In this document: positions 1-64,000 of the stretch, one piece after another
Layout: each line of letters starts with the position of its first letter
How positions within the stretch are numbered: position 1 is the first letter of the stretch
NCBI GenBank assembly: GCA_964474445.1
Contig: CAYYSJ010000001.1
Span: forward strand, 270,530-334,529
Direction of reading: 5' to 3'
Source: an uncultured Gammaproteobacteria bacterium
GTDB taxonomy: Bacteria; Patescibacteriota; Microgenomatia; Levybacterales; UBA12049
Length of the DNA stretch: 64,000 bases
Translations under genes and position numbers: made by a program
The notes under the pieces: generated by a model
What the model was told of the DNA's origin: nothing
Database searches by the model: none
What the model saw: only the letters and a program-made list of their open reading frames with translations

Positions 1-508
1 TCCCATCATGTCGCAATTGCCATCCGGAATTTAGTAATTGTTGTATCTCTGCATCACTCATATTTCCTGCAGATAACCAATCCGTTTGTATACCCTCTGT
101 CCGCCTTTCATCATTACGAGGAAGTGGACAAAAACACTGGACAAAATTATTATTTCCCATATCAAATACACTATCTTTCCCCCACATATTTTGAGCAGAC
201 CCTACGATTGCATGCCATCCATCCTGGAAACTTATTATCTCCTGTCCTCCAGGATTAAAGCATTCTGCTCGATGAAGAGTGTTCATAGCAAAAGAAGGAG
301 TAATCGTAAAAAGAAACGTCGCCACTGATGTTAATGAAATGATTGTTGTTTGTAACAAAGGGTTTCTCATAGCTAGTAATACTAGTAATGTGAGACAAGT
401 ATGGATTACTAAACTAATAAATGTATAAGAATGCAAAAAGGAAAAATGAAGAAATTACTATTGCATCTGTGACAATCATTACATCTTTCATGCAATACGT
501 TTAATATC

Positions 509-1360
509 ATGCAATATATTCTTATTACATTTGTCCTTATGTCTGTATCAACACTCAAAGATGCCCTTAACAGACTTAAAAAGTACAATAACTCTCCAGC
601 ACCTATTCTTTCAGTCTATTTTCAACTTCCTGATTCTCATCGAGGAGATAGTGTATTGTTCCAATTATGTTCTAAACTGATGGCACATGATTTATCGAAG
701 GAACAAATAAAAATTGCAGGGAAAAATTTAGAGTATATCTTAGGGTTTATCAAAAACTACCAAAAAAAAGGCAATGAACAATCTCTTGCATTATTTTCAG
801 GAGGAGATTCCTTGTTTGAAATAATATATCTCCCTTATAAGATAAAAAACGCAGCATTTTTCTCACACTCTCCTGTTTTAGAACCTATTTTAGAAGAAGA
901 AAGTGTCTATAGACGATATCTCGTTATTCTTATGGACCGAGAGAAGGCTCGATTTTTTACTATTACGCAGAGACTTGTTGAAAGATCTGGAGAGCTATTT
1001 GATCCAAGTGTTCCACAAAATGTTCATGCAGATACAGATGAATCTGAAAATAACGCACGTGAAGACAAAATTAATAGGCATATCCAGGACCATATTCATA
1101 GGCACTTCAAGAAAATTGTACAGACTATTACACAGTTTATCGGCAACGACATAATTACAGGTGTTATTATTGGAGGACATAAAAATCTTTTTCAGAAATT
1201 TGAACACCATTTACCAAAAAATCTCCAAGATAAAATAATGGGTGAATTTGTAACTGAACTCAATAATAATACAAATAAAGTAATTTTACGAAGTCTTCAA
1301 CTTATTGAAGAAATTGATAAAAAAATTAATGAGCAGCATTCTCCCTTTATACATCATTAA
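509..1360 (+). CDS. bacterial eRF1-like (Host_attach/baeRF family) protein, tentative
   Basis: 283-aa ORF. The segment YLVILMDREKARFF resembles the hydrophobic-D-x-ARxF signature of Host_attach/baeRF proteins. No other domain recognised. Confidence 0.35.
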   Translation: MQYILITFVLMSVSTLKDALNRLKKYNNSPAPILSVYFQLPDSHRGDSVLFQLCSKLMAHDLSKEQIKIAGKNLEYILGFIKNYQKKGNEQSLALFSGGDSLFEIIYLPYKIKNAAFFSHSPVLEPILEEESVYRRYLVILMDREKARFFTITQRLVERSGELFDPSVPQNVHADTDESENNAREDKINRHIQDHIHRHFKKIVQTITQFIGNDIITGVIIGGHKNLFQKFEHHLPKNLQDKIMGEFVTELNNNTNKVILRSLQLIEEIDKKINEQHSPFIHH

Positions 1361-1425
1361 TTATTCTTCAATATGCTTATGTTGCTCAGGTATCGAGAGA
1401 GGGCTACTAGTATTTCATAAGCTAT

Positions 1426-2274
1426 TTAATTGTCACCTCCTTGAGGTGAGTTTCCATGGTCACGTTTAAAAGGAAAAAGAGTGGGTGTTGGAGCCAGTGT
1501 GGGCGTTGGAGTTAGCGTGAGTGTTGGAGACAAAACATTTGTTGGTAACGAAGTAGGTGTAGCAGTTGGAGGGACTGTGTTAGGAGGTGTATTTATCTGA
1601 CTCTGGATCTGCTGTAAATCATTTTGTGTTTGTTGAATTTGTTGGGTAAGAGTATTTTGAGAAGTAGCTACATCGTTAGTGACCGTTGGTGTCGGAGTGG
1701 GTTGAGAGGTATCTCCTGCTGTTGGAGAAGAGGTTGGTGTTAGTGTTGGGGTTGAAGTTAAATTACTTTTTAACATAACTGAAGTTGTTGTAGGCGTACG
1801 AATGACGACAATAATTCTTTGCAAATTACTTTGATATTTTTGTACCGCATTTGCTAAATTTTGTTGTGCTTCTTGCTTTTTCACTGGGTCAGAAATTTTT
1901 TGTATAGAAACTTGTGCCTCTTTCACAGAACTTACGATATCTGTTAAAGCACTATCACTATAGTTCAGAGTTGAACCAAAATCACCACTGACTTTTGCAT
2001 TTTCAATAAGCGTTGAAGTTTCGGCTACTCTGGTATCTGCTAACGATAGCAAATAATTACTCTTTCCATACGGAGTCACTGATTCAAGAGCTAAAATTCC
2101 TGCCTCTATTCCCCGCTTCATCGGATAAAGAGGTTGGCCAGGGATACTTTTTTCGGCAAAATAGCCAAGTGCAGTTGTTGGAATAAGAAGAAGGAGTAAA
2201 ATAACACTACCAATGAAAAAGATCTTTTGCCACGCAGGCTCCGTCTCTTCCATGTAGTATTCAATATCTACCAT
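1426..2274 (-). CDS. membrane-anchored hypothetical protein with Thr/Pro-rich low-complexity tail
   Basis: N-terminal TM helix (FFIGSVILLLLLIPTTALGYF), helical middle, C-terminal PTxTPT repeats. Could be an O-glycosylation substrate. Confidence 0.5.
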   Translation of the reverse strand: MVDIEYYMEETEPAWQKIFFIGSVILLLLLIPTTALGYFAEKSIPGQPLYPMKRGIEAGILALESVTPYGKSNYLLSLADTRVAETSTLIENAKVSGDFGSTLNYSDSALTDIVSSVKEAQVSIQKISDPVKKQEAQQNLANAVQKYQSNLQRIIVVIRTPTTTSVMLKSNLTSTPTLTPTSSPTAGDTSQPTPTPTVTNDVATSQNTLTQQIQQTQNDLQQIQSQINTPPNTVPPTATPTSLPTNVLSPTLTLTPTPTLAPTPTLFPFKRDHGNSPQGGDN

Positions 2275-2320
2275 TACTTTAAGAGTAAAATGAAAAAATA
2301 AATTTGTCCAGTGGTCTTAT

Positions 2321-3514
2321 TTACTCAACAAACGTAATAGCTTTCCCTTTTTTATCTGCTCTGCCAGTTCGGCCAATTCTGTGAATATAATCTTCCATGG
2401 ATGCTGGCATATCATAGTTAATGACATGGGTAACATTATTGATATCAAGACCTCGAGATGCAACATCCGTTGCAAGCAAAATGGATATTTCTCCATTCTT
2501 AAATTGCTGTAGTATTCTCTGTCTTTGATTCTGATTCTTATTTCCATGAATTGCTCCTGCCCGAAAACCTCTTTTTATTAACTCATCAGCCAGCCTTTGA
2601 ACTCCCCATTTCGTTCTTCCAAAAATCATCACTTTCTGAAAACCTTCTTGAGCTAAAAGATCATGTAACACATCAATTTTACTCTGTCCCTGTGGCACTT
2701 TCACAACGTCTTGTTCAATATTTTCTGCAGTGTCTTGTTGTTTTACACTGATTGTTATTGGATTTTTGACAAATTCTCTAATAATTTCTTTTACTTTTCC
2801 ATCAATTGTTGCTGAAAAGAAAAGAGATTGTCTTTGTTGTGGGAAAAGGGAAATAAAATATTTGATATCGTTAATAAAACCAATATCAACCATTCTATCT
2901 GCTTCATCCAATACAACAGTCCTGAAGACGGATAAAAAGAGTGCTTTTTCTTCAATAAGTTCTTTTACTCTCCCTGGAGTTCCAATAACAAATTGTGGCA
3001 AAAGCTTCAATTCGGCTTTCTGACGGTTAAGACTCATCCCACCAATGCAAAGCGCAGAAGTCAGTCCAAGACCTTTTGAGAGAGATTTTAATTCATCTTG
3101 AATTTGTAATGCTAATTCTCGTGTTGGAGCAAGAATAAGAATTCTCTCTGTTTTTTGCTGATATGCTTTTTGTAACAAGGGAATAAGGAATGCAGCAGTT
3201 TTCCCTGTTCCAGTATTGGCAATACCAATAACATCATGACCATCCAAAATTGCAGGAATCGTTTTTTGCTGAATTGGGGTTGTCGTTATATATCCCTTAT
3301 GAGCAATATTTTCTGCAAGCTCTGAAATAAGAGAAAATTCATCAAAACTGTTCTTGGCTGTTATTTCTTCAATTTGTTCTTCATCCTGCATTGCAGAACG
3401 TTTTTTTATCACCTCAACAGATGCAATTGCATCCATAAGTTCACGACTTTCTAAAGACACAACTTTTCTCTTGTGTTGAAATTTTTTGTGTGGATTAAAC
3501 CTTTGTTTATGCAT
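2321..3514 (-). CDS. DEAD-box ATP-dependent RNA helicase
   Basis: Q-motif region, motif I GTGKTAAF, Ia PTRELA, II VLDEADRM, III SAT, VI HRIGRTGRA. Start codon uncertain because the N-terminus is long and basic. Confidence 0.9.
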   Translation of the reverse strand: MHKQRFNPHKKFQHKRKVVSLESRELMDAIASVEVIKKRSAMQDEEQIEEITAKNSFDEFSLISELAENIAHKGYITTTPIQQKTIPAILDGHDVIGIANTGTGKTAAFLIPLLQKAYQQKTERILILAPTRELALQIQDELKSLSKGLGLTSALCIGGMSLNRQKAELKLLPQFVIGTPGRVKELIEEKALFLSVFRTVVLDEADRMVDIGFINDIKYFISLFPQQRQSLFFSATIDGKVKEIIREFVKNPITISVKQQDTAENIEQDVVKVPQGQSKIDVLHDLLAQEGFQKVMIFGRTKWGVQRLADELIKRGFRAGAIHGNKNQNQRQRILQQFKNGEISILLATDVASRGLDINNVTHVINYDMPASMEDYIHRIGRTGRADKKGKAITFVE

Positions 3515-3565
3515 AACTTATTTATTATACCATGTTTGAGGCAAAATAACAACTATAGGTTAATT

Positions 3566-4270
3566 TTAATTTGCTACGGAGGTGATACGCATCTCTTCTA
3601 CTTTTCCAAACCCACAATTACCGGGATCATACAATACTGTCCCATCAAGTGCTGTTACTGTTTCATCAGGATTAAGCGCATGATAATGTTGGCTTGTACA
3701 ATTCGGGTAATGCGGATTTCCAATCCGCAATTGACTCAGTGGAATTTGTTTCCCATTATACTCAATGACTTGGATTGTTGATTGAGAATTTGCGTGAGGC
3801 GTTTGGGGCACATGCGGCTTTTGTTTGTGCAAAGAAGAAACTATAACAATAATGACTGCTATGAGTGTAATGATTCCAAATGGTCCTTTTGCATATTTTA
3901 TAATCCTTCCCATACGCCAAAGATTCTCAGAAGAACCATTTCCCTGAGAAAATTCTGTGTCTACTCTTTTTATTTCACTTTGTAAATTTTTTAAGGAGGT
4001 AATAAAGAATATCAGCAATCTTTTCCTTTTTCTTTGCTTTTCGTCTTTTTCCGGCAGTCCCTCTGCTGAAAGAGAGATGACATCTCCATCAACTATTTTC
4101 TGCAACTTATCGAGTGCCTTCTCACATCTATCTAATTTTTCATCCAAATCTGGGTGAATGCCTTTAAGAAGAATACTTGCATGTGAAAAACTTGAGAGAC
4201 TTATGCTATCTTGCGAAAGGAGCTGGTAGACAGACATCATTTTTTGATGTGCATTGTTTGAAGGTTTCAT
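3566..4270 (-). CDS. single-pass membrane protein, hypothetical
   Basis: Cytoplasmic coiled N-terminal domain, one TM helix (GIITLIAVIIVIVSS), extracytoplasmic C-terminal domain with Cys/His-rich stretch. Confidence 0.45.
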   Translation of the reverse strand: MKPSNNAHQKMMSVYQLLSQDSISLSSFSHASILLKGIHPDLDEKLDRCEKALDKLQKIVDGDVISLSAEGLPEKDEKQRKRKRLLIFFITSLKNLQSEIKRVDTEFSQGNGSSENLWRMGRIIKYAKGPFGIITLIAVIIVIVSSLHKQKPHVPQTPHANSQSTIQVIEYNGKQIPLSQLRIGNPHYPNCTSQHYHALNPDETVTALDGTVLYDPGNCGFGKVEEMRITSVAN

Positions 4271-4579
4271 AAATCGTTAAATTATCAAAAAGGTTTTCTT
4301 CCAGTCTTTAGTGATTGCTCTAAAAAATTCCTGATAGGACAAATAAAATCCCAAAAAGAGCAATGTCTATAAATAGTTGTTGAAATGCCTAATACTTTTG
4401 GTGCGGTTACGTGCTGGTAAACTAAATTACCAAGGGCAAGTATTGTCAAAAAACTAAGGATAGCTATCCACCGCAAAGATAGATTACAGAAATAGTCCCC
4501 ATGTTTTTTAGAATTTTTTTTGTGTGTTCGTTTCACCTTATCTTTACTATGACGAAAAAAATGCACATCTGTCAAGAAA

Positions 4580-5146
4580 TTATTTTTTGACTTGTTCTTT
4601 TATAAATCTGAGATACCCTACCCATAACACAACACCTAGTGACAAACATACAAGGACAAATTTAAATTGTGCATGGCTGCTTCCCAATCCTCTCATAACA
4701 CTATATAAGAGTGTGAAGATGCTTCCAAATAAAAATCCATAAGAAAATACCTCCATATGTGATACTACTGTTATTGAGAGAACAAGATACACTACTGCAG
4801 CAATCAATGCTACTGAAGAAATAAATTGAACATATCCATCTCTTTCATCACTGATCTTTTTTTGTGCTCGTTCACAATTTTTATTCATTTCCTGAGTACC
4901 AATACCTGATGACGTCGTTTTTGCCGGAAGAGGTACCATACACGGTGCTGGGGGTTGATAGATTGGCTCAGGGTAAAATGTTGCAATGCCTATACTAACA
5001 AAAAGCGTGAGGAAAATACCAAGGAGTATTGTATAGAGTCCTTTCACTATCATATTTGTAGTATACCAGATAATGACAATCCATGGAGACAACCGACAGT
5101 ACATGAAAACTACGGGAAATGTATATAGTATATTCTCAATCTTCAT
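4580..5146 (-). CDS. polytopic membrane protein, hypothetical
   Basis: 188 aa with 4-5 predicted TM helices. No recognisable motif. Confidence 0.45.
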   Translation of the reverse strand: MKIENILYTFPVVFMYCRLSPWIVIIWYTTNMIVKGLYTILLGIFLTLFVSIGIATFYPEPIYQPPAPCMVPLPAKTTSSGIGTQEMNKNCERAQKKISDERDGYVQFISSVALIAAVVYLVLSITVVSHMEVFSYGFLFGSIFTLLYSVMRGLGSSHAQFKFVLVCLSLGVVLWVGYLRFIKEQVKK

Positions 5147-5312
5147 AGTCGTATTTTTTTAATATTTTTTTCTTTTTCCCTCACAATTATCAATTGTTTT
5201 CTTCCTCTGCCAAAATTACAGCAAATACCTTCACTTTTTACATGAGATTTTTCTTATATGCCTCTCCTGAAAAATTTGAATTAGAAGAGACAGGATTGGT
5301 ATAATACATCCT

Positions 5313-6050
5313 ATGAATCAAACAACACGTCTTGATAAATTACTTTCAAACAACGGTCTTGCTTCACGAAGGGCTATCAAGCAATTCCTAAAAGCAAATG
5401 ATGTAACTATCAATGATAAACGAGTTACTGAATCAGGAATACGAGTTAGTCCAACAGATATTGTTAAAATAAATGGAACACCTTTGAAAAAACAGGAATT
5501 TGTGTATTTTTTGCTCAACAAACCGATTGGGATTATTTCAACAACCTCAGATGAATTTTTTCGAGATACGGTCACTTCACTAATCGATACTCCTTACAGA
5601 ATTTATCCTGTTGGACGGCTTGATAAAGATACCCATGGACTCCTTCTTCTTACAAATGATGGAGAACTGACACATAAGCTTATTCATCCTCGCTATCATG
5701 TTCCAAAAGTGTATCGACTTGTTGTTGAGGGCAAACCGACAACAAATCAATTAGAAAGATTTCGAAACGGTGTCCTTTTGGATGATGGACCAACACTTCC
5801 TGCAGAGGTGCAAATCATAAAAGAAGATAATGTACAAACAATCCTTGAAGTAACGTTGCATGAAGGCCGCAACAGACAGATTCGTAGGATGTGTGAGACG
5901 TTAGGTCTTGAGCTTTTGGATTTGCAGCGTGTTGCATTTGGACCATTAACCCTGGGAAAAGTAAAGCTTGGAGACTATAGACCGTTAACGTCACAAGAGG
6001 TGAAAAGTTTACAATATGTTGTCAACCAGAATATAAAATCTAAGAACTAA
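5313..6050 (+). CDS. pseudouridine synthase, RsuA/RluB family (S4 domain + catalytic domain)
   Basis: N-terminal S4 RNA-binding region (RLDKLLSNNGLASRR), catalytic VGRLDKDTHGLLLLTNDG with Asp, C-terminal GRNRQIRRM motif. Confidence 0.85.
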   Translation: MNQTTRLDKLLSNNGLASRRAIKQFLKANDVTINDKRVTESGIRVSPTDIVKINGTPLKKQEFVYFLLNKPIGIISTTSDEFFRDTVTSLIDTPYRIYPVGRLDKDTHGLLLLTNDGELTHKLIHPRYHVPKVYRLVVEGKPTTNQLERFRNGVLLDDGPTLPAEVQIIKEDNVQTILEVTLHEGRNRQIRRMCETLGLELLDLQRVAFGPLTLGKVKLGDYRPLTSQEVKSLQYVVNQNIKSKN

Positions 6051-6067
6051 CGAGATATTCAAAACGT

Positions 6068-6781
6068 TTATACTGTCAGTAGGTGTGCATTATCATTCAA
6101 CCATTTTCTGTGTTGTCTATATGCGGGAGTAAATTGCCTCACTTTTCTCCAAAAACTATCACTGTGATTTTTTTCAGTTGTGTGTGCCAGTTCATGAATC
6201 ACAACGTAGTCAAGTACCATGAGCGGCGCCATAATAAGACGCCAATTAAATTGCAACGAATTATCAGGGAAACATGTCCCCCATTTAGACGACGTATCAG
6301 AAAATCGTACATCACCAAATGAAGCATGCATTTCTATAGCTTTTACCTGAAGACGTTTCTGAATAACTTCTTTTGCGTGTTTGAGAAACCAATCTGGTAA
6401 TTCTTTTTGTATCCGAAACTGCAATGCTTTTGGGAAAAGCAATTGACCATCTTTCAAATGAATTTCTATTCCATCATAAAAGGACAGTTTGTGTGATTCT
6501 CCAAGAAAATAAAAAATTTCTCCTTCTGTATATGTTCTTGTTGGTATAACTCGAGAAGTTACTTTCTGCAGAGTTTTCTCTATCCAACTTTCCTTCTCTT
6601 TAAGAAAATTGTTAATAACAAACTGGGGAACAAGATGAGGAGCCTTAACCACTACTTTCCCTTCTGGAGTAATATGAATGGATATTGATGCTCTGTGTGA
6701 ACGGATAACCTGTAGAGTAGGAATAGCCATAAAAGTCATTCTGTTATAGCACACTTTCCACTCTATGGCAAAAGAGGTCAC
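6068..6781 (-). CDS. YgjP-like metal-dependent hydrolase (DUF45/M48-like, HExxH)
   Basis: C-terminal WGTC...HELAHTxExNHS zinc-binding motif typical of the YgjP/DUF45 family. Confidence 0.75.
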   Translation of the reverse strand: MTSFAIEWKVCYNRMTFMAIPTLQVIRSHRASISIHITPEGKVVVKAPHLVPQFVINNFLKEKESWIEKTLQKVTSRVIPTRTYTEGEIFYFLGESHKLSFYDGIEIHLKDGQLLFPKALQFRIQKELPDWFLKHAKEVIQKRLQVKAIEMHASFGDVRFSDTSSKWGTCFPDNSLQFNWRLIMAPLMVLDYVVIHELAHTTEKNHSDSFWRKVRQFTPAYRQHRKWLNDNAHLLTV

Positions 6782-7176
6782 TTCAGGTGAGGTTGTATAA
6801 CACTGTACAAATTCCCAACTTTTTCGCTGTGATGAACTACATCCTCTTTGTCTTTAGAAAGCCTCCTTTTGACATCACCTAACAGTGTTTCCCATTTATC
6901 TGTTGTTGTGAATCTCTTTTTGGTTATAAAGACAAATGGAGGCTTATTAGCAAGAAAAAAATCTATCGAGCTTTCATTTCTTGAAATAATAAATTTTAAA
7001 AGTACATTATTATCATCTGAAAAGATATCTAACCAGTCGTGAAATGGACGTATGCCAACATATCTGACATTCATTTCTTTTTCCCCCATTCCCTCAACCA
7101 TCCAAGAAGCTGCTTTTGTGACAATGCCTGCTTTTTTCATATTAGCTATCATGTCATCAACAAACAGTTTATTCAT
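6778..7176 (-). CDS. hypothetical protein
   Basis: 132-aa ORF overlapping the YgjP-like gene by 4 nt (coupled). No recognisable motif. Confidence 0.4.
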   Translation of the reverse strand: MNKLFVDDMIANMKKAGIVTKAASWMVEGMGEKEMNVRYVGIRPFHDWLDIFSDDNNVLLKFIISRNESSIDFFLANKPPFVFITKKRFTTTDKWETLLGDVKRRLSKDKEDVVHHSEKVGNLYSVIQPHLK

Positions 7177-7225
7177 AGAAAAATTATAAAGAATTTAAAA
7201 AAAATAACAACAATGAAAGACCTCT

Positions 7226-7615
7226 TTAAACTAGCTTGTTTCTTCCATGTATAATACCAACTATATGAGATGGAGGGACAACACCCGGAGAGAGTCTTAC
7301 ATTCTCATGCAATCGATGCTCTTCTATAGGTATATCCATAACAACTGCTTCTATTCCTTCATAGGAAAATCGTGGGTCTGTTGAGGAATAGACAGCTTCT
7401 TCTGAACGACTAAATGACACCGCAGTTGAACTGAGTACACCATACTTTTCATAATGTAAACCCCTCCGTAGTATTCCTTCCACATGAGATCGATGAGTAA
7501 GGTGTACAGCTCTCACATGCCCTTTTCTCAATTCCGATAACTCCTCAAGAGTTGTAACAATTTGTTGTTCTGGATTAAGTCCGAGAGCTTCAAGGAAATC
7601 GTGACTATATCTCAT
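7226..7615 (-). CDS. hypothetical protein
   Basis: 129-aa ORF, His/Arg-rich N-terminal half. No recognisable domain. Confidence 0.4.
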   Translation of the reverse strand: MRYSHDFLEALGLNPEQQIVTTLEELSELRKGHVRAVHLTHRSHVEGILRRGLHYEKYGVLSSTAVSFSRSEEAVYSSTDPRFSYEGIEAVVMDIPIEEHRLHENVRLSPGVVPPSHIVGIIHGRNKLV

Positions 7616-7696
7616 GGGAAAAATACTACTGTGCTTTGACTATTTATAATTAAGAAAACTGTTAAAAGAAAGTAAGAAGAAAGGTTATTATTTTTC

Positions 7697-8485
7697 ATGA
7701 TGCATATCTGGTATACATTGGCAGCCTCATCTTTTATTGATAAACTGCTCACTATGAAAAATTCGGAGGTCTTTAATCAAAAAACAGAAGAGACCAGTGA
7801 ACCTATTTCCGGAGACGCTGAAATTCCTGAACATCCCACCGAACAAAAGAGACAATATACGATCGAACAGTTTAATCCTTACGCTCTTCATGCTAAGAAG
7901 GAGTGGAACGAAACGATTCTTCCACGATTACAAGAAATACAAGCATCAGCAGAATTTCCAGAAGAAGGAAAACATAATCCAGAATGGATGACTGCTATGT
8001 TTTTGGGTATAGAAGATGAAAACAAAAGAGGTATGGGAAGTGTCGCATTACTCCTTCGAGATGCAAAGACTAATCAAATTATCGGTTATTCATATGCAGT
8101 CTCAGAAGCCGCGTTGAGAGAAACCAATGATTTTTATGACGAGCGATTACAAGGAATAGCCCATCATACCGCAATTGTTATTGATAAACCTTTTCGAAAC
8201 CAGCAACTTGTTTGGCAACTTATTGATTACCAGCAGGAAGCATTAGCAGACAGAGGATATAAGTTTATGGTTGGGGAGTACATGGCAAATGTCAAAGTTG
8301 TTGATGGAAGCCACCCCGTACGACGAGGTTTTGGTATTCATGTTGCAGAAAACTATGACAACGTTATCTATTACCGCCCTCTTGATACACTGTATGGCAA
8401 CCAAGAACAGGTTCTATTTGACTTACGAAGACCTCCACATATCCTTCTTGTAAGAACGCCACCAAAACCTCAAATATCCGCATAG
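7697..8485 (+). CDS. hypothetical protein, possibly GNAT-like fold
   Basis: 262 aa. Central region (IIGYSYAV...HHTAIVIDKPFRNQQLVWQLIDYQQEALADRGYKFMVGEY) resembles acetyltransferase motif A/B layout. Weak. Confidence 0.35.
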   Translation: MMHIWYTLAASSFIDKLLTMKNSEVFNQKTEETSEPISGDAEIPEHPTEQKRQYTIEQFNPYALHAKKEWNETILPRLQEIQASAEFPEEGKHNPEWMTAMFLGIEDENKRGMGSVALLLRDAKTNQIIGYSYAVSEAALRETNDFYDERLQGIAHHTAIVIDKPFRNQQLVWQLIDYQQEALADRGYKFMVGEYMANVKVVDGSHPVRRGFGIHVAENYDNVIYYRPLDTLYGNQEQVLFDLRRPPHILLVRTPPKPQISA

Positions 8486-8541
8486 TATTGCTCTTGCAGT
8501 TTTCTTAAAAGATACTTGCATATTACCCAACCCTACAGACT

Positions 8542-8811
8542 ATGCTCAATACTATGAATAGCGCTGATTGGAAATGTCCTGTGTGTGGATTTTATGCGGA
8601 AAATGGGGATATACAGGATGAGCATATCCAAAAAACAGGTCATTTAACGCAAGAAACAACAGAAGATGCGGGAGTATCCCATCCTCACGCAGATACTTCA
8701 GATATGTCATATTCAGAACAAGTGGGATATGCTCCAGGGGCATCCAACCAAGTTGATTCTTCTCCACAAAAAGAGAGGCAAGGGAGCCAATATAAAGACA
8801 CGCAGAAATAA
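8542..8811 (+). CDS. small C2H2-like zinc-finger/zinc-ribbon protein
   Basis: CPVC-x12-H-x5-H matches the C-x2-C-x12-H-x5-H spacing of C2H2 fingers. Acidic C-terminal tail. Confidence 0.35.
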   Translation: MLNTMNSADWKCPVCGFYAENGDIQDEHIQKTGHLTQETTEDAGVSHPHADTSDMSYSEQVGYAPGASNQVDSSPQKERQGSQYKDTQK

Positions 8812-8812
8812 C

Positions 8813-9037
8813 TTACCCTTTCACATCATCTAAATTTCCTTTTGGCTTGTCCGGTAAATCTTCTTCTGTACCAAGTCCAACATCTACACCGCCTATTTCT
8901 CCATGAGAAGACTTCTCTCGGTTAATATCATCCGTATCCTGTCGCGCTACTTTTTCCCAAATATCATCATGGGTATTTTCGGGGTTTCCAATATCCTCAG
9001 AAACTGGCGCATCTTGAACTGGGTCTGTTTTTGTCAT
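8813..9037 (-). CDS. small acidic hypothetical protein
   Basis: 74-aa ORF, highly acidic. No motif. Confidence 0.3.
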   Translation of the reverse strand: MTKTDPVQDAPVSEDIGNPENTHDDIWEKVARQDTDDINREKSSHGEIGGVDVGLGTEEDLPDKPKGNLDDVKG

Positions 9038-9138
9038 ACATCACAAGATAAAAAGGAAAGACAAAAGTTACGTGAATACTATGTAATAAACGCTTGAGAA
9101 TATATTATCGGAGAGATATCTAGTGTACATGAGTATTT

Positions 9139-9393
9139 TTAATAACCTCTTGTTGTTGGCGATACAGTTACTTTTTGTGTTGGCATTGCTGTAGGAGACG
9201 CACCTGTTGGTGTTATCGTTGCTGTTGGCGACATTACCCCAGTCGGAGATGGAGAAATAGATACGCCAGTTACTGTTGGTGTCACTTGTGTTGTCCCCTG
9301 CTGTCTTAGTCCACCTCGCACTGTGAGCCATGTAAGCCAGACAAAGATAATGATAATAAGAACAAAAATAAGAGTTTGTAAACCACGTGTCAT
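9139..9393 (-). CDS. small membrane-anchored Thr/Pro-rich protein
   Basis: N-terminal TM helix then TPTVTGVSISPSPTGV... low complexity. AGGAGG SD (revcomp of cctacctcct at 9400-9409) precedes start. Confidence 0.5.
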   Translation of the reverse strand: MTRGLQTLIFVLIIIIFVWLTWLTVRGGLRQQGTTQVTPTVTGVSISPSPTGVMSPTATITPTGASPTAMPTQKVTVSPTTRGY

Positions 9394-9553
9394 CGTCCTA
9401 CCTCCTTTTTTGTATGTTTTTAGCGCTAGATAGTAACGTTCTCATTCAGATTATCTGTACTCCTTTTCATTCACTCTTTCTATCTATAAGTCACATGTTA
9501 TAAAAACAAATAAGAAGAAGAAAAGAAAAAAGTAGTAGCTTGCCAAGAAGCAT

Positions 9554-9978
9554 TTACATAAGTGAAGCGATATCTTTGGGCAAAATTCCTTTTACATCCT
9601 CTATTTCTCCCTCACTGACATATGATTTGATAGCTTGAAAAATGACATGGACAATATGTTCGAGATCGTTGATATCTTCAATACTTCCTCTTGCCGCAAT
9701 TTTTACCAAGAACTGCTCTTTATCTAATTTTTGTGGAGTGTGAGAAGGGTTCCATCCTTCAAAAAAGATTCCTTTTACTAATAGTGGCAATTGTGCAGCG
9801 ACGTGAGCTGCCTCATCAATGGTTAATCTATCACGAAGGGTTTGCAAAACTGCTCGTAGAGCATGATACGATTCATGTCTTTTCCCTTCCCATCCTAACG
9901 CAACTTCAATTTCTTTTAATAACTCATTTGTCTCTTGAATCGTTGTATCAAATACATCTAAACCCGTTGTACTCATAT
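9554..9978 (-). CDS. DUF2267-like protein
   Basis: C-terminal 141 aa from internal Met (MSTTGLDV...) match the DUF2267 two-repeat helical architecture. The longer ORF (to 10219) overlaps the ThpR gene by 149 nt, so it is trimmed. Confidence 0.5.
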
Positions 9979-10070
9979 TCTGTATGTTGCTCCAAGAATA
10001 AAAAGACCCAACAAAAAATGTGATAGAGCTTAGTAAGTAAACAATACTCCTGAGAAAAGTCATGTATTCT

Positions 10071-10592
10071 CTACAAAAGAGGAAATGTTGCAAGCACTTT
10101 ATATTCTGCTCCTGTTGATAAAAGCTGTGACTGCAGCAATGCAAAAGAATGTACAGAAAATTGCCAATCAACGTTTTCTTCAATGTCAGTGACTGTTGCA
10201 GTCTTGTTAAGACGCGCAATTGTGGTGTGCAGTCTAAAGGGTCTTTGCTCTACTGTTTTTTGCATATGTGTTGCAATTGCCTCTCGAAGTTGCAGTAGTT
10301 CTTTTGGTGCCTCTCCAGTTACCCAAAGATATTTTGCTTTCCCTTTTGGTATAAAGAGAATATTCTGAAAGTTAACGAAAAAGGATTCCCTTGCATCTAT
10401 ATTGTGCTGTAATTTGTTAATAATCTTTGAAATATCCGTTTCTTCCCAAGGAGGAAGCAATGTAATATGAAGGTTCCCCTTTTTCATCCAACGAATACCT
10501 TCAGGAGAAAAACGATTTTGATAGTTTTTTTGCCATTTCTCAATTTTGTCTTGGAGTTCAGAAGGAAGCGGAATGCCAACAAACACTCTCAC
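10071..10592 (-). CDS. thpR: RNA 2',3'-cyclic phosphodiesterase / 2'-5' RNA ligase (2H phosphoesterase, ThpR/LigT)
   Basis: Two H-x-T/S-x motifs: GNLHITLLPP and FRLHTTIARL. Confidence 0.8.
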   Translation of the reverse strand: MRVFVGIPLPSELQDKIEKWQKNYQNRFSPEGIRWMKKGNLHITLLPPWEETDISKIINKLQHNIDARESFFVNFQNILFIPKGKAKYLWVTGEAPKELLQLREAIATHMQKTVEQRPFRLHTTIARLNKTATVTDIEENVDWQFSVHSFALLQSQLLSTGAEYKVLATFPLL

Positions 10593-10760
10593 CTTCTGAG
10601 TGTAGCGAAAAAGTACTCATACTGCAAAGTGTAGGAAAAGGGGTTGCGGAGAGATAATGGTAATTGTTATAATAACATTGCATCATTTTCCGTCCGGTCA
10701 CATCTCCTTGTTTCTCAACTGGACACTCAAAAAAAGTTTGAAAGGTATATTGTGGTTATT

Positions 10761-11069
10761 ATGGTAAGAAGACTTGTTAAAAAAATACAAAATCAAAAAC
10801 TAGTAAAAAAAGAGACGGTAAAAGGATCAGGTATGGTTGTTATGGCAAGTATTGGTCCTATTATGACCGTCCCTCAAGCATTAGAAATTTGGGTATTTAA
10901 AAGAAGTGCAGGTATTTTTATTCCAACGTGGATAACGTATTTTTTAGTCTCAATTGGTTGGCTAGTGTACGCATTCAGACGAAAAGATAAGCCACTTTTT
11001 TTTAATGCACTCGCCAATACTATTCTTAATTTACTGATCGTTACTGGAGCTACTGTTTTTCATTCCTAA
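10761..11069 (+). CDS. SemiSWEET-like PQ-loop small membrane protein, tentative
   Basis: About 100 aa, three TM helices, PQ motif in first helix (TVPQALEIW). Start could be ATG 10761 or 10833. Confidence 0.35.
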   Translation: MVRRLVKKIQNQKLVKKETVKGSGMVVMASIGPIMTVPQALEIWVFKRSAGIFIPTWITYFLVSIGWLVYAFRRKDKPLFFNALANTILNLLIVTGATVFHS

Positions 11070-11145
11070 CGGCTTTCCTTCTCCCAAGAACAACCTGATA
11101 ATTCCCTCTTGCAAAGAAAGAAAATCTTCCGTACTGTGATAGTAT

Positions 11146-11874
11146 ATGCTGAAAAAACAAAAGAAGAAGCATGTTTCTCACACAAAGAGAAAATCAGGGT
11201 ATATATACTTCAAAAAAATTTCTATCACGTTTTTTGTCGCAGTAGCATTTTATGCAACAACAACGCTTCTGTTTACCCATTCAGCCTCAAAGCCAACGTG
11301 TGCAAATTCGAAGAGCTGTGCCTCTGATTTGTCCTTAAAAATTGAGAATAATGTCCCAGGCTATTTCCAAGGAAAGAAATTGCTGCCACCGTCTATCAAC
11401 GGGACAGAGTCCTCTATACATCCCGTTCTTGGAGCACAAACATCTTCCGGTGAAAAACACATCTATGTAGATTTGGGAACTCAAACACTGTATGCCTATC
11501 AAGGCCAGACACTTATTCTCAAAACCCTCGTTGCCTCCGGTAAATGGGGAAGAACTCCTGTCGGGAACTTCCATGTTTGGGAGAAATTACGCGCTACCCG
11601 TATGAGCGGTGGAGAAGGAAGCGATGCATACGACTTACCAAATGTCCCATATGTCATGTATTTTTATCACGATTTTGGACTCCATGGCGCTTATTGGCAT
11701 GATAACTTTGGTCATCCAATGAGTCACGGGTGTGTTAATTTACGTGCTGTGGATGCAAAGATTCTTTTTGAATGGGCTGATGGACCACAGGGCAACACTC
11801 CAGGAACAGCAGTTTCTATATGTGACCAAATTACACCGACTCATCAGTGTATACAAAATAATCCAATACAATAA
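11146..11874 (+). CDS. L,D-transpeptidase (YkuD domain), membrane-anchored
   Basis: N-terminal TM. Catalytic signature HGAYWHDNFGHPMSHGCVNL (His...Ser-His-Gly-Cys). Confidence 0.85.
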   Translation: MLKKQKKKHVSHTKRKSGYIYFKKISITFFVAVAFYATTTLLFTHSASKPTCANSKSCASDLSLKIENNVPGYFQGKKLLPPSINGTESSIHPVLGAQTSSGEKHIYVDLGTQTLYAYQGQTLILKTLVASGKWGRTPVGNFHVWEKLRATRMSGGEGSDAYDLPNVPYVMYFYHDFGLHGAYWHDNFGHPMSHGCVNLRAVDAKILFEWADGPQGNTPGTAVSICDQITPTHQCIQNNPIQ

Positions 11875-11876
11875 TT

Positions 11877-12518
11877 ATGGTAAAATTACAAACTATCGAA
11901 CTTGAAACACTGTACTTCTTTATCATTGCTGCGTTTCTTGGCATGACACTTGCACTCTCATTTCATAAAAACCCCCAACACCAAACAACACCACTGCCTG
12001 TTATGCAGAATTTGCAAAGCCAGATATTGTCACCAGTGCCAACACCTCAGGAAGTTGTTTCACAGGTGACTCCTGATGGAACCAAGAAAATTACGATGAC
12101 TACCATAACAAACAAAGATCTGTCTCATGTCTATACTTTTGCTATCAGTAATGATACAGATACTGACAAGCGAACATTGTATACAATAAAGCTTCCTGCA
12201 ACAGAAAGCATGACCGTTCCTTTTAATACATGGTCTCCTGATAATATATATGTCTTTTTAGAACATCACTTTTCAGATCACACAGAAGCTCTTCTCTTTC
12301 GAGCAGATGGACAACAAATAAGAGACAGTGAAAGCTCTCTCAACGTCACAGATATTTATAACGCTCGTCAAACAGGCAATCCCTATCAGGAAACAACAGG
12401 GTGGGCATCACAAACACTCCTGATCGTTAATACGAAACTAGCCGATGGGAGTAAAGGTCCATCATATTGGGTTGAAGTTCCAAGTAAGGCAGTTATTCCT
12501 CTTTCAACAGTATTCTAG
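11877..12518 (+). CDS. membrane-anchored hypothetical protein (coupled to L,D-transpeptidase)
   Basis: Starts 3 nt after ldt stop. N-terminal TM. No recognisable domain. Confidence 0.45.
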   Translation: MVKLQTIELETLYFFIIAAFLGMTLALSFHKNPQHQTTPLPVMQNLQSQILSPVPTPQEVVSQVTPDGTKKITMTTITNKDLSHVYTFAISNDTDTDKRTLYTIKLPATESMTVPFNTWSPDNIYVFLEHHFSDHTEALLFRADGQQIRDSESSLNVTDIYNARQTGNPYQETTGWASQTLLIVNTKLADGSKGPSYWVEVPSKAVIPLSTVF

Positions 12519-12590
12519 TGTTTTTTTGAATATCCTCAATGAGATAACAGAGACTATTGAGTCACTTTTTACGAAATACAGAAAAGATTA

Positions 12591-12941
12591 TTATCTTTTG
12601 ATTGGAGCAACGGTGACATACGGTGTAATTGTCGAATTACCTGTTTGTGACGGAGTAAGTGTCACAATTGCGGTGTCATTAATCCCCTTATTACTATCTA
12701 GATGCAAAACACTCCTTACATTTTCTCTTAGGGAACTTTCTTTTGTAGAACCAAATGGCTCGTCAATGAAATGATGAACAACAAGAGAAGCAATACCGAG
12801 AAGAAAGAGTACAGCTACTATCCATTTAAGACTTTTATATGTCTCAAATAACCCTTTTGAAGATTTTGCAAAAGGTGATCGAGTTACTCTTTTTGATGCT
12901 GCCTTTTTTATCGTCTTTTTCACTACTTTTCTGCTTGCCAT
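12591..12941 (-). CDS. small membrane-anchored hypothetical protein
   Basis: Basic N-terminus, one TM helix, extracytoplasmic tail. Confidence 0.4.
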   Translation of the reverse strand: MASRKVVKKTIKKAASKRVTRSPFAKSSKGLFETYKSLKWIVAVLFLLGIASLVVHHFIDEPFGSTKESSLRENVRSVLHLDSNKGINDTAIVTLTPSQTGNSTITPYVTVAPIKR

Positions 12942-13081
12942 AATAAAATCATGACAAAAGAGAAATATCTTGTCAATATCTTTTTAGAAACATCTTATAG
13001 AGAGGCAATGCTGTATGTGGAAGATTGTAGACGTGCAATTTTTCTTACGTATACACAACGTTTTACAGTATTTTTTCAATA

Positions 13082-13474
13082 CTACCCCTTAATATCTTGA
13101 AGAACAGAGAGAATATTCCCGGCAGGATCTTTGAACCATGCTATATCAGGCCCCTGGTTAGCAGAAAGACCTCGAGCGATACCTTTCTCATCTTGCTTAA
13201 ATGGAAAACCCTCATAACGCTCAAATGTAACACCTTTTTTTGTTAACTCATCTACCGCTTCGTCAATATTCGTAACAACAAAATTCAAAATAGTAAAAGT
13301 TGCTGGTTCATGGTTTTCTTTTGGGTAAGCAAATACCTGAGCACCACCAGGTAAATGGATTTGTAGTCCCATCCCATTGTCCTCTACTTCAAGCCCAAGA
13401 ACAGTTGTGTAAAATTCTTTTGCTTTCTCTAGACTATCTACTGAAAAGCCACTGAATGCTCCTACTACTTTCAT
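13082..13474 (-). CDS. VOC family protein (glyoxalase/bleomycin-resistance fold)
   Basis: 130 aa, paired beta-alpha-beta-beta-beta modules, typical [12 protein letters not shown] and WFKDPAGN segments. Confidence 0.7.
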
Positions 13475-13607
13475 TGTATTCTCAGTATATCATACTGAGA
13501 CGAGTGGTGCCATATCATGAAGATAGGTAAACACTACACATTATTCCTGCAAAGCAAGGAAGCATATAATACGTAGATTTCTTACTAACTTTTGCTAGAC
13601 TAGAGAG

Positions 13608-14183
13608 ATGACGGGACGAACACATGACTTAGCAGCATTTACTGCCATTAACTATATTGTTGCAACATTTCCTCTCATACATATGAGTCTTGGAACAGCT
13701 TTTGTTGCCTTCTCTGCAAATTTGATAGGAGGACTAACCCCAGACATTGATCAACCCACAGCAGATTTATGGCATAAACTTCCTGGCGGAACCCTTTATA
13801 GTAGATTAATCACTCCTTTTCTTGGAGGACATCGATACATTTCCCACTCCCTTTTAGGAATTTTCCTTTTTGGATGGATAGTACAATGGCTTCTCAATCT
13901 AGCAAGCAACACACTCCTTGTTGATACTCATATTGTCTGGTGGTCTTTTATGATTGCGTATATCTCCCACGTCGTTATGGATACATTCACTAAAGAAGGG
14001 GTACCTTGGCTTTTCCCAATTCCAATAAAATTTGGTATTCCCCCACTTTCATTTTTGCGTATCAAAACAGGAGGGTTTATAGAAAAATATATTGTCTTCC
14101 CATCGCTTATTCTTCTTAATGGTATGATTATTTACACGCATTACTCCAAATATATCTCCTTTTTCCACCTATATATTCGCTAA
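13608..14183 (+). CDS. membrane-bound metal-dependent hydrolase, YdjM/DUF457 family
   Basis: N-terminal M-x-x-RTHD motif, conserved His/Asp in TM helices. Family is LexA-regulated in Bacillus. Confidence 0.65.
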   Translation: MTGRTHDLAAFTAINYIVATFPLIHMSLGTAFVAFSANLIGGLTPDIDQPTADLWHKLPGGTLYSRLITPFLGGHRYISHSLLGIFLFGWIVQWLLNLASNTLLVDTHIVWWSFMIAYISHVVMDTFTKEGVPWLFPIPIKFGIPPLSFLRIKTGGFIEKYIVFPSLILLNGMIIYTHYSKYISFFHLYIR

Positions 14184-14340
14184 CAACGTTGAAGAGTTTT
14201 CAAGACAGGATCCTTAAAGGAGCAGAAAACATTTATGCAGCATTTTCAGGGTTAACTTTTCATTTCTCCTTAGAAAAAGTCAAATAAGAATCTTCCACAC
14301 ATGCTACACACTTCTTAAACTTTACTTTTATACTGTTTTT

Positions 14341-14961
14341 ATGAAAAAGTCAGGTGTTATATTTATTGCTACCAAGCTAAAATCACCTGGTTGGAAAACA
14401 CTCTTATCTTTGGTGGTTTTCTCTTGTCTCGTATTTTTCACCTTCCAAAAATTTGTTATCAAAGACTCACATAAAGCGATGGCCCAATACTCACAAAATG
14501 TTGTGACTATGCAAAATTTGCAATTTATTCCTTCCCAAATTACTATTCCTGCTGGAGAAACAATTACATGGAACAATCAAGATAGTGTTCCTCATACAGT
14601 AACCTTAGATAATGGTTCTTGGGATTCAGGTGTAGTACAACCTGGGCACTCTGTCTCTACGATGTTTCCTACCCAAGGGACATACACCTATCACTGTCGA
14701 ATTCACCCATTTATGCATGGGAATATCGTTGTAACAAATGCACTTTCACCAACAACTCCTTCAAATCCATACCTTCCACAAGGGCAAATTCCTCAACCAT
14801 ATAACTACTCGAGCGGTCCTGTTTCGATTCCAGCAAGAACTGCAGCAAGAACTGTTAGACAGTCCCAACACCAATCACAATCTGTAACTGTTAACTCATC
14901 AACAGCATCCATGAGCATTGAGCAAAGCCAATCACAGTCACAATCAATAGGTGACCCATAA
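14341..14961 (+). CDS. cupredoxin (type-1 blue copper protein), membrane-anchored, SQ-rich C-terminal tail
   Basis: PHTV...YHCRIHPFMHGNIV gives the His...Cys-x2-His-x2-Met type-1 copper ligand set. N-terminal TM helix. C-terminal QSQSQS low complexity. Confidence 0.75.
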   Translation: MKKSGVIFIATKLKSPGWKTLLSLVVFSCLVFFTFQKFVIKDSHKAMAQYSQNVVTMQNLQFIPSQITIPAGETITWNNQDSVPHTVTLDNGSWDSGVVQPGHSVSTMFPTQGTYTYHCRIHPFMHGNIVVTNALSPTTPSNPYLPQGQIPQPYNYSSGPVSIPARTAARTVRQSQHQSQSVTVNSSTASMSIEQSQSQSQSIGDP

Positions 14962-15004
14962 AGGTTTTTTACTCATCCCTTAATACATTTCCTCCACAAC
15001 AACA

Positions 15005-16126
15005 TCACTCTACCAAAAGCTTTCTTTTGAAGAGGTATAATACAAGAAGCAAAACCGCTATGATAAGTGGCAAAATAAAGAAATACTGCAAGTGAGAGAG
15101 CGTCAGGTAAACTGTTGTAAAAACAACCATCCTCCCTAAAACCGTTGGTATTTCCCGTAGAATAAGAAATTCTTCCTCACTATCATTTTTAATTGTTTTA
15201 TAAATTGTACTAAAATAGGTAACAAGGAAAAAGTTGAGAACAAATGAACCAGCAAGACTAAGTGCATATGCCCCAAATGGATTTGTGGTAAAAATTTTAA
15301 AGAGTGTTACAACAAGCAGAAAAAATGCTGCGACAGGAATAAGTTTTCGGCTATGCTGATTCGCATACTTACCAACCAGTAACGTAAAGACAGATCCTCC
15401 AATTGCTTCAAGACTACCAACGATACCTGGTGTAGACAAAGACCCTATGATAACAAACACATACACACCCCAAAACCAGTCTGATTCTTCAATCATGTTA
15501 TCCAAGAATTCAAAGAGAAAAAGTGTTTTATTTCGAACAAATCTGCTCCATGCTTTTTTAAAGTTCAATGATACAGTTACTTCTGAACCCTGCAGTGATA
15601 GAAGCGGTACAAAAGAAACAAGAAGTCCAACTACAGTCAACACAAACACAGGCCAAAAACCAAAGATGGGAATAAGAAGAGCCCCAAGGAGAGGACCAAT
15701 AATGCCAAAGAGATTTGGCAAGGCAAAAAATTTTGAGACAGCACTACCCATTTGTTTATGGTCTGCATATTTCACGAGGAAAATATTCATTGGTATCCAA
15801 TATGCAAAAAGTGCAAGACCATTTACGAGTGCAATAAGCTCTGGAGGAAAATGGTATGTCTTTACAAGCGCAAGCAATATAAAAGAAAGTATTTGCAGTG
15901 GATAATACAGCTTAAAGGTATTTAACAGTCCCCAACGCTGAACAAGCGGGACAAAAAGGAAAAGGCCAAAGAGAAGTCCGATTGCATGATTAATAATGAA
16001 AAATAATATGACGCGAGAAAGAGGAAATCCAAGACTCAGTAAATAGGCCGGAATATAAACACTTATGATTGATGAAGCAATCTTATTTATTGTATGTGCC
16101 GCATAGACTTTTTTTACATTGACCAT
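15005..16126 (-). CDS. MFS-type transporter, tentative
   Basis: 373 aa, about 12 TM helices in 6+6 arrangement. No diagnostic motif confirmed. Confidence 0.5.
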   Translation of the reverse strand: MVNVKKVYAAHTINKIASSIISVYIPAYLLSLGFPLSRVILFFIINHAIGLLFGLFLFVPLVQRWGLLNTFKLYYPLQILSFILLALVKTYHFPPELIALVNGLALFAYWIPMNIFLVKYADHKQMGSAVSKFFALPNLFGIIGPLLGALLIPIFGFWPVFVLTVVGLLVSFVPLLSLQGSEVTVSLNFKKAWSRFVRNKTLFLFEFLDNMIEESDWFWGVYVFVIIGSLSTPGIVGSLEAIGGSVFTLLVGKYANQHSRKLIPVAAFFLLVVTLFKIFTTNPFGAYALSLAGSFVLNFFLVTYFSTIYKTIKNDSEEEFLILREIPTVLGRMVVFTTVYLTLSHLQYFFILPLIIAVLLLVLYLFKRKLLVE

Positions 16127-16235
16127 ACTGTCATTATATCTAAACTATTTTCACTTTTCTTTTTCTTTTAGAACTCATACCAGAAATTCATTGTTTTATC
16201 AGGTAACCTTCAGAATCGAGCAGTATAACACAGGC

Positions 16236-17087
16236 ATGAATTTTCTGAATGCTTTGACAGCCGCTCTTCTTTCGCTCTTTCTTCTTCTTTCAAATACCCC
16301 TCAAGCACAACCTATACAACAAACAACAAGCCAGACAACTGCACCAACTCTTGCAAAAGCACAAAATAGTGATACATCACGTAATTGGGCAGGCTACACA
16401 GCAGACAGTGGTACTTATACAGGGGTTAGTGGGACATGGACAGTTCCTTTAATAAAGGATACCAGCCAAGTAGGTGCTGATGCAACATGGGTTGGTATCG
16501 GTGGGGTAACAACAAACGATCTTATCCAGGCCGGAACACAAGCGACAGTGGATGAGCAGGGAAACGTCAGTTATGGCGCATTTTATGAAGACTTACCGCA
16601 CCCCTCACGACCTCTTCTTAACCTTACTGTCCACGCTGGAGACACTATGTCTGTTTCAGTACAAAAAACAAAAGATACTTCTTGGAATATTCAGGTAAAA
16701 AATACTACGACCGGGAAAAGTGCATCAGTGAGTCTTCCTTATAGTTCTTCATTTTCTTCCGCTGAATGGATCGAAGAAGCCCCAACAGGTATTCATCATG
16801 TTATCCCCTTGGACAATTTTGGTAAAGTTTACATTACCAACGCAAATGCAATACACAATGGTCGAAATGTTACTTTACAAGAAGCACATGCAAGACCTAT
16901 TGCAATGAATGGACCCTCAGGAACAATACTTGCTGAAGCATCTGTTATCAATACTGACGGTGCAGGATTTACTGTCTCAAGAACTGATGGGGCAGTCTCA
17001 GAAGAGCCAAAGATAGAAACTGTCTACCCGATACCTCACGGAATACCTCTTTTTGTAAAAAAACACATTTTCCGATTTGGATATTAA
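16236..17087 (+). CDS. secreted peptidase G1 (eqolisin / glutamic peptidase, Peptidase_A4)-like protein
   Basis: Signal peptide from internal Met (MNFLNALTAALLSLFLLL). SRNWAGY...GTWTVP N-terminal motif, WVGIGG, and SAEWIEE matching the catalytic-Glu AEWIVE region of eqolisins. Confidence 0.55.
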   Translation: MNFLNALTAALLSLFLLLSNTPQAQPIQQTTSQTTAPTLAKAQNSDTSRNWAGYTADSGTYTGVSGTWTVPLIKDTSQVGADATWVGIGGVTTNDLIQAGTQATVDEQGNVSYGAFYEDLPHPSRPLLNLTVHAGDTMSVSVQKTKDTSWNIQVKNTTTGKSASVSLPYSSSFSSAEWIEEAPTGIHHVIPLDNFGKVYITNANAIHNGRNVTLQEAHARPIAMNGPSGTILAEASVINTDGAGFTVSRTDGAVSEEPKIETVYPIPHGIPLFVKKHIFRFGY

Positions 17088-17328
17088 AACACAATAGCTC
17101 TTTTCCTTGGCATGTCTCTAAAAAGGCCCCTCGGACTCCAAACTATCATTACCATTCTCCCACCCGTTCGACGTGTCTAACTCTAATTTTTGTTTAATAT
17201 TTAACATATTTTTATTTTTTTGTCATATTTATCAAAATTTTTGACAATGGTTATAGTGAGCGTGTATAAATGCCTCATTATGGAAAGTAAAAAGATTACC
17301 TGGTCCTGAACATTTATCTCGCAAACTC

Positions 17329-17622
17329 TTGAAATTATTATCTTCAGAACAATATGAGATAGTAAAACGATCACGTATTAAAGGGACAAGAAAAGTGTGG
17401 GGACTTCACGACGATATTAATGGTCGTCTCATTGTCAGAAGAGGACTACTCCCTAGTGAGGAACGCCGGACACTTATTCATGAAGGAATTCATGCATTAT
17501 ATCCTCCTGAAGAGTATCCTCATGCAACTGAAGAAGCAGTTGAAGAAAGAACCCTACAGGTTGATCGGCATATTGGGCATAGAAGGAAAAGAAGATTTGA
17601 ATATTTTTTACCACCTGATTAA
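17329..17622 (+). CDS. small HExxH-motif protein (putative mini zincin), TTG start
   Basis: HEGIH motif. No in-frame ATG upstream. Promoter-like TTGACA-N18-TATAAAT at 17246-17270. Confidence 0.3.
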   Translation: MKLLSSEQYEIVKRSRIKGTRKVWGLHDDINGRLIVRRGLLPSEERRTLIHEGIHALYPPEEYPHATEEAVEERTLQVDRHIGHRRKRRFEYFLPPD

Positions 17623-17624
17623 AT

Positions 17625-18137
17625 CTAGAGGACTGCTTTTACTTTTTCTACAAACTCACCGACTCCACCCTCTGCCATTCCCTTCAGAAGGTCTGCAGTT
17701 TTTCTTTCCTCATTGTAATTTTCCTCCAGCATGTCGGCAACTTCATCCATACCCATTTTTTTTGCCAACGTCATTGCAGACTCATATGCAGCTATTTCGT
17801 AATGTTCAACTTTTTCACTACCACCAATAATAACGCTATCTTTTAGTTGCGGATTGCTTATTTCCTTTAGTTCCATCTTTTCTTCTTCTAAAATTCCTTT
17901 CATCCCCATATCTTGCTTTCCATCAAATGTAATGTCAATTTCTGCGCCCACATCCTCAAGTCTTTTCGCATGATTTTTTGTTTCTTCAAGATGATCGCTC
18001 AGGGTTCGTTTTAAATTATCTGACTGTGCATTGTTAACAAATTCTGGAAGCACCGTGATAAGTTGATTTTCAATGCTATAGAGTTTTTGAAGTTCACTTT
18101 GAAATAAATCATCTGCTGATGAGATTTGCATATTCAC
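17625..18137 (-). CDS. ferritin-like DUF892 (YciF-like) protein
   Basis: ELQKLYSIENQL... four-helix ferritin-like pattern typical of the DUF892/YciF family. Confidence 0.7.
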   Translation of the reverse strand: MNMQISSADDLFQSELQKLYSIENQLITVLPEFVNNAQSDNLKRTLSDHLEETKNHAKRLEDVGAEIDITFDGKQDMGMKGILEEEKMELKEISNPQLKDSVIIGGSEKVEHYEIAAYESAMTLAKKMGMDEVADMLEENYNEERKTADLLKGMAEGGVGEFVEKVKAVL

Positions 18138-18280
18138 AGATTAGCTTCCAAAAACAACATTTAGGACATGAATATGTGGGAGTAAGGAAAGAAATACAGT
18201 ATGAACATTGCATATTACTTTTATATTCTTTGAAGATAAATTCTCAGTTCTTGGTGCACCCAAGAACTGTTTCACATTGT

Positions 18281-18589
18281 TTATTGGGATCCGTTAACAG
18301 AGTGATGCTGCCACGGTGCTTGCCCCGCATTCTCTTGTGCCTCCCATTGAGCACTCTCTCTTGCTTCATGCGCAGGGTTTTCATTAGACTTAAATGTCCC
18401 TTGCGCTGCATTGCTGCCTGAGCTACTCTGAGCAGGAGTAGAAGGACTTGACGGTGCTGGAGTTGTAGAGACTGATTGCGCATTCGCAGAGTTTGCCCTC
18501 AACGCACTTCCCCCAGCTGCTCCCACAAGTAGTGCAATTGCAACCATTGCAGTTACTGCACCTTTCTTGCTTATATCTTGTACATTCAT
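18281..18589 (-). CDS. small secreted Ser/Pro/Thr-rich protein
   Basis: Start taken at internal ATG with strong SD GAAAGGAGGTG. Signal peptide followed by STTPAPSSPSTPAQSSSGS. Confidence 0.45.
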   Translation of the reverse strand: MNVQDISKKGAVTAMVAIALLVGAAGGSALRANSANAQSVSTTPAPSSPSTPAQSSSGSNAAQGTFKSNENPAHEARESAQWEAQENAGQAPWQHHSVNGSQ

Positions 18590-18682
18590 TGAATCACCTC
18601 CTTTCTTTTTACACTCTATCACCCTATTCTGAAATATTGCTTAAAGTCATTTATCAACAAAGAAAGAAAATTATATAATGAT

Positions 18683-18937
18683 TTATAACTTGTGAGGGTC
18701 TAAAACTCTATGACGTCTTTTCAATTCCTCAACCACAGTTGGACCCAGGACCTTTGATGCCATTTGTTCTAATCCAGGATCTCCCTTCTCTGTACTCTTT
18801 CCATCGTCAGGGCGATGTAATACTTGCTCATGAAACATTATCGCCATTGTTCTTTTACGATGATTTCCTGGATCCCTTAGCCCTAAAGCAAGAAATGCAT
18901 CACTAATAAAATCTCCTTCTCCTTGTTTATCTGACAT
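18683..18937 (-). CDS. hypothetical protein
   Basis: 84-aa ORF with no recognisable motif. Confidence 0.35.
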   Translation of the reverse strand: MSDKQGEGDFISDAFLALGLRDPGNHRKRTMAIMFHEQVLHRPDDGKSTEKGDPGLEQMASKVLGPTVVEELKRRHRVLDPHKL

Positions 18938-19014
18938 AATTTAGAGATTTTAACGTATCAAGATAGAAAAGTCAAAAATGCTCCTCATTGCAACTTTATA
19001 TCCTTGGAAATATT

Positions 19015-19041
19015 AAAAAAGCACCTTTCTCTTAGGTGCTT
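19015..19041 (-). terminator. Rho-independent terminator (minus strand)
   Basis: aagcacct-ttctctt-aggtgctt hairpin followed by a T6 run on the minus strand, about 460 nt downstream of the ftsZ stop. Confidence 0.45.
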
Positions 19042-19504
19042 AATAAAGATTAGCTTGTAGCAGTAATTAGTTTTTATATTTTAAGCAGGGTTTCTGGAGA
19101 CAAGGATTACTTTTAAATCTAATGTGACTTAAACACCAACAACCAATTTAACACCTTCTTAAGTCTTTAAAAGATTGGAGACATCTAAATTTTGTTATGA
19201 TCTTCCTTGTAACGTAATGTTTGAAGAATGCTCTTTACTGAAAATATTCTTCCAGAAGTTATATTATGCGATTTCGTCCTTGACCAGTATCTTATTCGAA
19301 AGGAGAAATGACACCTGGATTTTCTTTAGTCCCTCTTCTTCGGACATCTTTTGCAAGACGTCTATTCCGATTACCTTCCTTCTTGTATATTCTCTGGATA
19401 TATTCCTTAACTCTCTCTAAGATTATCATAGTTTATAGATTTTACTATATTATAAGTCTATTTGCAAGGGATATCATAAAAAGTTATCTGAAGAAACGAG
19501 AGGT

Positions 19505-20656
19505 TTAGTTTCGATGCCTCAAAAAGGCGGGAATATCCCAGAGGTCTTCGTTGTTTTCTTCATCTTGCGCCATAGCATTCCCATTTTGTGGAGGTTGTTG
19601 AGTAGGGGTATGTTGAACAGTCTGTACTGGTTGTTGTGGTTCTTCTTTTTTCTGTCCATATCCTCCAAGCGGCTCTGGGACAAATTGAGATAATTTTTGT
19701 TTTGTTTGATCAAATCCAGTTGCAATGAGAGTAATCTTGATAGCATCTTTCATACTTTCATCTATTGTTGTCCCAAAAATAATGTTTGCATCCGGATCTG
19801 CTGCTTCTGAAATAATCTTTGCTGCTTCATCAACTTCTGACATAGACATATCCTCTCCGCCGGTGATATTAAAGAGAACTCCCCTTGCTCCTTCCATAGA
19901 AATTTCAAGAAGCGGACTTGATACAGCTGCTCGTGCTGCTGTTTGTGCTCTGTTTTCTCCTGTCCCACTACCAATACCCATCAATGCACTTCCCGCATTC
20001 ATCATAATGGATCTTACATCTGCAAAGTCAACGTTAATAAGACCAGGGAGAGTAATAAGATCTGAAATGCCTTGGACACCCTGAGACAAGACAGAGTCAG
20101 CAACTCGGAATGCCTCAAGAAGACTTACTTTTCTGTCTACGACATCCAAAATTCGTTGATTTGGAATAACAATAAGCGTATCTACTTTATCTCTCAATTG
20201 ATCAATACCATCTTCCGCATTAACCATACGGCGTGTTCCTTCAAAAGCAAATGGCTTGGTAACAACAGCAATGGTAAGTGCTCCTAATTCTTTAGCAACT
20301 CTTGCGATAACTGGTGCTGCACCAGTACCAGTACCTCCTCCCATTCCCGCTGCCACAAAAACCATGTCTGACCCATGAAGCATATCTTTGATCTTTTCAA
20401 TAGATTCTTCTGCAGCTTGATGGCCAATTTCTGGATCTCCACCACTACCCAACCCTTTGGTAAGTTTTTCTCCGATTTGGATTTTAACAGGAGATGGATT
20501 CAGAAGAAGTGCTTGGGCATCAGTATTAACAGCAATAAAGTCAACTCCTTGAATTTGATTACTGGATATCATGGAAGCAAGAGCGTTTGTTCCACCGCCG
20601 CCGACGCCAACAACACGAATCTTTGCAAAATTAGAGGTTTGTGGCTTGATCAGCAT
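19505..20656 (-). CDS. ftsZ: cell division GTPase FtsZ
   Basis: Tubulin signature [10 protein letters not shown], conserved T7 loop, Gln/Pro-rich C-terminal linker. Confidence 0.97.
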
Positions 20657-20805
20657 GGTACTCCGATGCTAGCAGATACCTATAACAATTGCAATACCTA
20701 CATAGGTAGTGTTATCAGATAAGTCCAAACACTAATTAATCTGGGGATTTTAAAGGATTAGAAAACTCAAAAAATCAAAGAGTCTGAGGGGTTACTATTC
20801 TGATT

Positions 20806-22080
20806 TTAGGGGATAAATGATTTGAAGAATTCTAGGATTTTCTTTCCCAATTTTCCCGAGGGAAGACCAGGAAGTTTTGGCAATCCAATACTAAAGGATG
20901 TCGATGCAGGAGTCTCTTTTACCCCATACATCAAAAGTCCCACTGCTGTTGAGAATGCAGGATCCTGAACTTCATCAATAATTCCTTTGAGTCCAGAAGG
21001 CACACCAACTCTTACAGGCATAGCAAGAGTTCGTTTTGCTGATTCAACAATACCAACAGTGCGTGCTCCTCCACCGGTTACAACAACACCAGCTGGCGTC
21101 TGACCACCCCAACTCGATTTTTTTAGCTCAAGTCCAACCATGGTAAATATTTCATTGAGTCTCGGACGAATAATTCCCTCAACAAGTGTTTTCTGAGAAA
21201 CTTTCTTTAAATCTTCAGGTAAATTAAGTTGTGTCAGGTCTAACTCATCACTGGGTCGTCTTTCCTCATCTGAAACTGGTTTTCTTTTATGAGGGTCTGA
21301 TAAAAAGAGTTTGATTTTTTCTGCAGACTCTAAAGAAATGCGAAGGCCAATTGCCAAATCATTGGTGATATGTCGTGCACCAATCGGCAAAACACTGGAA
21401 TGAGCAACAGCTCCATCAACCCAGATGGAAATATCTGTTGTCCCAGCACCTATATCAACTAACACAACACCTAATTCTTTTTCTGTTTCGGATAGAACAG
21501 CCATTGAAGATGCATATCCAGAAAACACCACAGCTGAAGCATCAACGCCTACCTCCGTGAGCGCTTTTTCAAGATTGCGTAAAGAGGTCGTACCTGCTGA
21601 GATAAGATGTGTTTCAACTTCAAGCCTCACTCCTGTCATCCCCACAGGAGCTTTAATACCCTCCTGTCCATCCACAGTATAGCTTCGTGGGAGTATATGG
21701 ATAATTTCTCGAGAAGATGGGAAAGAAACAGCCTTTGCAGCATCAATAACACGCACTAAATCGTTTTCACTAATTTCTCCTTCTGGTTGAGAAACAGCAA
21801 CAACACCTCGTGAATTTTGAGACTCAATATGTGACCCACTAATTGATGCAACAACTTTACTTGCCGAATACCCGGCCATTCTTTCTGATGCTTCTAACGA
21901 TGCGTTAATTGCCCTTACTGCATCTTCAATGGCAACAATTTGTCCTTTTTTAATCCCTGAAGAGGCAGTTTCTGATACACCAAGAATATTTAATACATTC
22001 TCTTCGCTTACTTTTGCTATTAGGGTAACAATTTTTGCGGTACCAATATCAATTCCAACTAGTATTTTATTATCAGCCAT
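20806..22080 (-). CDS. ftsA: cell division protein FtsA (actin-like ATPase)
   Basis: VGIDIGTAKIV phosphate-1 motif, actin fold motifs, position directly upstream of ftsZ. Confidence 0.95.
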   Translation of the reverse strand: MADNKILVGIDIGTAKIVTLIAKVSEENVLNILGVSETASSGIKKGQIVAIEDAVRAINASLEASERMAGYSASKVVASISGSHIESQNSRGVVAVSQPEGEISENDLVRVIDAAKAVSFPSSREIIHILPRSYTVDGQEGIKAPVGMTGVRLEVETHLISAGTTSLRNLEKALTEVGVDASAVVFSGYASSMAVLSETEKELGVVLVDIGAGTTDISIWVDGAVAHSSVLPIGARHITNDLAIGLRISLESAEKIKLFLSDPHKRKPVSDEERRPSDELDLTQLNLPEDLKKVSQKTLVEGIIRPRLNEIFTMVGLELKKSSWGGQTPAGVVVTGGGARTVGIVESAKRTLAMPVRVGVPSGLKGIIDEVQDPAFSTAVGLLMYGVKETPASTSFSIGLPKLPGLPSGKLGKKILEFFKSFIP

Positions 22081-22083
22081 ATC

Positions 22084-22512
22084 TTAGAATGTTGCGAACG
22101 GTTTTTCAAAACGAAAATCCAGTTTTTTAAACTGCTTTCCTTCTATTGTAAGTTGAGACAAAGTTAGTTGTAAAGAGGTTAATTGTTTTTGTAAGTCTTT
22201 CTGGGACGAGAGGAGAATACTACTACCATTATCAAGCGTTATGGTAACACCGCCCTGGCTTTCTGAAATATTGCTACAGGGAATTTTATTTTCCTCGCAA
22301 AACGACTTTATAGTATATACGATACTATCCGTTGCCTTGTCGCCACTACTTCCGTAGCTTGCCAATGGACTGGTTACTCTCTCTCCTACAAGATATTTCC
22401 ATCCAAAAAGAAGCACACATAATAAAAGGGTACAGAGAAAAACACCGAATGAGATAAAGAGCCTTTGGAAGATTATACGATTTTTTCTTTTTTGGATACT
22501 GTCTTGGCGCAT
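22084..22512 (-). CDS. FtsQ/DivIB-like short membrane protein
   Basis: Single N-terminal TM, short periplasmic domain, sits between murG and ftsA as in dcw clusters. Confidence 0.45.
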   Translation of the reverse strand: MRQDSIQKRKNRIIFQRLFISFGVFLCTLLLCVLLFGWKYLVGERVTSPLASYGSSGDKATDSIVYTIKSFCEENKIPCSNISESQGGVTITLDNGSSILLSSQKDLQKQLTSLQLTLSQLTIEGKQFKKLDFRFEKPFATF

Positions 22513-23594
22513 AATTGTATTACTGCAGCTATTTTCTCTGCTGCCTTGAGGTGAAGCTGTGCTTTGTCCGAAAGTCGAGCAGGATCTGTTGCCTTCATCC
22601 CCATCATAGCAGTAATTGCCTTTACAAAGCTACTTGGTGTCGCTGTTGATTGGTGCAAAATCATGCCAAGTCCTTCTTTTTCCAAAAGAAGCGCATTCTC
22701 AAGTTGTTCATTTTTTTGTCCAAATGTAAGGGGTATTAAGAGGCTTTTTTTCCCAAGTACTAAAAGCATGGTAATAGTATTAATACCTGACCGGGTCACG
22801 ACTCCATCTGCTTTGTCAAATATTCCCCATACTTCATCTGGAGGAATAAATTTGGCAACTTCGTAACGCTCCTGTAAATCTTTGGGCAATTGTTCTCTTG
22901 CATTTTGTAATGTAGCAAAGTCGCCAAAAAATGATGCATTTCCTGTTTGATGGAAAACTCGAAAATGAGCCAACAATTCTGGAAGGGATTGTCTTACTAA
23001 TTCATTGATAGCGTGAGAACCTGCACTACCACCAACAATTGCAAGAAGTGGTAATCTTCCAGTAGGCAATTTTACTGTTACTTTTTTGCTAAGTGGTAGG
23101 AGAGGATTGCCTGTCAAAAGAGATTTTTCTTTTGGAAAAAAGGCGAGAGACTGTTCCCAACTGACACAAATTTTTGTTGCAAAATGGGAGAGTATTTTGT
23201 TCGCCATTCCAGTTTTTAATATTTGCTCATGAATGACTAATGGTATCCCTACCAGTTTTGCTGCAAGGCCAACAGGAAATGAAATATACCCACCAAACCC
23301 TACAACAACGTCTGGTTTTTCTTTTTGTAAAATTCCCACTGCTTCCCATAGCCCTCGTGGTATTTTGAAAAGAGATTGCAGGGTATGGGGTGTGATAACA
23401 CGCTGAAGCCTTCCAGTAGTAAGAGAAATAAATGGTATTCCCATTTGACGTATTGTTTGATACTCAAGAGAATCACCTTTATCACCTTCAAAAGAATGTC
23501 TCCTTCCAACATAGACAACCTGGACATCTTTTGGCAATGCAGCAATAACTGCAAGTGCCGGTCCCATATGTCCTCCAGTAATAAGTACTTTCAT
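22473..23594 (-). CDS. murG: UDP-GlcNAc:lipid I GlcNAc transferase MurG
   Basis: MKVLITGGHMGPALAV N-terminal motif, GT28 fold. Start moved to internal ATG (23594) to remove overlap with ftsW. Confidence 0.9.
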   Translation of the reverse strand: MKVLITGGHMGPALAVIAALPKDVQVVYVGRRHSFEGDKGDSLEYQTIRQMGIPFISLTTGRLQRVITPHTLQSLFKIPRGLWEAVGILQKEKPDVVVGFGGYISFPVGLAAKLVGIPLVIHEQILKTGMANKILSHFATKICVSWEQSLAFFPKEKSLLTGNPLLPLSKKVTVKLPTGRLPLLAIVGGSAGSHAINELVRQSLPELLAHFRVFHQTGNASFFGDFATLQNAREQLPKDLQERYEVAKFIPPDEVWGIFDKADGVVTRSGINTITMLLVLGKKSLLIPLTFGQKNEQLENALLLEKEGLGMILHQSTATPSSFVKAITAMMGMKATDPARLSDKAQLHLKAAEKIAAVIQLCAKTVSKKEKIV

Positions 23595-23653
23595 AAAAAA
23601 AGTATAAAGGTTTTCGTGTGAAGTATAAAGGAGATAACATCTCCCGATATCAC

Positions 23654-24727
23654 CTATGTATGGCTTTGTCTTGCGATATTTAACAGTATCCCAACAGAGC
23701 ACAAATCAATAACGAGTGACGATCCTCCGTATGAAATAAACGGCAAAGGAACACCAGTTAAAGGAAGAACAGCCGTCTGTGCACCTAAATTAATAAGCAT
23801 CTGACTTCCTAAAAAAGCGGTTAATCCACCAGCAAGGAGTTTTCCAAAGGTGTCGTGAGACCTGATAGCAATATACATACCTCGCCAGATAACGGCAATA
23901 AGAAGCAGAATAAGAATAATACTACCAAAAAATCCTAACTCTTCGGCAATAATGGCAAAGATAGAATCAGTAGTATTCTCGGGTAAATATGCATATTTCT
24001 GTAAAGAATTCCCAATTCCTACCCCAAACATGCCTCCTGAGCCAAGCGCAATAAGAATCTGACGGACATGGTAGGATGTATTATTCACATCCTGAGATGC
24101 ATTAAAAAATGTTGTTAGGCGCTGTGCCCGATACGGCGCGAGCTTAATCAGGATAACTGCCAACACACCAACAACTGGAATACTCAGGATAAAATGCATA
24201 AGATTTCCTCCCGAAAGAAAATACAGAATCAATGCTTCACACATGATAATAATTGTTGTTCCCATATCTGGTTCAAGCATCACAAGACCTAAAACAAGGC
24301 CAATTAATAGTGCGAATGCCAGAAACCTTCCTTTTTCCTTTCTGCTAAACCACGCTGCAAGATAGATAGCTAGAGACAACTTTACAAATTCTGCAGGCTG
24401 TAAAACAAAAAGCCGCAAATTTATCCACCGATGCGCACCGAGTACTTTTACGCCAATTCCTGGAATAAAGACAGCAAGTAGAAGTCCAATCGCAGCAATA
24501 AGAAGTGGCATTGCCAAGTTATAAAATTTTTTATAATCAAACCAGGCAAAAAATCCCATTCCGATAAACCCAATAACCATCCAAATTGCCTGATCCTTAA
24601 TATAGTGGTACTTATTGCCAAAATCCCTGAATGAGATATAACTTGATGCGTCAAAAATAACAAACAGACCAAAAAGGGAAAGTAAAACAACCAGCCCGAG
24701 AAGGACAATATCAAGCCGTTTCATCAC
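23654..24727 (-). CDS. ftsW: SEDS-family peptidoglycan glycosyltransferase FtsW
   Basis: 10-TM SEDS architecture with conserved large extracytoplasmic loop. dcw position. Confidence 0.9.
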   Translation of the reverse strand: MMKRLDIVLLGLVVLLSLFGLFVIFDASSYISFRDFGNKYHYIKDQAIWMVIGFIGMGFFAWFDYKKFYNLAMPLLIAAIGLLLAVFIPGIGVKVLGAHRWINLRLFVLQPAEFVKLSLAIYLAAWFSRKEKGRFLAFALLIGLVLGLVMLEPDMGTTIIIMCEALILYFLSGGNLMHFILSIPVVGVLAVILIKLAPYRAQRLTTFFNASQDVNNTSYHVRQILIALGSGGMFGVGIGNSLQKYAYLPENTTDSIFAIIAEELGFFGSIILILLLIAVIWRGMYIAIRSHDTFGKLLAGGLTAFLGSQMLINLGAQTAVLPLTGVPLPFISYGGSSLVIDLCSVGILLNIARQSHT

Positions 24728-24802
24728 TTTAATAATAGTCTATTTTCAAGCTGAAAGGAATACAACAGAGAGAGAAGCTTGACTGAAGAAGTGCCCAATA
24801 TC

Positions 24803-25819
24803 CTAGTGAACAAATGCCATGTAAAGACCAATGACAGCAAAAATAAATCCTAAAAGCCATGCCCGCATAACAATTTTTGGTTCTTCCCATCCTCTTTTCA
24901 AAAAATACAAATGAAGTGGCGCAACAGGGAAAATTTTTCTTCCTAAAAATCTTTTTGCCAAAATCTGCAAAAGTGATGACCCAATCTCGAGAACAAATAC
25001 TCCTCCAATAATTGCAAGCGCAATAATTTTTCCTGTTAATAGACCAATAATTGCTAAGGTTGCACCAAGGGCAAGTGATCCAACGTCACCCAGCCAAAGA
25101 CGCGCTTTATAGATATTAAAGTACAAGAATGCGCCGACTGTTCCCATCAGAATAGCAATAAAAATACCAAGAGAAATATCAAGTTGAGCAGCAGAGATAG
25201 ACAAGAAAGCAAGAAGTGCTATCAGGAAAAGACCCGAGGCTAGTCCATCAAGTCCGTCTGTGATATTAAACGCATTGGTAAAAGAAACAATCACAAAAGC
25301 TGCAAATGGAATAAACAAGAATCCAAGACTTGCCAGTCCAATCCCTCGAATAAAAATAAAGTTATACCCAAGCTTATTATAGAGAAGTATTGCCAAAATA
25401 AAAGCCAACGCCCATTGAATTAAAAATTTATGTCTGAATCTGAGTCCAAAAAATGTTGCTTTGCCACTTTCCTTATGAACCAGTTTTTTAAAGTCATCAT
25501 ACAGTCCTAATAATCCAAATCCAACAAATCCACCAAGAAGAATTGTTAATTCCCAAGGGTTAATATTGACATTTAAAATGCCATATGCCCAAAGAGTAAG
25601 GATAGAAACAACCGTAATGATTAATGCTCCTCCACCAAAGGGAGTACCGACTTTCCATTCGTTAAGCTTATCAAATACTACCGTTCGTTTATTAAATAAA
25701 TCCTTTGTTATCTGTTTTTGTCTTTGCAGTTTTATCTTATATAAGAAGTCAATAAATGGCACCAGGAGTATTGCAGTAATAAAAAAAGACAGAATAGTAA
25801 GCCCCAAAAGCTGTGACAT
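24803..25819 (-). CDS. mraY: phospho-N-acetylmuramoyl-pentapeptide transferase MraY
   Basis: NAFNITDGLDGLASG and other MraY signature loops. Confidence 0.95.
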   Translation of the reverse strand: MSQLLGLTILSFFITAILLVPFIDFLYKIKLQRQKQITKDLFNKRTVVFDKLNEWKVGTPFGGGALIITVVSILTLWAYGILNVNINPWELTILLGGFVGFGLLGLYDDFKKLVHKESGKATFFGLRFRHKFLIQWALAFILAILLYNKLGYNFIFIRGIGLASLGFLFIPFAAFVIVSFTNAFNITDGLDGLASGLFLIALLAFLSISAAQLDISLGIFIAILMGTVGAFLYFNIYKARLWLGDVGSLALGATLAIIGLLTGKIIALAIIGGVFVLEIGSSLLQILAKRFLGRKIFPVAPLHLYFLKRGWEEPKIVMRAWLLGFIFAVIGLYMAFVH

Positions 25820-25858
25820 ATTGGTTATTATACTCCAAGTTACGAAGCAAGTGCAAAC

Positions 25859-26875
25859 TCAGTACCCTTTTCTCAAGCGACTCAGAGTCTCAACAAGATA
25901 TGTTTTTAGATACCAAGGAGAGAGCGGCAAGTCTTGTGCGTGTAAAAATTCCCGCTTTTCTCCTCCAAATCCTGTTTTAAAAAGCGTTAATCCTGCCCAT
26001 GGGTGTTTTTTTGACTCATTTGATGCAATCCCCCAAAAATTGTACAGTTTTTTTCCTCTTTTTTTTGTTTCTTTGATCGCTTCCCATTGCAACAGATATG
26101 AGACAGACAAATGCCTGTAGGCATCATCACTAGCTCCATGGTGGTAAATTGCCATATTGCCGGCAAATGTAATAAGTGCGCCTCCAATGATTTTGCCTTC
26201 ATATTCAGCTAAGAAAAGCACTGCTTCTTTATCTCCCCCCAACCGTTCTAGCTCCTCCACCAGTCCCTTATGGGCAATAAATCCTCGTTGATGTGCAAGA
26301 CTATTATAGATTTCCAAAAAAGCAACAACATCCTTGTTTACTCGTTCTGTAGTAAAAATACGAATATGTTCCTTCTGAGATTTTTTGATAAGGTATCGAT
26401 GCGACTTTCTCATACCAGAAAGAATATCTTCTTCACGTTGTGTAATATCTAATACCCAACACACTTCCGCATCCATATTATGGATTGGCGAATTACGAAA
26501 TCCAAAGCTTTGCAACAATTTTTCTTCTTGCCCGTGTTTCTCAACAAGTGGACTCATTCGAATGAAATCATATCTTCCATCAGCAAGATCTTTTAGATAT
26601 GCAAGCAGCTTTTCTACATATGCTTTTTTATATTCAGCAAAAATTGGTCCATGTCTCAGATGTAAATAGTTACCTCGCTTTGCTTTTACAGAGACAACTT
26701 GCGCAATACCCACTAATGTTTCATTGTCATAGATACCTAAGCGATGTATACGAAACCCTAATGTTTGCTGCACTTCTCCCCAATTCCACGTTTGGAAAAA
26801 GGGGAAAAAGCCTTTGTAATGCTGAAGAAATGTATTCCAAATCGTTTTGCTCGTAACTTCTTTAATTTTTACCAT
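25859..26875 (-). CDS. FemAB-family aminoacyltransferase (lipid II peptide branch addition)
   Basis: YHHGASDDAYRHLSVSYLLQWEAIKETKKRG and FKTGFGGE match conserved FemABX blocks. Confidence 0.8.
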   Translation of the reverse strand: MVKIKEVTSKTIWNTFLQHYKGFFPFFQTWNWGEVQQTLGFRIHRLGIYDNETLVGIAQVVSVKAKRGNYLHLRHGPIFAEYKKAYVEKLLAYLKDLADGRYDFIRMSPLVEKHGQEEKLLQSFGFRNSPIHNMDAEVCWVLDITQREEDILSGMRKSHRYLIKKSQKEHIRIFTTERVNKDVVAFLEIYNSLAHQRGFIAHKGLVEELERLGGDKEAVLFLAEYEGKIIGGALITFAGNMAIYHHGASDDAYRHLSVSYLLQWEAIKETKKRGKKLYNFWGIASNESKKHPWAGLTLFKTGFGGEKREFLHAQDLPLSPWYLKTYLVETLSRLRKGY

Positions 26876-28082
26876 ATGCTTTTACTATCTTAACAACTTT
26901 TTCTCTCTCTTTTCTAGAGAGCGTTGGATATGTCGGAAGATTGATAATATGTGCTGCGAGATACTCTGCCTTTGGACAATCCTTTTTGTAACCCACTTTT
27001 GATAGATTTGTTTCATGAGGATCGATAACATGAGCATACCAATCTCCTAAAAGGATTCCTGCATGTTTTGCAAGTTTTTTCAGGTGGGTAGGATGTCTTA
27101 CTAAGAGTGGGTAACGAAGCAACGGAATGCCTGGAAAATGCTTTCCTCCCACTTCGGATAGTTCTTGTGCATAAAATCCTGCTGTTTCTTCCCGATATGT
27201 ATTAAATCTATCCAGCCTTTTCAATTGAAGAAGCGCTAAATAAGCAAGTTGGGGAGGCAATTTTTTTGTAAAATTTGAAAAATGTCGTAGCTCGTTTTTT
27301 GTAACCGGTTTAGCAAGAAGATGAAGTTTTTGACATAACAGAAGAACTATTTTTCCAAGAAGTATGTTGTATAAAGGTAAAATGAGAAAGAAGAAGACTA
27401 CACTATGGAATAACTGCTGAAATATCCAGAAAGAGGATGGGTATTGTTGTTGGATATAGTATGCAGAAAGACGCTGTCCAATTTCCTTACTACTCGTTAT
27501 CACGACACCACCAGATACAGAGGAAAATGCCTTATCCCGTCCAAAACTAAAAACTGCTGCATCACCTATTGTTCCAAGCTTTCTTCCTTTGTACGTACTG
27601 CCAATCGCATGCGCAACATCTTCAATGACAAATAATTGCTTTTCCTTAAGAAATTTTTCTAACTCTGGTGTATAGGCAGGAATACCAAACGTATGTTGCA
27701 GAAGAATGGCTTTTGTTTTCTTTGTTACCTTTTTTTTCAAGTCGTCAACGTCAAGAGCAAAAGCATGGGTGATATCAACATAAACAGGTGTTGCACCAGT
27801 TGCTATGATGGCATGAGAAACAGCAACACAGGTAAATGCTTGCAGTATAACTTCATCTCCTTTTCCAATTCCCTGAATTTGTAAAAGTGTGGTTATTCCT
27901 CCTCGAGCAGAAACAAATGGGAACGCATACGGCACAGAGAAAAAATTGCAAAACCACTCAGTAAGTTTTTCATCTTCTTTTTCCTGAGAAACTTTTTTTG
28001 AAGAGAGGAGAAGCTGTAATGCAGCAATAGCATCTATTTTCTCCAAATTGGGCGCAAGCCCGAGTGCAATTGGTCTATTCAT
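26862..28082 (-). CDS. DegT/DnrJ/EryC1/StrS-family PLP-dependent sugar aminotransferase
   Basis: GDEVILQAFTCVAVSHAI, and SFGRDK containing the PLP-binding Lys. Confidence 0.85.
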   Translation of the reverse strand: MNRPIALGLAPNLEKIDAIAALQLLLSSKKVSQEKEDEKLTEWFCNFFSVPYAFPFVSARGGITTLLQIQGIGKGDEVILQAFTCVAVSHAIIATGATPVYVDITHAFALDVDDLKKKVTKKTKAILLQHTFGIPAYTPELEKFLKEKQLFVIEDVAHAIGSTYKGRKLGTIGDAAVFSFGRDKAFSSVSGGVVITSSKEIGQRLSAYYIQQQYPSSFWIFQQLFHSVVFFFLILPLYNILLGKIVLLLCQKLHLLAKPVTKNELRHFSNFTKKLPPQLAYLALLQLKRLDRFNTYREETAGFYAQELSEVGGKHFPGIPLLRYPLLVRHPTHLKKLAKHAGILLGDWYAHVIDPHETNLSKVGYKKDCPKAEYLAAHIINLPTYPTLSRKEREKVVKIVKAYGKN

Positions 28083-29670
28083 ATACTTTTTTTAAAACAA
28101 CACCTGCTTCCTTTCCTTCAAAAACAATACAATCTCCTTTTTGGGGGAATCTCTTCAGTATATCTGTCAATTCTTCATATGTACCATAAATCAGTACCGC
28201 TTTTCCGTCTTTTGAACGAATACCTGTTTCAATATCTTTATAATAATTTTTATTTGTGACTAACAAATAATCAACATCTGCTAATACTTGTCCAATTTCT
28301 CTATGTCGCTTCGCTGCATGTTTTCCTAATTCAATGAGTGGAGTTAATATGAAAAATTTCTTAGTGGAAAAAAGATTCAGATAATTTGCTGCTGATATGA
28401 CAGATTCCGGGCTTGCATTAAATGTGTCATCCACTCCAATAACTCCACGAGGAAGATCAACTTTTTGTAATGTATGCGGGAGAGGATGAATGATGTTTAC
28501 CCCTTTTTGAATTTCCTTATCATTAAGACCAAAGTGTATCCCTAGATAAATTGCTGGAAGAATATTTTCTAAAACATGTTGGCCAATAAGATTTGTTTTC
28601 AAATGCATTGTTTGTTGTGCAAATGAGACACTGAAGAGAATACTGTCTGTTTTTAATGTAACATCATATGCAACTATGAAATTTTTTCTTGATAGCATGG
28701 GAGCATCTGCTACTTTAGTAAAGATCTTTTTTTGTTTTGTTTTTGTAGAAAGAAACGTAGTATTTTTATTGTTTGCATTAAAAATAGCAATACCATTTTT
28801 CGCCAATGCGTGAATCAACTCACTTTCTGAGGCAATGACATTTTCAAAATTTCCGTATAACGATAAATGTTGATCACTTACAGATGTTGTTACACTAATG
28901 TGAGGTTTTACCATTGTACATAATTGCGCGATCTCTCCTATTTTATATGCACCCATTTCTACAACAAAAAATTGCGTTGTTTCATCTATCTGTTTTAAGA
29001 TTGTTTTCGCAATACCAATAGGAGTGTTATTGGAAAGTGGCGTTTTTACGACTGAAAACTTCTGAGACAGTATTGTTGCAATTGCCTCTTTTGTAGAGCT
29101 TTTGCCATAACTGCCACTTACAGCAATGACTGTTAATTGTTTGCACTGTTTTATTTTTTTCTGGGCTTTTTGCATAAGATAATCCGTATAAATCTCCGAA
29201 GGGAATGACAACAAAAATACCCAAACGCTAACGACAAATGGAGTAATTCCTAACAAAATAAGTGTCCATAAGTACTTGTCTGTAAGCGGAAAGAAAAAAA
29301 GCACAGAAGTACTAACAAGACTTAATAAAATAATAAGGGCTGTCTTATAGGTAAAAATAGGACGTTTCAGTTTCCTATCAAGAATCTGTTTTCCAAAATC
29401 AAAAACAGAGAAAAGAAAAAATCCCAACACAAATACCTGAAAAAATGGAGCGAACCAATCAAAAAGGATAACGAATATATAAGATAGTATGATAAGGGTT
29501 CCACCAATTGTTGAAGAGGATGCAAAAAGTTTTTTCCCTTGATTTGTTTCACGTAAATGAACAAGTAACCTGTCCAATCGATATTCTTTATTTTGCCAAA
29601 GACCTGTCCAAAACAATATTTTTCTTAACGAAGCAAAGAGTAATACAACAAAAAGAAAAAGTAATAACAT
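28075..29670 (-). CDS. Mur ligase family protein, MurF-like, with N-terminal about 150-aa 4-TM anchor
   Basis: P-loop VIAVSGSYGKSSTKEAIATIL and MurF-like LSNNTPIGIAKTIL motif, preceded by four hydrophobic helices. Confidence 0.7.
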   Translation of the reverse strand: MLLLFLFVVLLFASLRKILFWTGLWQNKEYRLDRLLVHLRETNQGKKLFASSSTIGGTLIILSYIFVILFDWFAPFFQVFVLGFFLFSVFDFGKQILDRKLKRPIFTYKTALIILLSLVSTSVLFFFPLTDKYLWTLILLGITPFVVSVWVFLLSFPSEIYTDYLMQKAQKKIKQCKQLTVIAVSGSYGKSSTKEAIATILSQKFSVVKTPLSNNTPIGIAKTILKQIDETTQFFVVEMGAYKIGEIAQLCTMVKPHISVTTSVSDQHLSLYGNFENVIASESELIHALAKNGIAIFNANNKNTTFLSTKTKQKKIFTKVADAPMLSRKNFIVAYDVTLKTDSILFSVSFAQQTMHLKTNLIGQHVLENILPAIYLGIHFGLNDKEIQKGVNIIHPLPHTLQKVDLPRGVIGVDDTFNASPESVISAANYLNLFSTKKFFILTPLIELGKHAAKRHREIGQVLADVDYLLVTNKNYYKDIETGIRSKDGKAVLIYGTYEELTDILKRFPQKGDCIVFEGKEAGVVLKKVYE

Positions 29671-29673
29671 AAT

Positions 29674-30381
29674 TTACTGTAAAAAATCCAATACATACTT
29701 TGCAAATACCGTTGGATTCTCATACGGCAATTTGTGTGAAGATGCAGGGATAGATGCAACAAGTGCATGCGGTATAAGCGTTGCAATACGTTGACCAACG
29801 GAAAACGGAACAAATGTATCTTTTTCACCCCAGATAATATAGGTTGGGACTGGTATATGAGGTAGTATATCTTTTAAATCTTCATGAATAATATGTTTAA
29901 ATGTTGCTTTTAGTTTTCCTGCTTTATAATAGTCCCACTCTCCCAAAACCTTATAAACTGATTTTGTCATGAATTGCTGAAAAGGAGCAGGCATACCTTC
30001 TATCACCTTTTTAACAGGTTTTACAAATACAGTAACAAGGCGTTTTTTCAAAGAAAGAGATTGCTTAATAAGAGGGGCACCGGTAAGAACAAGTTTCTCA
30101 ACAGAAGTTGGGTATTGGGCTGTAAATTTTGCAGCAACCCTTCCCCCAAAAGAATGCCCAATAAGAATTGCCTTTTGTATGTTCTTCTCTTTAAGATAAT
30201 TCTTTATAAAGAGCACATAATCATTAAGCACCATGGTTTTTTGTAATGGTTCACTGCCAAATCCCGGCATGTCTGGAGCAAAGACCGTATACCCTTGCTT
30301 TTCAAAGAGTGACTGGATTACTTGATAATCTTTGCCTGACTTTCCCCATCCATGTAAAATAACAATCACTTTTTTCATCAC
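29674..30381 (-). CDS. alpha/beta-fold hydrolase (esterase/lipase-like)
   Basis: GHSFGG nucleophile elbow. Asp/His later in sequence. Confidence 0.75.
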   Translation of the reverse strand: MMKKVIVILHGWGKSGKDYQVIQSLFEKQGYTVFAPDMPGFGSEPLQKTMVLNDYVLFIKNYLKEKNIQKAILIGHSFGGRVAAKFTAQYPTSVEKLVLTGAPLIKQSLSLKKRLVTVFVKPVKKVIEGMPAPFQQFMTKSVYKVLGEWDYYKAGKLKATFKHIIHEDLKDILPHIPVPTYIIWGEKDTFVPFSVGQRIATLIPHALVASIPASSHKLPYENPTVFAKYVLDFLQ

Positions 30382-30416
30382 TATGAAAGATCCTCAAATA
30401 ATTAATAAAACACGTA

Positions 30417-32180
30417 TTACTTCACAACAACACTTTTCGCCAAATTGCGGGGCTTATCTGGGTCCGCAAACCCTTTTTGAAGTGCTAATTCATACGCAAG
30501 CAATTGAGACACCACAACTTGTGGAATAATGGTGGCTATACCAATATCAGCAGTATGAATGAAAACATCAAACACAGCATTTGCTTTTGGTCCTATGCCG
30601 ATAATATATCCACCTCGTGCTTTTATTTCTTGTGCATTAGAAATTATTTCTTCATAGGTTTCGTCATATGGTGCCATAACAATACAAGGAGTTCCTTTTT
30701 CAATCAGTGCAATCACACCATGTTTTAATTCTCCACCAGCAAATCCTTCCGCATGAATATATGTTGTTTCTTTTAATTTGAGTGCTGCTTCAAGAGCTGC
30801 TGCATACGATACTCCTCTCCCGATAATATATATATGCTCTTTATTTTTTAGATAGGATGCAAGTTCTTTAATCTTTTTTTGTGTTGGTGTTTTAAATAGT
30901 TCAGTAATATTTTTTGCAGCCGCATGTAACAGCTGTTGTCCATCTGCAAATTTCTTTCCTAAATAGTATGCAGTTGAGATCAATATAGAGAGCATTGCAA
31001 TAAAGCTTTTTGTTGCAATTACTGCCTTTTCTGGTCCTGCTTGTAAAAGAACATGCATATCAGACTGCCGATATAGCGTTGAACCAAGGACATTGACGAT
31101 AGATGCAATTTTTGCACCTCTTTTCTTTGCATTTGCAACTGGATCTACAACATCAATTGTTTCTCCACTTTGAGAAATAGGAATAACAAGACTTTCAGGG
31201 GTAAGGTAATCCTCCAAATATTTAAATTCTGATCCAACAGAAAAATTAACATGTTTTTTTGCAATTTTTGAGAAGAAATATACTCCAGCAAGTGCAGCAT
31301 AGGAAGCAGTGCCACACCCGAGGAAAAATGTTCCGTAGGCTTTTTCAATAAGTGACGCAAATTGTTTTATTTGACTTTCGCCATTGAGTGCAATATTTTC
31401 AATAATTTTTGGCTGTTCATGAATTTCTTTTTCTAAGAAGTGTTTATATTCCCCTTTTTCTGCAGATTCAAATTCCCAATCAATTTTTGTTATGATCGGT
31501 TTTATTTCTTTTCCACTTGGAAGCTGGATCAGTTTCAGCGACTCACCCAGTATCACCATTTGATTATCCTCAAGAAAGATAACATCTCTGGTATGTTTGA
31601 TAATTCCTGAAACATCTGATGCAACATAGAGTCCATCATTACCAATGCCTGCAACAATTGGAGAACCATTTTTGACTGCAATAATTTCTTTTGATAAGGC
31701 ATTTGCTACGACAAACGCGTTAAATCCTCTCACGGCAAGAAATGCATTTTTCACTGCTGTTGCAAAACCTGATGATTTGAGATTTTCTTCTATAAGATGC
31801 ACTGCTACTTCCGTATCTGTTTCAGAGACAAAGGTGTGTCCTCTTTTAAGAAGTCCATCTTTTATTTCTTGAAAATTTTCAATAATACCGTTATGAACCA
31901 GTGCAATTTGTTTGTGACAGTCGAGGTGAGGATGGGCATTTGCTACTGTTACCCCTCCATGGGTTGCCCAACGTGTGTGTCCGATACCAAGGATACTTTC
32001 TGGAAGTACTGTCTTTGCATCACCAATTTTCCCAATGTGCTTTTCAACAACAAGTTTTTTCCCTTCTTTTACTGCTATTCCCCAAGAGTCATACCCTCTA
32101 TATTCCAGCAATTTGAGTCCATAGAGCACGTCTTCTGCAGCCGAATCTTTTATCCCTACATACGCAAATATTCCACACAT
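30417..32180 (-). CDS. glmS: glutamine--fructose-6-phosphate aminotransferase GlmS
   Basis: MCGIFAY N-terminal nucleophile Cys, two SIS domains. Confidence 0.95.
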   Translation of the reverse strand: MCGIFAYVGIKDSAAEDVLYGLKLLEYRGYDSWGIAVKEGKKLVVEKHIGKIGDAKTVLPESILGIGHTRWATHGGVTVANAHPHLDCHKQIALVHNGIIENFQEIKDGLLKRGHTFVSETDTEVAVHLIEENLKSSGFATAVKNAFLAVRGFNAFVVANALSKEIIAVKNGSPIVAGIGNDGLYVASDVSGIIKHTRDVIFLEDNQMVILGESLKLIQLPSGKEIKPIITKIDWEFESAEKGEYKHFLEKEIHEQPKIIENIALNGESQIKQFASLIEKAYGTFFLGCGTASYAALAGVYFFSKIAKKHVNFSVGSEFKYLEDYLTPESLVIPISQSGETIDVVDPVANAKKRGAKIASIVNVLGSTLYRQSDMHVLLQAGPEKAVIATKSFIAMLSILISTAYYLGKKFADGQQLLHAAAKNITELFKTPTQKKIKELASYLKNKEHIYIIGRGVSYAAALEAALKLKETTYIHAEGFAGGELKHGVIALIEKGTPCIVMAPYDETYEEIISNAQEIKARGGYIIGIGPKANAVFDVFIHTADIGIATIIPQVVVSQLLAYELALQKGFADPDKPRNLAKSVVVK

Positions 32181-32183
32181 AGC

Positions 32184-32831
32184 TTAATCTTTCAGTAATG
32201 ATACCACGTCTGCTAGGTTTGTCACTATGGCATCTGGTTCAAAGCCTGAAGGCAACTCGGCTTGGAGAGCAAATTTCCCTCTCTTTATCCATATAGTAAA
32301 AAGGTCATTTTTGAGTAATTTTGCTTTATGAAGTATGGTCACTAGGTCATCAATCAAGACGACTTTCTCTCTTTGATATGTACGCATTAACTCGGGCAAC
32401 GTCTCTTCCTTAAATTCTGCAACATGAACATGTTTTGTTTCAAAAAAATCTGATAAAGAAGAAATTTTCTGGAGTTGAAATGCTGTTTTTCCTGCTGAGA
32501 AAATTCCCAAGGCAATATTGTTTCTTTCCTGAAGTTTTTGCAGCGTCAGTAATACCTCAGGATACAATGCCTTCTTGATAGTATCTGTATCAAACCAAAG
32601 AGACTCAATTTCCTCTTCTGCTACTGTTAAGGCATGTTTCTTAGTGAAAAGCTGAGCAAATAGTTTTGGATCAAAACTTCCTTTCTGTCTAACTTCATAA
32701 TATACTTCATCTATGAGTTTTACATCTGCATGAGGAACATACGACACTAACATGTCTGCAACAAGTTGTTTAAATCGTGTTGTATCAAAAAGTGTATAGT
32801 CAATATCAAAAAGAACTATTTTCTTATTCAT
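32184..32831 (-). CDS. HAD-superfamily hydrolase
   Basis: Motif I LFDIDYTLFDT (DxDxT), motif III/IV Asp near C-terminus. Confidence 0.65.
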   Translation of the reverse strand: MNKKIVLFDIDYTLFDTTRFKQLVADMLVSYVPHADVKLIDEVYYEVRQKGSFDPKLFAQLFTKKHALTVAEEEIESLWFDTDTIKKALYPEVLLTLQKLQERNNIALGIFSAGKTAFQLQKISSLSDFFETKHVHVAEFKEETLPELMRTYQREKVVLIDDLVTILHKAKLLKNDLFTIWIKRGKFALQAELPSGFEPDAIVTNLADVVSLLKD

Positions 32832-34077
32832 GTTTTCTTTTTCTTACAATAGTTTTAAATTTTGTGTAATAGATACTGTCATCTTCGACATTCTCCATGA
32901 CAACAGTTGATGGTCCCACAGTCACATTGTTACCAATAATAATCCCTGGCATAATGGTCACATTGACTCCAAAATTCGTATTCTCCCCTGCAATAGCGCC
33001 AACATGAGTCCTATGTGTGTTTACAGTTTCATTTCTCACTTTTGAATGAATATATCCTCTATCTAGTCTGACGTTTGCAGTAAGAAATCCTGCAGCAAGT
33101 CTTGTGTTTGCTCCGATAATGCTATCACCAATAAAACCTGTATGAGTTGTAGTGCTTTGGAAAATAATGGAATTTTTTACTTCCATCGTTGCTCCTATGA
33201 CAACATTTTTTTCAACGATAACCCCATTACGAAGAATTGCGTTATTTCCAACAATGACATTCTCACCCAAAAAACATGGACCCTTAATACATGCTCCTTC
33301 AAGTATCTGCACCCCGTCTGAGACATACACAGGACCGACAAGGACGGCATTCGGAGCAATTCTTGCTTTTTTACTGATATGAGAACGAACATCTTTAAGC
33401 AACAGATCTTTTACAGACAACAAATCCCAGGCATATTTCAATGTTATTGTTTCCATGTGAGCAAGTGTATAACCAACTCGGCCTTCTTTCGCGTAAGCAT
33501 CAAGTGCTTTTTCAAAATGATAGTGCTCAATAGGCGTTTCTTCTAATACCGCGAGGAACTGTTTCGAGAGTAGGTACATGCCAATAACGCGCAGGCCTTT
33601 CCCCATCTTTTGTGAGGGTTTTTCGACAACATGCTTTACTTCCTTTCCGGCAACATCCAACACACCGTATTCTGCAAGAGTAACATCTTCCTTGGCAAGT
33701 AGTACAACATCATGCCGTCTATCTTTTGCTTGCAACAATTGGGGAATAGCATCTGCACATTCAAAATGATATGCACTTAAAAGAAAAAATGAATCTTCTA
33801 CGTATTCTTTTGCTGATAATAATGCATGACCCATACCAAGTGTTTCCTTTTGCACAACGTATCGAATCGACATACCAGGAATATCAGGAATCATTGAAGC
33901 AATAGAACTTTCCTCTGCTATAACAATAATGACATTTGTTACATGAGCTTTTTTTAGCGATAACAGGGTATGATGGAGAAGGGATATATCCATAAGAGGA
34001 GTAATAGATTTATGAGGAAACGATACAAATGGATAAAATCGCTTTGATTTACCTGCTGCTAAAATAACTGCCTGCAT
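32824..34077 (-). CDS. sugar-1-phosphate nucleotidyltransferase fused to left-handed beta-helix acyltransferase (GlmU-like, archaeal-type)
   Basis: N-terminal ILAAGKSKRF NTP-transferase loop. C-terminal hexapeptide repeats (IGNNVTVG etc). Confidence 0.7.
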   Translation of the reverse strand: MQAVILAAGKSKRFYPFVSFPHKSITPLMDISLLHHTLLSLKKAHVTNVIIVIAEESSIASMIPDIPGMSIRYVVQKETLGMGHALLSAKEYVEDSFFLLSAYHFECADAIPQLLQAKDRRHDVVLLAKEDVTLAEYGVLDVAGKEVKHVVEKPSQKMGKGLRVIGMYLLSKQFLAVLEETPIEHYHFEKALDAYAKEGRVGYTLAHMETITLKYAWDLLSVKDLLLKDVRSHISKKARIAPNAVLVGPVYVSDGVQILEGACIKGPCFLGENVIVGNNAILRNGVIVEKNVVIGATMEVKNSIIFQSTTTHTGFIGDSIIGANTRLAAGFLTANVRLDRGYIHSKVRNETVNTHRTHVGAIAGENTNFGVNVTIMPGIIIGNNVTVGPSTVVMENVEDDSIYYTKFKTIVRKRKHE

Positions 34078-34080
34078 AGA

Positions 34081-34824
34081 TTATGCTTGCACGTTGGCAT
34101 ATAATGTTTGTGCCTCTGCAAGTTCTTCCTTCGTATTGACGCCTCGCCAAGGAATATTTCCTACATTCATTGTTTCTACTTTTTCATGATGTTTCACTGC
34201 TAATTCCACTAAACTTACTAAATAATATTCACTAGTGATGTTACTTTTTTTCACTTTTGGGAGGTATTTTTTTAAGAAGTCATAGGTAAAAAGATAACAG
34301 GCGGGGTTAATTTCCTTTATGTTTCTTTCCTCATCAGTTGCATCTTTTTCCTCAACGATTTTTACGAGATTTCCCTCTCGATCTCTGACAATTCTTCCTA
34401 AACCAAATGGATTATCCTGTTCGAGGGTAAGAAAAGTAAATGCAGCTTGAGAACTCAGATGTTTTTCAATGAGTTTTGCAATGGTATCCTGTTTATAGAA
34501 TGCTGAGTCATCACCATTAAGGATTAATACATGGTTAATGGTGGCAGGAAGTTTCTCAAATCCTTTTCGAGCAGCATGCGCAGTTCCAAGTCTTTTTTTC
34601 TGTTCAGCAAAAAAAACTTTTTCACCCAGAATATTCATGACTGATTCTTTTGCAAAACCTACAACAATAACTAATGGGTGGATATTGAGACTCTCTAAAA
34701 GTTCTACAGAATGAACAATCATCGGTTTATCCGCCAACATAAGGGTTACTTTATTTGCCGTCTTTGATTTCATCCGAGAACCTTTTCCTGCTGCTAAAAC
34801 AATTGCTCCAATTTTCGGTATCAT
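34081..34824 (-). CDS. GlmU N-terminal-type UDP-GlcNAc pyrophosphorylase domain protein (split GlmU)
   Basis: VLAAGKGSRMKS and AEQKKRLGTAHA match the E. coli GlmU uridyltransferase blocks LAAGKGTRMYS and AEQLGTGHA. No LbH domain. Confidence 0.7.
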   Translation of the reverse strand: MIPKIGAIVLAAGKGSRMKSKTANKVTLMLADKPMIVHSVELLESLNIHPLVIVVGFAKESVMNILGEKVFFAEQKKRLGTAHAARKGFEKLPATINHVLILNGDDSAFYKQDTIAKLIEKHLSSQAAFTFLTLEQDNPFGLGRIVRDREGNLVKIVEEKDATDEERNIKEINPACYLFTYDFLKKYLPKVKKSNITSEYYLVSLVELAVKHHEKVETMNVGNIPWRGVNTKEELAEAQTLYANVQA

Positions 34825-36155
34825 ACTTCTGCCTCCTTTACTCGTTTAATGTTCGCCCCAAGAACAGATAATCTCTTTTCAAATGCTTCGTATCCTCTCT
34901 CCAGTTTTTCAATACCAAAAATAGTACTTTCTCCTTTTGCAGCGAGTGCTGCCAAAACAACAGCTGCACCTGCACGAATATCAATCGTTGTTAGTACTGC
35001 ATTATGGAGAGGCGTTGGCCCTGCTACCTCAATTGCATGGATATATTCATCATTATCATCCTCTAAGTTAAAGTTATACAATGTTTCTGGATTTTCAACA
35101 TGCGGGTATGCAGGTTCGATACGCGCTCCCATTTTTTTAAGATCAGTTATATACCCAAATTTATTCTCAAAAACAGTTTCATGAATAAAGGAAGTTCCAT
35201 GTGCTTGTGTCATAAGGACTGCCCAAGGAGCTTGCCAATCTGTCATAAACCCTGGATAAATTTGTGTGACAACTTTTGTCGACTGTAGTTCGCCTTTGTA
35301 GAAAAATCGCACACCTTTGGTTGTTTCCTCATAACCACCACCAGCTATTTCTATTTCGTGCAAAAATTCTTTAATATCATGACTTCTTGCTCCTTCAATA
35401 AATATGTCCCCTTTTGTCAAAAGAGCAGCAATCGCAAAGGTTACGACTTCATTTCTATCAGGACTAATGGTAAATTCTGTTCCATGGAGTTTTTCAACAC
35501 CAACAATAGTTATTTCCCGGTGATTTGTTCTTTTTACATTCCCTCCCATTGCATTGAGGAGTTCTATCAAATCATCTATTTCCGGCTCTTCTGCAGCATT
35601 TCGCAAAATAGTTGTACCCTTCGCAAGAACCGCTGCTAAGATAAACGATTCTGTTCCTGTATGTGTGCTTTTGGTGAATGTATATTCTGTAGCATGTAAC
35701 TGCTGAGCCTTTGCGTGAAAGTACCCATCTTCACTATGGTAGGTAATTTCAGCACCTAAGTGAGCAATACCATCGACAAGTCTATCAACTGGTCGTGCAC
35801 CAAGACGGCATCCGCCGGGATTTGGAATAATTGCTTCTCCCGTTCGAACTAACAATGGTGCAATAAACATCACTGAGGTTCGGGCTAATGAGGCTTTTTC
35901 AAGGGGAATTGCAGAATTAAGAATTTTTGGTATATGAACATGTGCTTCATGGTCATGTATTGTTACCTCTCCCCCCAATTCTTTGACAATTTCAGCCATG
36001 ACTGAAAAATCTGAAATAAGTGGCACGTTTTTAATCACTACTTTTTCGTCAGTCAGACATGCAGCAACAAGTGCTTTTAATGCCACGTTTTTAGAGCCAG
36101 ATACTCGAACGTTTCCAACTAATCTATTTCCACCTTTTACAACAAACTTCTCCAT
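34821..36155 (-). CDS. murA: UDP-N-acetylglucosamine 1-carboxyvinyltransferase MurA
   Basis: EPSP-synthase fold, GSKNVALKAL motif, active-site Cys in NPGGCRLGARPVD. Confidence 0.93.
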   Translation of the reverse strand: MEKFVVKGGNRLVGNVRVSGSKNVALKALVAACLTDEKVVIKNVPLISDFSVMAEIVKELGGEVTIHDHEAHVHIPKILNSAIPLEKASLARTSVMFIAPLLVRTGEAIIPNPGGCRLGARPVDRLVDGIAHLGAEITYHSEDGYFHAKAQQLHATEYTFTKSTHTGTESFILAAVLAKGTTILRNAAEEPEIDDLIELLNAMGGNVKRTNHREITIVGVEKLHGTEFTISPDRNEVVTFAIAALLTKGDIFIEGARSHDIKEFLHEIEIAGGGYEETTKGVRFFYKGELQSTKVVTQIYPGFMTDWQAPWAVLMTQAHGTSFIHETVFENKFGYITDLKKMGARIEPAYPHVENPETLYNFNLEDDNDEYIHAIEVAGPTPLHNAVLTTIDIRAGAAVVLAALAAKGESTIFGIEKLERGYEAFEKRLSVLGANIKRVKEAEV

Positions 36156-36161
36156 AGGTCT

Positions 36162-37598
36162 TTAAGACAGTGAAGGAGCACCTTCGTGCTCCAAAATTTC
36201 ATTTGCTATTGTATAGATGTCCCCAGCTCCCATGGTAATGATAACAGTATCTTTCCCATAACGCTTTTGACGTATGTATTGTACCACATTTTCAAGCGTT
36301 TGAGCGAAGGCTGCCTCTTTCCCTTGCTTTTTAAGACCCTCAGCAATTTGAGAGGAGGAAACAGATAAGTCTCTTTCCTCTCTTGCAGATGGGTATATTT
36401 CTGCAAGAACTACCGTATCCGCCAGATTTAATGAGTCTATAAACTGTTCGAGCAATAATTTTGTTCGAGAGTAGGTATGAGGCTGGAATAAACAGACGAT
36501 TTTTTTGTTAGGAAATTTTTCTCGAAAAGACTGCAGTGTTTTTTCGATTTCCGTTGGATGATGGGCATAGTCATCATACAAAAGTGCTCCCGTTGGTAGC
36601 TCTCCAATATATTCAAGACGCCTTTTTGTCCCGGCAAATTGTTGGAGTCCAGTCTTAATAGTATCAGGAGACAACCCAACCATTTCGCCGACAATATATG
36701 CTGCCAAAGCATTCAGGGCATTATGCTTTCCTGTTAGCTGTAACGTGAATGCATGTTTTTCTGTTTTTGAAACAAAGACGACCTTTTGTTGCCCATCAAC
36801 CCTTTCCGTATGGGAAATCGCATAATCATTATGGGAAGAAAATCCATAAGTAATAACTTTTGCTTTTGCATGCTCGATTATTTTTCGTATGATAGGGTCA
36901 TCTCCACAAACAATGGCAAGACCATCCTCAGGAAGAAATGAAACAAATTTTTCAAACGCTTTTTCCACATCTAAAAGAGTTGGATACATATCAGGATGAT
37001 CATGCTCCACATTTGTTACAACAGCAATTGATGGATTCTGCAAAAGCATTTTTGGAGTCTTATCATAATGTGGCTCGTTAGCATATTCATCTGCCTCTGC
37101 AACAAAATATTCTCCTTTTCCAAAATGTCCTGAGACACCAAGTGATGGAATATCCGAAGTACCAATCACCCAGGAAGGCTGAAGTCCTGAGAACTCCAAA
37201 ACAGTTGCAACCATTGCCGTTGTTGTTGTCTTACCATGTGTTCCTGCAATTGAAATACCTTTTTGTGTCCTTCCAAATAATTCACCCTTCATAAATTCTC
37301 CCACAGCCTGTCCTTGCGTGAGAACTGGAGTATGTTGTTCTTTTGCTGCAACAACTTCTGGATTATCAAATCCTCCATGAGCACCTGTTGTGATGACAAG
37401 ATCAGTCTCCTTCACATGTGCTTGATCAAAACCAACTACTGGAGTAATCCCAACACGATGTAACATGCTATCTGTAATAAATCCTGCTGCAATATCACTT
37501 CCTGTCACCACAAACCCTGCCTCTTTCGCAATAACTGCAAGAGGAGCCATTCCCACTCCCTTTATTCCAACAAAATGAATAGAATGAACATTTCTCAT
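36162..37598 (-). CDS. murC: UDP-N-acetylmuramate--L-alanine ligase MurC
   Basis: IHFVGIKGVGMAPLA N-terminal motif, GTHGKTTTT P-loop, DDYAHHPTEI C-terminal motif. Confidence 0.93.
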   Translation of the reverse strand: MRNVHSIHFVGIKGVGMAPLAVIAKEAGFVVTGSDIAAGFITDSMLHRVGITPVVGFDQAHVKETDLVITTGAHGGFDNPEVVAAKEQHTPVLTQGQAVGEFMKGELFGRTQKGISIAGTHGKTTTTAMVATVLEFSGLQPSWVIGTSDIPSLGVSGHFGKGEYFVAEADEYANEPHYDKTPKMLLQNPSIAVVTNVEHDHPDMYPTLLDVEKAFEKFVSFLPEDGLAIVCGDDPIIRKIIEHAKAKVITYGFSSHNDYAISHTERVDGQQKVVFVSKTEKHAFTLQLTGKHNALNALAAYIVGEMVGLSPDTIKTGLQQFAGTKRRLEYIGELPTGALLYDDYAHHPTEIEKTLQSFREKFPNKKIVCLFQPHTYSRTKLLLEQFIDSLNLADTVVLAEIYPSAREERDLSVSSSQIAEGLKKQGKEAAFAQTLENVVQYIRQKRYGKDTVIITMGAGDIYTIANEILEHEGAPSLS

Positions 37599-38818
37599 AG
37601 ATGCTTACTTTCTAACACTGTTGCAACAACTCTAAATTCATCCCATGGTTCTTCTCCCTTTCCATAATTCATTGATTTTTCATGCGCTTTTCCTGTGCAA
37701 ACAACAAAATCTCCTTTTTTGGCCATAGAAATTGCTTTTTTTATAGCCATTTTTCTATCTGCAATTGTATAGACTTCTACCTTTCTTTTGCTATCTATAC
37801 CATTTTGGATTTCTTGCATAATTTTTTCCGAATCTTCTTTTCGTGGATCTTCGGATGTTAGAATAATAACATCATCATAGAAAGAGGCAACCTTTCCCAT
37901 TTCCGGTCTTTTTGAGATATCTCTGTCTCCTGCACTACCAAAAACATGAATCAGTTTTCCTTCAGTACGTTCCCTCAGTGAGGATAATAATTGTTCGAAT
38001 GCATTTGGCGTATGAGCAAAATCTATCATAACGGTAAAACCCTTCTCATAAACTATCTCACTTCTTCCTCGTGGAAGAATAAATGTCTTTAATGCTTTTT
38101 CAACTATCTCATGGGAGACACCAAGCTGCATAACGGCAATTGCTGCAGCAAGAGCATTATATTTGTTATAGAGTTCCTCAATACTATGAGGAATTTTTAT
38201 ATCTGAGAAGGACATATCAACTCCATCCTTTGCGCCGTAAGTAATAACTCGGAGACTTTTTCGAAGGAAGTATTTGACTTTATGATACGAACGATCATCT
38301 TTATTCACCATTGCAATCCTAGCACGGTTTAACAGTTGTAGCTTTGCCTGCACATACTCTGCATAGGTTTTGTGGTAATCTAAATGCTCATGAGTAATAT
38401 TGGTTAAAACTCCTATCTCAAAAGGAATTCCCCACACTCTATTCTGATCGAGTGCATGGGAAGTCACTTCAAGGACAAGATACTGTCTTCCTTTTCCTTT
38501 TGCAGCTTCTGCTAAAAACTGTTGCAACTTTATCGATGAAGGGGTTGTCACATGAAACCCTATATCTGACTCTTTTCCATGGATGATCGCACCCACAGTT
38601 GAAATCATTGAGACAGGATATCCTGCTTCTTTTAAGAGGTGGTAAATAAGATTTACTGTTGTTGTCTTTCCATCAGTGCCAGTAACACCAATAACAGTTA
38701 ATTTTTTCGCGGGAAAACCATAAACGAGGTTAGCAAAGATGGCAACAAGAAGATGGTAGATATTTTTTACTTTCTGCCACATAATACTATTATACTCTTT
38801 CTCTCTTACCAAAACCAA
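37595..38818 (-). CDS. murE: UDP-MurNAc-tripeptide synthetase MurE (short N-terminal domain)
   Basis: VIGVTGTDGKTTT P-loop, DFAHTPNAFEQLL, C-terminal GSAGDRD...TSEDPRKED resembling the DNPR motif of meso-DAP-adding MurE. Confidence 0.8.
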   Translation of the reverse strand: MVLVREKEYNSIMWQKVKNIYHLLVAIFANLVYGFPAKKLTVIGVTGTDGKTTTVNLIYHLLKEAGYPVSMISTVGAIIHGKESDIGFHVTTPSSIKLQQFLAEAAKGKGRQYLVLEVTSHALDQNRVWGIPFEIGVLTNITHEHLDYHKTYAEYVQAKLQLLNRARIAMVNKDDRSYHKVKYFLRKSLRVITYGAKDGVDMSFSDIKIPHSIEELYNKYNALAAAIAVMQLGVSHEIVEKALKTFILPRGRSEIVYEKGFTVMIDFAHTPNAFEQLLSSLRERTEGKLIHVFGSAGDRDISKRPEMGKVASFYDDVIILTSEDPRKEDSEKIMQEIQNGIDSKRKVEVYTIADRKMAIKKAISMAKKGDFVVCTGKAHEKSMNYGKGEEPWDEFRVVATVLESKHL

Positions 38819-38839
38819 TAAAAGATCTATAATATTTGT

Positions 38840-39148
38840 ATGGTTACAATTTCAGTTCATCAGTTAACATCCTTAAAAGAAAAAACACTTGGACTTCTTA
38901 AGAGCAAAAAAGCTTATCCAATCCTCTTTCATACTCGATTTGGTATTCATACCTTTGGCATGAGATATCCCATTGCGGTTGCAATCTTGGATAACACAAA
39001 TACCATTAAGAAATTAGAGGCAGATCTAAAACCTAATAGGCTTTTTTTCTGGAATCCTCTCTTTGATACTGTCGTTGAGCTTCCACGAGGTATGATTCAT
39101 GAATTAAGGCTGCATGTAGGAATGCAAATCGCGTTACAACGTTTCTGA
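38840..39148 (+). CDS. DUF192 (COG1430) family protein
   Basis: ILFHTRFGIHTFGMRYPIAVAILD pattern typical of DUF192. Only plus-strand gene inside the dcw cluster. Confidence 0.6.
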   Translation: MVTISVHQLTSLKEKTLGLLKSKKAYPILFHTRFGIHTFGMRYPIAVAILDNTNTIKKLEADLKPNRLFFWNPLFDTVVELPRGMIHELRLHVGMQIALQRF

Positions 39149-40519
39149 TCTTTTTTTATCCCAAAATTCCCCACGCCGGGTTAACTTGGCAACATCTTTT
39201 TTATCTGCAAGAACCAATTCGACTACTCGCTCTAAAAAGAGCGTATTCTGGGATCCTTTTACAAGGACAACATCTCCATGTTGCACTGTCCGAAGAATTG
39301 CTACCTTAGCAGAAGTAACATCAGGAAAATTTTCAAAAGGAAAATCTACTTTCTTCAAAATAGGGATAGCATACTTATCCAGTTGGGGACCAATAAGAAT
39401 TGCAAAATCAACGGTTTTGATAAGCCTTTTTGCTACTTCTTCATGATGAAATTGACTTTCCTCCCCTAACTCACGCATATCACCGATAATGGCCACTTTC
39501 CTTTTTTTGCCTGCAATTTCTTTCGTAAAATCTAAAATATCCAATATTGGAGGAAGGGTTGCATTATTGTAGGTTGAGTCAATAATTGTTGTATTTTTGA
39601 TTCCCTTGAAAAAACTCAATCTTCCTGCTGGTAGAGAAAAATTCTTTTCAAGTGACGCGATACAGTCATCAACTGATAAGTCCAAAGCTCCCCCGATAGC
39701 AATCGCAAGTAAAAATTCATATGCATAATGCAGAGGTAATGGTTGGGAAATAGTAAGAGGATATGATGCACCTTCAAATTCTACCTTCATAGAAAATTCG
39801 CTTAACGTATTTTTCATGTCTTTCCCTATCAAGTCAGCATCTTTCTCTAAAGAAACAGTTACTTGGTCTGCTGCAATTGATTTTTGCGATTTTCGTATCT
39901 CTTCGTCGTCAACATTCACAATGGCAACTCCATCTGTTGAAAGTGAACGAAGCAACAATGTCTCTTGCTCAGCAGTCATTGAAAGGACTTCCTGCTGTTT
40001 TTTCTCAGGATCTATTTCCGTGGCATATGGTTCAAAATACATGCTATGTTCAAGAGACACATTTGTCACCACTCCAATCGTTGGTTGAATAATTCGGAGA
40101 AGATAGGACATATTTTTAGGCTCAACAGGACTATCAATACCCATTTCGGCAATATAATATTGGTACTTTTTCCAATTAGTCAGAAGCTGCCATGGAACAA
40201 GCAGAAAAGTAAGAAGCCATGTGAGCAGTGAAGTATCAGACATATGGATGTCTAAAATATCAAGAGGAATTCCCGTCTCACTATTTTTGCCTTCACTCCC
40301 TTTAACTGTAAATCGATCACACAACATTTCATACACAAGACGAGTTAATGAGGTTTTTCCACTGCTTCCAGCAACACCAATAATTATTGGTTGCATTTTC
40401 AGAAGTTGGAGTTTGGCGGCAAGGCGCAGGTATTCTAAGGCAACCATATAGAGAAGTTTCTTCATACTAAACGTATTATATCGCAGAAAGCTTGACTGTG
40501 AGCTATGGTATTTATTCAT
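39134..40519 (-). CDS. murF: UDP-MurNAc-tripeptide--D-Ala-D-Ala ligase MurF
   Basis: IIGVAGSSGKTS P-loop, GKNSETGIPLDIL (MurF NNeiGvPLtlL block), C-terminal IGDMRELGEESQFHH. Start uncertain: the longer ORF to 40633 overlaps ftsI. Confidence 0.75.
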   Translation of the reverse strand: MNKYHSSQSSFLRYNTFSMKKLLYMVALEYLRLAAKLQLLKMQPIIIGVAGSSGKTSLTRLVYEMLCDRFTVKGSEGKNSETGIPLDILDIHMSDTSLLTWLLTFLLVPWQLLTNWKKYQYYIAEMGIDSPVEPKNMSYLLRIIQPTIGVVTNVSLEHSMYFEPYATEIDPEKKQQEVLSMTAEQETLLLRSLSTDGVAIVNVDDEEIRKSQKSIAADQVTVSLEKDADLIGKDMKNTLSEFSMKVEFEGASYPLTISQPLPLHYAYEFLLAIAIGGALDLSVDDCIASLEKNFSLPAGRLSFFKGIKNTTIIDSTYNNATLPPILDILDFTKEIAGKKRKVAIIGDMRELGEESQFHHEEVAKRLIKTVDFAILIGPQLDKYAIPILKKVDFPFENFPDVTSAKVAILRTVQHGDVVLVKGSQNTLFLERVVELVLADKKDVAKLTRRGEFWDKKRSETL

Positions 40520-42197
40520 GCTCAGTTGGAGCAATACCGTAGTAGGACAATAAGTGTTTAGATATATCGAAAAAGAGTGGAGCTGCAGTTTCTGCACCAA
40601 ATTCAGAGGTTTTTGGTTTATTAATAATAACAAGCATCACGTATTTTGGATCATCTGCAGGTGCAAAACCAATAAAGGAAGCAATTGTTTGGTGGGGATC
40701 ATAATGACCAGCAACGGCGATTGATGCAGTTCCTGTTTTTCCTGCAATTCTATAGCCTTTGAGTCTTGCGAAGTTTGCTTCTCCCTTATTAACAGTATAG
40801 ACAAGCATTTCAGTCATGACCTTTGCAGTTTGAGAGGAAATAGGTTGGGATAGCTGTTTTGGAGGAATAGGAATCGTTTGTCCGTCATTTGTGATAATTT
40901 TATCAACAATATGAGGCTCCATTCGTACTCCTTCATTTGCAATTGTTGCAAAACCATCCAGGAGTTGCATCGGCGTTATAGAAATGCCTTGACCAAACGC
41001 ACTGGTTGCCACATCAATAGGATACCAGGTCTGTCTATCTCGAATTGAAGAACTTACCTCTCCTTGGAGATCAACACCTGTAGGGTCAGAAAGGCCAAAT
41101 TTTTCAAAATTAGTAAGCATCCGTTGCAATCCCATAAGTTGGGCTACATAGACCATTCCAGTGTTGTCAGAATGTCTCAAAATATCTGCCATGGTTGTAT
41201 TGGGAAAGTACTTATCATCCCAGGTATGGATCGTATAATCACCGACTGTCACTGGACCACTACACTGTGGGCAGGTAGATTCAGATGTTGTTAATCTGGC
41301 ATCAATAGCACCTGCCATGACCAGAGGTTTCACAGTTGATCCTGGTTCATACAAATCAGTAATAAAGGGATTTTTGTACAGTGATTGATCATAGTCCCAA
41401 AAAGATCGTTGATCAAAGGAAGGGTAACTTGCCATTGCCAACACGCCTCCTGTTTTCGGATCCATAATACCAACCATACCACTCTCAGCCCCATATTTTT
41501 CTACACCTTCTTTTAATTTATTGTCAACCAAAAACTGTATTGCCCTATCTATATGCAATATAAGACTTCTTCCATCCTGACTTTGTGCAGTTCCGGTAAG
41601 TTTTGAAAGAATTGGTCTTCCCAACGCGTCATGAATTTCTATTGCTTTGCCATCTCTTCCCCGCAACTGTCTATCATAATATCCTTCAAGCCCAAAATAA
41701 CCTTTATCATTTCCCTGCTCGTCTTTCCCAACAAATCCAAGCAAACGTGCAGCCATAGATGCTTCAGGATAGAGTCTTGTATAATCCTCCTGAAATCCAA
41801 TTCCTGGAATCTTAAAACTATCAATCGTATCTTTTTTCTCTGTATCTACTCCTGATTTTAATGATACCCAGTATCCTTGAAGGGAAAGTCTTGCGCTTAT
41901 CGATGCTTCTGGGAGATCAAGAAGTGTTGAAAGTTGAGAAAACGTGGTGTTGATATGGGTTACTTCCTTAGGATTTGCAAAAACAATATACGAAAGTTTG
42001 TTAGTTGCAAGAGGAAACCCATCAGAAGTTTGGATATCTCCCCTTTTTGGTTTGAGATCGACGACACTACCATATTGCGATTCGCCAAGCTGGGATAACT
42101 CTTGGGCCTTTACCACTTGCCAGTAGAATAACTTGCTAACAATAACAAGAAACGCAAAAATGAAGAGAGAAAGAACGCTTAAATAGCGCCATCTCAT
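40512..42197 (-). CDS. ftsI: class B penicillin-binding protein FtsI (transpeptidase)
   Basis: N-terminal TM, SxxK (GSTVKP), SxN (HSDNTG), KTG (AGKTGTA) motifs. Confidence 0.9.
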   Translation of the reverse strand: MRWRYLSVLSLFIFAFLVIVSKLFYWQVVKAQELSQLGESQYGSVVDLKPKRGDIQTSDGFPLATNKLSYIVFANPKEVTHINTTFSQLSTLLDLPEASISARLSLQGYWVSLKSGVDTEKKDTIDSFKIPGIGFQEDYTRLYPEASMAARLLGFVGKDEQGNDKGYFGLEGYYDRQLRGRDGKAIEIHDALGRPILSKLTGTAQSQDGRSLILHIDRAIQFLVDNKLKEGVEKYGAESGMVGIMDPKTGGVLAMASYPSFDQRSFWDYDQSLYKNPFITDLYEPGSTVKPLVMAGAIDARLTTSESTCPQCSGPVTVGDYTIHTWDDKYFPNTTMADILRHSDNTGMVYVAQLMGLQRMLTNFEKFGLSDPTGVDLQGEVSSSIRDRQTWYPIDVATSAFGQGISITPMQLLDGFATIANEGVRMEPHIVDKIITNDGQTIPIPPKQLSQPISSQTAKVMTEMLVYTVNKGEANFARLKGYRIAGKTGTASIAVAGHYDPHQTIASFIGFAPADDPKYVMLVIINKPKTSEFGAETAAPLFFDISKHLLSYYGIAPTEHE

Positions 42198-42478
42198 TGC
42201 CTGATTGCCAATGGTTGTACTCCTCCCAATACGATGGTAGATTTATTTTCAACAAAACCCAGTGTTGATGCTTCAGAGGAAATATTCGTGTAGGAAGAAA
42301 GGGTATAGATTTTTTCCTTAAGAAGCATATTCTCTTTTTCCAAACCAGCAATTTTTTCTTGCATAGCGCCAAGGGTAATCCCATCCGTTGAAAATGCATT
42401 AGAGATACTAATCTGCACAATAGACAAAATAATGATAACGCCAAAAAGGCTACTTATAATACCCACTGCTTGTTTCAT
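42194..42478 (-). CDS. ftsL: FtsL-like division protein
   Basis: 94 aa, N-terminal TM, coiled-coil (EKIAGLEKENMLLKEKIYTL). Between rsmH and ftsI. 4-nt overlap with ftsI. Confidence 0.55.
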   Translation of the reverse strand: MKQAVGIISSLFGVIIILSIVQISISNAFSTDGITLGAMQEKIAGLEKENMLLKEKIYTLSSYTNISSEASTLGFVENKSTIVLGGVQPLAIRQ

Positions 42479-42523
42479 ACACTTTTAAAAAAAATACACT
42501 GTGAACGCTTCGTCAAGAACAAT

Positions 42524-43396
42524 TTAGTTTTTTTCAAATATCCTCAATTTTGCACTTCGACTTCTTCTGTTTTCTTCTTGCTCTGCAATACCTGGTTCAA
42601 TTGGTTTATCTGTGATAATTGTTCCAAAACCTTTGTCTGCAAAATCTTTAAATACATTTTTTACTATCCTGTCCTCAAGTGAATGAAATGCAATGACAGC
42701 AATTCTTCCTTTGCTCTCCAAAAGCTCTAACGCTTGAGGAAGTGCATCAGAAAGACTATGCAATTCATCGTTTACTGCAATTCGTAGTGCTTGAAAAACC
42801 CGTGTTGCCGGGTGAATTTTCCCCTTGACTGGATATGAACGGTAAATAATGTCCGCAAGCTCTTTTGTTGTTACAATAGGTGCTTTCTCCCGTTGCTTTA
42901 CAATATTTTGTGCAATTCTATTGGCAAACTTTTCTTCTCCGTATTTTATAAAAAGCTCAACCAACTCTCCTTTTGTTAACCCATTTATTAAATCTGCTGC
43001 ACTCACCTGTAAAGACTTATCCATTCTCATATCCAAAGGACTATCTTGCATAAAAGAAAATCCTCTTTCTGCACTATCTAACTGATGGCTTGATACCCCC
43101 ACATCAAACAACACACCACTCACTTTTTCAAACCCATTCTCTCTCGCAAGTATGAAAAGATGAGCAAAATTTCCATATACTACTGTTACAGGCAGGCCAC
43201 TGAGATTTCTCTTCGCTTCTTCCAACGCATCCGTATCTTGATCAATACCCAAAACAATTCCCCCTCTCGTGACAATCTCTCTTGTGTGTCCACCTGCGCC
43301 AAGCGTACAGTCTATGTACTTTTTGCCCTTTTGAATTTCTAGACCATCAATTGTTTCTTGTAAAAGAACGCTTTTATGATACAAGTTCTCCCCCAT
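42524..43396 (-). CDS. rsmH: 16S rRNA m4C1402 methyltransferase RsmH (MraW)
   Basis: HKSVLLQETIDGL, DCTLGAGGHT SAM-binding motif. Confidence 0.95.
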   Translation of the reverse strand: MGENLYHKSVLLQETIDGLEIQKGKKYIDCTLGAGGHTREIVTRGGIVLGIDQDTDALEEAKRNLSGLPVTVVYGNFAHLFILARENGFEKVSGVLFDVGVSSHQLDSAERGFSFMQDSPLDMRMDKSLQVSAADLINGLTKGELVELFIKYGEEKFANRIAQNIVKQREKAPIVTTKELADIIYRSYPVKGKIHPATRVFQALRIAVNDELHSLSDALPQALELLESKGRIAVIAFHSLEDRIVKNVFKDFADKGFGTIITDKPIEPGIAEQEENRRSRSAKLRIFEKN

Positions 43397-43845
43397 TATG
43401 ACTTCCTTTCCTGGGCAGGAACTCTTTCATTCAATCTCTTTGTTATCGTGTTGATATTCTCACCCAAATGCTTGTTATACTCTTCCCAACGCTTTTTATC
43501 CCAAATTTCAACATATCGATGCATGCCAATAAACACTATTTCTTCCTGAATATCTGCATACTTTCGCAAATAATCAGGCATAACAAATCTTCCTTTTTCA
43601 TCTAACTCAACAAATGCTGCTCCTCCAAGCAAAAACCGCTGCGTTTCTCGTGCTGCCTCATCGGTAAATGGTAATCCTTCTGTTCCTTCCAGAAGTGCCT
43701 TCCATCCTTCTTCTGATACAGCAATCAGGGACTTCTCAAATCCTTGTGTTAGAATGACATTCTGTCCCAAAACATCCCTGAATTTCTTAGGGAAAGCGGT
43801 ACGAGCTTTGTCTCCGATTGTTGATACAAACTGCCCAAGCAACAT
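43396..43845 (-). CDS. mraZ: transcriptional regulator MraZ
   Basis: Duplicated SpoVT/AbrB-like halves (FVSTIGDKARTAFPKKFR...). Start taken at internal ATG (MLLGQF...). The longer ORF to 43905 is possible. Confidence 0.85.
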   Translation of the reverse strand: MLLGQFVSTIGDKARTAFPKKFRDVLGQNVILTQGFEKSLIAVSEEGWKALLEGTEGLPFTDEAARETQRFLLGGAAFVELDEKGRFVMPDYLRKYADIQEEIVFIGMHRYVEIWDKKRWEEYNKHLGENINTITKRLNERVPAQERKS

Positions 43846-44034
43846 AGCGATCGATTTTGTCCCACTTGGTACCACTTTTTCCCATTTTGGACCAATTACT
43901 ACCATTGTGCGTCAAAAATTGCCCTCTTGTCAAGAAGTGTTTTCACAAGATAAACGACGAAGCGACCAAAATACACTGAGTGTGGATAGTTACAGATGCC
44001 TAAAACTAAGATTTTTTAGCATATATAGGACCTA

Positions 44035-44066
44035 AAAATAGTAGACGCCGACGTCTACCAAATACC
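44035..44066 (-). terminator. hairpin terminator-like element (minus strand) upstream of mraZ
   Basis: gtagacg-ccga-cgtctac perfect 7-bp stem, followed on the minus strand by TATTTTTAGG. Confidence 0.4.
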
Positions 44067-44229
44067 AGCAAAATTGAGGCTAAATTGATAAAAATTTTCT
44101 CTCCTATTATATAGGATATATAAAGAACAGAAAAATAAGACTAATATGGGTTATTTAAAAAACCGGATTATAAGAATCTTTAGAATTTCCAAAACAAAAC
44201 TCCAGATTTTATCCTAAAAACCTCTTTGC

Positions 44230-44257
44230 TTGACTTTGTAACGCATTGTGTTACACT
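44230..44257 (+). promoter_or_regulatory. sigma70-like promoter TTGACT-N16-TACACT
   Basis: Hexamers read directly. Positioned to drive the brnT/brnA pair, with GTG at 44264 close to the predicted TSS. Confidence 0.35.
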
Positions 44258-44263
44258 AATATT

Positions 44264-44571
44264 GTGATATTTGTTAGAAAGCTTATCTGGGATCCATGGA
44301 ATATACAGCATGTAGCACATCACCATGTAACCCCAGATGAAATTGAAGCAGTATGTCACAATGATCCATTAGTCCTAAGAGGTCAACAAAAAAATAGATT
44401 GGTACTAATTTTGGTTTAACTGAAGAAGAAAGAATACTTGCTGTAATTTTAGAATCTCAAGGACATGGAATGTATTATCCAATTACATCTTATCCAGCAG
44501 ATTCAAAAGACATAGCTTTATATAAACGCTTAAAACATAAAGGGGGTGAAAAGAACAATGACAAAAAGTAA
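44264..44571 (+). pseudogene. brnT-like (DUF497) ribonuclease toxin gene disrupted by frameshift
   Basis: Frame 1 (44264-44419): ...LIWDPWNIQHVAHHHVTPDEIEAV... matches the BrnT FxWDxxKxxxNxxKHGV block, then stop. Frame -1 (44398-44571): GLTEEERILAVILESQGHGMYYPITSYPADSKDIALY matches the BrnT C-terminal half. Frames overlap at 44398-44419, so a single indel explains it. Confidence 0.45.
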
Positions 44572-44827
44572 AAAAACAGGTAAAATTCCAACATTTGCTA
44601 ACCGTGAGGAAGAAGCAAAATTTTGGGAGACACACAGTATTGCAGATTTTACGAATGAATTAACACTTGTAAATGCACGTTTTACAAAAAACTTATCTGA
44701 AGGAATTACAATTCGCTTTGATAAGTCCACACTCAATGAACTGAGAGAGATTGCTCATAAAAAAGGACTTGGACCAACCACGCTAGCAAGGATGTGGATA
44801 TTGGAACATATTAGACAGCAAGCATAA
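44558..44827 (+). CDS. BrnA-like antitoxin (CopG/RHH-type, COG3514)
   Basis: EEEAKFWETHSIADF N-terminal motif typical of BrnA. C-terminal RHH-like region. Strong SD AAAGGGGGTGA 8 nt upstream of ATG. Overlaps toxin 3' end by 14 nt. Confidence 0.6.
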   Translation: MTKSKKTGKIPTFANREEEAKFWETHSIADFTNELTLVNARFTKNLSEGITIRFDKSTLNELREIAHKKGLGPTTLARMWILEHIRQQA

Positions 44828-45085
44828 GTATAATTTTTTAATTCTTTTTTTGGGGACATTTCGAATGTCTTCAAGCAAAAGGTGTTTTAGAGTTTATTCA
44901 TGAATTCACTATGTAACTACTCCACCACCAATGATTGCAACTACTGAATCTTTATAACTCCTGCTGAATAAGTTATATGCCTCTTATTTTCCTTGTTGTT
45001 AAGTAAGCCAGTGATTGTACCACTGTCACCGTAACTTTTCTTGTAGAACATATTCAGGATTATAGGAAGAGAAAGTTATAACATG

Positions 45086-46378
45086 CTATAACATAAAGTA
45101 TTTTCTCAGGAATACTCTTACACGATACAATAAACTTGGATGGAGTGGTTCAAGAACGATTTCCTCACTATTGTCTTTGTTTGGAGAGAGAGCAATGGTT
45201 ACTGTCTGATACCCGAGATGTTGTATGGTAAGAGAAGAGGATGAATTGCTAACCAATGGTATTTGATATGTTCCACTGAAATCTGTTGTACTGGTAAAAC
45301 CATCATTAGTCATTACACTTGTATTTGTAAGCAGATCTCCGAGAGTATCTTTTATCACCCCACGGACAAATGTAGGTTGATAGTATCCATGTAAAACCTG
45401 TGCAACAAGTCGTGGTGAATCATCATCATTGAATAACGCTGTAGATCCATCCAGAATAGTCCAATAGTTTATACCAGTAATATTTTCGCTGTGCGTATAG
45501 AACACGTGGAGAAGTTTTTCTACAAAATCTGCTTGTTCTTTTTCTGTCATAGCTCCATTGAGATCAGGAATGGGTGCACCAAATTCTCCCACTACAATCT
45601 GTGCATGAAAATGTTGTATAAGATAATCAATAGTATTTTCCATATCTCTTGGATTTGCCACGTAGTGATCTACAACAACAATATGTCCGACTTTATCAAC
45701 TGTTTCTGATGTCAATACCTGTTTGGCTACATCGGCATTCATTGAAAAATAACCACACTGAACATGCTTATGTATTTGCTGCATGCTATTTATACAGTTG
45801 TTGTATGAGTTAACTAAAAAACGATTGAACCTTACAGACTTTTCATTTGATCCTCTTGGATCCCCTTCTCCACCGTTTTCTGGCTGTGGAGTTGGAGTAA
45901 AAATATCCCCATCTTCAAATAGATCCGGATGTCTTAAAATGAATGCTTTTGTCAGTTTGTGATGTTGAGATATATCAGTAAACTTTGGGTAATCAAACCA
46001 TCCTTCCCATCCTGAAAAATTGCCTCGAAACCAAACTTTGAGATGATATCTCCTTGATTCATCCACCCATTCTTTTATCGTTGGGTAAAACTCTTCATCG
46101 TAAGGAGTTGCTATGGCAATATGAGTTGGATGGAGACTTGCGACATGCTGAACAACCAGGGAGATTTCACTTCGTGTAATACTCTTTGCTTTATCGCGAG
46201 AATATTTCATAGTGTCAATAGATGTTACTTCCCAAACAGTAGACTGCTGTTGGGACTGAGTTTTTTGAGGAATTGAAAGCATTTGCTGAGTGAAGGTAAA
46301 AATGAATAGTCCTAACCCAATAAAGACACCTCCAGCAAGAGAAATAAATTCTTTTTTGCTGTCATTTCTTTTTGCCAT
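45086..46378 (-). CDS. membrane-anchored putative glycoside hydrolase (TIM-barrel-like) with C-terminal beta-sandwich
   Basis: N-terminal TM. Central region with GH-like acid/aromatic blocks (WFRGNFSGWEGWFDYP, HIVVVDHYVAN, VVGEFGAP). C-terminal carboxypeptidase-regulatory-like domain. Family not resolved. Confidence 0.4.
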   Translation of the reverse strand: MAKRNDSKKEFISLAGGVFIGLGLFIFTFTQQMLSIPQKTQSQQQSTVWEVTSIDTMKYSRDKAKSITRSEISLVVQHVASLHPTHIAIATPYDEEFYPTIKEWVDESRRYHLKVWFRGNFSGWEGWFDYPKFTDISQHHKLTKAFILRHPDLFEDGDIFTPTPQPENGGEGDPRGSNEKSVRFNRFLVNSYNNCINSMQQIHKHVQCGYFSMNADVAKQVLTSETVDKVGHIVVVDHYVANPRDMENTIDYLIQHFHAQIVVGEFGAPIPDLNGAMTEKEQADFVEKLLHVFYTHSENITGINYWTILDGSTALFNDDDSPRLVAQVLHGYYQPTFVRGVIKDTLGDLLTNTSVMTNDGFTSTTDFSGTYQIPLVSNSSSSLTIQHLGYQTVTIALSPNKDNSEEIVLEPLHPSLLYRVRVFLRKYFML

Positions 46379-47996
46379 AATAAGATATTACATGTAATTG
46401 ATCTAGATATCGTGGATTTAGTTCGTAGATATCTGCAAACGGAAAATGTTCTATTAACGTATACTTCTTAAAGCCCGGTGATGTACGAACTACTTTAAAT
46501 GTTTGATCATTTATATCATTTGTTCGCATAACAATCCACTGTGCCCATCTATCTGGATTTTTTGTGGCACTATCCCAATACGTTCCCGTCCCCTCATGAA
46601 TGAATTTACTCATGGGAAGACCTGAAGAGAAGATAATTGCATCATGAGAAGCTGCTGAAATCAAGATGAGTCCTGGCTCATCTTTAGCGTGCTTTGCCAA
46701 CCAGGTACTTACCTCTGTAACATTTTTCTGACTTGCTCCTACTCTTGCATCATCGATAGTAACGGCATCTTTACTGGCAAAAGAAAAGAACGTGACAAAC
46801 AGCAGTAGTCCAATTAGTACGGTACGTAAAGTTTTTACTTTACCGACTAAGTATCCGACAAAAATAGCAATTGAAGGAGACATCATGATCCCATACCGAA
46901 CGTTAAACAAAGTATTTCCGGAAATACCTTGTACAAAGAGTACTGAAAAACCCAAGTAAAGAGAGAGTATATTAAAAACAAGTGGTGTCAATAATGCGAG
47001 ACTGATAATTTTGGTATTACTGCAAATCTTCTTATTCAAATAAAATATCACTGCTCCAACAGCGCCGAGAAACAAGATAAATAATCCAACATTGTAAGCT
47101 AAGGCATAGTAATATACTTTAAAGGACAACGCGAGGTTACTTTTTGTTATCAGATCTCCTGCCTGGGAAAGTTGTTCTTGCTGTGCATGTGCAGAATATG
47201 GTCCGAGAGCAAAATATAACGCATCATGAAAAATAAATTGATTCCACAAGAACCATAGTGCAATGCCAAAGCCAGCAAGAGTGATAAATAAAAGAACAAG
47301 TCCTTCTGTGGCCTTGTATCCTTTTTGTTTAAAGAACACAATCGCTATCAGTATTGTAGTAACAAAAAATAAAAACCATCCATCATATCGAATGAGTGTT
47401 GTAAGCATTATCCAAAAGCTTGCTTTTACAAAATCGATTATTTTTTGTTCCTGCTGCCAAACTAAGAGATAGTATATCCCAGCAATCATTGCTGCAAGCA
47501 ATGGAAGTTCTGTCATTGCGGTGGATTGTAAATAAAGAACATTAATATTTGCGACAAAAATGAATACGCCTACAATTCTTCCTACTATTCCCGTTTCTAT
47601 TCTCTTTAAAAAGAGAAAAATAAGAAAGCCAATTGCAACAAATGAAATCATAGACTCTAGCGCTCCTGATAAACCTGAATGCCACATACCATTGTTCCAA
47701 ATAGTTGGTATCATGAGTAAATGAGGCAATGGAAGCCAGACACTTCCTATTTGTCCAAGGCCTGGTTTGAGGCCTTCAACAACACGTCTCCCAATATCTA
47801 AATGTGACCGCGCATCATTATATGCAACTCCTAAGCCATTCGTATAATAGAAAATAAAACTGACAATTGAAATGATAATTAAAATAAAAAGTACTATTTT
47901 GGGTAGTATTTTTTCAAGATCCTGTCCCTTTATTGTGAGGATGCCCTTTGCTATCTGAATATGATATTCCAATTCAAATTGTGTTAATTTTTTCAT
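46362..47996 (-). CDS. GT-C fold membrane glycosyltransferase (ArnT/PMT-like, GT39/GT83-type)
   Basis: About 12 TM helices. First extracytoplasmic loop with Asp-containing motif (YNDARSHLDIGRR), large C-terminal soluble domain. Start set at ATG 47996, which forms an ATGA overlap with the stop of the upstream gene. Confidence 0.6.
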   Translation of the reverse strand: MKKLTQFELEYHIQIAKGILTIKGQDLEKILPKIVLFILIIISIVSFIFYYTNGLGVAYNDARSHLDIGRRVVEGLKPGLGQIGSVWLPLPHLLMIPTIWNNGMWHSGLSGALESMISFVAIGFLIFLFLKRIETGIVGRIVGVFIFVANINVLYLQSTAMTELPLLAAMIAGIYYLLVWQQEQKIIDFVKASFWIMLTTLIRYDGWFLFFVTTILIAIVFFKQKGYKATEGLVLLFITLAGFGIALWFLWNQFIFHDALYFALGPYSAHAQQEQLSQAGDLITKSNLALSFKVYYYALAYNVGLFILFLGAVGAVIFYLNKKICSNTKIISLALLTPLVFNILSLYLGFSVLFVQGISGNTLFNVRYGIMMSPSIAIFVGYLVGKVKTLRTVLIGLLLFVTFFSFASKDAVTIDDARVGASQKNVTEVSTWLAKHAKDEPGLILISAASHDAIIFSSGLPMSKFIHEGTGTYWDSATKNPDRWAQWIVMRTNDINDQTFKVVRTSPGFKKYTLIEHFPFADIYELNPRYLDQLHVISYYGKKK

Positions 47997-50212
47997 GTAT
48001 GCTCCTTTCTGATATACACTCCTGCCATAAGAATAAGGCAAGACAGAAGAAGAATTGTGTAAATAGCTACGTAGTAATTCATTGCAGAAATTTTATCCTT
48101 TAGATAAAATTGCCAAACAAAAGATTTTGAATGATCTTCCTTTAACAAATCAAGATCCCGTTCGTAGGTATATTTCTCTACTTTTCCACTTATCTTTTCG
48201 AATACAGGGACTTGGATTTGTGGTGGATTGCTATTTGAGGTTAATGCTCCTATGGTATTTACAGATAAAGACCATGCGAACGGAAGGAAAAACACCAAAA
48301 GAAAGATGAGATGTTTTTTCCATGTTTCTACTGTGAAAGCGAGAAATAAGGCACAAAGTGCGTAGGAAGGGATAAGGTATCTAGCACCAAAAGCCCATCC
48401 TCCCCATGGATCTCCCCACATCATATAGAGAAGTATGTTTATGCCAATAATGGCGATCAGTAAAGAAGCAATGGAGCTATTCTTCTTATATAAATAAATA
48501 GCCCCCCAAATACTTAAAAACATTATTGGGGTAAACCATAGTACCCCTCTATCAGGTGATAACAAAAGAATATATGCGCCATTTATCATATTTCTTGTTA
48601 AGAAAAATCCCACAGCAGATTTTTTCTTCTCAAAGGCAAGACCTTTATCGACATTACTCAGTTGAAGAAGGGTTGGTTTGCCTTTTGCGTTAATGGCAGA
48701 AACGTCCAGAACCGTTCCTGCTAATTGAAACGGACTACCATAGGAATGTGTGTTAAACCAAAAGAAAAAAACAAAAGGAATAATCATTACGGCAAAAGAT
48801 AGTATTCTCACTATTTTTATCTTTATTGTCATACTGTTTTCCATAACTCTCACATATATAATTTTTCCTAATGCAAAAATTCCTATGGGAAGCATAAAGA
48901 AAACATTCGGATTATCAACAACGGGAGAAAGTGCACATAAAAACCAGATCAACGCAAGAGACCAGATTGAATCCCATGCAATTACAGCATAAAGACTCAT
49001 GAGAATAAGAAACGTAGAGATGTGATGTTGATAGAGGGAAACAGCATAGGAAAAAGCGGGTGATCCAAACAAAAAGGCAAATGCAGCAATTGTCGCGGCT
49101 CCTCGACCTGCTCCAAGTTTTATAGCGATTTTTCTGATAAGTATGGCATTTAAAAGACCAAAAAATGCAATCACGGCAAATGACCCTACTTGTGACATGC
49201 CCAATAACTTTCCGACGGAATACCCTGGAAGGATCATAAATGATATAGCGGGAGCAAAAAGAGATACATAGTGACCATTTTTAAAACCCACGTCCGGTGT
49301 AGAAAATCGTGCAAGGGGCAGGCTTAAATATAATGAGTGATTTTCTATAAATGAGTATGTTAATGCAAATCTCCCTCTTTCTGGAGACAATTCAAATGGT
49401 CCTGAATCTCTCCAGAAAGTAGAATTAAGTGTTATTTCTGTGGGATTTCCTAAAATCCCACGTAATGACAGTGCGAGTATAATACTGCAAAAAACAATAA
49501 AGAAAAATAGGGAAGCTACTTTGTTAAACTTTGTAAATCTATGAAGAAAACGTAGAAGTATATTTCTTAGGAGGATGCTTCTCTTGTTGTTAACAAGAGT
49601 TGTCTGTATATGAGACGTGTCAGTTGCTTTTATTGTATTATTTTTTAAAACCCTGTTAAAAAATTCGAGTCGTCCCCTTACATATTCTCTTAGTGAGGAA
49701 CCATTTAAGTCTTTCTTTAATTTTTCGTATTCATATAAAATTCTTTTATCATGTTTAAATATCTGAAAAATTCTTAGTCTTTCTTTACACATACTTGTAT
49801 CTGGATCCATCAAGGAAAGTTCAACAGGGAATCCTTTCCAAGAAAAATGCCATTCTATAAAATTCTTTCTGATTTTATATGGCTTTCCAAATAGACGAGT
49901 GAATGTTAGTATGTATTTATGAAAACTTTCTTTAGGGCTTACTGTATATAAATCTATATCATTCAATCCTGCAATCTTCAGACTACTAGACCCTGCGGCA
50001 ATTATTTTCAATGTGGGAAATTGTGATTTTATTATAATAATAATGTTTTGTATTGCTTTTTGGACCAGAGGATTATATGGCCCAATTCTTACTTTTTGTT
50101 TTGAAGATAGTACAAAAGAAAATAGATACTCTCTTGGACTTTGTACAAGGAGTAGAATATCTCGTCTCATTCGTTTCATCCGTTTTTTTATTTCTGACAT
50201 GTATTTTTCCAT
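47993..50212 (-). CDS. fusion protein: GrpB-like nucleotidyltransferase domain + GT-C fold membrane glycosyltransferase
   Basis: N-terminal about 230 aa with AAGSSSLKIAGLNDIDLY (GrpB/pol-beta NTase GS...DIDL motif). C-terminal about 500 aa polytopic, ER-motif loop (LSPERGRFALTYSF) like ArnT/PMT. Start uncertain (ORF extends to 50278). Confidence 0.55.
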   Translation of the reverse strand: MEKYMSEIKKRMKRMRRDILLLVQSPREYLFSFVLSSKQKVRIGPYNPLVQKAIQNIIIIIKSQFPTLKIIAAGSSSLKIAGLNDIDLYTVSPKESFHKYILTFTRLFGKPYKIRKNFIEWHFSWKGFPVELSLMDPDTSMCKERLRIFQIFKHDKRILYEYEKLKKDLNGSSLREYVRGRLEFFNRVLKNNTIKATDTSHIQTTLVNNKRSILLRNILLRFLHRFTKFNKVASLFFFIVFCSIILALSLRGILGNPTEITLNSTFWRDSGPFELSPERGRFALTYSFIENHSLYLSLPLARFSTPDVGFKNGHYVSLFAPAISFMILPGYSVGKLLGMSQVGSFAVIAFFGLLNAILIRKIAIKLGAGRGAATIAAFAFLFGSPAFSYAVSLYQHHISTFLILMSLYAVIAWDSIWSLALIWFLCALSPVVDNPNVFFMLPIGIFALGKIIYVRVMENSMTIKIKIVRILSFAVMIIPFVFFFWFNTHSYGSPFQLAGTVLDVSAINAKGKPTLLQLSNVDKGLAFEKKKSAVGFFLTRNMINGAYILLLSPDRGVLWFTPIMFLSIWGAIYLYKKNSSIASLLIAIIGINILLYMMWGDPWGGWAFGARYLIPSYALCALFLAFTVETWKKHLIFLLVFFLPFAWSLSVNTIGALTSNSNPPQIQVPVFEKISGKVEKYTYERDLDLLKEDHSKSFVWQFYLKDKISAMNYYVAIYTILLLSCLILMAGVYIRKEHT

Positions 50213-50219
50213 ATAATTT

Positions 50220-51002
50220 TTATATTGGTAAATCTTTTGGGATAAAATAGACTTCTTCGTGATAAGGAATACGTCCATCAGGAAATAAATGCAAGAATTG
50301 TGATTGATAAGACGCGATCTGTTCTCTTTTTTTTATCAGATCTACTGTTACTACAATTTTTTGATATCCTTTTGGAGGCTTACCATAATTATTTAGCCAA
50401 ATATTATAGGGGAAATCACTATAATAGATTATGTTCTTTGATAGCGCTTTGCACACATTATGGACCAATATATGATCAACATGATTACCAATTCCCAAAG
50501 GAGCAAAAATATAATCATTTTTCACATTAGTAATTTGTTTTATTTGCTGAGTAATATTTTTCATAGTTGACCAGTCGAGGGGAGATAATCTTCCTGTGGT
50601 AATATGATATTTGTATGTAGGGTATATAACTGATAATTCAGGAATTACTGTCTCGAGCATTTGTAATAATCCGTGCTTTTCTTTCTTTCTCCATAAAGCA
50701 TCAACAAACCCCAAATTAATTGGTGAAATGTGCAGTTTTTTATATGCAGACCTATCCTCTTCACGTCTTCTTTTATATAATATACTTGCATTTTTGTATC
50801 CTAATTTTTTTAGATACCACCAAGCAGATATTGTTGATTTAACATTAGGTGCATCTGTGAAGACATTTATGACAATCAATTCTCTTTTTTTTGAAAGAGA
50901 GCTTATTAGCTGACTACATGACAATAATGCATCGTCAAGATGAGGTGACACAAAACAATAATTTGTTTTCATTCTTAAAAAAGTTCTAAGAAAGTTATCC
51001 AT
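50220..51002 (-). CDS. PIG-L/LmbE-family N-acetylglucosaminyl deacetylase
   Basis: VSPHLDDALLSC (HPDDE-type) and GNHVDHILVH (HxDH) zinc-binding motifs. Confidence 0.75.
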   Translation of the reverse strand: MDNFLRTFLRMKTNYCFVSPHLDDALLSCSQLISSLSKKRELIVINVFTDAPNVKSTISAWWYLKKLGYKNASILYKRRREEDRSAYKKLHISPINLGFVDALWRKKEKHGLLQMLETVIPELSVIYPTYKYHITTGRLSPLDWSTMKNITQQIKQITNVKNDYIFAPLGIGNHVDHILVHNVCKALSKNIIYYSDFPYNIWLNNYGKPPKGYQKIVVTVDLIKKREQIASYQSQFLHLFPDGRIPYHEEVYFIPKDLPI

Positions 51003-52101
51003 GGTGTTTAAGTATAGTATTCACAAATGTTTTGTATTTTTTTGCTATGTTATCCCATGTTTGCAATGTAACTAATTTCCTTCCCCTTTCGGACAACAAT
51101 TTCCTTAGTTTTATGTCTTTTGATAGTTTTACCATTGCTTTTCCAAACATATGTGAATTAAAAATAGGAATCTTTATAGAAACAGATTTTGGAATCCAAC
51201 GTAAACCAGGAATGTCAAAACATACTATTGGTATTCCATAGTTAAGAGATTCGAGTGCTATTAATGAGTACGTTTCATATCGTGATGGAATAACGACAAA
51301 AATTGCATTTCTCAGAAGCCTTTTTTTCTTTTCTCCTTCTATTCTTCCAACAAAAATAATATTCTTACCTAAATGAAGTTTCCTAACAAGAGATTTTAAT
51401 ATTTCCTGATCTGCTGGCATCCCTGATCCAGCTATCACAAGAGAAAAATCCAATTCATCTTGTACTGTTTTGTAACTTTCCAATAATAAATCTAGTCCTT
51501 TTTGATTTACTTCTAACCTGCCCATAAAAAGTATGTATTTTTTGTTGTTTGTACTCATTGGCTTTTCATGATGAATCCCATTAGGAATAATAGTAACGAA
51601 AGATTCAGCATTCTTTTTTTGTATGAGTGCCTTTGAATACTTACTAAGAACAATAAAGTATCTATATGTGCGTAGACCAAAATCTTCAATAACATGAAAA
51701 GGTAACTTATATTTTCTTTCCATATCTGCAGCACAAAGCATATGGACCAAGCCAATAACTGGTTTTTTTGTGACTAACTGCAAAAATCCCGTAGAAAATG
51801 GTGGAGTAAAATTCTCAATCCATACATCGAATTTCTGTGACATAGCATAGAATGGAAGAAGTAGTTGATATACAAATTGTTCAAATTGTGGATTACCAAA
51901 GGGATAACCAATCCTTTTGTAGGTAATGTTATCTATCTTCTCATCTGAACTATTTTTAAACTTTGCTGTTATAATGGACACGTCATAGCTTGAGGAAATT
52001 TTTTTTGCAATTTCGTGTATCGCAATTGCACCTCCTCCTGAATAATAAGGATTTCCAATTGAGTCGTAATTAGAGAAAATGATTGTCTTTTTTTTATTCA
52101 T
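50995..52101 (-). CDS. GT4-family glycosyltransferase (GT-B)
   Basis: C-terminal FMGRLEVNQKGLD...SRYETYSLIALESLNYGIPIV with EX7E motif. Confidence 0.8.
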   Translation of the reverse strand: MNKKKTIIFSNYDSIGNPYYSGGGAIAIHEIAKKISSSYDVSIITAKFKNSSDEKIDNITYKRIGYPFGNPQFEQFVYQLLLPFYAMSQKFDVWIENFTPPFSTGFLQLVTKKPVIGLVHMLCAADMERKYKLPFHVIEDFGLRTYRYFIVLSKYSKALIQKKNAESFVTIIPNGIHHEKPMSTNNKKYILFMGRLEVNQKGLDLLLESYKTVQDELDFSLVIAGSGMPADQEILKSLVRKLHLGKNIIFVGRIEGEKKKRLLRNAIFVVIPSRYETYSLIALESLNYGIPIVCFDIPGLRWIPKSVSIKIPIFNSHMFGKAMVKLSKDIKLRKLLSERGRKLVTLQTWDNIAKKYKTFVNTILKHHG

Positions 52102-55100
52102 GTATTTGCTACGGTACTTATTTCAGGTTCTGGAACCATTTGTACTGTCTCGCTCATAAATAGTTGTAAACTTTCTTTAGCACTCGTATCCCAGTCATAA
52201 ATTTTTGCCCATTCTATAGCGTTTCTTGATAATTGTTCTCTCAGGTTGTTATTGGTAATAATTTCAATAATCTTTTGTGCAAATGCATCAGCATTACCAT
52301 ACTCAACAAGAAAACCCGTATTGGGATTGTTAATTGAGTCACATAAACCAGGAACATCTGAAGCAATAGCAGGTGTTCCACACGCATTTGCCTCAATCGT
52401 TGTAATTCCCCATCCTTCTATCATTGATGGGTTAACTAGTACCCATGATTTTTGGAATAATTCAATTTTTTCTTTTTCAGTAATTTGTCCTAAGAAGAAA
52501 ACATTGTTTTCAATTTGTAATTTTCCTACAAGCTTTTGCATTCTCTTTTTATCTTCACCATCACCCGCAATAATAAATTGTATATCTGACATCTTTTGGA
52601 GAATTTTATCAGCCGCATGAATAAGTACCTGAAGACTTTTATAGAATTGAATTCTTCCTACGTACAAAATAATTGGTTTTTCATTCTTCTTACCAGGTTT
52701 GAATTTAGTCAAATCTACCCCATTGTAAATAATAGTTGGTTCAATAGTTGTAAGTTTATGAGATAGTATGGCTTGCTTGGTTGACGGAGAAACCGTAAAA
52801 ATTTGTGTATTTTTATACACAAGCGGCATAAGTTTTAATTCTAAAAAGGAGGCCAGCCAAGAGAAAGGAGGTATAAGGGATTTTCTAAATACTTCTTGAT
52901 GCACATGGTGAATAAGAAGAAATATTTTTTGCCTAGCGTAGAGCGGTGTAAAGAATGGTATACCATTCTCACAATCGAGAATAATATTGTAGCTATTTCT
53001 ATATTTGAATATGTAATACAAAAATGCCCAAACATACACAAAATAAAAACCTCCTCTTCTTTGTACTTCTACCCCATCAATAATTTCATGTTTTAAAGAT
53101 TTTCCATCATTGCTGCAAAATAATGTTACCAGATAACCATCTTTGATCCATCGTTTTGAAAGTTCATGAATGTATATCTCTGCTCCTCCAGCAAACTTAT
53201 GTCTTGTATCTCTCCAATTAAATATTAAAATGGCTTTCCTATCCCTGTTTACATTAGGTGATTCCTGCGAGAAGAATAATTCAAAAACATCCTTCAGATT
53301 ATTTTCAAATACTATAACGTGTTTTCGCATGAGGTGAAGTAGAACCATTCCTATGATATGTAATGCAGCAGTAGTAACCATTACTTCTACAAAATCAGCA
53401 ATACTTTGATGAATGAGTTGTAAGAGTATTATTTGTATTATTCCTAACACAAAAGCGAGTAAAGAAAATGTGTATATTTTCTTTGCTAGATAAAACGAAA
53501 CAATAATTTGTGATAGAGAAAAACAAACCAACCCTAAACAAAATACTGGTAGATAATCTGTTATCGATATTGCTTTTGGTCCAAAAAAAAGAGGGACCGT
53601 TAGATAACCAAATAAGCCGAGTACTATATAGCCAAAAGATGTTAGTAAACCAGCCGAAAGCAATGTGTACGTTAGCACGTGGTCTGAATTTTTATTAGCT
53701 CCTTCGCTTCGACTAACAAGAGGCATAATAAAGGGAAATACTAAAGAAGCTAGAAAATAAATTATTTTCCCTGTCAATGAAAGTAACGAATATTTTCCAG
53801 CATCCAAAGGTGGTAAAAAGTGTTTTGCTAAGATAACATCCAAACTCAAAAAACTTATTGCTGATAATCCTCCAAGAACAGATACTAAAAAGAATTTAAT
53901 TGGGAAACTCATTTGGTAAATAGTTTCTTTCAGGGATATATGTTTTGTCGTTAGTACTAATACAACTAATCCAAAAACAAAAGATGAAATAACAGACAAT
54001 GGAATGGAAACATACGTAAGTGAGCCACCGTAAAGAGGTGCTAGGATAAGTGCAAAAGATAATTTTATAATAGGTTCAATGACATATACGACTCCTACAA
54101 TAGCAAAAAGAAATTCCCCATACAAAAATCCCTTATTTACCGCTGTAGGAATAATGATGATAAGTAAAGGAATAAAAGAAAGGAAAACATATGGGTCGTT
54201 AATATTAAAAAAGTGCATGAATAGAGGGGAAAAGGCTATCCAAAGACAAGCAAAAAACACGGAAATGAAAAGTGATTTTTTGAATACATCTTTCCAGATA
54301 CTAAGACTTGCTCCTTTTCCATATTTCCCTACCATGTAGCTACTTTGGTGGTTAACAGTTGCACTTATAGCAGTTATCGGTATAGATAAAAAAGACAAAA
54401 AACTTCCAAGAGTGGTAATAAGTGAAAAATTTTCTAAATCTAAAACTCTCCCAAGATAGGCATTAAAAATAAAATTGAGTACATTTGCGATATTTATAGC
54501 AAGGATAAGTAAAGCCCCTTCCCAAAAAGGTTGTTTGTTTTGTAAACTGCCTATGATTTTTTCCCTCAGCGTTTCTACCGGTAAAAAAATGCTTCTTATA
54601 CCAAGAATAAGTTTTGGTATTTCCTTGTTTTTGCTTGGTTGCAAATGTAACCCATGAAGGGTTTTTTCCCAATAGTAAGGTCTGAAAAGTAATTGATACA
54701 ATGCAATAACTCCAGACCAACTAATAAGGAACCAATAGATGGGAATACAATAGACATATTTAACAAGCTCCCATTGCTCCTTTTTTGTGCATCCAAGCAT
54801 ATAGAGATATGCGAACATAAAATTCCCGAAAACTAATGAACTAAATGCAATATAGAAAACATAAGAAGGATATAATGCTTGAATAGATGGGCCAACAAGG
54901 GAAAAAAGAATAAAATAGGCAATGGTTGCAGTCCAAAGGAGTGGATTAATAAGAATAAATGCAACTTTTCCACCAATGGTAAGGTGAAAAAATAACGCAT
55001 GAATGATATTATTTTTGATAAATAAAAAATCCTCTCGTGTATGAACTAAGTATGTTTGCATATATCCTTTGATCCATCGCGATCGCTGTCGTATCCAATT

Positions 55101-56783
55101 AGCAACACTACTATTTGCTTCTTCCAAAGTAATTGATTCAATGATTGCTGTTTTGTAACCTTTCTTAAAAAGCCGTATACCCAAATCTGCATCTTCGGCT
55201 ACATTAAATGGATCCCATCCTTGAAGGTGTTTCATGTCTTCTGTTCGGAAATGGTTGCTTGTTCCACCAAGTGGAATACTAGTATGTGTCGCTTGAAGAC
55301 CAGTAAGTGTTATGTCAAACCACAAGGAATACTCAGCGGTAAAAAAACGAGTTAATAAGTTCTGGTGAGGATTGTAGTAGTTAAGCTTTGCCTGTAAACA
55401 TACAACATCTCCTGCAACTTTTTGGAATCCAAGATAAGCTTTTTTTAATTGGAATGGATCAGGGATGTCTTCTGCATCATAAATAACTACGTATTCCCCT
55501 TTTGTTTGAGAGAGTCCATAATTGCACGCTTTTGGTTTCGTTTTAGGAATTGAGTGAGGAACAATAACTGGACGAATATAGGAAGGGAGGTTTCTGTTTG
55601 TAACTGCTTCAATAAACTTTTTATCATCTTCTTCAAGGAGAAGCATGACATCAAGTTTTTCTTTCGGCCAATTAAGTTTTGCAATTGCCTCTATAAATTG
55701 TGGAATAACATCTGTTTCTTTATACAATGGACAGAGAATGGAATAGATGGGGAGATTCTCATCTTTAAGTGCGTGTAACTCATCAGGTGTTGAGAAAATT
55801 TCTTGAGGAGAATGAAGACTTCTCATAACAAGGAAAAAATTAAACAAGACATCAACAAAGTAAATAAAGCTTAAAGCGCCAATAATGCATTGTGCGGTGA
55901 AGAGTGGCTTTAGGAAAAGTCCTAGGAGTATCAATACAACGAGTAATCCAATCATTATTTTTTGTTTGCCAATAAGGGTTTGAATAGCAGATTGAGAATG
56001 ATGAAGAGTGGTATGCGTAATATATTTTCTTCTCTTATACCCCACTCCTGCTCCTTTCATCGACCCTTTATCAGTTGGAGGAAAATGAATTGGGTTAATT
56101 TTCTTTCCTTTAACTAACAATGCATTTAGTCCTATCTCAACGCTTGTCTTAAGGAGAGATACTTTTGACTTACCATTTATTCGCTGGGCGAAGATAATGT
56201 CAAAGCTTTCAACAACAAATCCTGCTTCCGTTGCACGCTGGAGGAATTCAAGATCAAATGTCCAGCCAGAGGAAGGAGCATAGGAGAGAGTCTGAAAGAC
56301 CTCCCTTTTAAAAACTTTCAACCCTGCTTGAATATCATGATTAAGGCCAAATAGAAGCTCACCAAATACATATCTAAATGAATTACTAATAAGGCTACGT
56401 ACTTTTGAGACATGTTTTTCTATCCGATTCGCAACAACAACATCTGCTCCATTCTCAAGTTTTTTGATCATTTTCGGAATTACCTCTGGAGGATATTGGA
56501 GATCTGCATCAATACATACAATATAGTCGCTCGAAGATTTTTGAATACCTTGATAAAGAGAAAAAGCTTTCCCTCTCTTTCCTTTTTTTATTTCAAATCT
56601 AATAGGATACTTTGTTTGTAGAGACTTGATAACCTGTAGGGTATTATCTGTAGAGAAATCGTCAACAAAAATAATTTCATATGACTTATTTTCTTTTACA
56701 AACGCTGTATGTATTCTGTTAACCAGCGGTGTAATATTATTTTCTTCATTCCAGACAGGAATAATAATAGTAATGTGTTTCAT
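52098..56783 (-). CDS. giant four-module glycosyltransferase: GT2 (Dpm1/ArnC-like) + processive GT2 synthase (QxxRW/TED) + polytopic flippase-like membrane domain + GT4
   Basis: Residues 5-230: IIIPVWNEE...DADLQ (GT2-A). Residues 345-590: DAED, TED, QRSRW (processive GT2 as in BcsA/PgaC/NodC), plus 4-5 TM helices. Residues 760-1160: about 12 TM helices resembling a Wzx/MOP-type polysaccharide exporter. Residues 1185-1540: GT4 with EGWGITTIE (EX7E). First ATG is at 56783; the ORF track starts at TTG 56795. Confidence 0.8.
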   Translation of the reverse strand: MKHITIIIPVWNEENNITPLVNRIHTAFVKENKSYEIIFVDDFSTDNTLQVIKSLQTKYPIRFEIKKGKRGKAFSLYQGIQKSSSDYIVCIDADLQYPPEVIPKMIKKLENGADVVVANRIEKHVSKVRSLISNSFRYVFGELLFGLNHDIQAGLKVFKREVFQTLSYAPSSGWTFDLEFLQRATEAGFVVESFDIIFAQRINGKSKVSLLKTSVEIGLNALLVKGKKINPIHFPPTDKGSMKGAGVGYKRRKYITHTTLHHSQSAIQTLIGKQKIMIGLLVVLILLGLFLKPLFTAQCIIGALSFIYFVDVLFNFFLVMRSLHSPQEIFSTPDELHALKDENLPIYSILCPLYKETDVIPQFIEAIAKLNWPKEKLDVMLLLEEDDKKFIEAVTNRNLPSYIRPVIVPHSIPKTKPKACNYGLSQTKGEYVVIYDAEDIPDPFQLKKAYLGFQKVAGDVVCLQAKLNYYNPHQNLLTRFFTAEYSLWFDITLTGLQATHTSIPLGGTSNHFRTEDMKHLQGWDPFNVAEDADLGIRLFKKGYKTAIIESITLEEANSSVANWIRQRSRWIKGYMQTYLVHTREDFLFIKNNIIHALFFHLTIGGKVAFILINPLLWTATIAYFILFSLVGPSIQALYPSYVFYIAFSSLVFGNFMFAYLYMLGCTKKEQWELVKYVYCIPIYWFLISWSGVIALYQLLFRPYYWEKTLHGLHLQPSKNKEIPKLILGIRSIFLPVETLREKIIGSLQNKQPFWEGALLILAINIANVLNFIFNAYLGRVLDLENFSLITTLGSFLSFLSIPITAISATVNHQSSYMVGKYGKGASLSIWKDVFKKSLFISVFFACLWIAFSPLFMHFFNINDPYVFLSFIPLLIIIIPTAVNKGFLYGEFLFAIVGVVYVIEPIIKLSFALILAPLYGGSLTYVSIPLSVISSFVFGLVVLVLTTKHISLKETIYQMSFPIKFFLVSVLGGLSAISFLSLDVILAKHFLPPLDAGKYSLLSLTGKIIYFLASLVFPFIMPLVSRSEGANKNSDHVLTYTLLSAGLLTSFGYIVLGLFGYLTVPLFFGPKAISITDYLPVFCLGLVCFSLSQIIVSFYLAKKIYTFSLLAFVLGIIQIILLQLIHQSIADFVEVMVTTAALHIIGMVLLHLMRKHVIVFENNLKDVFELFFSQESPNVNRDRKAILIFNWRDTRHKFAGGAEIYIHELSKRWIKDGYLVTLFCSNDGKSLKHEIIDGVEVQRRGGFYFVYVWAFLYYIFKYRNSYNIILDCENGIPFFTPLYARQKIFLLIHHVHQEVFRKSLIPPFSWLASFLELKLMPLVYKNTQIFTVSPSTKQAILSHKLTTIEPTIIYNGVDLTKFKPGKKNEKPIILYVGRIQFYKSLQVLIHAADKILQKMSDIQFIIAGDGEDKKRMQKLVGKLQIENNVFFLGQITEKEKIELFQKSWVLVNPSMIEGWGITTIEANACGTPAIASDVPGLCDSINNPNTGFLVEYGNADAFAQKIIEIITNNNLREQLSRNAIEWAKIYDWDTSAKESLQLFMSETVQMVPEPEISTVANT

Positions 56784-57142
56784 TTCTACAGACAATGCTA
56801 ATAACGATATATAGGCATTGTGTTGAACCTATGTAGGACTCTTTTGTAAGAATGGTTTTTCATACTGGCGGTTTTTATTGACTATAGGCAGACCAGTATG
56901 TAGTCCTCCTACTAAAGTAATGAGAAGTTGTTTGTCCAAATACTTTTTTCCATGTGATGGTAATGTGCTCATTTCTTTTTATGGAATTAGTATTTTCTCT
57001 ATTCTCCTTCTCGTACTATAAGTGGGACTATTAACGTTAAAATATACAGGAAGCAAGTAAAAAGAAATGATAAATATGCAACAAGTTAGTAAGAACGTTT
57101 TATAACTAAGACCATGAGAGGTTCTTTCTTCATGTGATTTTA

Positions 57143-57290
57143 CCCCAAAGCTATTTCGTACCTATTCTCTAGTACCTCACACCGCTTCCCAATATGCCTT
57201 CAATCTGGTTCCAATTTTTTTCTAAAATGTCCACACGAGGATAAAATTCTCTTATAACTTTATTCTAAGATAAATTTTGAGGCTAATTTG
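57143..57290. repeat. diverged direct repeat copy A (about 150 nt)
   Basis: About 75-80% identical to 58298-58430. Shared blocks include agtacctc(a/c)cacc, ttcccaa(t/a)ata, ttcaa(t/c)ctg(g/a)ttccaa, atgtccac(a/t)cgagg, aattttgagg. Confidence 0.55.
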
Positions 57291-57307
57291 GTTCCAATAC
57301 CTGATGT

Positions 57308-57868
57308 CTATAAACCTTGAGTTACTCTAAATGCAATTGTTCCAATATGTAGTGATTTAAAGGTATGACCAGGCTTTACTGCTGTCCCATATATCCAAGA
57401 ACGTCTTCTTTGATACATACCTTCATTTTTGGAAACAATAAGAAAACCTGTATGCTCTGAGTCTCTGGGCATTGCTAAATCCATTGCATATGAGATATCT
57501 CCAGATGTCTCAAACCACGTCTTATTTCCATGTGGACCCTCTCTATCTATCCCAAATTCTTCAATCGTATCAATAACTTGTTTCAATAATTGTGGATCAT
57601 TACTTCTCTGTAATCCTCTGAAGGCGTATCCTTTCCTCGGGTGTTCTAGCGCTTCTCGTAAAGCACTCTCTCTAGGTAATTGAGCTGCAAGGAACTTTGC
57701 CAAAGGTTTATAATCTGGCGTTATGATTTCATTATCTCTTAGATCTGAAGGAATTCTGTCTTCCTCTATAAAAAACAGATAGAATTCTCTATCCGAGGGA
57801 TTTCTTGTTTCTCCTTCGGGTGGTATTGTCATGGCTGGGATTATATCTTGATAGTAACTAAAAAGCAA
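57308..57868 (-). CDS. hypothetical protein (repeat-flanked cassette)
   Basis: 186-aa ORF, no recognised domain. Possible R / STS-like / E pattern (YAFRG, ETSGD, SKNEG) weakly reminiscent of ADP-ribosyltransferase-type toxins. Not established. Confidence 0.45.
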   Translation of the reverse strand: MLFSYYQDIIPAMTIPPEGETRNPSDREFYLFFIEEDRIPSDLRDNEIITPDYKPLAKFLAAQLPRESALREALEHPRKGYAFRGLQRSNDPQLLKQVIDTIEEFGIDREGPHGNKTWFETSGDISYAMDLAMPRDSEHTGFLIVSKNEGMYQRRRSWIYGTAVKPGHTFKSLHIGTIAFRVTQGL

Positions 57869-58024
57869 GATATTCAGTATTGTTGTTTAGTTTTAATACC
57901 TACTTGTGGTATCAGCTCAAACAAACCCGTACCTACTATGCAATACTTCCCACCCCTTCCAAATGTAGTTGTGATTATATTAACACTTATCTTTCTTTAC
58001 ATATTCATCTTTGAGGTAGTTTAT

Positions 58025-58219
58025 TTAAGAGTAAGAAGGTAAATTAAGATGTTCTTCTATACGTTTTATTTGCTTTTTCTGTCTCATTTGTTCTAAATCA
58101 AGAAGTTTTGCTGTAGTATCTACTATTTTCTTTATATGACGAATATCAATTTTAATGGATTTTAATTTTTGATCGACAACTGAACCCATCGCTTGTAAAT
58201 CATCATTAGTAAGTGTCAT
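58025..58219 (-). CDS. small coiled-coil hypothetical protein
   Basis: 64-aa ORF upstream of the 186-aa gene on the same strand. Lys/Glu-rich heptad pattern. Confidence 0.3.
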   Translation of the reverse strand: MTLTNDDLQAMGSVVDQKLKSIKIDIRHIKKIVDTTAKLLDLEQMRQKKQIKRIEEHLNLPSYS

Positions 58220-58297
58220 ATTAGATTAGTTATAACATATTCTTTGTTTTTTGTAATATTTGTTCCAATACTTCCATGTATATTATCAAAAACTAAT

Positions 58298-58430
58298 CCA
58301 CAGCTATTTTCCAGTACCTCCCACCATTCCCAAATATACCCTTCAACCTGATTCCAACTTTTATCTTGCATGTCCACTCGAGGCTAGAATTGCAAGAATC
58401 TCTTTTTGTATGGAAATTTTGAGGTTAATA
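58298..58430. repeat. diverged direct repeat copy B (about 150 nt)
   Basis: Homologous to copy A; see 57143-57290. Confidence 0.55.
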
Positions 58431-58459
58431 GGAATGGAGTAACAAAGGAGAGATGAAGT

Positions 58460-58939
58460 TTATTTTGCAGGTAAATCTACTGTTTTTTCTACTTGGTAAA
58501 TTTTCCCATCTGTCTTACTTACCTTCAGTGTCAATTTAATTGAAGAAACCACATTATCGTATCGACAGATACCAGAGGAGCATGTCCCAAACTCTCTATA
58601 CCCTATCCCTGCTGTCTTATTTCCTGGGGTCACATCAACTGTTCCAATAAGTCCCTCGGGGACTTGGGATCCTTTTACATCCTTTGTATAGGAAATTTGA
58701 TATTCAGCTGCAGTGATATCAGATGCATTATTTAGGGTAAATTTCATTGCTTTATTATCAGAACGGAAAGCAATATCAAGACCAACTGCTTCTGGAGAAA
58801 GCGCAAGAACTTGCTGAGCTTGGCTAGCCGCCTGAGTTGGAGCTGCAGTTCTTTTCTGAGATAACATAGATACTGAAACGACTGCAATAAGCACAACAAC
58901 AACCGCTGCAACAACAAGTGTAAGTTTGTTTTTTAACAT
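58460..58939 (-). CDS. membrane-anchored hypothetical protein
   Basis: N-terminal TM (LTLVVAAVVVVLIAVVSV), extracytoplasmic beta-rich domain with a Cys pair (CSSGIC). Confidence 0.45.
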   Translation of the reverse strand: MLKNKLTLVVAAVVVVLIAVVSVSMLSQKRTAAPTQAASQAQQVLALSPEAVGLDIAFRSDNKAMKFTLNNASDITAAEYQISYTKDVKGSQVPEGLIGTVDVTPGNKTAGIGYREFGTCSSGICRYDNVVSSIKLTLKVSKTDGKIYQVEKTVDLPAK

Positions 58940-59003
58940 AAGACTATTGTGCCCAATGCAGAATTAGTTGTCAAGACAGCTTTTTGAAGTTTCTCGTAAA
59001 CTC

Positions 59004-60464
59004 TTACCGGAGTTTTTGCTGAAGATATGCTATAACATCTTCGATTTTTACTCGTTCTTGCTTGGCAGTGTCACGATCTCTAATAGTCACAGCGTTATCA
59101 TTGAGCGTTTCAAAATCAATCGTCACACAAAATGGTGTGCCAATTTCATCTTGTGCTAAGTATCTCTTCCCAATATTGCCCCTGTCATCCCATTGCACTT
59201 TGCCATCAATATTGTCTTGTACTAGCTCTAACACTTCACGAGCCTTTGCAACAAGCTCAGGCTTATTCGACAGGAGTGGGAAAACTGCAGCCTTTATCGG
59301 TGCCAAATGAGCAGGAAGTTTGAGCACTATCCTGTTCTCCTCCTCAGTGTATGCATCAGCAAGCACTGCAAGCATAAGCCTATTGATACCAACTGCGGGT
59401 TCAATAACATGAGGCAATATTTTTTCACCAGTTTGCGGATCGGTTACTTGCAAATCTTTTCTTGAATACTCCTGATGTTGCATCAGGTCATAATTTGTCC
59501 GGTAGGCAAGCCCCCACAATTCTTTGGTACCAAATGGAAATGCATACTCCAAATCCTCAGTTCGTTTACTGTAGAATGACCTTTCTTCATCAGTATGTGG
59601 TCTCCAGCGAAGTTTTTCTTCACGTATTCCTAATTTCTTTGTTGCAAAATCCCACATGTCTTTTTTCCACTCCTCAAAAAGACTCTCCCAATTCGTCTTT
59701 TCCGGATCAAAGAAATACTCTATCTCACCTTGCTCAAATTCAATTGTCCGAAAAATGGAATTTCCTGGAGTAATCTCATTTCTGAATGACTTACCAATTT
59801 GTGCAATACCAAATGGAAGTTTTACTCGTGTTGAGTTCATCACATTCTGAAAATTAATAAACATCCCTTGTGCTGTCTCACCTCGAAGATATCCTGATCC
59901 GCCTTCACCTTCGACAAGGCCTAACTGGACCGGAAAAAGCTGATTAAATTTTCTCACAGAAGTCCATTCATGCTTTTTACAATTTGGACATTCCACTCCA
60001 AAAAGCTTAATGAATTCATCGTATTGTTCAACAGTCCATCCTTCAACCTTTCCTGTTCCAAATGCTTTATCTAAATCTTCACGTGTTATTGTTTTCCCAT
60101 GATCAACAGTATTTCTTGCATCTTTATGCTGTTCAATCCAATCTTCTATCAAGTGATCGGCCCTGATACGAAGTTTGCAGTTTTTACAGTCAACCATTGC
60201 ATCAGCAAATGATGCGACATGACCTGAAGCTTCCCAAATTCTGTGATGAGAAATAATACTGGCATCAAGGCCAACCATGTCTGCTCGTTTAGTAACAAAT
60301 GTTTGCCACCACAAATTTTTTATGTTACGAAGTAAATCTGCACCCATTGGCCCATAATCATAGGTATTTGCTAACCCACCGTACAGATCTGAACCAGGAT
60401 AGAAAAACCCTCGCCGTTTTGCTAGCGCTACTAACTTATCCATTAAATTCTCTGTTTGTTGCAT
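59004..60464 (-). CDS. glyS: glycine--tRNA ligase (homodimeric alpha2 / eukaryote-archaeal type)
   Basis: FYPGSDLYGGLANTYDYGPMG N-terminal block, class II motifs 2 and 3, C-terminal anticodon-binding domain. Confidence 0.95.
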   Translation of the reverse strand: MQQTENLMDKLVALAKRRGFFYPGSDLYGGLANTYDYGPMGADLLRNIKNLWWQTFVTKRADMVGLDASIISHHRIWEASGHVASFADAMVDCKNCKLRIRADHLIEDWIEQHKDARNTVDHGKTITREDLDKAFGTGKVEGWTVEQYDEFIKLFGVECPNCKKHEWTSVRKFNQLFPVQLGLVEGEGGSGYLRGETAQGMFINFQNVMNSTRVKLPFGIAQIGKSFRNEITPGNSIFRTIEFEQGEIEYFFDPEKTNWESLFEEWKKDMWDFATKKLGIREEKLRWRPHTDEERSFYSKRTEDLEYAFPFGTKELWGLAYRTNYDLMQHQEYSRKDLQVTDPQTGEKILPHVIEPAVGINRLMLAVLADAYTEEENRIVLKLPAHLAPIKAAVFPLLSNKPELVAKAREVLELVQDNIDGKVQWDDRGNIGKRYLAQDEIGTPFCVTIDFETLNDNAVTIRDRDTAKQERVKIEDVIAYLQQKLR

Positions 60465-60612
60465 ATTATTATCCTATCAGAACTCAAACAGGTTTTCCAC
60501 AAAAAAACCCGTCCTTTTCAAGGGACGAGCTGCGTCGTGGTTCCACCCTTTTTACTTCTCTTTGCTGTAGCTCTAGGTTGCCAAGCCTTTCATCGCTACA
60601 AAATAACTATAT
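60465..60612 (-). promoter_or_regulatory. glycine T-box riboswitch leader (GGC specifier) with promoter
   Basis: Minus-strand RNA reads: stem I tgtagc...cttGGCaac...gctaca (GGC in the loop), the T-box sequence AGGGTGGAACCACG (consensus AGGGUGGNACCGCG), then terminator cgtccc-ttgaaaa-gggacg plus U7, then 45 nt to the glyS ATG. Promoter-like TTGACA-N18-TATAGT at about 60606-60635. Confidence 0.55.
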
Positions 60613-60675
60613 CATACCGAATAAACCTGTGTCAATTTTCTTGACAATCACCATGATTTTGTATATTAACAAGAT

Positions 60676-61401
60676 ATGTCCTCCTACGGTAAGGTATTAC
60701 CAACTTTTTACGATGCATTCATGGGGGATGAGAGTCGGATCATTCTCCCTTTAAAACAACTTCTTAAAAAGCACAATGTTAAACCAAAAAAAGTACTGGA
60801 AATAGGCTGCGGAACAGGCACTATTCTCGCATCTTTCCCTAAAACCACACGACTTTTCGGGCTGGACCTTTCCCAAGAAATGCTGAAAAGGGCAAAGAAA
60901 AAGCTTCCTCAGGCAACATTTTATCATGCAAACATGGCTGATTTTCACCTCTCGGTATCATGTGATCTGATTCTTTGCATGTTTGATGCAATCAATCACC
61001 TTAATTCCTGGAAAGAGTGGAAAAAAACATTTCAACATGTATCAGAGCATCTGACTCCAAAGGGGTACTTCATATTTGATATCAATTCTTTAGAAAGAAT
61101 GAAATATTTAACAAAATTAGGAGTGTATTTTGGTTACCCTATGGGAAACAATATTATGCTTACCCATAATACCTATACAAAGAAAAAAAATACTTTTGCT
61201 ATTTCTTTCAAAATGTTTCTCAAAGGAAAGGGAAATACTTACAACATAATTGATGAAGATGTTCTGGAAACAGGATTCCCCGTGGAAAAAATTAAAAAAG
61301 GGCTTCAAAAATATTTTGCCATTGAAGAACAATTTGATGTCGTTATGGAAAAATCTAATCTTAACTCAAAAAGAATCTTCTTTGTCTGTCGTAAGAAATA
61401 A
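60676..61401 (+). CDS. class I SAM-dependent methyltransferase
   Basis: Motif I VLEIGCGTGT, motif II/post-I LILCMFDAINHL. Confidence 0.75.
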   Translation: MSSYGKVLPTFYDAFMGDESRIILPLKQLLKKHNVKPKKVLEIGCGTGTILASFPKTTRLFGLDLSQEMLKRAKKKLPQATFYHANMADFHLSVSCDLILCMFDAINHLNSWKEWKKTFQHVSEHLTPKGYFIFDINSLERMKYLTKLGVYFGYPMGNNIMLTHNTYTKKKNTFAISFKMFLKGKGNTYNIIDEDVLETGFPVEKIKKGLQKYFAIEEQFDVVMEKSNLNSKRIFFVCRKK

Positions 61402-61415
61402 GCCAATCTCCTGAA

Positions 61416-61455
61416 AAAAAAGATACCGTAAAAACGGTATCTTTTCGTTTTCTTT
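61416..61455. terminator. bidirectional Rho-independent terminator
   Basis: agataccgt-aaaaa-cggtatct hairpin flanked by an A8 run upstream and a T-rich run downstream. Sits between the convergent methyltransferase and recO genes. Confidence 0.5.
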
Positions 61456-61661
61456 ATTAAGAAAACTTATGGTAATACAGATTGACTCATACCATTATGC
61501 TCTGATAAGTCAAGTAATTTGTCAATAAACCGAAAAAATAAACTTATAGACAAAATCACACCAGATATGACTAAATTTAATATATAACCTATAAATATTT
61601 AACAGGAGGACACATTCTTCCCCACGATAAGAACATTCTTTTCAGATAGAGTTGCCGTAGA

Positions 61662-62204
61662 TTACAGTAGTCTTGGAATAAGAGTACGAGTCTTGAGCTT
61701 TCGCTCTAAGATACCTTCTATAAGATAGGAGAGATTGGCATTCTGTAATTGTTGTCCTGGCGACCAATATCCAAGTGTTGTCAAAAGAGCCACTTCGAAC
61801 TCATGGATAAGAGGAGCTAGCTCTTCCTCATACTCCATTTTCTTCAACACATCATACAAAAGAGAAAATACGCGCGCATTTTCCTCATGAGGAGGACATA
61901 ATCCATCAACGAGCTCACATAAATGATATGCAAACCCTATTTTCCCCAAGTCCTCTTTCAGCAAGGAAAAACTTTCAAGAGCAACAACCTCAGTGAGTAC
62001 GGGCAATGCATGTCCTTTATACAGCGATAATGTGCACACATTTAAGGGTTCTATGTGCGAAGCGCGCTTACTCACAATTTTTCTCACACCTTTTGCTTTT
62101 ACTTGGATTTTCCCTAAGTCTTTTGTCAGGACGGTAATAATTCGATCTGCTTCACCAATATTCTGGCGCTTGAGGATAATACCATCAACACGAAAAGTTC
62201 TCAT
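61662..62204 (-). CDS. recO: DNA repair protein RecO (short form)
   Basis: N-terminal OB-fold pattern VDGIILKRQNIGEADRIITVLTKDLGKIQVKAKGVRK typical of RecO. Only 180 aa. Confidence 0.6.
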   Translation of the reverse strand: MRTFRVDGIILKRQNIGEADRIITVLTKDLGKIQVKAKGVRKIVSKRASHIEPLNVCTLSLYKGHALPVLTEVVALESFSLLKEDLGKIGFAYHLCELVDGLCPPHEENARVFSLLYDVLKKMEYEEELAPLIHEFEVALLTTLGYWSPGQQLQNANLSYLIEGILERKLKTRTLIPRLL

Positions 62205-62216
62205 AGCGGGTCTATT

Positions 62217-64000
62217 TTAGCGCAATTTCAAATTGAGTGTTTTATCAGTTTGCAGGATAAATTCGTTCATCTGATGACCTCCAACTTGCACAACATAATC
62301 CTGGCTATCTGTACCACCCTGCTTTTGAACCATCAGAGGAAGCACGGAGTTATTCGCAAGCTTAAATGGTAATTCGTAGGTAAGTGTATATGTTGCTGCT
62401 CCAAGAGGTCGTACAGTAAGGAACCCTTCAAAGACTGTCTTCCCCAAATCATCAGATGTCTTTACGCTTACTTCAGATCCTTGGGAACTCAAGAGTCTAC
62501 TTCCTTTTGGAACATATACTCGAAGCCAATCTCGCTGGATTGCATTCAAGCACAACCCACCACGCTCTAAGTTACAATCTGATGGAGGGAACGGATTCTT
62601 GTATGAAATCGTTACTGTCTTTGTGAGTGTTCCATCAGACTTGATGTCATAATTTTGTGTTACTGATTCTTTCAGGAAAAGATTCGATTTTGCACCACCA
62701 AAGTTTGTATCATTCACATGTAGATAATCACCATCAAAGGCCATAATTCTGCCGCTTGCATTCAGAGATTCAAGCCCACTTTGTGCGTCTGCATTATTCA
62801 TATCAAACAACACATGCTTTTGAGATACTTCTGTTATCATTGTCTGGAAAAGTGGACCCCAGTATTTCTTTGGAGAAGATTGGAATGCTTTTTGCATAAT
62901 TGCATACAAAAGGTCTCCCACAATACCTTTTCTATTTTGTTTAATGTAATTAACAGGAGTATCTGAATATTCCTCAAGAGCATAGATAACTTGTGCACAT
63001 TTACATCGTGGATCCGTCTGGGTAGTAAAGGTTGATCCATCAACTTCTACATCTCCCAACACACTCATTGCACTCACCAAGGCATGGGTATCAACAGCGA
63101 TAATTCCTTCAACTGGCACATATCCACCTGCTTGTTTATACATCGTATTGAAATTATTCATTGATTGAACGAAGTCAGGTGACAGATTGGTGTCTCGCAA
63201 GTTCCATTGTGGCACTTTTGGCAAATAAGTCAGAATGGGAGCTGGAGCAACCGGCTTATTTGCAATGGTTGCATCTAAGTTATAGATATCGTTTGAACTA
63301 TCAACATGAATAACACCATGCTCAAGTCTAAAAACTGCATAGGCAGTAATAAAGCCACCTGTTGGACGAAGTTCTTTATCATTTTGGAAGATCACTAAAT
63401 ACTTTTTTTCAGTTGGTTCTCCAAGCATTGAAGGCAGGACTTTAATAAGAGGCTTTGCTTGAGTAACAAATGTGGATGCTTCATCAACCCCAAGCTTAAG
63501 AGCTTTGAGATTATCTTGAATTTTCTGTCCACCAAACAGTGCAGGATAATGGTTTGGATCTACCGCATCAACTTCTTTTTGTACTAATACCAATTGGCTT
63601 CCTATTTCATCAATTTTGGGAGTCACCTTACTCATGGTCGTGACTGCTTTTTGAATTCTATCTTGGGCAGATCCACCGACAAAACTTCCCTGACCTTTTA
63701 GCCCCAAGACATCAGCATATGGTTTAATCGCATCAACTAAGATTTGTCCAGCATTTCGTCCATACACAGCAGCATTGACTAAATGTACTGCATCACTGTA
63801 ATAAAAGTTTGCAACAGGAACAAATGCTAGATACCCCATCCCTGCGAGTGCTTTTTGTGTTTTTTCAATTTCTGGCTTTGTCGCAGCAAGTTGTACAGAA
63901 GCATCTTCAACATTTTGTGTTTTTAATGCATTCAGAGCAAGCTTTGCCTGTACATATGTTTTTCTTGCCTGTGCAAATACTTGTATCCCCGGCAGCAGGA
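62217..64000 (-). CDS. large hypothetical protein, 5' end beyond window (partial)
   Basis: The 540-aa ORF from Met 63839 continues in frame without stop to the window edge (manual translation of 63840-64000 gives ...KALAGMGYLAF). Possibly DUF4012-like extracytoplasmic protein; not verifiable here. Confidence 0.5.
   Translation of the reverse strand, partial: LLPGIQVFAQARKTYVQAKLALNALKTQNVEDASVQLAATKPEIEKTQKALAGMGYLAFVPVANFYYSDAVHLVNAAVYGRNAGQILVDAIKPYADVLGLKGQGSFVGGSAQDRIQKAVTTMSKVTPKIDEIGSQLVLVQKEVDAVDPNHYPALFGGQKIQDNLKALKLGVDEASTFVTQAKPLIKVLPSMLGEPTEKKYLVIFQNDKELRPTGGFITAYAVFRLEHGVIHVDSSNDIYNLDATIANKPVAPAPILTYLPKVPQWNLRDTNLSPDFVQSMNNFNTMYKQAGGYVPVEGIIAVDTHALVSAMSVLGDVEVDGSTFTTQTDPRCKCAQVIYALEEYSDTPVNYIKQNRKGIVGDLLYAIMQKAFQSSPKKYWGPLFQTMITEVSQKHVLFDMNNADAQSGLESLNASGRIMAFDGDYLHVNDTNFGGAKSNLFLKESVTQNYDIKSDGTLTKTVTISYKNPFPPSDCNLERGGLCLNAIQRDWLRVYVPKGSRLLSSQGSEVSVKTSDDLGKTVFEGFLTVRPLGAATYTLTYELPFKLANNSVLPLMVQKQGGTDSQDYVVQVGGHQMNEFILQTDKTLNLKLR

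Follow-up and report, generated by a model that had tools for sequence, protein, structure and literature searches.

A cassette of four genes, which encode a serine alpha/beta hydrolase, a membrane-anchored MurF-family ligase (TM-MurF), a PLP enzyme (DegT*) and a FemX-like transferase in this order, is present in the 64-kb stretch of DNA analysed here (the window). TM-MurF is an intact member of the MurF family, in which a conserved membrane domain of five helices takes the place of the N-terminal domain. In several phyla its partner is a serine hydrolase with an intact active site. In the tiny bacteria of the candidate phyla radiation (CPR), next to TM-MurF come a PLP enzyme that carries a hydrophobic hairpin and, after it, a Fem transferase. 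On balance, and with modest confidence, we favour the idea that this conserved operon performs the last steps of peptidoglycan precursor synthesis on the cytoplasmic side of the membrane. Most likely, it is a membrane-tethered module, which finishes the stem peptide and, in a tRNA-dependent step, gives it a branch. In the literature searched, the four-gene cassette was described nowhere.

An initial annotation had proposed a three-gene module (MurF-like ligase, DegT aminotransferase and FemAB transferase; overlaps of 8-14 nt) inserted in the dcw cluster between mraY and a glmS/hydrolase block. Inspection of the open reading frames confirmed this trio on the minus strand, with overlaps of 14 nt and 8 nt, between mraY (24803-25819) on one side and the alpha/beta hydrolase and glmS genes on the other (Table 1). 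The three gene identities were also borne out, with profile scores far above chance. However, the module is larger than was proposed: the hydrolase gene, only 3 nt upstream of TM-MurF, belongs to the same conserved cassette. This 3-nt gap and the two overlaps indicate translational coupling in the window. Furthermore, the cassette is not an insertion peculiar to the present genome but is conserved across CPR.

Table 1. Positions of the cassette genes, their notable segments and the second MurF-family ligase in the window
Feature	Coordinates	Strand	Remarks
Serine alpha/beta hydrolase	29674..30381	-	235 aa; cassette gene 1
TM-MurF, membrane-anchored MurF-family ligase	28075..29670	-	531 aa
TM-MurF N-terminal membrane domain	29191..29670	-	residues 1-160; five predicted TM helices
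TM-MurF cytoplasmic loop motif	29536..29610	-	residues 21-45; W..LWQxKEYRxDR...H...TxQG
DegT*, DegT/DnrJ/EryC1-fold PLP enzyme with hydrophobic insertion	26862..28082	-	406 aa
DegT* hydrophobic helical hairpin	27315..27440	-	~residues 215-256
FemX-like aminoacyl-tRNA-dependent peptidyl transferase (predicted), no coiled-coil insertion	25859..26875	-	338 aa
MurF1, second MurF-family ligase	39134..40465	-	443 aa; context, outside cassette

The family identity of TM-MurF is clear from several lines of evidence. With the MurF model TIGR01143, residues 165-520 scored 207.4 bits over model positions 61-406 only, which is below the curated cut-off of 288.6 bits. The central ATP-binding domain (residues 184-376) matched Mur_ligase_M (PF08245) with 113 bits. 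The P-loop (GxxGK[ST] type) GSYGKSST is intact, E238 and H268 are present, and G186, S187, G189, K190, T193 and K194 are invariant in TM-MurF homologs. The best PDB sequence matches were all MurF. When the AF2 model (pLDDT 91) was used in Foldseek, the top ten structures were likewise all MurF (the best, 2.5 A over 380 columns). In a neighbour-joining tree with E. coli references, all MurF-like sequences formed one clade (100/100 bootstraps), separate from MurC, MurD and MurE. Thus the ligase does not cluster with MurD, the outcome that the initial annotation had held against its own reading. The candidate assignment of TM-MurF as MurD was rejected: it lies in a separate clade and scored only 80 bits with TIGR01087 (cut-off, 212), and the true MurD proteins of CPR relatives scored 359-377 bits with the MurD model and formed their own clade. 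The murE score of TM-MurF was 57 bits. More than 1000 full-length homologs were found in Patescibacteria, and others occur in Poribacteria, Nitrospirota, Chloroflexi and Clostridia. These proteins make up a MurF subfamily of their own, with a predicted membrane domain instead of the N-terminal one. The initial annotation had regarded the ligase as a surplus paralog and had placed all three genes outside the canonical dcw set. For the ligase this is incorrect: its gene stands upstream of mraY, in the place of murF, and the product belongs to the MurF family. MurF takes this form throughout CPR, and in other phyla TM-MurF occupies the MurF slot beside ddl.

According to hydropathy and the AF2 model, five predicted TM helices in residues 1-160 (AF2 helices 2-27, 52-69, 71-97, 108-126 and 132-175) stand in for MurF domain 1, and TM-MurF does not have the soluble three-domain architecture of MurF. 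No Pfam family matched residues 1-160. In a search of 1.84 billion representatives, this domain was seen only at the N-terminus of ~520-560 aa proteins or in their fragments. Because the loops are positively charged, an N-out topology is predicted, which places the ligase in the cytoplasm. In 20 diverse homologs, W21, L24, W25, Q26, K28, E29, Y30, R31, D33, H38, T42, Q44 and G45 in the cytoplasmic loop are invariant, and non-CPR members have a weaker version of the motif (Q, Y, K/R). Therefore, the membrane domain is more than an anchor. The four-helix anchor in the initial annotation was right in the presence of an N-terminal membrane part, but five helices are predicted and the word anchor says too little.

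The gene order around TM-MurF differs between CPR and other phyla. Among CPR loci with enough flanking sequence, the slot after TM-MurF contains DegT* and FemAB in 48 loci from many lineages, so that the proposed trio is syntenic in relatives, and FemAB only in seven; a second FemAB paralog is present in three cassettes. Among non-CPR-type modules with sufficient flanking sequence (the CPR Doudnabacteria locus L072 and 15 loci of non-CPR taxa), this slot contains ddl in 16/16. These ddl-linked modules include that of cultured Anaeromicropila populeti, and in Poribacteria and Nitrospirota the order is murE-hydrolase-TM-MurF-ddl-mraY-murD. For none of the CPR cassettes did the 10 kb on either side contain ddl, complete ftsI-to-ftsZ clusters included. 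Saccharibacteria and Parcubacteria carry the cassette between murG and ftsQ, at the usual site of murC-murB-ddl. The CPR locus L036 has the order ftsI-murA-murE-murC-murB-murD-murI-hydrolase-TM-MurF-DegT-FemAB-mraY, and TM-MurF is the sole MurF candidate within the 21.5 kb examined. The same holds for the complete clusters L006, L017, L018, L032 and L039. In the close relatives L001, L003, L004 and L039, TM-MurF is directly before mraY, and no hydrolase, DegT or FemAB gene is present there. Therefore, these three are not strictly needed beside TM-MurF, unless they are encoded elsewhere. In L083, the slot between glmS and mraY contains DegT-ddl-alr instead of hydrolase-TM-MurF-DegT-FemAB. Clostridia copies of TM-MurF are outside dcw clusters.

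DegT* matched PF01041 with 206 bits (E 2e-60; threshold, 19.8) and has more than 3700 homologs. It reached no NCBIfam equivalog; the best was ArnB (125 bits versus a cut-off of 631), and all scores to characterised enzymes (ArnB, PseC, WecE, DesI and others) were far below the cut-offs for orthology. D155, H158 and K184, the PLP lysine, do not vary among 24 homologs or among 43 homologs from cassettes. With the AF2 model (pLDDT 87), Foldseek aligned GDP-perosamine synthase (E 8e-23; TM-score 0.73/0.80), and TM-scores to this enzyme and ArnB were in the range of 0.73-0.8. The hydrophobic hairpin (hydropathy up to 2.26; AF2 helices 217-234 and 242-252) occurs in 43/43 cassette homologs as well as in the copy beside ddl in L083, and is absent from a generic DegT protein. 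Conserved polar positions in the hairpin are H226, Y238, G243, K244 and Q251, all invariant, and the nearly invariant Q222. The initial annotation had suggested that an amino sugar is attached to lipid II. This idea found no specific support: among the conserved neighbours of the cassette, there is no dehydratase or oxidoreductase that would form an NDP-keto-sugar substrate. It is further weakened by the seven loci in which DegT* is missing and by L083, where DegT* is beside ddl and alr without FemAB.

The FemX-like protein matched FemAB (PF02388) with 105 bits (E 5e-30; gathering score, 24) and Acetyltransf_6 with 51 bits. Among solved structures, S. aureus FemX (6snr) and FemA (1lrz) matched best, and W. 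viridescens FemX (1ne9) matched weakly. A C-terminal FK.GFGG motif, which aligns to S. aureus FemX and FemA, is kept in at least 90% of 48 homologs. In ~34 CPR loci, serS is directly upstream of the hydrolase gene, usually with lysS before it; both gene products scored over their equivalog cut-offs. Hitch-hiking in the operons of small genomes could account for this lysS-serS synteny.

The hydrolase matched Abhydrolase_1 with 96 bits. The motifs HGW and GHSFGG (Ser77), as well as Asp187 and His216, are conserved in 73 homologs, and the Ser/Asp/His triad is intact. Its closest solved structures are generic carboxylesterases. The gene is directly upstream of TM-MurF in nearly all CPR loci and in all non-CPR loci; the initial annotation had missed it as a cassette member.

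The odd ligase of the window is MurF1, not TM-MurF. The open reading frame spans 39134-40633, and the real start at 40465 gives a protein of 443 aa. MurF1 scored 175 bits with TIGR01143 and 29 bits with murD, is without the N-terminal domain, and has more than 1600 homologs of ~444 aa. It groups with E. coli MurF (76/100 bootstraps). In Levybacteria-type clusters without the cassette it lies between ftsI and murE, in L083 it adjoins ddl and alr, and in most related clusters it has no counterpart. MurE in the window is also without the N-terminal domain, and neither MurE nor MurF1 has a membrane domain. In MurE of this lineage, EDPR replaces the DNPR of DAP-type enzymes. When ten other large open reading frames were searched (the remaining ones are of the wrong size), none of murD, murB, ddl and alr was identified in the window. 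Therefore, the pathway cannot be closed there. Against our preferred reading we counted the presence of MurF1 in the window, its grouping with E. coli MurF, its ddl/alr neighbours in L083, the TM-MurF score under the TIGR01143 cut-off, and the EDPR motif of MurE, which bears on residue 3 as Fem acceptor. We also counted against it the four pathway genes not identified in the window, the bare TM-MurF-mraY order of L001, L003, L004 and L039, and the possible hitch-hiking of lysS-serS.

The general idea of the initial annotation, action on the peptidoglycan precursor, is supported, and we propose the following pathway. TM-MurF would perform the MurF step, in which a C-terminal dipeptide is added onto UDP-MurNAc-tripeptide, and the membrane domain may hold the enzyme beside MraY. 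The FemX-like protein would then put an L-amino acid from aminoacyl-tRNA on the side-chain amine of stem residue 3, and the product may be a branch for cross-linking. Because lysS-serS is directly upstream in other CPR lineages, Ser-tRNA or Lys-tRNA is suggested as a candidate donor; Gly-tRNA may be a further one. DegT* is probably an accessory membrane-associated PLP enzyme, whose target may be a primary amine or a keto group in the precursor or in its branch. The hydrolase appears to be an obligate partner of the membrane-anchored MurF; that it edits or trims the precursor is our guess.

Four other readings were weighed against this pathway. TM-MurF might act after MraY on lipid-linked muramyl-tripeptide; lipid I or lipid II would also be the substrate of DegT*, via its hairpin, and of the Fem enzyme. 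Lipid II is the substrate of MurT, another Mur-ligase homolog from which the usual N-terminal domain is absent. The exchange of the N-terminal domain for five TM helices and an invariant loop on the cytoplasmic side, the invariant polar residues of the hairpin, and the title of S. aureus FemX, the closest solved Fem relative, as lipid II:glycine glycyltransferase in 6snr fit this reading. However, MurE and MurF1 show that domain loss alone implies no lipid substrate, and a ligase gene upstream of mraY is the canonical order. Moreover, the FemX-like protein is without the coiled-coil insertion of S. aureus Fem proteins and there resembles the W. viridescens enzyme, whose substrate is soluble UDP-MurNAc-pentapeptide. 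We regard action on lipid intermediates as unlikely. It is also improbable that the cassette replaces Ddl in CPR, that is, that DegT* and the FemX-like protein jointly make the dipeptide (or an analogue) which TM-MurF adds. Such a route would be aminoacyl-tRNA-dependent and require no ATP-grasp enzyme: Fem would use a free amino acid as the acceptor for aminoacyl-tRNA, and the residue with the free amine would be epimerised or changed in some other way by the PLP enzyme. The positional equivalence (ddl in the 16 non-CPR-type modules versus DegT-FemAB or FemAB in ~57 CPR loci), the cassette in the usual murC-murB-ddl place, the lack of ddl within +-10 kb, the slot exchange in L083 and the aaRS genes directly upstream all point in this direction. 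In contrast, L083 has DegT* together with ddl and alr, so that DegT* is no substitute, and cassettes with FemAB but without DegT*, or with two Fem paralogs, show a pattern typical of branch building. Furthermore, tRNA brings L-amino acids, whereas the DD-transpeptidases of the window need a D-Ala-D-Ala-like terminus, and we know of no Fem enzyme that uses a free amino acid as acceptor.

The initial annotation itself implies an accessory system around a surplus MurF paralog, which would decorate lipid II with an amino sugar or an additional peptide beside a complete canonical pathway. The two MurF-family genes in the window, the nucleotide-sugar aminotransferase fold of DegT*, and glmS with two GlmU-like genes just upstream of the cassette are consistent with it. 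However, TM-MurF is the sole MurF candidate in the six complete clusters named above, neither a keto-sugar-forming enzyme nor a glycosyltransferase is conserved with the cassette, and DegT* is dispensable in seven cassettes; we give this system little credence. Very improbable, finally, is a product other than peptidoglycan (a CapB/PgsB-like poly-amino-acid or a teichoic-type decoration) with a purely positional dcw link. Membrane-anchored Mur-ligase homologs such as PgsB/CapB do make other polymers, and the Clostridia copies lie outside dcw clusters. Nevertheless, the PgsB, MurT and cyanophycin-synthetase models all score nowhere near MurF, the structural and sequence neighbours of TM-MurF are MurF, and the linkage to ddl, mraY, ftsQ and mur genes is constant.

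Several known systems are close to the proposed module. TM-MurF is like MurF (TIGR01143; PDB 4qf5, 4cvk, 3zl8, 1gg4) in the central ATP-binding and C-terminal domains, and shares its P-loop, catalytic residues, clade and genomic slot (upstream of mraY; beside ddl in other phyla). Unlike MurF, it has a membrane domain of ~160 residues with an invariant loop as N-terminal domain, has a serine alpha/beta hydrolase as its constant partner, and scores under the curated cut-off. Operons of ddl and murF are known, for example in Bacillus subtilis. The MurF/Ddl adjacency is kept in non-CPR modules, but their order is hydrolase-TM-MurF-ddl with a Ddl of ~400 aa, and in CPR, DegT* and the Fem transferase occupy the ddl position. 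DegT* shares the fold, PLP lysine, aspartate and EDxAHA motif of nucleotide-sugar aminotransferases (DegT/DnrJ/EryC1/StrS; ArnB, GDP-perosamine synthase, PseC, BtrR). In contrast to these enzymes, it has a hairpin insertion of ~40 residues and a divergent C-terminal domain, and its context is peptidoglycan precursor genes without a conserved keto-sugar-forming partner, not a glycan cluster. The FemX-like protein has the Pfam match and conserved C-terminal motif in common with FemX, FemA, FemB and MurM (PF02388), and is similar in size to W. viridescens FemX (335 aa chain), which also has no coiled-coil insertion. However, it scores only ~23-48 bits against solved Fem proteins and, unlike known Fem enzymes, shares its operon with MurF and a PLP enzyme; in many CPR lineages, lysS and serS lie upstream of it. 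Natural chimeras that join a Mur enzyme to a membrane protein, MurD-FtsW and MraY-MurG, have been reported (PMC10214165), and provide a precedent for coupling cytoplasmic Mur steps to membrane steps. The TM-MurF membrane domain is unmentioned in that survey; unlike the partners in those chimeras, it is not a fused divisome enzyme but a dedicated domain without other known occurrence.

The division and cell-wall (dcw) genes of the window form one long run on the minus strand. The initial annotation had noted three overlapping genes before mraY, for a Mur ligase, a DegT protein and a FemAB protein. These genes are real, because the ORFs, their coordinates and their mutual overlaps of 8 and 14 nt were found again and the family matches are unambiguous. 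TM-MurF, the ligase with an N-terminal membrane domain, matched Mur_ligase_M (113 bits) and TIGR01143 (MurF, 207 bits). DegT*, a DegT-fold PLP enzyme with a hydrophobic hairpin, matched DegT_DnrJ_EryC1 (206 bits), and the Fem protein matched FemAB (105 bits). The stop of an alpha/beta-hydrolase gene lies 3 nt before the start of the TM-MurF gene; these four genes are called the cassette below. The features are collected in the table.

Features of the window, with the dcw genes listed from mraZ onward
Feature	Position	Strand	Remark
mraZ	43396-43905	-	first in transcription order
rsmH	42524-43396	-	dcw cluster
small ORF, FtsL-sized	42136-42444	-	dcw cluster
ftsI	40512-42197	-	dcw cluster
MurF1, MurF-like ligase without N-terminal domain	39134-40465	-	dcw cluster
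small ORF between MurF1 and murE	38840-39148	+	102 aa
murE, likewise without N-terminal domain	37595-38818	-	dcw cluster; 407 aa
murC	36162-37598	-	dcw cluster
murA	34821-36155	-	dcw cluster
two GlmU-like genes, HAD hydrolase, glmS	30417-34824	-	dcw cluster; UDP-GlcNAc supply block
alpha/beta hydrolase	29674-30381	-	directly 5' of TM-MurF gene
TM-MurF	28075-29670	-	cassette
DegT*	26862-28082	-	cassette
Fem	25859-26875	-	cassette
mraY, ftsW, murG, ftsQ, ftsA, ftsZ	19505-25819	-	end of cluster
large ORFs	46362-50278 and 52098-56795	-	559, 761 and 1565 aa
GT4 glycosyltransferase	50995-52101		adjoins large ORFs
glycyl-tRNA synthetase	59004-60464	-	603 bits; few genes upstream of mraZ
bacterial archaeo-eukaryotic release-factor-like family 10 (baeRF) protein	509-1360	+

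When ten other large ORFs were searched, the rest being of the wrong size, murD, murB, ddl, alr and murI were not identified in the 64-kb window. Related clusters of CPR bacteria (Patescibacteria; loci L036 and L017) contain murB, murD, murI or PgeF. Of the two GlmU-like proteins of the UDP-GlcNAc supply block, one (417 aa) is a bifunctional GlmU of archaeal type; the other (247 aa), encoded separately, is a nucleotidyltransferase resembling the N-terminal part of GlmU. MurE of the window and its Levybacteria relatives have EDPR in place of the DNPR of DAP-type MurE, a motif that does not discriminate DAP from Lys as residue 3. At the site of the 102-aa ORF, and in the same orientation, L082 and L165 have a weak DUF192 gene. 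The 559-aa and 761-aa ORFs gave no Pfam match; the large ORFs beside the GT4 gene may encode cell-surface proteins.

TM-MurF belongs to the MurF family. Among NCBIfam models, murF (207 bits) ranked far ahead of murD (80), murE (57) and murC (54), and the PDB sequence matches were MurF without exception. The AlphaFold model (pLDDT 91) had MurF as its first ten structure matches, the best at 2.5 Å over 380 columns. In a neighbor-joining tree with E. coli references, every MurF-like sequence fell into a single clade (100/100 bootstraps) apart from MurC, MurD and MurE. Because all four lines of evidence indicate MurF, the ligase is not simply MurD; the clustering with MurD that the initial annotation had considered was not observed, and the NCBIfam scores and the tree rule out a MurD in disguise. 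For both TM-MurF and MurF1, the scores of MurT, CapB/PgsB, FolC and cyanophycin synthetase were negligible compared with MurF.

In TM-MurF, residues 1-160 replace domain 1 of MurF. Membrane anchoring, as proposed initially, is predicted here also, but the helices number five instead of four: hydropathy and the AlphaFold model place them at residues 2-27, 52-69, 71-97, 108-126 and 132-175. Because all three positively charged loops lie on one side, the topology is predicted to be N-out, with the ligase part in the cytoplasm. The first cytoplasmic loop carries the invariant motif W..LWQxKEYRxDR...H...TxQG, and the membrane domain goes beyond simple anchoring. It had no Pfam match even at E≤10, and a search of 1.84 billion representatives located it solely at the N-terminal end of TM-MurF-type ligases; thus, it is neither a known family nor a module reused elsewhere. 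The Ddl-linked TM-MurF proteins (L055-L080, non-CPR) end in a conserved LFENDLPDNY motif, in place of which CPR TM-MurF proteins have a motif resembling the canonical VKGSR. The membrane-loop motif is Q..gYk in the former and LWQxKEYR in the latter. These differing motifs may mark two functional subtypes of TM-MurF.

More than 1000 full-length homologs of TM-MurF were found. We scanned the loci of its relatives using one genome per species; 587 relatives were returned and 80 loci were kept, whose stop-to-stop ORFs were searched with the proteins of the window and with reference Ddl, Alr, MurD, MurB and MurI. The CPR loci are from Levy-, Gottesman- and Saccharibacteria, several Parcubacteria groups, and Magasanik-, Peri- and Doudnabacteria. 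The non-CPR loci are from Poribacteria, Nitrospirota, Chloroflexi and Clostridia, and a cultured species, Anaeromicropila populeti, is among them. The gene order murE-hydrolase-TM-MurF-ddl-mraY-murD of Poribacteria and Nitrospirota puts TM-MurF in the MurF slot. In the CPR locus L036 the order is ftsI-murA-murE-murC-murB-murD-murI-hydrolase-TM-MurF-DegT-FemAB-mraY-ftsW-murG-ftsA-ftsZ. The murC/D/E set of this cluster is complete and TM-MurF is its sole MurF candidate. Judging from this distribution, the ddl neighbourhood, the MurF slot and the L036 cluster, TM-MurF is the regular MurF type of its lineages, and the view of the ligase as a surplus inserted paralog has to be abandoned. Clusters of the Gottesmanbacteria type (L017, L018, L032, L006 and L039) have the gene for the peptidoglycan editing factor PgeF between murE and murC; inside the L017 cluster there are also genes for a Rid-family protein and an MBL-fold hydrolase.

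In MurF1, the second MurF-like ligase (443 aa; more than 1600 homologs), about 30 residues precede the P-loop, and there is essentially no N-terminal domain. As listed, its ORF has a TTG start at 40633 and overlaps ftsI; the homologs place the real start at the ATG at 40465. As is usual in Levybacteria, MurF1 lies between ftsI and murE in several clusters of that type (L082, L165 and L166), in which mraY is not preceded by a cassette; the cassette-bearing clusters are mostly without MurF1. On mutual exclusion of the two ligases the indications diverge: many dcw clusters have just one of them, but the window's 420-kb contig has both, and six more pairs of top matches are taken to share one contig each (145, 34, 32, 24, 24 and 22 kb), because the size of the longest contig is identical within each pair. 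MurF1 groups with E. coli MurF (76/100 bootstraps) and may be a second MurF isozyme. It is found beside glmS-DegT-ddl-alr in L083 and after FemAB in L096. It is also possible that MurF1 is the D-Ala-D-Ala-adding enzyme of genomes having ddl and alr. A further possibility is a stand-in for MurD, which was not found in the window.

The hydrolase gene lies directly 5' of the TM-MurF gene in almost every locus, and Ser77 (within GHSFGG), Asp187 and His216 of the hydrolase are conserved. A 738-aa fusion of the two proteins (P0089) was not accepted as proof of functional coupling, because its most probable origin is a frameshift that joined two neighbouring genes. Its hydrolase part is without the C-terminus, including the catalytic His, its TM helix 1 is truncated and it is encoded on a 3.5-kb JGI contig. 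Where at least 2.5 kb is available 3' of the TM-MurF gene, DegT and then FemAB follow in 48 loci, FemAB only in 7, DegT only in 2 and Ddl in 16; three have nothing recognisable. Four close Levybacteria relatives pass straight to mraY, and in these the hydrolase is absent too. Conservation of the trio in related dcw clusters is thus borne out by the 48 loci, and a metagenome scan that started from the DegT protein again gave the order hydrolase-TM-MurF-DegT-FemAB. In three loci a second Fem paralog lies between the hydrolase and TM-MurF genes. Each of the 16 non-CPR-type modules that had enough flank encodes a Ddl of about 400 aa directly 3' of TM-MurF.

The Microgenomates loci, like the window, have the cassette immediately 5' of mraY. 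Saccharibacteria, Parcubacteria, Magasanikbacteria and others show the conserved order PBP2-lysS-(cytidylyltransferase)-serS-hydrolase-TM-MurF-DegT-FemAB-ftsQ, and the LysRS and SerRS encoded there both exceed equivalog cut-offs. In three loci this PBP2-to-ftsQ block comes straight after mraY-murD-ftsW-murG; the cassette is therefore where murC-murB-ddl normally sit. Glycyl-tRNA synthetase is encoded upstream of mraZ in related Levybacteria (L082, L165 and L167) as it is in the window. The aminoacyl-tRNA synthetase genes near the cassette or cluster may be linked to the Fem transferase or may reflect mere conserved synteny.

Throughout the homologs compared, DegT* retains K184, the PLP lysine, together with D155 and H158. 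Its model shares the sugar-aminotransferase fold of GDP-perosamine synthase and ArnB (TM-scores 0.73-0.8); none of the characterised DegT equivalogs was reached. What sets it apart is a hydrophobic insertion about 40 residues long, which the model renders as two helices in a hairpin (217-234 and 242-252) and in which the polar residues H226, Y238, K244 and Q251 are invariant and Q222 nearly so. Every cassette homolog has this insertion, as does the L083 copy adjoining ddl and alr, whereas an ordinary DegT is without it. The genes conserved around DegT* in the cassette neighbourhoods include no dehydratase, oxidoreductase or glycosyltransferase. Because no such partner gene accompanies it, the earlier suggestion of amino-sugar attachment finds nothing in its favour beyond the fold. 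The closest solved relatives of the Fem protein are S. aureus FemX and FemA. W. viridescens FemX was a weak match, comparable in length (335-aa chain, against 338 aa) and likewise without the coiled-coil insertion. The Fem homologs share a conserved FK..GFGG region.

The best supported explanation, which we consider slightly more probable than not, is a membrane-tethered module for late precursor synthesis. TM-MurF would complete the stem peptide beside MraY and the Fem enzyme would add a tRNA-borne L-amino acid as a branch, with Ser or Lys as the donor amino acid that the serS/lysS synteny suggests. DegT* and the hydrolase, both with intact active-site residues, are its conserved partners. 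The architecture of TM-MurF is also compatible with a lipid-linked substrate. This reading is unlikely, and it is weakened by MurE and MurF1, which lost the N-terminal domain too and gained no membrane domain.

The most provocative alternative has DegT* and Fem taking the place of Ddl. In its favour are the precise exchange of ddl for these two genes by position and the lack of ddl in all CPR cassette neighbourhoods (±10 kb), but L083 with its DegT-ddl-alr arrangement, the cassettes with Fem alone and those with two Fem paralogs do not fit well, and we regard it as quite improbable. In its general form, most Patescibacteria would make the end of the stem peptide without a D-Ala-D-Ala ligase, Fem (fed by SerRS and LysRS) and DegT* producing the unit that TM-MurF attaches; this is very improbable. 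If true, such a Ddl-free route would be a tRNA-dependent entry into core peptidoglycan synthesis.

Peptidoglycan precursor synthesis is among the best-known bacterial pathways, and MurF is regarded as a soluble enzyme. CPR bacteria are ultrasmall, mostly uncultivated and dependent on hosts for building blocks; to our knowledge, their wall chemistry is essentially undescribed. Every cassette protein is from an already known superfamily. In the searched literature we found no description of the near-constant hydrolase partner of TM-MurF across phyla, of the hairpin-bearing DegT* or of the four-gene CPR cassette with upstream aminoacyl-tRNA synthetase genes. The finding, with the functions that we infer, is relevant to specialists in cell walls and CPR bacteria. 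The cassette predicts muropeptides that are branched or modified in other ways, and if the hydrolase or DegT* is essential, an otherwise universal pathway would contain lineage-specific steps. The searched literature, with PMC8871954, PMC10214165 and a bioRxiv preprint among it, likewise had no description of a dedicated membrane domain on MurF. Precedents for membrane coupling of Mur enzymes are the MurD-FtsW and MraY-MurG chimeras (PMC10214165). Beside these stands a MurF subfamily of thousands of sequences with a dedicated membrane domain and a near-constant serine-hydrolase partner in several phyla, joined in CPR to a Fem transferase and an unusual PLP enzyme where other phyla carry ddl.

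Follow-up and report, generated by a model that had tools for sequence, protein, structure and literature searches.

Gram-positive bacteria have several multi-component transmembrane glycosylation systems (CsbB/GtcA/YfhO, GacI/GacK/GacL, CsdAB/CD/EF and GtsABC) in which the polyprenyl-P-sugar made by a membrane GT2 is moved outward by a flippase (of Wzx type in GacK), and a GT-C, often of PMT_2 type or without a Pfam family, transfers the sugar outside onto an envelope polymer (PMC8035078). Where Wzx-type flippases are combined with GT-Cs of PMT_2 type or outside Pfam, the systems decorate LTA, WTA and wall polysaccharides, the main targets also of Gram-positive PMT_2-type GT-Cs in general, and small GT-Cs have been suggested to have a separate partner that binds the acceptor (PMC8035078). 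The streptococcal systems GtrB/PgtC2 and Pgf (PgfS/PgfM1/PgfE/PgfM2) consist of a GT2 Und-P-sugar synthase and one or two GT-Cs, and they modify Ser/Thr-rich stretches of membrane-anchored proteins (PMC12041528). Actinobacterial Ppm1 and Pmt (GT39) also pair a polyprenyl-P-sugar GT2 with an outside-acting GT-C. In the Arn pathway (ArnC, ArnD, ArnE/F, ArnT) the polyprenyl-P-aminosugar comes from a GT2, its amine is freed by a cytoplasmic deacylase before it is flipped, and a GT-C transfers the cationic sugar. Synthase-dependent polysaccharide systems usually have a dedicated glycosidase, such as BcsZ, PgaB, PelA or PslG.

The window, meaning the whole analysed stretch of 64,000 nucleotides, contains six co-directional minus-strand ORFs in the order g6-g5-g4-g3-g2-g1 (45086–56783), all present in the sequence. 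A sequence-only reading had proposed that they form a lipid-linked envelope glycosylation system, and this is upheld by the GT2a domain of g6, nearest to Dol-P-Man synthase, ArnC and GtrB, by a Wzx-type flippase region and by two GT-C folds with loop-1 carboxylates. Sequence and structure models together make it on balance probable that the product of the locus is a glycopolymer of the cell envelope, or a glycan anchored on a glycolipid, made along a lipid-linked, split-compartment route, the final acceptor most likely being a polysaccharide or a glycolipid and not proteins in particular.

Gene order and the cytoplasmic-side proteins

g6, 52098–56783, minus strand: 1561 aa, GT2a, TM hairpin, GT2b synthase, Wzx flippase and GT4 (Pfam GT2 twice, and GT4)
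g6 GT2a, 56079–56783, minus strand: aa 1–235, predicted polyprenyl-phosphate glycosyltransferase, DPMS/ArnC/GtrB-like
g6 TM hairpin, 55830–55970, minus strand: aa ~272–318, after GT2a, hydropathy peaks at 276–294 and 300–318
g6 GT2b, 54684–55781, minus strand: aa 335–700, predicted membrane-embedded synthase-type GT2, then ~4–5 TM helices
g6 flippase, 53274–54551, minus strand: aa ~745–1170, Wzx/MOP type, ~12 TM, by homology to stand-alone flippases
g6 GT4, 52101–53231, minus strand: aa ~1185–1561, Pfam Glycos_transf_1 (1.9e-48) and Glyco_transf_4
g5, 50995–52101, minus strand: stand-alone GT4 of 368 aa, Pfam Glycos_transf_1 (1.5e-25)
g4, 50220–51002, minus strand: PIG-L/LmbE-family de-N-acetylase of 260 aa, Pfam PIG-L 53 bits (cut-off 28.2)
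g3 N-terminal domain, 49613–50212, minus strand: aa 1–200, GrpB-like Pol-beta-fold nucleotidyltransferase (NTase), predicted cytoplasmic (Foldseek and Pfam)
g3 GT-C, 47996–49570, minus strand: aa 215–739, GT-C-fold membrane glycosyltransferase (AF2 model, pLDDT 86; Foldseek)
g2, 46362–47996, minus strand: GT-C-fold membrane glycosyltransferase of 544 aa, divergent ArnT/PMT_2 superfamily (Foldseek and transitive homology)
g1, 45086–46378, minus strand: N-terminally anchored extracytoplasmic protein, GH-A-like (beta/alpha)8 domain and CarboxypepD_reg beta-sandwich

The ATGA stop/start overlaps described earlier were seen in the sequence at 52098–52101 (g6/g5) and 47993–47996 (g3/g2). Overlaps of 4–17 nt, claimed for all the genes, hold for four of the five junctions (8 nt at g5/g4 and 17 nt at g2/g1), but not for g4/g3, where the public gene call of g3 (start ATG 50212, 739 aa) leaves a 7-nt gap and a start at ATG 50278 would give an overlap of 59 nt. 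The start of g6, earlier placed at TTG 56795, is ATG 56783 in the public call (1561 aa). An AGGAG Shine-Dalgarno precedes g2. The domain labels of all six genes were borne out by Pfam, fold search and transitive homology, the GH-like label of g1 on weak but repeated evidence.

Judged by its sequence matches, g6 unites a predicted polyprenyl-phosphate sugar synthase, a BcsA-type membrane synthase, a Wzx-type flippase and a GT4. The best PDB sequence matches of GT2a were P. furiosus Dol-P-Man synthase (1.2e-24), ArnC (1.9e-18) and GtrB (5.9e-16), and its NCBIfam matches were ArnC, PgfS (4.7e-22) and AglJ (2.8e-19, near full length), all under the equivalog cut-offs. The domain has the DxD-type motifs VDDFS and IDADL, and the hairpin after it stands where GtrB/DPMS-type enzymes have their C-terminal TM hairpin. 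GT2b matched Glyco_tranf_2_3 and Glyco_trans_2_3 in Pfam and has the motifs YDAED, AEDADLG and QRSRW; its alignment with BcsA (1.2e-7) spans the ED and QxxRW motifs. The flippase region has no Pfam match of its own and is homologous (E down to 1e-90) to stand-alone proteins of 420–480 aa with PF01943/PF13440, named O-antigen/teichoic acid export membrane protein. The best NCBIfam matches of the GT4 domain were of MshA/BshA type.

The features of g5 and g4 indicate an accessory, presumably cytoplasmic module. The GC content of g5 is 0.31. The motifs SPHLDDA and HVDH are found in g4, which has no TM segment and is predicted to be cytoplasmic. The NTase motif G-S-x9-D-x-D lies at 49949–49993; Foldseek related the domain to Pol beta/lambda/X palm domains and to 6n39 (CoaE with a GrpB domain), and Pfam GrpB aligned across its full profile at a sub-threshold E of 0.002. 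Topology prediction placed no TM segment in PIG-L or NTase ahead of TM1 of the GT-C. Among 58 related loci PIG-L was present in 12 and NTase in only three, and since most loci are missing both, the GlcN step would not be part of the core.

Membrane glycosyltransferases and their anchored partner

According to the models, g2 and g3 are GT-C-fold enzymes with catalytic loops predicted outside the membrane, and they represent two membrane glycosyltransferase families so far without a name in any database and absent from Pfam. The top Foldseek match of the g3 GT-C was ArnT (9.6e-5), with Pmt4 (2e-4), EmbA, AftB and ALG12 also found; it had no Pfam or PDB sequence match, profile search included, and its 751 homologues are all unnamed. 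The g2 model is moderately confident (pLDDT 73, loop 1 low) and matched STT3 (3.4e-5; STT3 subunits and PglB on top), ALG12 and ArnT. The target-normalised TM-score was highest with ALG12 for both models. Loop 1 is predicted to be extracytoplasmic in each and has conserved carboxylates (D61, D67 and E74, invariant, in g2; D269, E274, E278, E290 and D307 in g3). The extracytoplasmic C-terminal domain of g2 (aa 420–544) is highly conserved.

Protein O-mannosylation by the Ppm1/Pmt logic, as proposed earlier, is not favoured by these results: neither g2 nor g3 itself matched Pfam PMT, PMT_2 or PMT_4TMC, loop 1 of both is without an adjacent DE pair, and Foldseek placed STT3, ALG12 and ArnT level with or above Pmt. 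The BcsA-like QxxRW synthase, the GH-A-like partner fused to either GT-C in some genomes and the variable cassette described below count against it as well. The g2 family is tied transitively to Pfam PMT/PMT_2: a full-length paralogue of g2 (hhalign 3.7e-90) is above the Pfam PMT_2 and PMT cut-offs, and one of the 34 family members matches PMT (3e-5).

The STT3 and PglB matches of g2 would fit en-bloc oligosaccharyl transfer of the archaeal Agl type, in which GT2a would prime polyprenyl monophosphate (cf. AglJ), soluble GT2s and GT4s extend the chain, the Wzx domain flip it, and one GT-C, probably g2, move the whole glycan to protein, peptidoglycan or polymer, the other adding a final sugar (cf. 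AglS). We regard this as distinctly improbable. The near full-length AglJ match of GT2a speaks for it, as do cassettes in which most GT2s have no GtrB-type TM hairpin, so that they look like chain extenders, and in which a phosphoglycosyltransferase is not among the 25 most frequent families; also g2, with 62–73% identity to homologues in many genomes, is far more conserved than the cassette, as expected for a transferase recognising a conserved acceptor. Yet g2 is missing the large C-terminal domain of STT3/PglB/AglB, no WWDxG-type motif was seen in its sequence, its TM-scores of 0.45–0.49 are no better than with ArnT or ALG12, and the BcsA-like synthase domain would be left unexplained.

The anchored protein g1 weakly resembles clan GH-A glycosidases. 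The (beta/alpha)8 domain (aa ~45–335) has the motifs PQPENGG and GEFGAP and is followed by the CarboxypepD_reg beta-sandwich (aa 338–411, Pfam 1.4e-7). Glyco_hydro_cc was matched by 14 of the 39 family members (best 9e-6), and the family profile aligned the GEFG strand with GH10, GH5 and GH53 enzymes.

Related loci and the nature of the acceptor

The locus was compared over 80 species-representative loci, the denominators varying by feature (58, 70 and 71). In 69 of 70 loci g3 directly preceded g2. A g1 gene followed at no more than 6 kb in 66 of 71, and 45 of 58 had a giant with Wzx and GT4 domains ahead of g3/g2, giving a core order of giant, variable sugar cassette and g3-g2-g1. This conservation is not due to chance. 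At least 584 species genomes carry g2, and the window operon is one copy of a cluster common to hundreds of uncultured Microgenomates (CPR) species. Fusions included GT4::PIG-L (L069), PIG-L::NTase (L065), PIG-L::NTase::APH::g3 (P0003) and APH::CE4::g3 (P0058), and g1 formed the C-terminal part of both g2::g1 (P0287) and g3::g1 (P0298).

The cassettes of 33 loci contained 53 GT2, 22 GT4, 12 CE4, seven APH and five PIG-L ORFs, together with epimerase, DegT, Rml and methyltransferase genes; Wzy, ligase and LCP, like the initiating phosphoglycosyltransferase, were not among the 25 most frequent families. Such a strain-variable GT2/GT4/deacetylase/nucleotide-sugar cassette is typical of a heteropolysaccharide, not of a single-mannose modification.

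The first three of these fusions tie the deacetylase product to the g3 GT-C and would suit a GlcN-lipid-anchored lipoglycan, GPI- or PIM/LM-like, for which a GT4 would place GlcNAc on a membrane glycerolipid, PIG-L would act before the flip and the GT-Cs would extend the product with polyprenyl-P-sugars from the Dpm1-like GT2. The parts list of PIG-A/PIG-L/DPM1/PIG-M,V,B and PimA/Ppm1/PimE matches the operon, ALG12, with the best TM-scores above, is a Dol-P-Man-dependent GT-C, and g5 weakly matched the GlcNAc-phosphatidylglycerol synthase model (1e-6). However, de-N-acetylation is not core, as both the PIG-L counts and the 12 CE4 ORFs indicate, the lipid acceptor is putative, and the BcsA-like synthase would be left without a role and the Wzx domain with flipping only. 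We consider this GlcN-lipid-anchored form quite unlikely.

The Thr/Pro- or Ser-rich exported ORFs noticed earlier in the window are real and anchored (1426–2274, 9139–9393, 14341–14961 and 18281–18589). Anchored TP-rich ORFs occurred in 16 of the 80 loci, and in none of the 80 were they positionally linked to the locus. Being common but never linked, they speak neither for nor against a protein acceptor. Protein O-glycosylation, in which g3 and/or g2 would transfer the GT2a polyprenyl-P-sugar to Ser/Thr in disordered, Thr/Pro-rich stretches of proteins that are exported or anchored in the membrane (cf. Ppm1/Pmt, GtrB/PgtC2, PgfS/PgfM1), is in our view rather unlikely. It is kept alive by streptococcal GtrB/PgtC2 and Pgf, where the same parts list, a GT2 with GT-Cs, can put sugars on disordered, Ser/Thr-rich parts of membrane proteins (PMC12041528). 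The presence of both a DPMS-like GT2 and GT-C enzymes in the operon, the PMT ties of the g2 family and the TP-rich ORFs themselves agree with it. Against it stand the missing Pfam PMT matches and DE pair, top structural matches other than Pmt, and the BcsA-like synthase, extra GTs, variable cassette and GT-C-fused GH-like partner, which known O-mannosylation and Pgf systems do not need.

The BcsA-like synthase, the glycosidase-like partner and the variable cassette point instead to a glycopolymer or glycolipid acceptor. In such envelope glycan assembly, GT2b and the GT4s would work at the cytoplasmic face, putting a glycan together on a lipid carrier in the membrane, and GT2a would load a monosaccharide onto polyprenyl phosphate. 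In this genome g5 may add GlcNAc, which g4 may turn into GlcN by de-N-acetylation, and the NTase part of g3 could tailor the GlcN further. The Wzx domain would move the lipid-linked intermediates outward, where g3 and g2 would transfer sugars from lipid donors to the growing glycan, and g1 might bind, trim or transglycosylate it in physical association with both GT-Cs. In other genomes the gene block between the giant and g3 would determine a strain-specific sugar composition.

Comparison with described systems

The operon shares with Ppm1 and Pmt the GT2 and GT-C pairing and the TP-rich exported proteins in the genome, but its GT-Cs are without the Pmt signatures, and it adds four GT domains, a flippase, a deacetylase and a glycosidase-like protein, with a variable nucleotide-sugar cassette in related loci. 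With the streptococcal systems it shares the GT2 and GT-Cs, a PgfS match in GT2a and Ser/Thr-rich anchored proteins in the window; those GT-Cs are of the YfhO family, the substrate adhesin genes lie within the Pgf cluster, and synthase, Wzx and GH partner are missing there.

Likeness to Arn is seen in ArnC among the top matches of GT2a, in ArnT as that of g3, and in deacetylase::GT-C fusions that mirror the ArnD-to-ArnT order. The deacylase here is PIG-L instead of CE4 (found in other loci) and belongs to an accessory module, nothing in Arn corresponds to the NTase/APH domain, and the window showed no lipid A genes. In eukaryotic GPI-anchor and mycobacterial PIM/LM/LAM synthesis there are likewise cytoplasmic GT4 steps (with PIG-L in GPI), a flip and GT-C extension, the donor being Dol-P-Man or polyprenyl-P-Man from the DPM1/Ppm1 GT2; PIG-L is not core to the operon, whose GT-Cs are unrelated in sequence to PIG-M/V/B and PimE. 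Synthase-dependent exopolysaccharide systems (BcsA/BcsZ, PgaC/PgaB) resemble it in a GT2 that has QxxRW and an integral TM region, a dedicated extracytoplasmic glycosidase-like partner and frequent deacetylases, but the operon has no BcsB, PilZ or c-di-GMP module, its synthase is inside a multi-enzyme fusion with a flippase, and two GT-Cs belong to its core.

The Gram-positive transmembrane systems have the same GT2, flippase and GT-C logic, and the top structural matches reported for their GT-Cs (ArnT, STT3, PglB and AftD) are the same as for the operon GT-Cs (PMC8035078). The operon differs from them in that GT2 and flippase share a single 1561-aa protein with a BcsA-like synthase and a GT4, that two GT-Cs of families not covered by Pfam stand side by side, that there is a GH-A-like partner, joined in some genomes to one or the other GT-C, and that the lineage is CPR.

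Operon layout and neighbouring genes

The region 45086-56795 contained six ORFs on the minus strand and no further long ORF. In transcription order, the genes are:

g6 (-), starting at 56783: giant protein of 1561 aa, read as GT2a, TM hairpin, GT2b synthase, Wzx flippase and GT4
g5 (-): GT4 glycosyltransferase
g4 (-): PIG-L de-N-acetylase
g3 (-): GrpB-like NTase::GT-C protein
g2 (-): GT-C protein
g1 (-), ending at 45086: anchored, GH-A-like protein

The sequence-only reading had linked all six genes by overlaps, which holds for four of the five junctions. ATGA stop/start overlaps were present at g6/g5 (52098-52101, junction read on the minus strand) and at g3/g2 (47993-47996, with an AGGAG Shine-Dalgarno ahead), and the g5/g4 and g2/g1 genes overlap by 8 and 17 nt, respectively. 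At the g4/g3 junction, however, the public-call start (ATG 50212, 739 aa) leaves a 7-nt gap, and a 59-nt overlap results only if ATG 50278 is used. The public start of the giant gene is ATG 56783, against the TTG 56795 proposed earlier. None of the six proteins had a name in any source checked. Promoter and terminator scans of both operon ends gave matches at chance level only, and neither tRNA genes nor Rfam matches were found in the 64-kb window. At 0.31, the GC content of g5 and g4 was the lowest, compared to 0.36-0.37 for g2 and g1, which belong to the core, and 0.37 for the whole window; this is in keeping with an accessory module open to exchange. In two related loci of other genomes, a small HTH_17 gene (excisionase-type DNA-binding) overlaps the start of the giant gene (L003, 1923-2132; L007, 1-85) and may encode a dedicated regulator; no equivalent ORF was evident upstream of g6 (56784-57307).

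Directly 3' of the operon and co-directional with it lies a complete dcw cluster, which includes three unusual members:

19505-43905 (-): dcw cluster in the order MraZ, RsmH, FtsI, MurE/MurF-type ligases, MurA, sugar nucleotidyltransferase, GlmU-like, HAD hydrolase, GlmS, MraY, FtsW, MurG, FtsA, FtsZ
28075-29670 (-): extra Mur-ligase-M protein
26862-28082 (-): DegT aminotransferase
25859-26875 (-): FemAB-like protein

A functional tie of the operon to cell division was rejected, as MraZ, RsmH or FtsI were present within 10 kb in none of the 80 related loci. In the 1.2 kb separating g1 from MraZ there is a lone CopG-antitoxin-like ORF (44546-44827, +; Pfam 5e-10), for which no partner toxin was identified. 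Elsewhere in the window, an amicyanin/plastocyanin-like exported cupredoxin (14341-14961, +; Pfam Cupredoxin_1 2e-15, motif YHCRIHPFMHG) has a Ser/Gln-rich C-terminal tail and was among the glycosylation acceptors proposed earlier. A protein of the Peptidase A4 family (eqolisin-type acid peptidase; 16119-17087, +; Pfam 3.5e-38) was also found; its relatives are known mainly from fungi and only rarely from bacteria. Three further genes are envelope-related, the first of them belonging to a family enriched in CPR and Gram-positives (PMC6744442):

62217-63839 (-): DUF4012 protein
11146-11874 (+): YkuD L,D-transpeptidase
1426-2274 (-): DUF5667 membrane-anchored protein with long TP-rich linkers

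Domains of the six proteins

The domain labels given to the six genes in the sequence-only reading were all borne out, the GrpB-like one by the fold and a sub-threshold Pfam match and the GH-like one by weak but repeated matches. Pfam identified two GT2 domains and one GT4 domain in g6. The solved structures nearest to GT2a (g6 aa 1-235) were all polyprenyl-phosphate glycosyltransferases, namely the Pyrococcus Dol-P-Man synthase (5mlz DPMS; 1.2e-24), ArnC (1.9e-18) and GtrB (5.9e-16). The domain carries the motifs VDDFS and IDADL (DxD type) and is followed by a TM hairpin with hydropathy peaks at 276-294 and 300-318. With the GT-A likeness, the DxD motifs and the C-terminal hairpin, GT2a is predicted to be a GT2 of the DPMS/GtrB/ArnC type. 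GT2b (aa 335-700) was aligned to the cellulose synthase BcsA, with the catalytic motifs ED and QxxRW in register. It includes the motifs YDAED, AEDADLG and QRSRW and TM segments at 593-695, and the combination of D, DxD, ED and QxxRW with TM helices places it among the membrane GT2 synthases of the BcsA/HAS/PgaC type, its processivity being a prediction. The following region (aa 745-1170) has about 12 predicted TM segments and no Pfam match of its own to PF01943 or PF13440 even at E<=10. Its homologues (1e-90 to 1e-15) include stand-alone Polysacc_synt (PF01943/PF13440) proteins of 420-480 aa, which bear the name O-antigen/teichoic acid export protein. The PIG-L assignment of g4 was clear (PF02585, 53 bits against a cut-off of 28.2), and the metal-binding motifs HxDD and HxxH are intact (SPHLDDA, HVDH).

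For g3 and g2, no Pfam or PDB sequence match was found, even when a family profile was compared with all PDB chains, so their GT-C relationship is visible by fold comparison only. AlphaFold models built from 34-sequence alignments (pLDDT 86 for g3 and 73 for g2) both matched the GT-C set of STT3, ALG12, ArnT, PglB, Emb, AftB and Pmt4 with a Foldseek probability of 1.00. The matches of g3 ran in the order ArnT, Pmt4, EmbA, AftB and ALG12, and those of g2 in the order STT3, ALG12, DPY19, ArnT and PglB, with Pmt4 reached only at E=0.1. On these models, both proteins are assigned at the fold level to the GT-C superfamily, as multi-TM proteins with a conserved N-terminal module. The first extracytoplasmic loop has invariant acidic residues in both families (D61, D67 and E74 in g2; E274, E290 and D307 in g3, where positions 269 and 278 are also always acidic). 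The sugar donor would be polyprenyl-phosphate-linked, judging from the co-encoded DPMS/GtrB-like GT2a and Wzx domain. The first 200 residues of g3 matched Pol beta/X nucleotidyltransferases and the GrpB-containing CoaE structure 6n39 in Foldseek and contain a G-S-x9-D-x-D motif. Against Pfam GrpB (PF04229) this domain covered profile positions 2-158 of 159 with a score of 18.7 bits, under the cut-off of 25.5, and three g3 family members gave GrpB matches of up to 1.5e-4.

The profile-profile comparison of g2 and g3 detected no homology, and recent paralogy between them is thus ruled out. The g2 family has a full-length paralogue in L007 (21490-22998; hhalign 3.7e-90, 39% identity), which passes the Pfam cut-offs of both PMT_2 (PF13231; 39.8 against 26.1 bits) and PMT (38.3 against 22.7 bits), the match spanning residues 79-217 and thus only the part past loop 1. 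Because of this paralogue, the g2 family would be a divergent branch of the ArnT/PMT_2 superfamily, by transitive homology only; g2 itself has no PMT_2 match. No sequence link to PMT_2 was found for g3, which stays an orphan. The paralogue belongs to a second block 3' of g1 in L007 (16601-22998), comprising a double-GT2 protein, a small GT2 and two PMT_2-type GT-Cs, and this block suggests modular expansion of the GT2/GT-C sets.

The GT-C proteins had earlier been read as PMT-like enzymes following the logic of Ppm1/Pmt protein O-mannosylation, which the analyses did not support. Neither g2 nor g3 matched Pfam PMT (PF02366) at E<=0.01, and among their family members the domain was matched by none of the 34 in g3 and by one of the 34 in g2 (3e-5). 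Pfam scans of g2, g3 and 68 members of their families gave no match to the PMT_4TMC module. An adjacent conserved DE pair in loop 1, named beforehand as the hallmark of PMT, was present in neither family, the corresponding residues being N60-D61 in g2 and L273-E274 and P277-E278 in g3. In Gram-positive bacteria, GT-Cs of the PMT_2 type mainly decorate LTA, WTA and wall polysaccharides (PMC8035078), and for this reason the PMT_2 likeness is uninformative on a protein acceptor.

In g1, an N-terminal anchor is followed by a central GH-A-like domain and a C-terminal CarboxypepD_reg sandwich. Matches to Glyco_hydro_cc were weak but repeated (14 of 39 family members, best 9e-6), and the family profile aligned a GEFG strand with GH10, GH5 and GH53 enzymes (E 1.6e-4 to ~1). 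Clan GH-A is defined by a (beta/alpha)8 barrel with the acid/base Glu on strand 4 and the nucleophile Glu on strand 7; in g1, a distance of 98 residues separates two nearly invariant glutamates, E167 and E265. The central domain thus shows some resemblance to clan GH-A glycosidases and is regarded as a putative one.

Conservation, cassettes and fusion proteins

The searches found 751 homologues of g3 and 2190 of g2, all of them unnamed proteins of CPR/Patescibacteria metagenomes, with the top homologues of g2 sharing 62-73% identity with it. A scan in which a single genome represented each species placed relatives of g2 in at least 584 species and, where the labels were informative, in Levy-, Ames-, Woese-, Gottesman- and Daviesbacteria, i.e. 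in Microgenomates. Many of the representative MAGs bearing the locus (L011-L088) have been deposited as 'uncultured Gammaproteobacteria', 'Bdellovibrionales' or 'Pseudomonadales', most likely placeholder mislabels.

Neighbourhoods were counted from the best 80 related loci. The g3 gene was directly 5' of g2 in 69 of 70 loci, g1 was at most 6 kb downstream in 66 of 71 (adjoining in 51), and a Wzx+GT4 protein, mostly the whole four-domain giant, was upstream in 45 of 58. In the related loci, a variable cassette separates the giant from g3. The cassettes (142 ORFs in 33 loci) included 53 GT2s, 22 GT4s, 12 CE4 deacetylases, seven APH kinases and five PIG-L proteins, and also epimerases, DegT aminotransferases, Rml enzymes and methyltransferases. 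The 25 most frequent cassette families included neither a phosphoglycosyltransferase nor a Wzy, ligase or LCP family. A GtrB-type signature of paired GT2 and GT-C genes was rejected, as only 11 of 63 loci have a small GT2 immediately 5' of g3. Since such a GT2 seldom precedes g3 and the cassette GT2s mostly have no GtrB-type TM hairpin or C-terminal TM helices, the role of the polyprenyl-P-sugar synthase seems to reside in the giant protein.

A further alternative is an Agl-like transfer of a whole oligosaccharide by g2. This is suggested by the AglJ-like match of GT2a, by cassette GT2s that look like soluble extenders, by the lack of a phosphoglycosyltransferase in the frequent cassette families and by STT3 being the top fold match of g2; the reading was judged quite unlikely.

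The fusion proteins of other genomes divide the system into two functional blocks. One is a cytoplasmic tailoring chain of GT4, deacetylase and NTase/kinase feeding g3, joined as GT4::PIG-L (L069), as PIG-L::NTase directly 5' of g3 (L065), and in two longer proteins, PIG-L::NTase::APH::g3-type GT-C (P0003) and APH::CE4::g3-type GT-C (P0058). The second block is a complex on the outer side, made up of g3, g2 and g1, as g1 is fused both to a g2-type (P0287) and to a g3-type GT-C (P0298). In both of these the g1 domain follows the C-terminus of the GT-C, its own membrane anchor being replaced, which places g1 in the extracytoplasmic space on the same side as the catalytic loops. The fusion chain, together with the combination of GT4, PIG-L, Dpm1-like GT2 and GT-C, also agrees with a GPI/PIM-like lipoglycan anchored by a GlcN lipid. 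However, PIG-L is not a core component (12 of 58 related loci; the NTase domain, three of 58), and a product of this kind is considered quite unlikely.

Proposed pathway and its acceptor

Taken together, the predicted parts fit a split-compartment, lipid-linked glycosylation of the envelope, combined with polysaccharide machinery of the synthase type. At the cytoplasmic face, a membrane lipid would carry the glycan assembled by the BcsA-like GT2b and the GT4s, and GT2a would load a sugar onto polyprenyl phosphate. A tailored GlcN residue or donor may be provided by g5, g4 and the NTase in this genome. The Wzx domain would flip the intermediates, g3 and g2 would transfer sugars outside the membrane, and g1 could bind, trim or transglycosylate the product.

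As the acceptor, a polymer or a glycolipid is somewhat favoured over protein alone because of the synthase domain, the fusions of the GH-like partner with either GT-C and the variable cassette, which is of the heteropolysaccharide type. O-glycosylation of proteins appears unlikely, even though streptococcal GtrB/PgtC2 and PgfS/PgfM1 apply the same logic to Ser/Thr-rich disordered regions (PMC12041528). The anchored TP-rich ORFs of the window, suggested earlier to encode exported acceptors, are real, and anchored S/T/P-rich ORFs were found in 16 of 80 related loci, but never in a conserved position. With no such position, a substrate gene within the locus, in the style of the Pgf clusters, was rejected.

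In a more far-reaching reading, Microgenomates would make an envelope glycoconjugate that defines their lineage, by a eukaryote/archaeon-like route. The lipid-linked glycan would bear GlcN and be either GPI/PIM-like or a polyprenyl-monophosphate oligosaccharide with AglJ-type priming; it would be flipped by Wzx and then finished or moved en bloc by two hitherto unrecognised GT-C families complexed with a glycosidase-like subunit. This is quite unlikely; if true, the two families would form a class of oligosaccharyl- or lipoglycan-transferases new to bacteria.

Microgenomates form a large uncultured branch of CPR/Patescibacteria whose cell-envelope glycans are not known to have been characterised biochemically. 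Literature searches found no published description of the locus or of the g1, g2 and g3 families. Protein families enriched in Microgenomates were mostly hypothetical and often membrane proteins in the survey of Méheust et al. 2019 (PMC6744442), and a 2024 preprint termed glycosylation in Saccharibacteria unexplored (PMC11623550). The present analysis assigns three unnamed families (g3, g2 and g1) and a four-enzyme fusion to one pathway in at least 584 species and adds two GT-C families outside Pfam. The locus offers candidate genes for the surface structure that presumed episymbionts show to hosts and phages, and a testable handle on the CPR cell surface, with in-vitro tests feasible without culture.

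What is new are the two GT-C families, their glycosidase-like partner and the four-enzyme fusion. The logic itself is familiar, and on present evidence the mechanism is not categorically new. The proposed step of g5, g4 and the NTase is analogous to that of ArnC and ArnD acting before ArnT in the Arn pathway, and the split-compartment, lipid-linked logic is shared with the multi-component transmembrane glycosylation systems (PMC8035078).

What the first reader, a model, noticed from the sequence alone, without database searches (positions are those of the whole stretch)
47993..50278. GrpB-family nucleotidyltransferase domain fused to a GT-C membrane glycosyltransferase
The N-terminal 230 aa carry the GrpB/pol-beta NTase signature (GSSSLKIAGLNDIDLY). 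The C-terminal roughly 500 aa form a polytopic GT-C-like domain. GrpB domains are usually stand-alone or CoaE-associated; fusion to a membrane glycosyltransferase is unusual. It could indicate nucleotidylation (e.g. AMPylation or other NMP transfer) coupled to glycan transfer.
Basis: partly seen in the sequence, partly recalled or inferred. Interest (0 to 1): 0.6.

Follow-up and report, generated by a model that had tools for sequence, protein, structure and literature searches.

The report
Nucleotidyltransferase-like domain fused to membrane glycosyltransferase
A real single gene in an uncultured ultra-small (CPR/Patescibacteria-type) bacterium joins a cytoplasmic, divergent GrpB-type nucleotidyltransferase domain to a 12-helix GT-C membrane glycosyltransferase; it is a rare fusion of two neighbouring genes of a widespread cell-surface sugar operon, and gives GrpB, a family with no known chemistry, a pathway setting.

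Summary
A stop-free ORF (47993-50278, minus strand; likelier start ATG 50212, 739 aa) joins a soluble N-domain to a polytopic membrane domain.

**N-domain.** It is a divergent GrpB. Its own Pfam score is sub-threshold (15-19 bits against 25.5). All 12 close relatives hit PF04229, several above threshold. The G-S/DxD/E nucleotidyltransferase signature is near-invariant in 159 relatives. The AF2 model (pLDDT 93.6) matches the pol-beta palm.

**C-domain.** The model (pLDDT 91.6) gives significant or high-probability matches only to GT-C enzymes (ArnT, ALG12/9, Emb, Pmt4, AftB, STT3). It hits no Pfam family.

**Topology.** 12 TM, N-in/C-in. The GrpB-like domain is cytoplasmic and the conserved GT-C loop is outside, so direct "coupled" catalysis is unlikely.

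**Context.** The gene lies in a conserved Patescibacteria operon: DPMS/ArnC-like GT2 + BcsA-like GT2 + GT4 giant protein, GT4, PIG-L deacetylase, this gene, a paralogous membrane protein, and a CarboxypepD_reg protein.

**Recurrence.** The GrpB-like subfamily is an accessory module, present in 7 of 80 such operons. It always sits next to or fused with an amine-generating enzyme. Elsewhere it is fused to APH kinases, PIG-L or NodB deacetylases, GT2, GT4, a flippase, and both membrane proteins, once in reversed order.

**Reading.** Most likely a membrane-tethered cytoplasmic tailoring enzyme for amino-sugar precursors. The chemistry is unproven.

The parts
47993..50212 (-). The fused gene (739 aa from ATG 50212; the maximal ORF extends to ATG 50278, 761 aa, overlapping the PIG-L gene). 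Residue numbers below use the 761-aa ORF.
49625..50191 (-). Cytoplasmic GrpB-like nucleotidyltransferase domain (ORF aa 30-218). It includes an N-terminal helical extension carrying the conserved PREYLYSF motif.
   Evidence: Pfam GrpB aa 63-212 at E = 0.029 and 0.0017 for the isolated domain. All 12 relatives hit PF04229. 2nrk is the best PDB profile hit. AF2 pLDDT 93.6. Pol beta/lambda palm matches.
49946..49993 (-). NTase signature GSSSLKIAGLNDIDLY: G96-S97 and the D107-x-D109 metal-binding pair.
   Evidence: Conservation in 159 subfamily members: G 158, S/A 159, D 154 (+5 E), D 158 (+1 E); numbering.
49820..49822 (-). Codon of E153 (in PVELSL), the third acidic residue of the NTase triad.
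   Evidence: E in 101 and D in 37 of 159 members. The aligned position in GrpB 2nrk is His.
47996..49570 (-). GT-C-fold membrane domain (ORF aa 237-761), 12 predicted TM helices, N-in/C-in.
   Evidence: AF2 pLDDT 91.6, pTM 0.92. Foldseek: ArnT 5ezm E = 1.5e-4, ALG12 8e-4, then Emb, Pmt4, AftB, ALG9 and STT3. Hydropathy and positive-inside analysis. No Pfam family. Weak NCBIfam LA_3751/LA_3752 hit, E = 5.8e-9.
49196..49462 (-). First extracytoplasmic loop (about aa 273-361) with invariant G293-P294-x-E296-x-S298-x-x-R301-G302, E312 and P328-D329. This is the candidate GT-C catalytic and substrate loop.
   Evidence: Invariant columns of the 56-sequence alignment A4. Secondary structure after TM1. 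Numbering.
50220..51002 (-). PIG-L-family de-N-acetylase gene immediately upstream (stop 7 nt before ATG 50212).
   Evidence: PF02585 E = 6.4e-14. PDB relatives are teicoplanin pseudoaglycone deacetylases. PIG-L is fused to the GrpB-like domain in P0003, P0150, P0178, P0180, P0213, P0232, P0238 and P0270.
50995..52101 (-). GT4 glycosyltransferase gene.
   Evidence: PF00534 E = 1.5e-25. A relative is fused to the GrpB-like domain in P0161 (E = 6.9e-108) and P0226.
52098..56795 (-). 1565-aa multi-domain protein. It comprises a polyprenyl-phosphate sugar synthase-like GT2 (aa 1-~230), a BcsA-like processive GT2 (~350-650), an unassigned polytopic module (~700-1190) and a GT4 (~1200-1565).
   Evidence: Pfam. 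aa 1-330: DPMS 5mlz 7e-25, ArnC 1e-18, GtrB 4e-16; NCBIfam PgfS and ArnC. aa 330-720: cellulose synthase BcsA 2.5e-13. The middle part has no family hit.
46362..47996 (-). memb2, a 544-aa polytopic protein and distant co-linear paralog of the GT-C domain. Its ATG (47996-47994) overlaps the fused gene's TGA (ATGA), with AAGGAG 5 nt upstream.
   Evidence: hhalign profile-profile E = 3e-5 over 293 columns. NCBIfam LA_3751/2 E = 2.4e-5. A relative is fused to the GrpB-like domain in P0133 (E = 2e-59).
45086..46378 (-). Last conserved gene of the operon: a 430-aa protein with a C-terminal CarboxypepD_reg domain and a weak glycoside-hydrolase-like middle.
   Evidence: conserved downstream of memb2 in most of the 80 loci and in L001/L002.

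Best explanation
**Shown**
- This is a genuine single gene. It most plausibly arose by fusion of two neighbouring genes of a conserved Patescibacteria (Microgenomates-type) envelope-glycan operon.
- The N-terminal ~190-aa domain belongs to a divergent GrpB subfamily whose NTase catalytic residues (G-S, DxD, E/D) are under strong conservation.
- The domain has no hydrophobic segment before TM1 and a strongly basic flank, so it sits in the cytoplasm.
- The C-terminal 525 aa fold as a 12-TM GT-C glycosyltransferase of a sequence family without a Pfam model. Its invariant acidic and basic residues lie in the first loop outside the membrane.
- The operon also encodes a DPMS/ArnC/GtrB-like polyprenyl-phosphate sugar synthase, a BcsA-like synthase, two GT4 domains, a PIG-L de-N-acetylase and a second, paralogous GT-C-like protein.

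**Inferred: the pathway**
1. A GT2 domain loads a sugar, probably a HexNAc, onto polyprenyl phosphate, and/or a GT4 domain builds a GlcNAc-bearing lipid-linked precursor.
2. PIG-L unmasks its amine at the cytoplasmic face.
3. The precursor is flipped across the membrane.
4. The GT-C domain, possibly together with memb2, transfers the sugar to an extracytoplasmic acceptor. This follows the ArnC/ArnD/ArnT and GPI (PIG-A/PIG-L/DPM1/PIG-M) logic.

**Inferred: the role of the GrpB-like domain**
- It is an optional tailoring enzyme that acts in the cytoplasm on the amino-sugar intermediate.
- Most likely it transfers an NMP from an NTP to a sugar hydroxyl, as aminoglycoside nucleotidyltransferases do. 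Alternatively it forms another phosphodiester decoration.
- Where APH-type kinases are present it often acts alongside them.

**Inferred: what the fusion does**
- It tethers a soluble enzyme to the membrane machinery that handles the lipid-linked substrate.
- It does not couple the two chemistries at one active site.
For: **Gene integrity and recurrence**
- One ORF, identical in the database protein and in an independent assembly.
- The same architecture occurs in P0002 and P0228, and the reversed order (GT-C then GrpB-like) in P0137. Both orders keep the soluble domain cytoplasmic, given 12 TM with N-in/C-in topology.

**GrpB relationship and catalytic competence:**

**GT-C fold:**. Invariant loop residues.

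**Donor-supplying GT2:** DPMS 7e-25, ArnC 1e-18, GtrB 4e-16; NCBIfam PgfS, ArnC, AglJ and PpgS.

**Operon conservation**
- memb1 occurs in 277 species genomes.
- memb2, the CarboxypepD_reg protein, GT4 and the giant protein are syntenic in most of 80 loci.
- A stand-alone GrpB-like gene (P0124) sits in the same operon order.
- In L059 a stand-alone GrpB-like gene lies immediately upstream of memb1. This shows how the fusion could arise.

**Pathway link of the GrpB-like domain**
- Fusion partners: memb1 and memb2, PIG-L (7 representatives), NodB deacetylase (3), APH (12), GT2, GT4, a Polysacc_synt flippase, a FemAB-like GNAT, HAD and a methyltransferase.
- In all 13 GrpB-positive loci it is adjacent or fused to PIG-L, NodB or DegT, or within one gene of one.
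- Amine-generating genes occur in 7 of 7 GrpB-positive loci against 46 of 73 GrpB-negative loci (one-sided Fisher p = 0.049).
Against: - No activity, substrate or nucleotide specificity is shown for any GrpB protein. The only experimental report found assigns the UPF0157 domain of M. tuberculosis CoaE a folding role (PMC2765170).
- This protein's own Pfam score is below threshold.
- The operon works without the GrpB-like gene in about 91% of loci, so the gene is not core.
- The association with amine-generating enzymes is statistically weak (p about 0.05).
- This window's operon has no APH kinase.
- The flippase step has no assigned gene here.
- The sugar, acceptor and lipid carrier are unknown.
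Confidence: 0.55

Rival explanations
1. The GrpB-like domain is a precursor-activating enzyme. It converts a phosphorylated small molecule, made by the APH-type kinase where present, into an NDP-activated donor. The logic is kinase then nucleotidyltransferase, as in LicA/LicC or AmgK/MurU (own knowledge). That donor then feeds the cytoplasmic GT2 and GT4 enzymes of the operon. The domain would not decorate a lipid-linked intermediate.
For: APH kinases are the commonest fusion partner: 12 representatives, usually in the order APH then GrpB-like, and often PIG-L-APH-GrpB-like. HAD phosphatase fusions also occur. Salvage-type activation would suit reduced-genome CPR bacteria (own knowledge).
Against: Known pol-beta-fold NTases transfer NMP to hydroxyl groups rather than to phosphates, and known sugar-1-phosphate NTases have a different fold (own knowledge). 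This window's operon has no APH gene. Fusions to integral membrane proteins (two GT-C-like proteins, a flippase, a GT2) fit a membrane-proximal substrate better.
Confidence: 0.2
2. The GrpB-like domain is not an enzyme here. It would be a folding, assembly or nucleotide-sensing regulatory module that helps whichever operon protein it is attached to, as reported for UPF0157 in M. tuberculosis CoaE.
For: The only experimental role found for a GrpB domain is assisting the folding of CoaE (PMC2765170). The domain fuses promiscuously to many unrelated partners, as a generic adaptor might.
Against: The catalytic G-S, DxD and third acidic residues are near-invariant across 159 divergent members. That is not expected for a purely structural module. 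107 of the 150 best representatives are stand-alone proteins. The partners are not random: all are glycan-tailoring or glycan-assembly enzymes of one operon.
Confidence: 0.12
3. The NTase domain nucleotidylates (for example AMPylates) the GT-C domain's own donor, acceptor or the GT-C protein itself, as part of a single concerted transfer step.
For: The covalent fusion occurs in both domain orders. That indicates selection for proximity of the two domains.
Against: The NTase domain is cytoplasmic, whereas the invariant GT-C loop is extracytoplasmic. NTPs are not available outside the cell (own knowledge). In most genomes the GrpB-like domain is a separate protein or is fused to other enzymes, and 73 of 80 GT-C loci lack it. 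Regulatory AMPylation of a cytoplasmic loop is not excluded.
Confidence: 0.06
4. The fusion is an artefact: a sequencing or assembly error removed a stop or frameshift between two adjacent genes.
For: In related genomes the two parts can be separate adjacent genes, for example L059.
Against: The identical fused protein occurs in an NCBI record and in an independent Logan assembly. Three other lineages carry GrpB-like::GT-C fusions at 40-50% identity (P0002, P0228, P0003), and one carries the reverse order (P0137). The linker is continuous and leads into a confidently modelled TM1 helix.
Confidence: 0.02

Closest known systems
GrpB / UPF0157 family (PF04229; COG2320): E. faecalis GrpB structure 2nrk and the C-terminal domain of M. 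tuberculosis CoaE
   Same: The full-length Pfam profile is matched (2-158 of 159). The pol-beta-type G-S and DxD motifs are present. The GrpB-type C-terminal helices with Y-x-x-L-K ... Y ... K/R-x-x-F align with 2nrk. Close relatives score above the Pfam threshold.
   Different: This is a divergent branch: this protein scores 15-19 bits against a cutoff of 25.5. It has an extra N-terminal helical hairpin with the PREYLYSF motif. The third catalytic position is E/D, where 2nrk aligns a His. It is embedded in glycan operons and fused to glycan enzymes rather than to CoaE. The family has no demonstrated chemistry.
ArnT and the ArnC-ArnD-ArnT route, with the analogous Francisella FlmF2/NaxD/FlmK and Bordetella LgmA-C amino-sugar routes (own knowledge)
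   Same: ArnT is the best structural match of the membrane domain (5ezm, E = 1.5e-4, TM 0.48). The operon has an ArnC-like polyprenyl-phosphate GT2. It also has a deacetylase next to the GT-C gene: PIG-L here, an ArnD-type NodB deacetylase in L003.
   Different: No sequence-level membership in ArnT/PMT families. The domain has 12 TM and no large soluble periplasmic domain. The acceptor cannot be assumed to be lipid A. The Arn-type pathways have no NTase or APH component.
GPI-anchor and mycobacterial PIM/LM-type glycolipid assembly: PIG-A (GT4), PIG-L, DPM1 (GT2), PIG-M/V/B and ALG9/12 (GT-C) (own knowledge)
   Same: The same set of enzyme classes lies in one operon: GT4 next to PIG-L, a DPMS-like GT2, and GT-C proteins. 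ALG12 and ALG9 are among the top structural matches, and PIG-U appears further down the list.
   Different: The organism is bacterial (CPR). There is no evidence for an inositol lipid. The operon also holds a BcsA-like processive synthase. GPI and PIM pathways contain no GrpB-like or APH enzymes.
Aminoglycoside-modifying enzymes (ANT nucleotidyltransferases, APH phosphotransferases) and LicD/fukutin-type NTase-fold phosphotransferases (own knowledge)
   Same: A pol-beta-fold NTase and an APH-family kinase recur together, next to enzymes that make free-amine sugars. This suggests O-modification of amino sugars.
   Different: No detectable sequence relationship to ANT or LicD families: only GrpB, plus weak NTP_transf_2 and MTPAP hits. 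The resemblance is functional analogy only and was not tested.
NCBIfam NF047440, LA_3751/LA_3752 family putative glycosyltransferases (Leptospira)
   Same: Both memb1 (E = 5.8e-9) and memb2 (E = 2.4e-5) give partial hits to this family. By its name the family also covers two adjacent loci.
   Different: Scores of 35 and 23 bits lie far below the family cutoff of 200, so neither protein is a member. That family is itself only a putative glycosyltransferase.

Membership tests
GrpB (Pfam PF04229 / UPF0157) | Scores above the Pfam gathering threshold (25.5 bits) | tested here: inconclusive
   This protein scores 15 bits (whole protein) and 19 bits (isolated domain), below the cutoff, although 2-158 of 159 profile positions are matched. 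Subfamily relatives at E <= 1e-40 to the same profile score 31-41 bits, above the cutoff: P0175, P0268, P0230, P0180, P0198. Membership is therefore transitive, as a divergent branch.
GrpB (Pfam PF04229 / UPF0157) | Pol-beta-type nucleotidyltransferase core: G-S motif, DxD on the next strand, and a third metal ligand | tested here: met
   G96-S97, D107-x-D109 and E153 are present and near-invariant in 159 relatives. The AF2 model (pLDDT 93.6) matches pol beta/lambda palm domains at E ~1e-4 with TM-score normalised to the query (TMq) ~0.33.
GrpB (Pfam PF04229 / UPF0157) | GrpB-specific C-terminal helical region (Y-x-x-L-K ... Y ... K-x-x-F) alignable with a solved GrpB | tested here: met
   The subfamily profile's best PDB hit is 2nrk (E = 0.0054), aligned over this region. 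Y184, K188, Y199 and F206 are conserved in at least 153 of 159 members.
GrpB (Pfam PF04229 / UPF0157) | Closest solved fold is GrpB rather than another NTase family | tested here: inconclusive
GT-C fold glycosyltransferases | Structural similarity to solved GT-C enzymes | tested here: met
   Model pLDDT 91.6, pTM 0.92. Only ArnT (1.5e-4) and ALG12 (8e-4) have E <= 0.001. The remaining high-probability matches (probability >= 0.97) are also all GT-C: Emb, Pmt4, STT3, ALG9, AftB and ALG3, with TM 0.36-0.50. Non-GT-C hits have probability <= 0.12.
GT-C fold glycosyltransferases | Polytopic protein with cytoplasmic N-terminus, TM1 followed by a long extracytoplasmic loop carrying conserved acidic residues | tested here: met
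   12 TM, N-in/C-in by hydropathy and the positive-inside rule. The ~90-aa loop after TM1 contains short helices and the invariant residues E296, R301, E312 and D329.
GT-C fold glycosyltransferases | Membership of a named GT-C sequence family (PMT/ArnT, GT22, Emb, STT3 and others) | tested here: not met
   No Pfam family at E <= 1 apart from the N-terminal GrpB hit. None of the listed homologues carries a precomputed Pfam domain for this region. There is only a sub-threshold NCBIfam LA_3751/2 hit. This is a GT-C fold in an undescribed sequence family.
GT-C fold glycosyltransferases | Uses a polyprenyl-phosphate-linked sugar donor | not testable with these tools
   Indirect only: the operon encodes a DPMS/ArnC/GtrB-like GT2 domain, and related operons add a ~304-aa GT2 next to the GT-C gene.
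Arn-type amino-sugar transfer pathway (ArnC/ArnD/ArnT-like) | Polyprenyl-P sugar synthase, de-N-acylase acting on the lipid-linked sugar, and GT-C transferase encoded together | tested here: inconclusive
   All three enzyme classes are present and adjacent. The deacetylase here is PIG-L-type; NodB-type deacetylases take its place in other genomes. The substrate of the deacetylase and the acceptor were not tested.

The most novel reading that the evidence does not exclude
The GrpB-like domain is the first member of the GrpB/UPF0157 family with an assignable chemistry. It would be a membrane-tethered nucleotidyltransferase, or a LicD-like phosphodiester-forming transferase, that decorates a de-N-acetylated amino sugar on a lipid-linked precursor. 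The result would be a nucleotide- or phosphodiester-modified surface glycan specific to some CPR bacteria. The associated ~520-aa protein family, found in at least 277 species genomes, would be a new GT-C family that exports this unit.
Probability: 0.25. Interest if true: 0.7.

Novelty: new variant of a known kind. Interest (0 to 1): 0.5.

Why it matters
**GrpB lacks a function.** GrpB/UPF0157 is a widespread family. The only experimental report found by the searches run here assigns one member a folding role. This work shows that a well-defined GrpB subfamily, with its catalytic residues intact, is wired by gene order and by at least ten different fusion types into one envelope-glycan operon of CPR/Patescibacteria. 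It always sits beside enzymes that create free-amine sugars, and often beside APH-type kinases. That gives a concrete, testable substrate hypothesis for the family.

**A new GT-C family.** The work also defines a large GT-C-fold family with no Pfam model, together with its conserved operon, in bacteria whose cell envelopes are almost uncharacterised.

**Limits.** The fusion itself is an ordinary fusion of neighbouring genes, not a new mechanism.

Tried and rejected
1. **Joint alignment.** A single alignment of full-length, membrane-only and stand-alone GrpB-like proteins (A3) misplaced the stand-alone proteins inside the membrane domain. I discarded it and modelled the two domains separately.
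2. **PDB sequence search.** The whole protein gave only chance hits to chromodomains. The 3-sequence profile gave a spurious hit to an iron-hydroxamate binding protein. Only the 12-sequence profile brought up GrpB 2nrk.
4. **Locus search with the GrpB-like alignment.** The search for related loci failed for lack of a conserved stretch. I used the membrane-domain alignment instead.
5. **memb2 against memb1.** A single-sequence hhalign comparison found nothing. A profile built from 81 memb2 orthologues gave E = 3e-5.
6. **Middle module of the giant protein.** Residues ~700-1190 gave no Pfam or NCBIfam hit. Its presumed flippase role is unsupported and is left as a guess.
7. **Literature.** Searches for GrpB with nucleotidyltransferase, for UPF0157/PF04229/COG2320, for GrpB alone, and for Patescibacteria with GT-C found no functional study beyond M. 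tuberculosis CoaE.
8. **Cluster-member lookup.** It gave no organism names or accessions for the fusion proteins.
9. In one search a label error made the "smallGT2" presence counts read zero. That row is ignored.


Full report
**1. The observation**

- The minus-strand ORF 47993..50278 is uninterrupted: 761 codons and only the terminal stop.
- Its first 59 nt overlap the upstream PIG-L gene. An ATG at 50212, 7 nt after the PIG-L stop (TAA 50222-50220), gives a 739-aa product.
- That 739-aa product is exactly the protein in public collections (P0001, 100% identity, on a 420-kb NCBI contig).
- An independent Logan assembly carries it again, between the same PIG-L and 544-aa neighbours.
- The quoted motif GSSSLKIAGLNDIDLY is at ORF residues 96-111.
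- The gene's TGA overlaps the ATG of the next gene (ATGA at 47996-47993), with AAGGAG 5 nt upstream. The genes are translationally linked in an operon.

**2. The N-terminal domain**

*Sequence evidence*
- Pfam finds only GrpB (PF04229). The match spans the profile end to end (2-158 of 159) but scores below threshold: 15 bits, E = 0.029, cutoff 25.5.
- I collected relatives of the domain alone and aligned them (A2). All 12 members hit PF04229 as their best family, best E = 3.5e-11.
- The profile's best PDB sequence hit is the GrpB structure 2nrk, E = 0.0054. The alignment runs through the C-terminal Y-x-x-L-K ... Y ... K-x-x-F helices.

*Structure evidence*
- The AF2 model is very confident (pLDDT 93.6).
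- It matches pol beta/lambda palm domains at E ~1e-4. This confirms the nucleotidyltransferase fold.

*Size and conservation of the subfamily*
- An exhaustive HMM search of 1.84 billion representatives found 1090 proteins at E <= 1e-3 and 216 at E <= 1e-30.
- In 159 aligned members the catalytic positions are near-invariant:
  - G96: 158 of 159.
  - S97: S or A in 159 of 159.
  - D107: 154 D and 5 E.
  - D109: 158 D and 1 E.
  - E153: 101 E and 37 D.
- W143, Y184, K188 and Y199 are also conserved.
- Conclusion: this is a divergent but genuine GrpB-related branch that looks catalytically competent.

**3. The C-terminal domain**

- Its homologues are abundant: 612 hits, mostly stand-alone proteins of ~520 aa from Patescibacteria, none with a Pfam domain for this region.
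- A model built on 56 homologues is confident (pLDDT 91.6, pTM 0.92).
- Only ArnT 5ezm (E = 1.5e-4, TM 0.48) and ALG12 (8e-4) have E <= 0.001. The other high-probability matches are also all GT-C glycosyltransferases: EmbA/B/C, Pmt4, STT3, ALG9, AftB and ALG3. Transporters and GPCRs appear only at probability <= 0.12.
- Hydropathy, model helices and the positive-inside rule give 12 TM with both termini cytoplasmic. The 28 residues before TM1 hold 7 K/R and no D/E.
- The loop after TM1 (about aa 273-361) carries invariant GP-x-E296-x-S-x-x-R301-G, E312 and P-D329. Further invariant residues are H418, D455, R562, R577 and G626-G-W-x-F-x-x-R633-Y. This is the pattern expected for a GT-C active site facing outward.
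- No named GT-C sequence family is matched. There is only a far sub-threshold NCBIfam hit to "LA_3751/LA_3752 putative glycosyltransferase".
- Conclusion: GT-C fold, undescribed sequence family.

**4. Topological consequence**

- The GrpB-like domain has no hydrophobic segment and no signal peptide, and it precedes an N-in TM1. It is therefore cytoplasmic, while the GT-C catalytic loop is outside.
- The reversed fusion P0137 (GT-C residues 15-522, GrpB-like residues 545-721) also leaves the soluble domain in the cytoplasm, because the C-terminus is inside.
- The two activities thus sit on opposite faces of the membrane.

**5. Genomic context in the window**

All genes below are on the minus strand and abut or overlap.

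| Window coordinates | Gene | Evidence |
|---|---|---|
| 52098-56795 | 1565-aa multi-domain protein (details below) | |
| 50995-52101 | GT4 | |
| 50220-51002 | PIG-L de-N-acetylase (E = 6.4e-14) | |
| 47993-50212 | The fused gene | |
| 46362-47996 | memb2 | |
| 45086-46378 | CarboxypepD_reg protein | |

Modules of the 1565-aa protein:
- The first GT2 domain is closest to polyprenyl-phosphate sugar synthases: DPMS 7e-25, ArnC 1e-18, GtrB 4e-16; NCBIfam PgfS, ArnC, AglJ and PpgS.
- The second GT2 domain is BcsA-like, 2.5e-13.
- An unassigned polytopic module follows.
- A C-terminal GT4 completes the protein.

memb2 is a distant co-linear paralog of the GT-C domain (profile-profile E = 3e-5 over 293 columns), and both hit the same NCBIfam family.

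**6. Conservation of the operon**

- The GT-C family was found in 277 species-representative genomes. The informative labels are Levy-, Woese-, Gottesman-, Roizman-, Curtiss-, Shapiro-, Davies-, Ames-, Dojka- and Moranbacteria and "Patescibacteria group".
- Many TPA MAGs labelled "Gammaproteobacteria" or "Pseudomonadales" carry the same operon and are probably mislabelled.
- In the best 80 loci, memb2, the CarboxypepD_reg protein, GT4 and the giant protein are syntenic almost wherever the contig is long enough.
- A variable set of sugar-tailoring genes lies between GT4 and memb1: PIG-L, NodB deacetylase, DegT aminotransferase, FdtA, an acetyltransferase, an SDR, a methyltransferase, a small GT2, and APH.

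**7. Where the GrpB-like module fits**

- It is accessory. 7 of 80 loci have it, always upstream of memb1 on the same strand, and none of those is fused to memb1.
- A stand-alone copy (P0124) sits in the same operon order: giant, GT4, DegT, GrpB-like, GT2, methyltransferase, memb1, memb2, CarboxypepD_reg.
- In L059 a stand-alone copy lies immediately upstream of memb1. The window's gene is therefore most simply a fusion of neighbouring genes.
- Among the 150 best representatives, 107 are stand-alone and 43 are fusions.

Fusion partners of the GrpB-like domain:

| Partner | Representatives |
|---|---|
| APH-type kinases (12) | P0150, P0178, P0180, P0183, P0189, P0198, P0201, P0230, P0247, P0250, P0254, P0271 |
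| PIG-L (7) | P0150, P0178, P0180, P0213, P0232, P0238, P0270 |
| NodB deacetylase | P0142, P0157, P0209 |
| memb1 | P0001, P0002, P0228, P0137 |
| memb2 | P0133 (E = 2e-59 to the window's memb2) |
| GT4 | P0161 (E = 6.9e-108 to the window's GT4), P0226 |
| GT2 | P0219, P0226, P0250 |
| Polysacc_synt flippase | P0131 |
| Middle module of the giant protein | P0201 |
| FemAB-like GNAT | P0170, P0175 |
| HAD | P0202, P0230 |
| Methyltransferase | P0268 |

P0003, found in the search, combines PIG-L, GrpB-like, APH and memb1 in one chain.

- In all 13 independent GrpB-positive loci the GrpB-like gene is adjacent or fused to PIG-L, NodB or DegT, or within one gene of one.
- Such genes occur in 7 of 7 GrpB-positive loci against 46 of 73 GrpB-negative loci (one-sided Fisher p = 0.049). 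This is suggestive, not strong.

**8. Mechanism**

*Shown*
- One gene.
- A cytoplasmic GrpB-like domain with an intact NTase signature.
- A GT-C-fold membrane domain whose conserved loop faces outward.
- Operon membership alongside a polyprenyl-phosphate sugar synthase-like GT2, GT4 domains and a de-N-acetylase.
- A recurrent physical and genomic link between the GrpB-like module and amine-generating enzymes and APH kinases.

*Inferred from established knowledge of GT-C pathways* (Arn, Flm/Nax, Lgm, GPI, PIM, Gtr and Pgf systems; own knowledge)
- A sugar is loaded on polyprenyl phosphate or built on a lipid at the cytoplasmic face.
- It is de-N-acetylated by PIG-L, flipped, and transferred outside by the GT-C protein or proteins.

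*Inferred for the GrpB-like domain*
- I take it to be an optional cytoplasmic tailoring enzyme of the amino-sugar intermediate.
- Most likely it O-nucleotidylates that intermediate. The alternative is phosphodiester decoration of the LicD/fukutin type.
- The fusion serves to tether it at the membrane.

*Rivals*
- Kinase-then-NTase activation of a small molecule to an NDP-donor. The frequent APH fusions favour this. It is disfavoured by the usual hydroxyl-acceptor chemistry of this fold and by the absence of APH in this window.
- A non-catalytic folding or regulatory role. This is the only experimentally reported GrpB role (PMC2765170). The invariant catalytic residues argue against it.
- Direct coupling, which is disfavoured by the topology.
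- Artefact, which is disfavoured by the independent assemblies and lineages.

**9. Comparison and novelty**

- The N-domain is a divergent member of the GrpB lineage. The C-domain has a GT-C fold but belongs to no described sequence family.
- The whole system works most like Arn-type or GPI-type "lipid-linked amino sugar, then GT-C" pathways, with extra ANT/APH-like tailoring.
- The library searches found no paper describing this operon, this GT-C family or a GrpB-glycan link. The library is incomplete, so this is absence of evidence only.
- I rate it a new variant of a known kind. The fusion itself is ordinary gene-neighbour fusion. The value lies in the functional lead for GrpB and in defining an uncharacterised CPR envelope operon.
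- Interest 0.5.

Noticed in passing
window 52098-56795 (-): One 1565-aa protein strings together four modules: a DPMS/ArnC-like polyprenyl-phosphate GT2, a BcsA-like processive GT2, a ~490-aa polytopic module with no family hit, and a GT4. The same giant gene (1317-1555 aa) heads the operon in L001, L002, L007 and L008, and relatives of it occur in most of the 80 related loci. It looks like a complete single-chain glycan assembly line.
   Followed up: partly
window 46362-47996 (-): memb2, a 544-aa membrane protein, is translationally coupled to the fused gene (ATGA overlap, AAGGAG upstream). It is a distant co-linear paralog of the GT-C domain (hhalign E = 3e-5). memb1 and memb2 are adjacent in nearly all loci, which suggests a heteromeric pair like EmbA-EmbB or Pmt1-Pmt2.
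   Followed up: partly
window 45086-46378 (-); L001 15459-17950; L008 13192-15526: The operon ends with a conserved ~430-aa protein carrying a CarboxypepD_reg domain and a weak glycoside-hydrolase-like middle. In other genomes a ~190-200-aa protein and a sortase follow. This hints that the glycan or its protein acceptor is linked to sortase-dependent surface display.
   Followed up: no
P0230 (1155 aa), P0003 (1260 aa), P0061 and P0104 (~1120 aa): Very large multi-enzyme fusions occur in related bacteria. P0230 combines HAD, GrpB-like, APH, a P-loop kinase and FAD_binding_4. P0003 combines PIG-L, GrpB-like, APH and GT-C. P0061 and P0104 combine APH, NodB deacetylase and GT-C. They show that kinase, deacetylase and NTase modules are interchangeable cytoplasmic appendages of the same GT-C protein.
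   Followed up: partly
window 22473-34077 (-): A cell-wall (dcw-type) cluster holds MurG, FtsW, MraY, a FemAB-family protein, a DegT-type aminotransferase, a Mur ligase, an alpha/beta hydrolase, GlmS, a HAD protein and a GlmU-like NTP-transferase. The FemAB-like and DegT genes sitting inside the cluster are unusual and were not examined.
   Followed up: no
loci L010, L012, L013, L015-L019 and others: Many TPA_asm MAGs are titled "uncultured Gammaproteobacteria", "Pseudomonadales" or "Bdellovibrionales". They carry the same operon as MAGs labelled Levybacteria, Woesebacteria and similar, at 46-54% identity. Their taxonomic labels are probably placeholders or errors.
   Followed up: no
GrpB-like subfamily alignments A2: The subfamily has an N-terminal two-helix extension with a conserved P-R-E-Y-L-Y-S-F motif that is absent from GrpB 2nrk, whose alignment starts after it. 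It also carries E/D at the third catalytic position, where 2nrk aligns a His. These are possible specificity determinants.
   Followed up: partly
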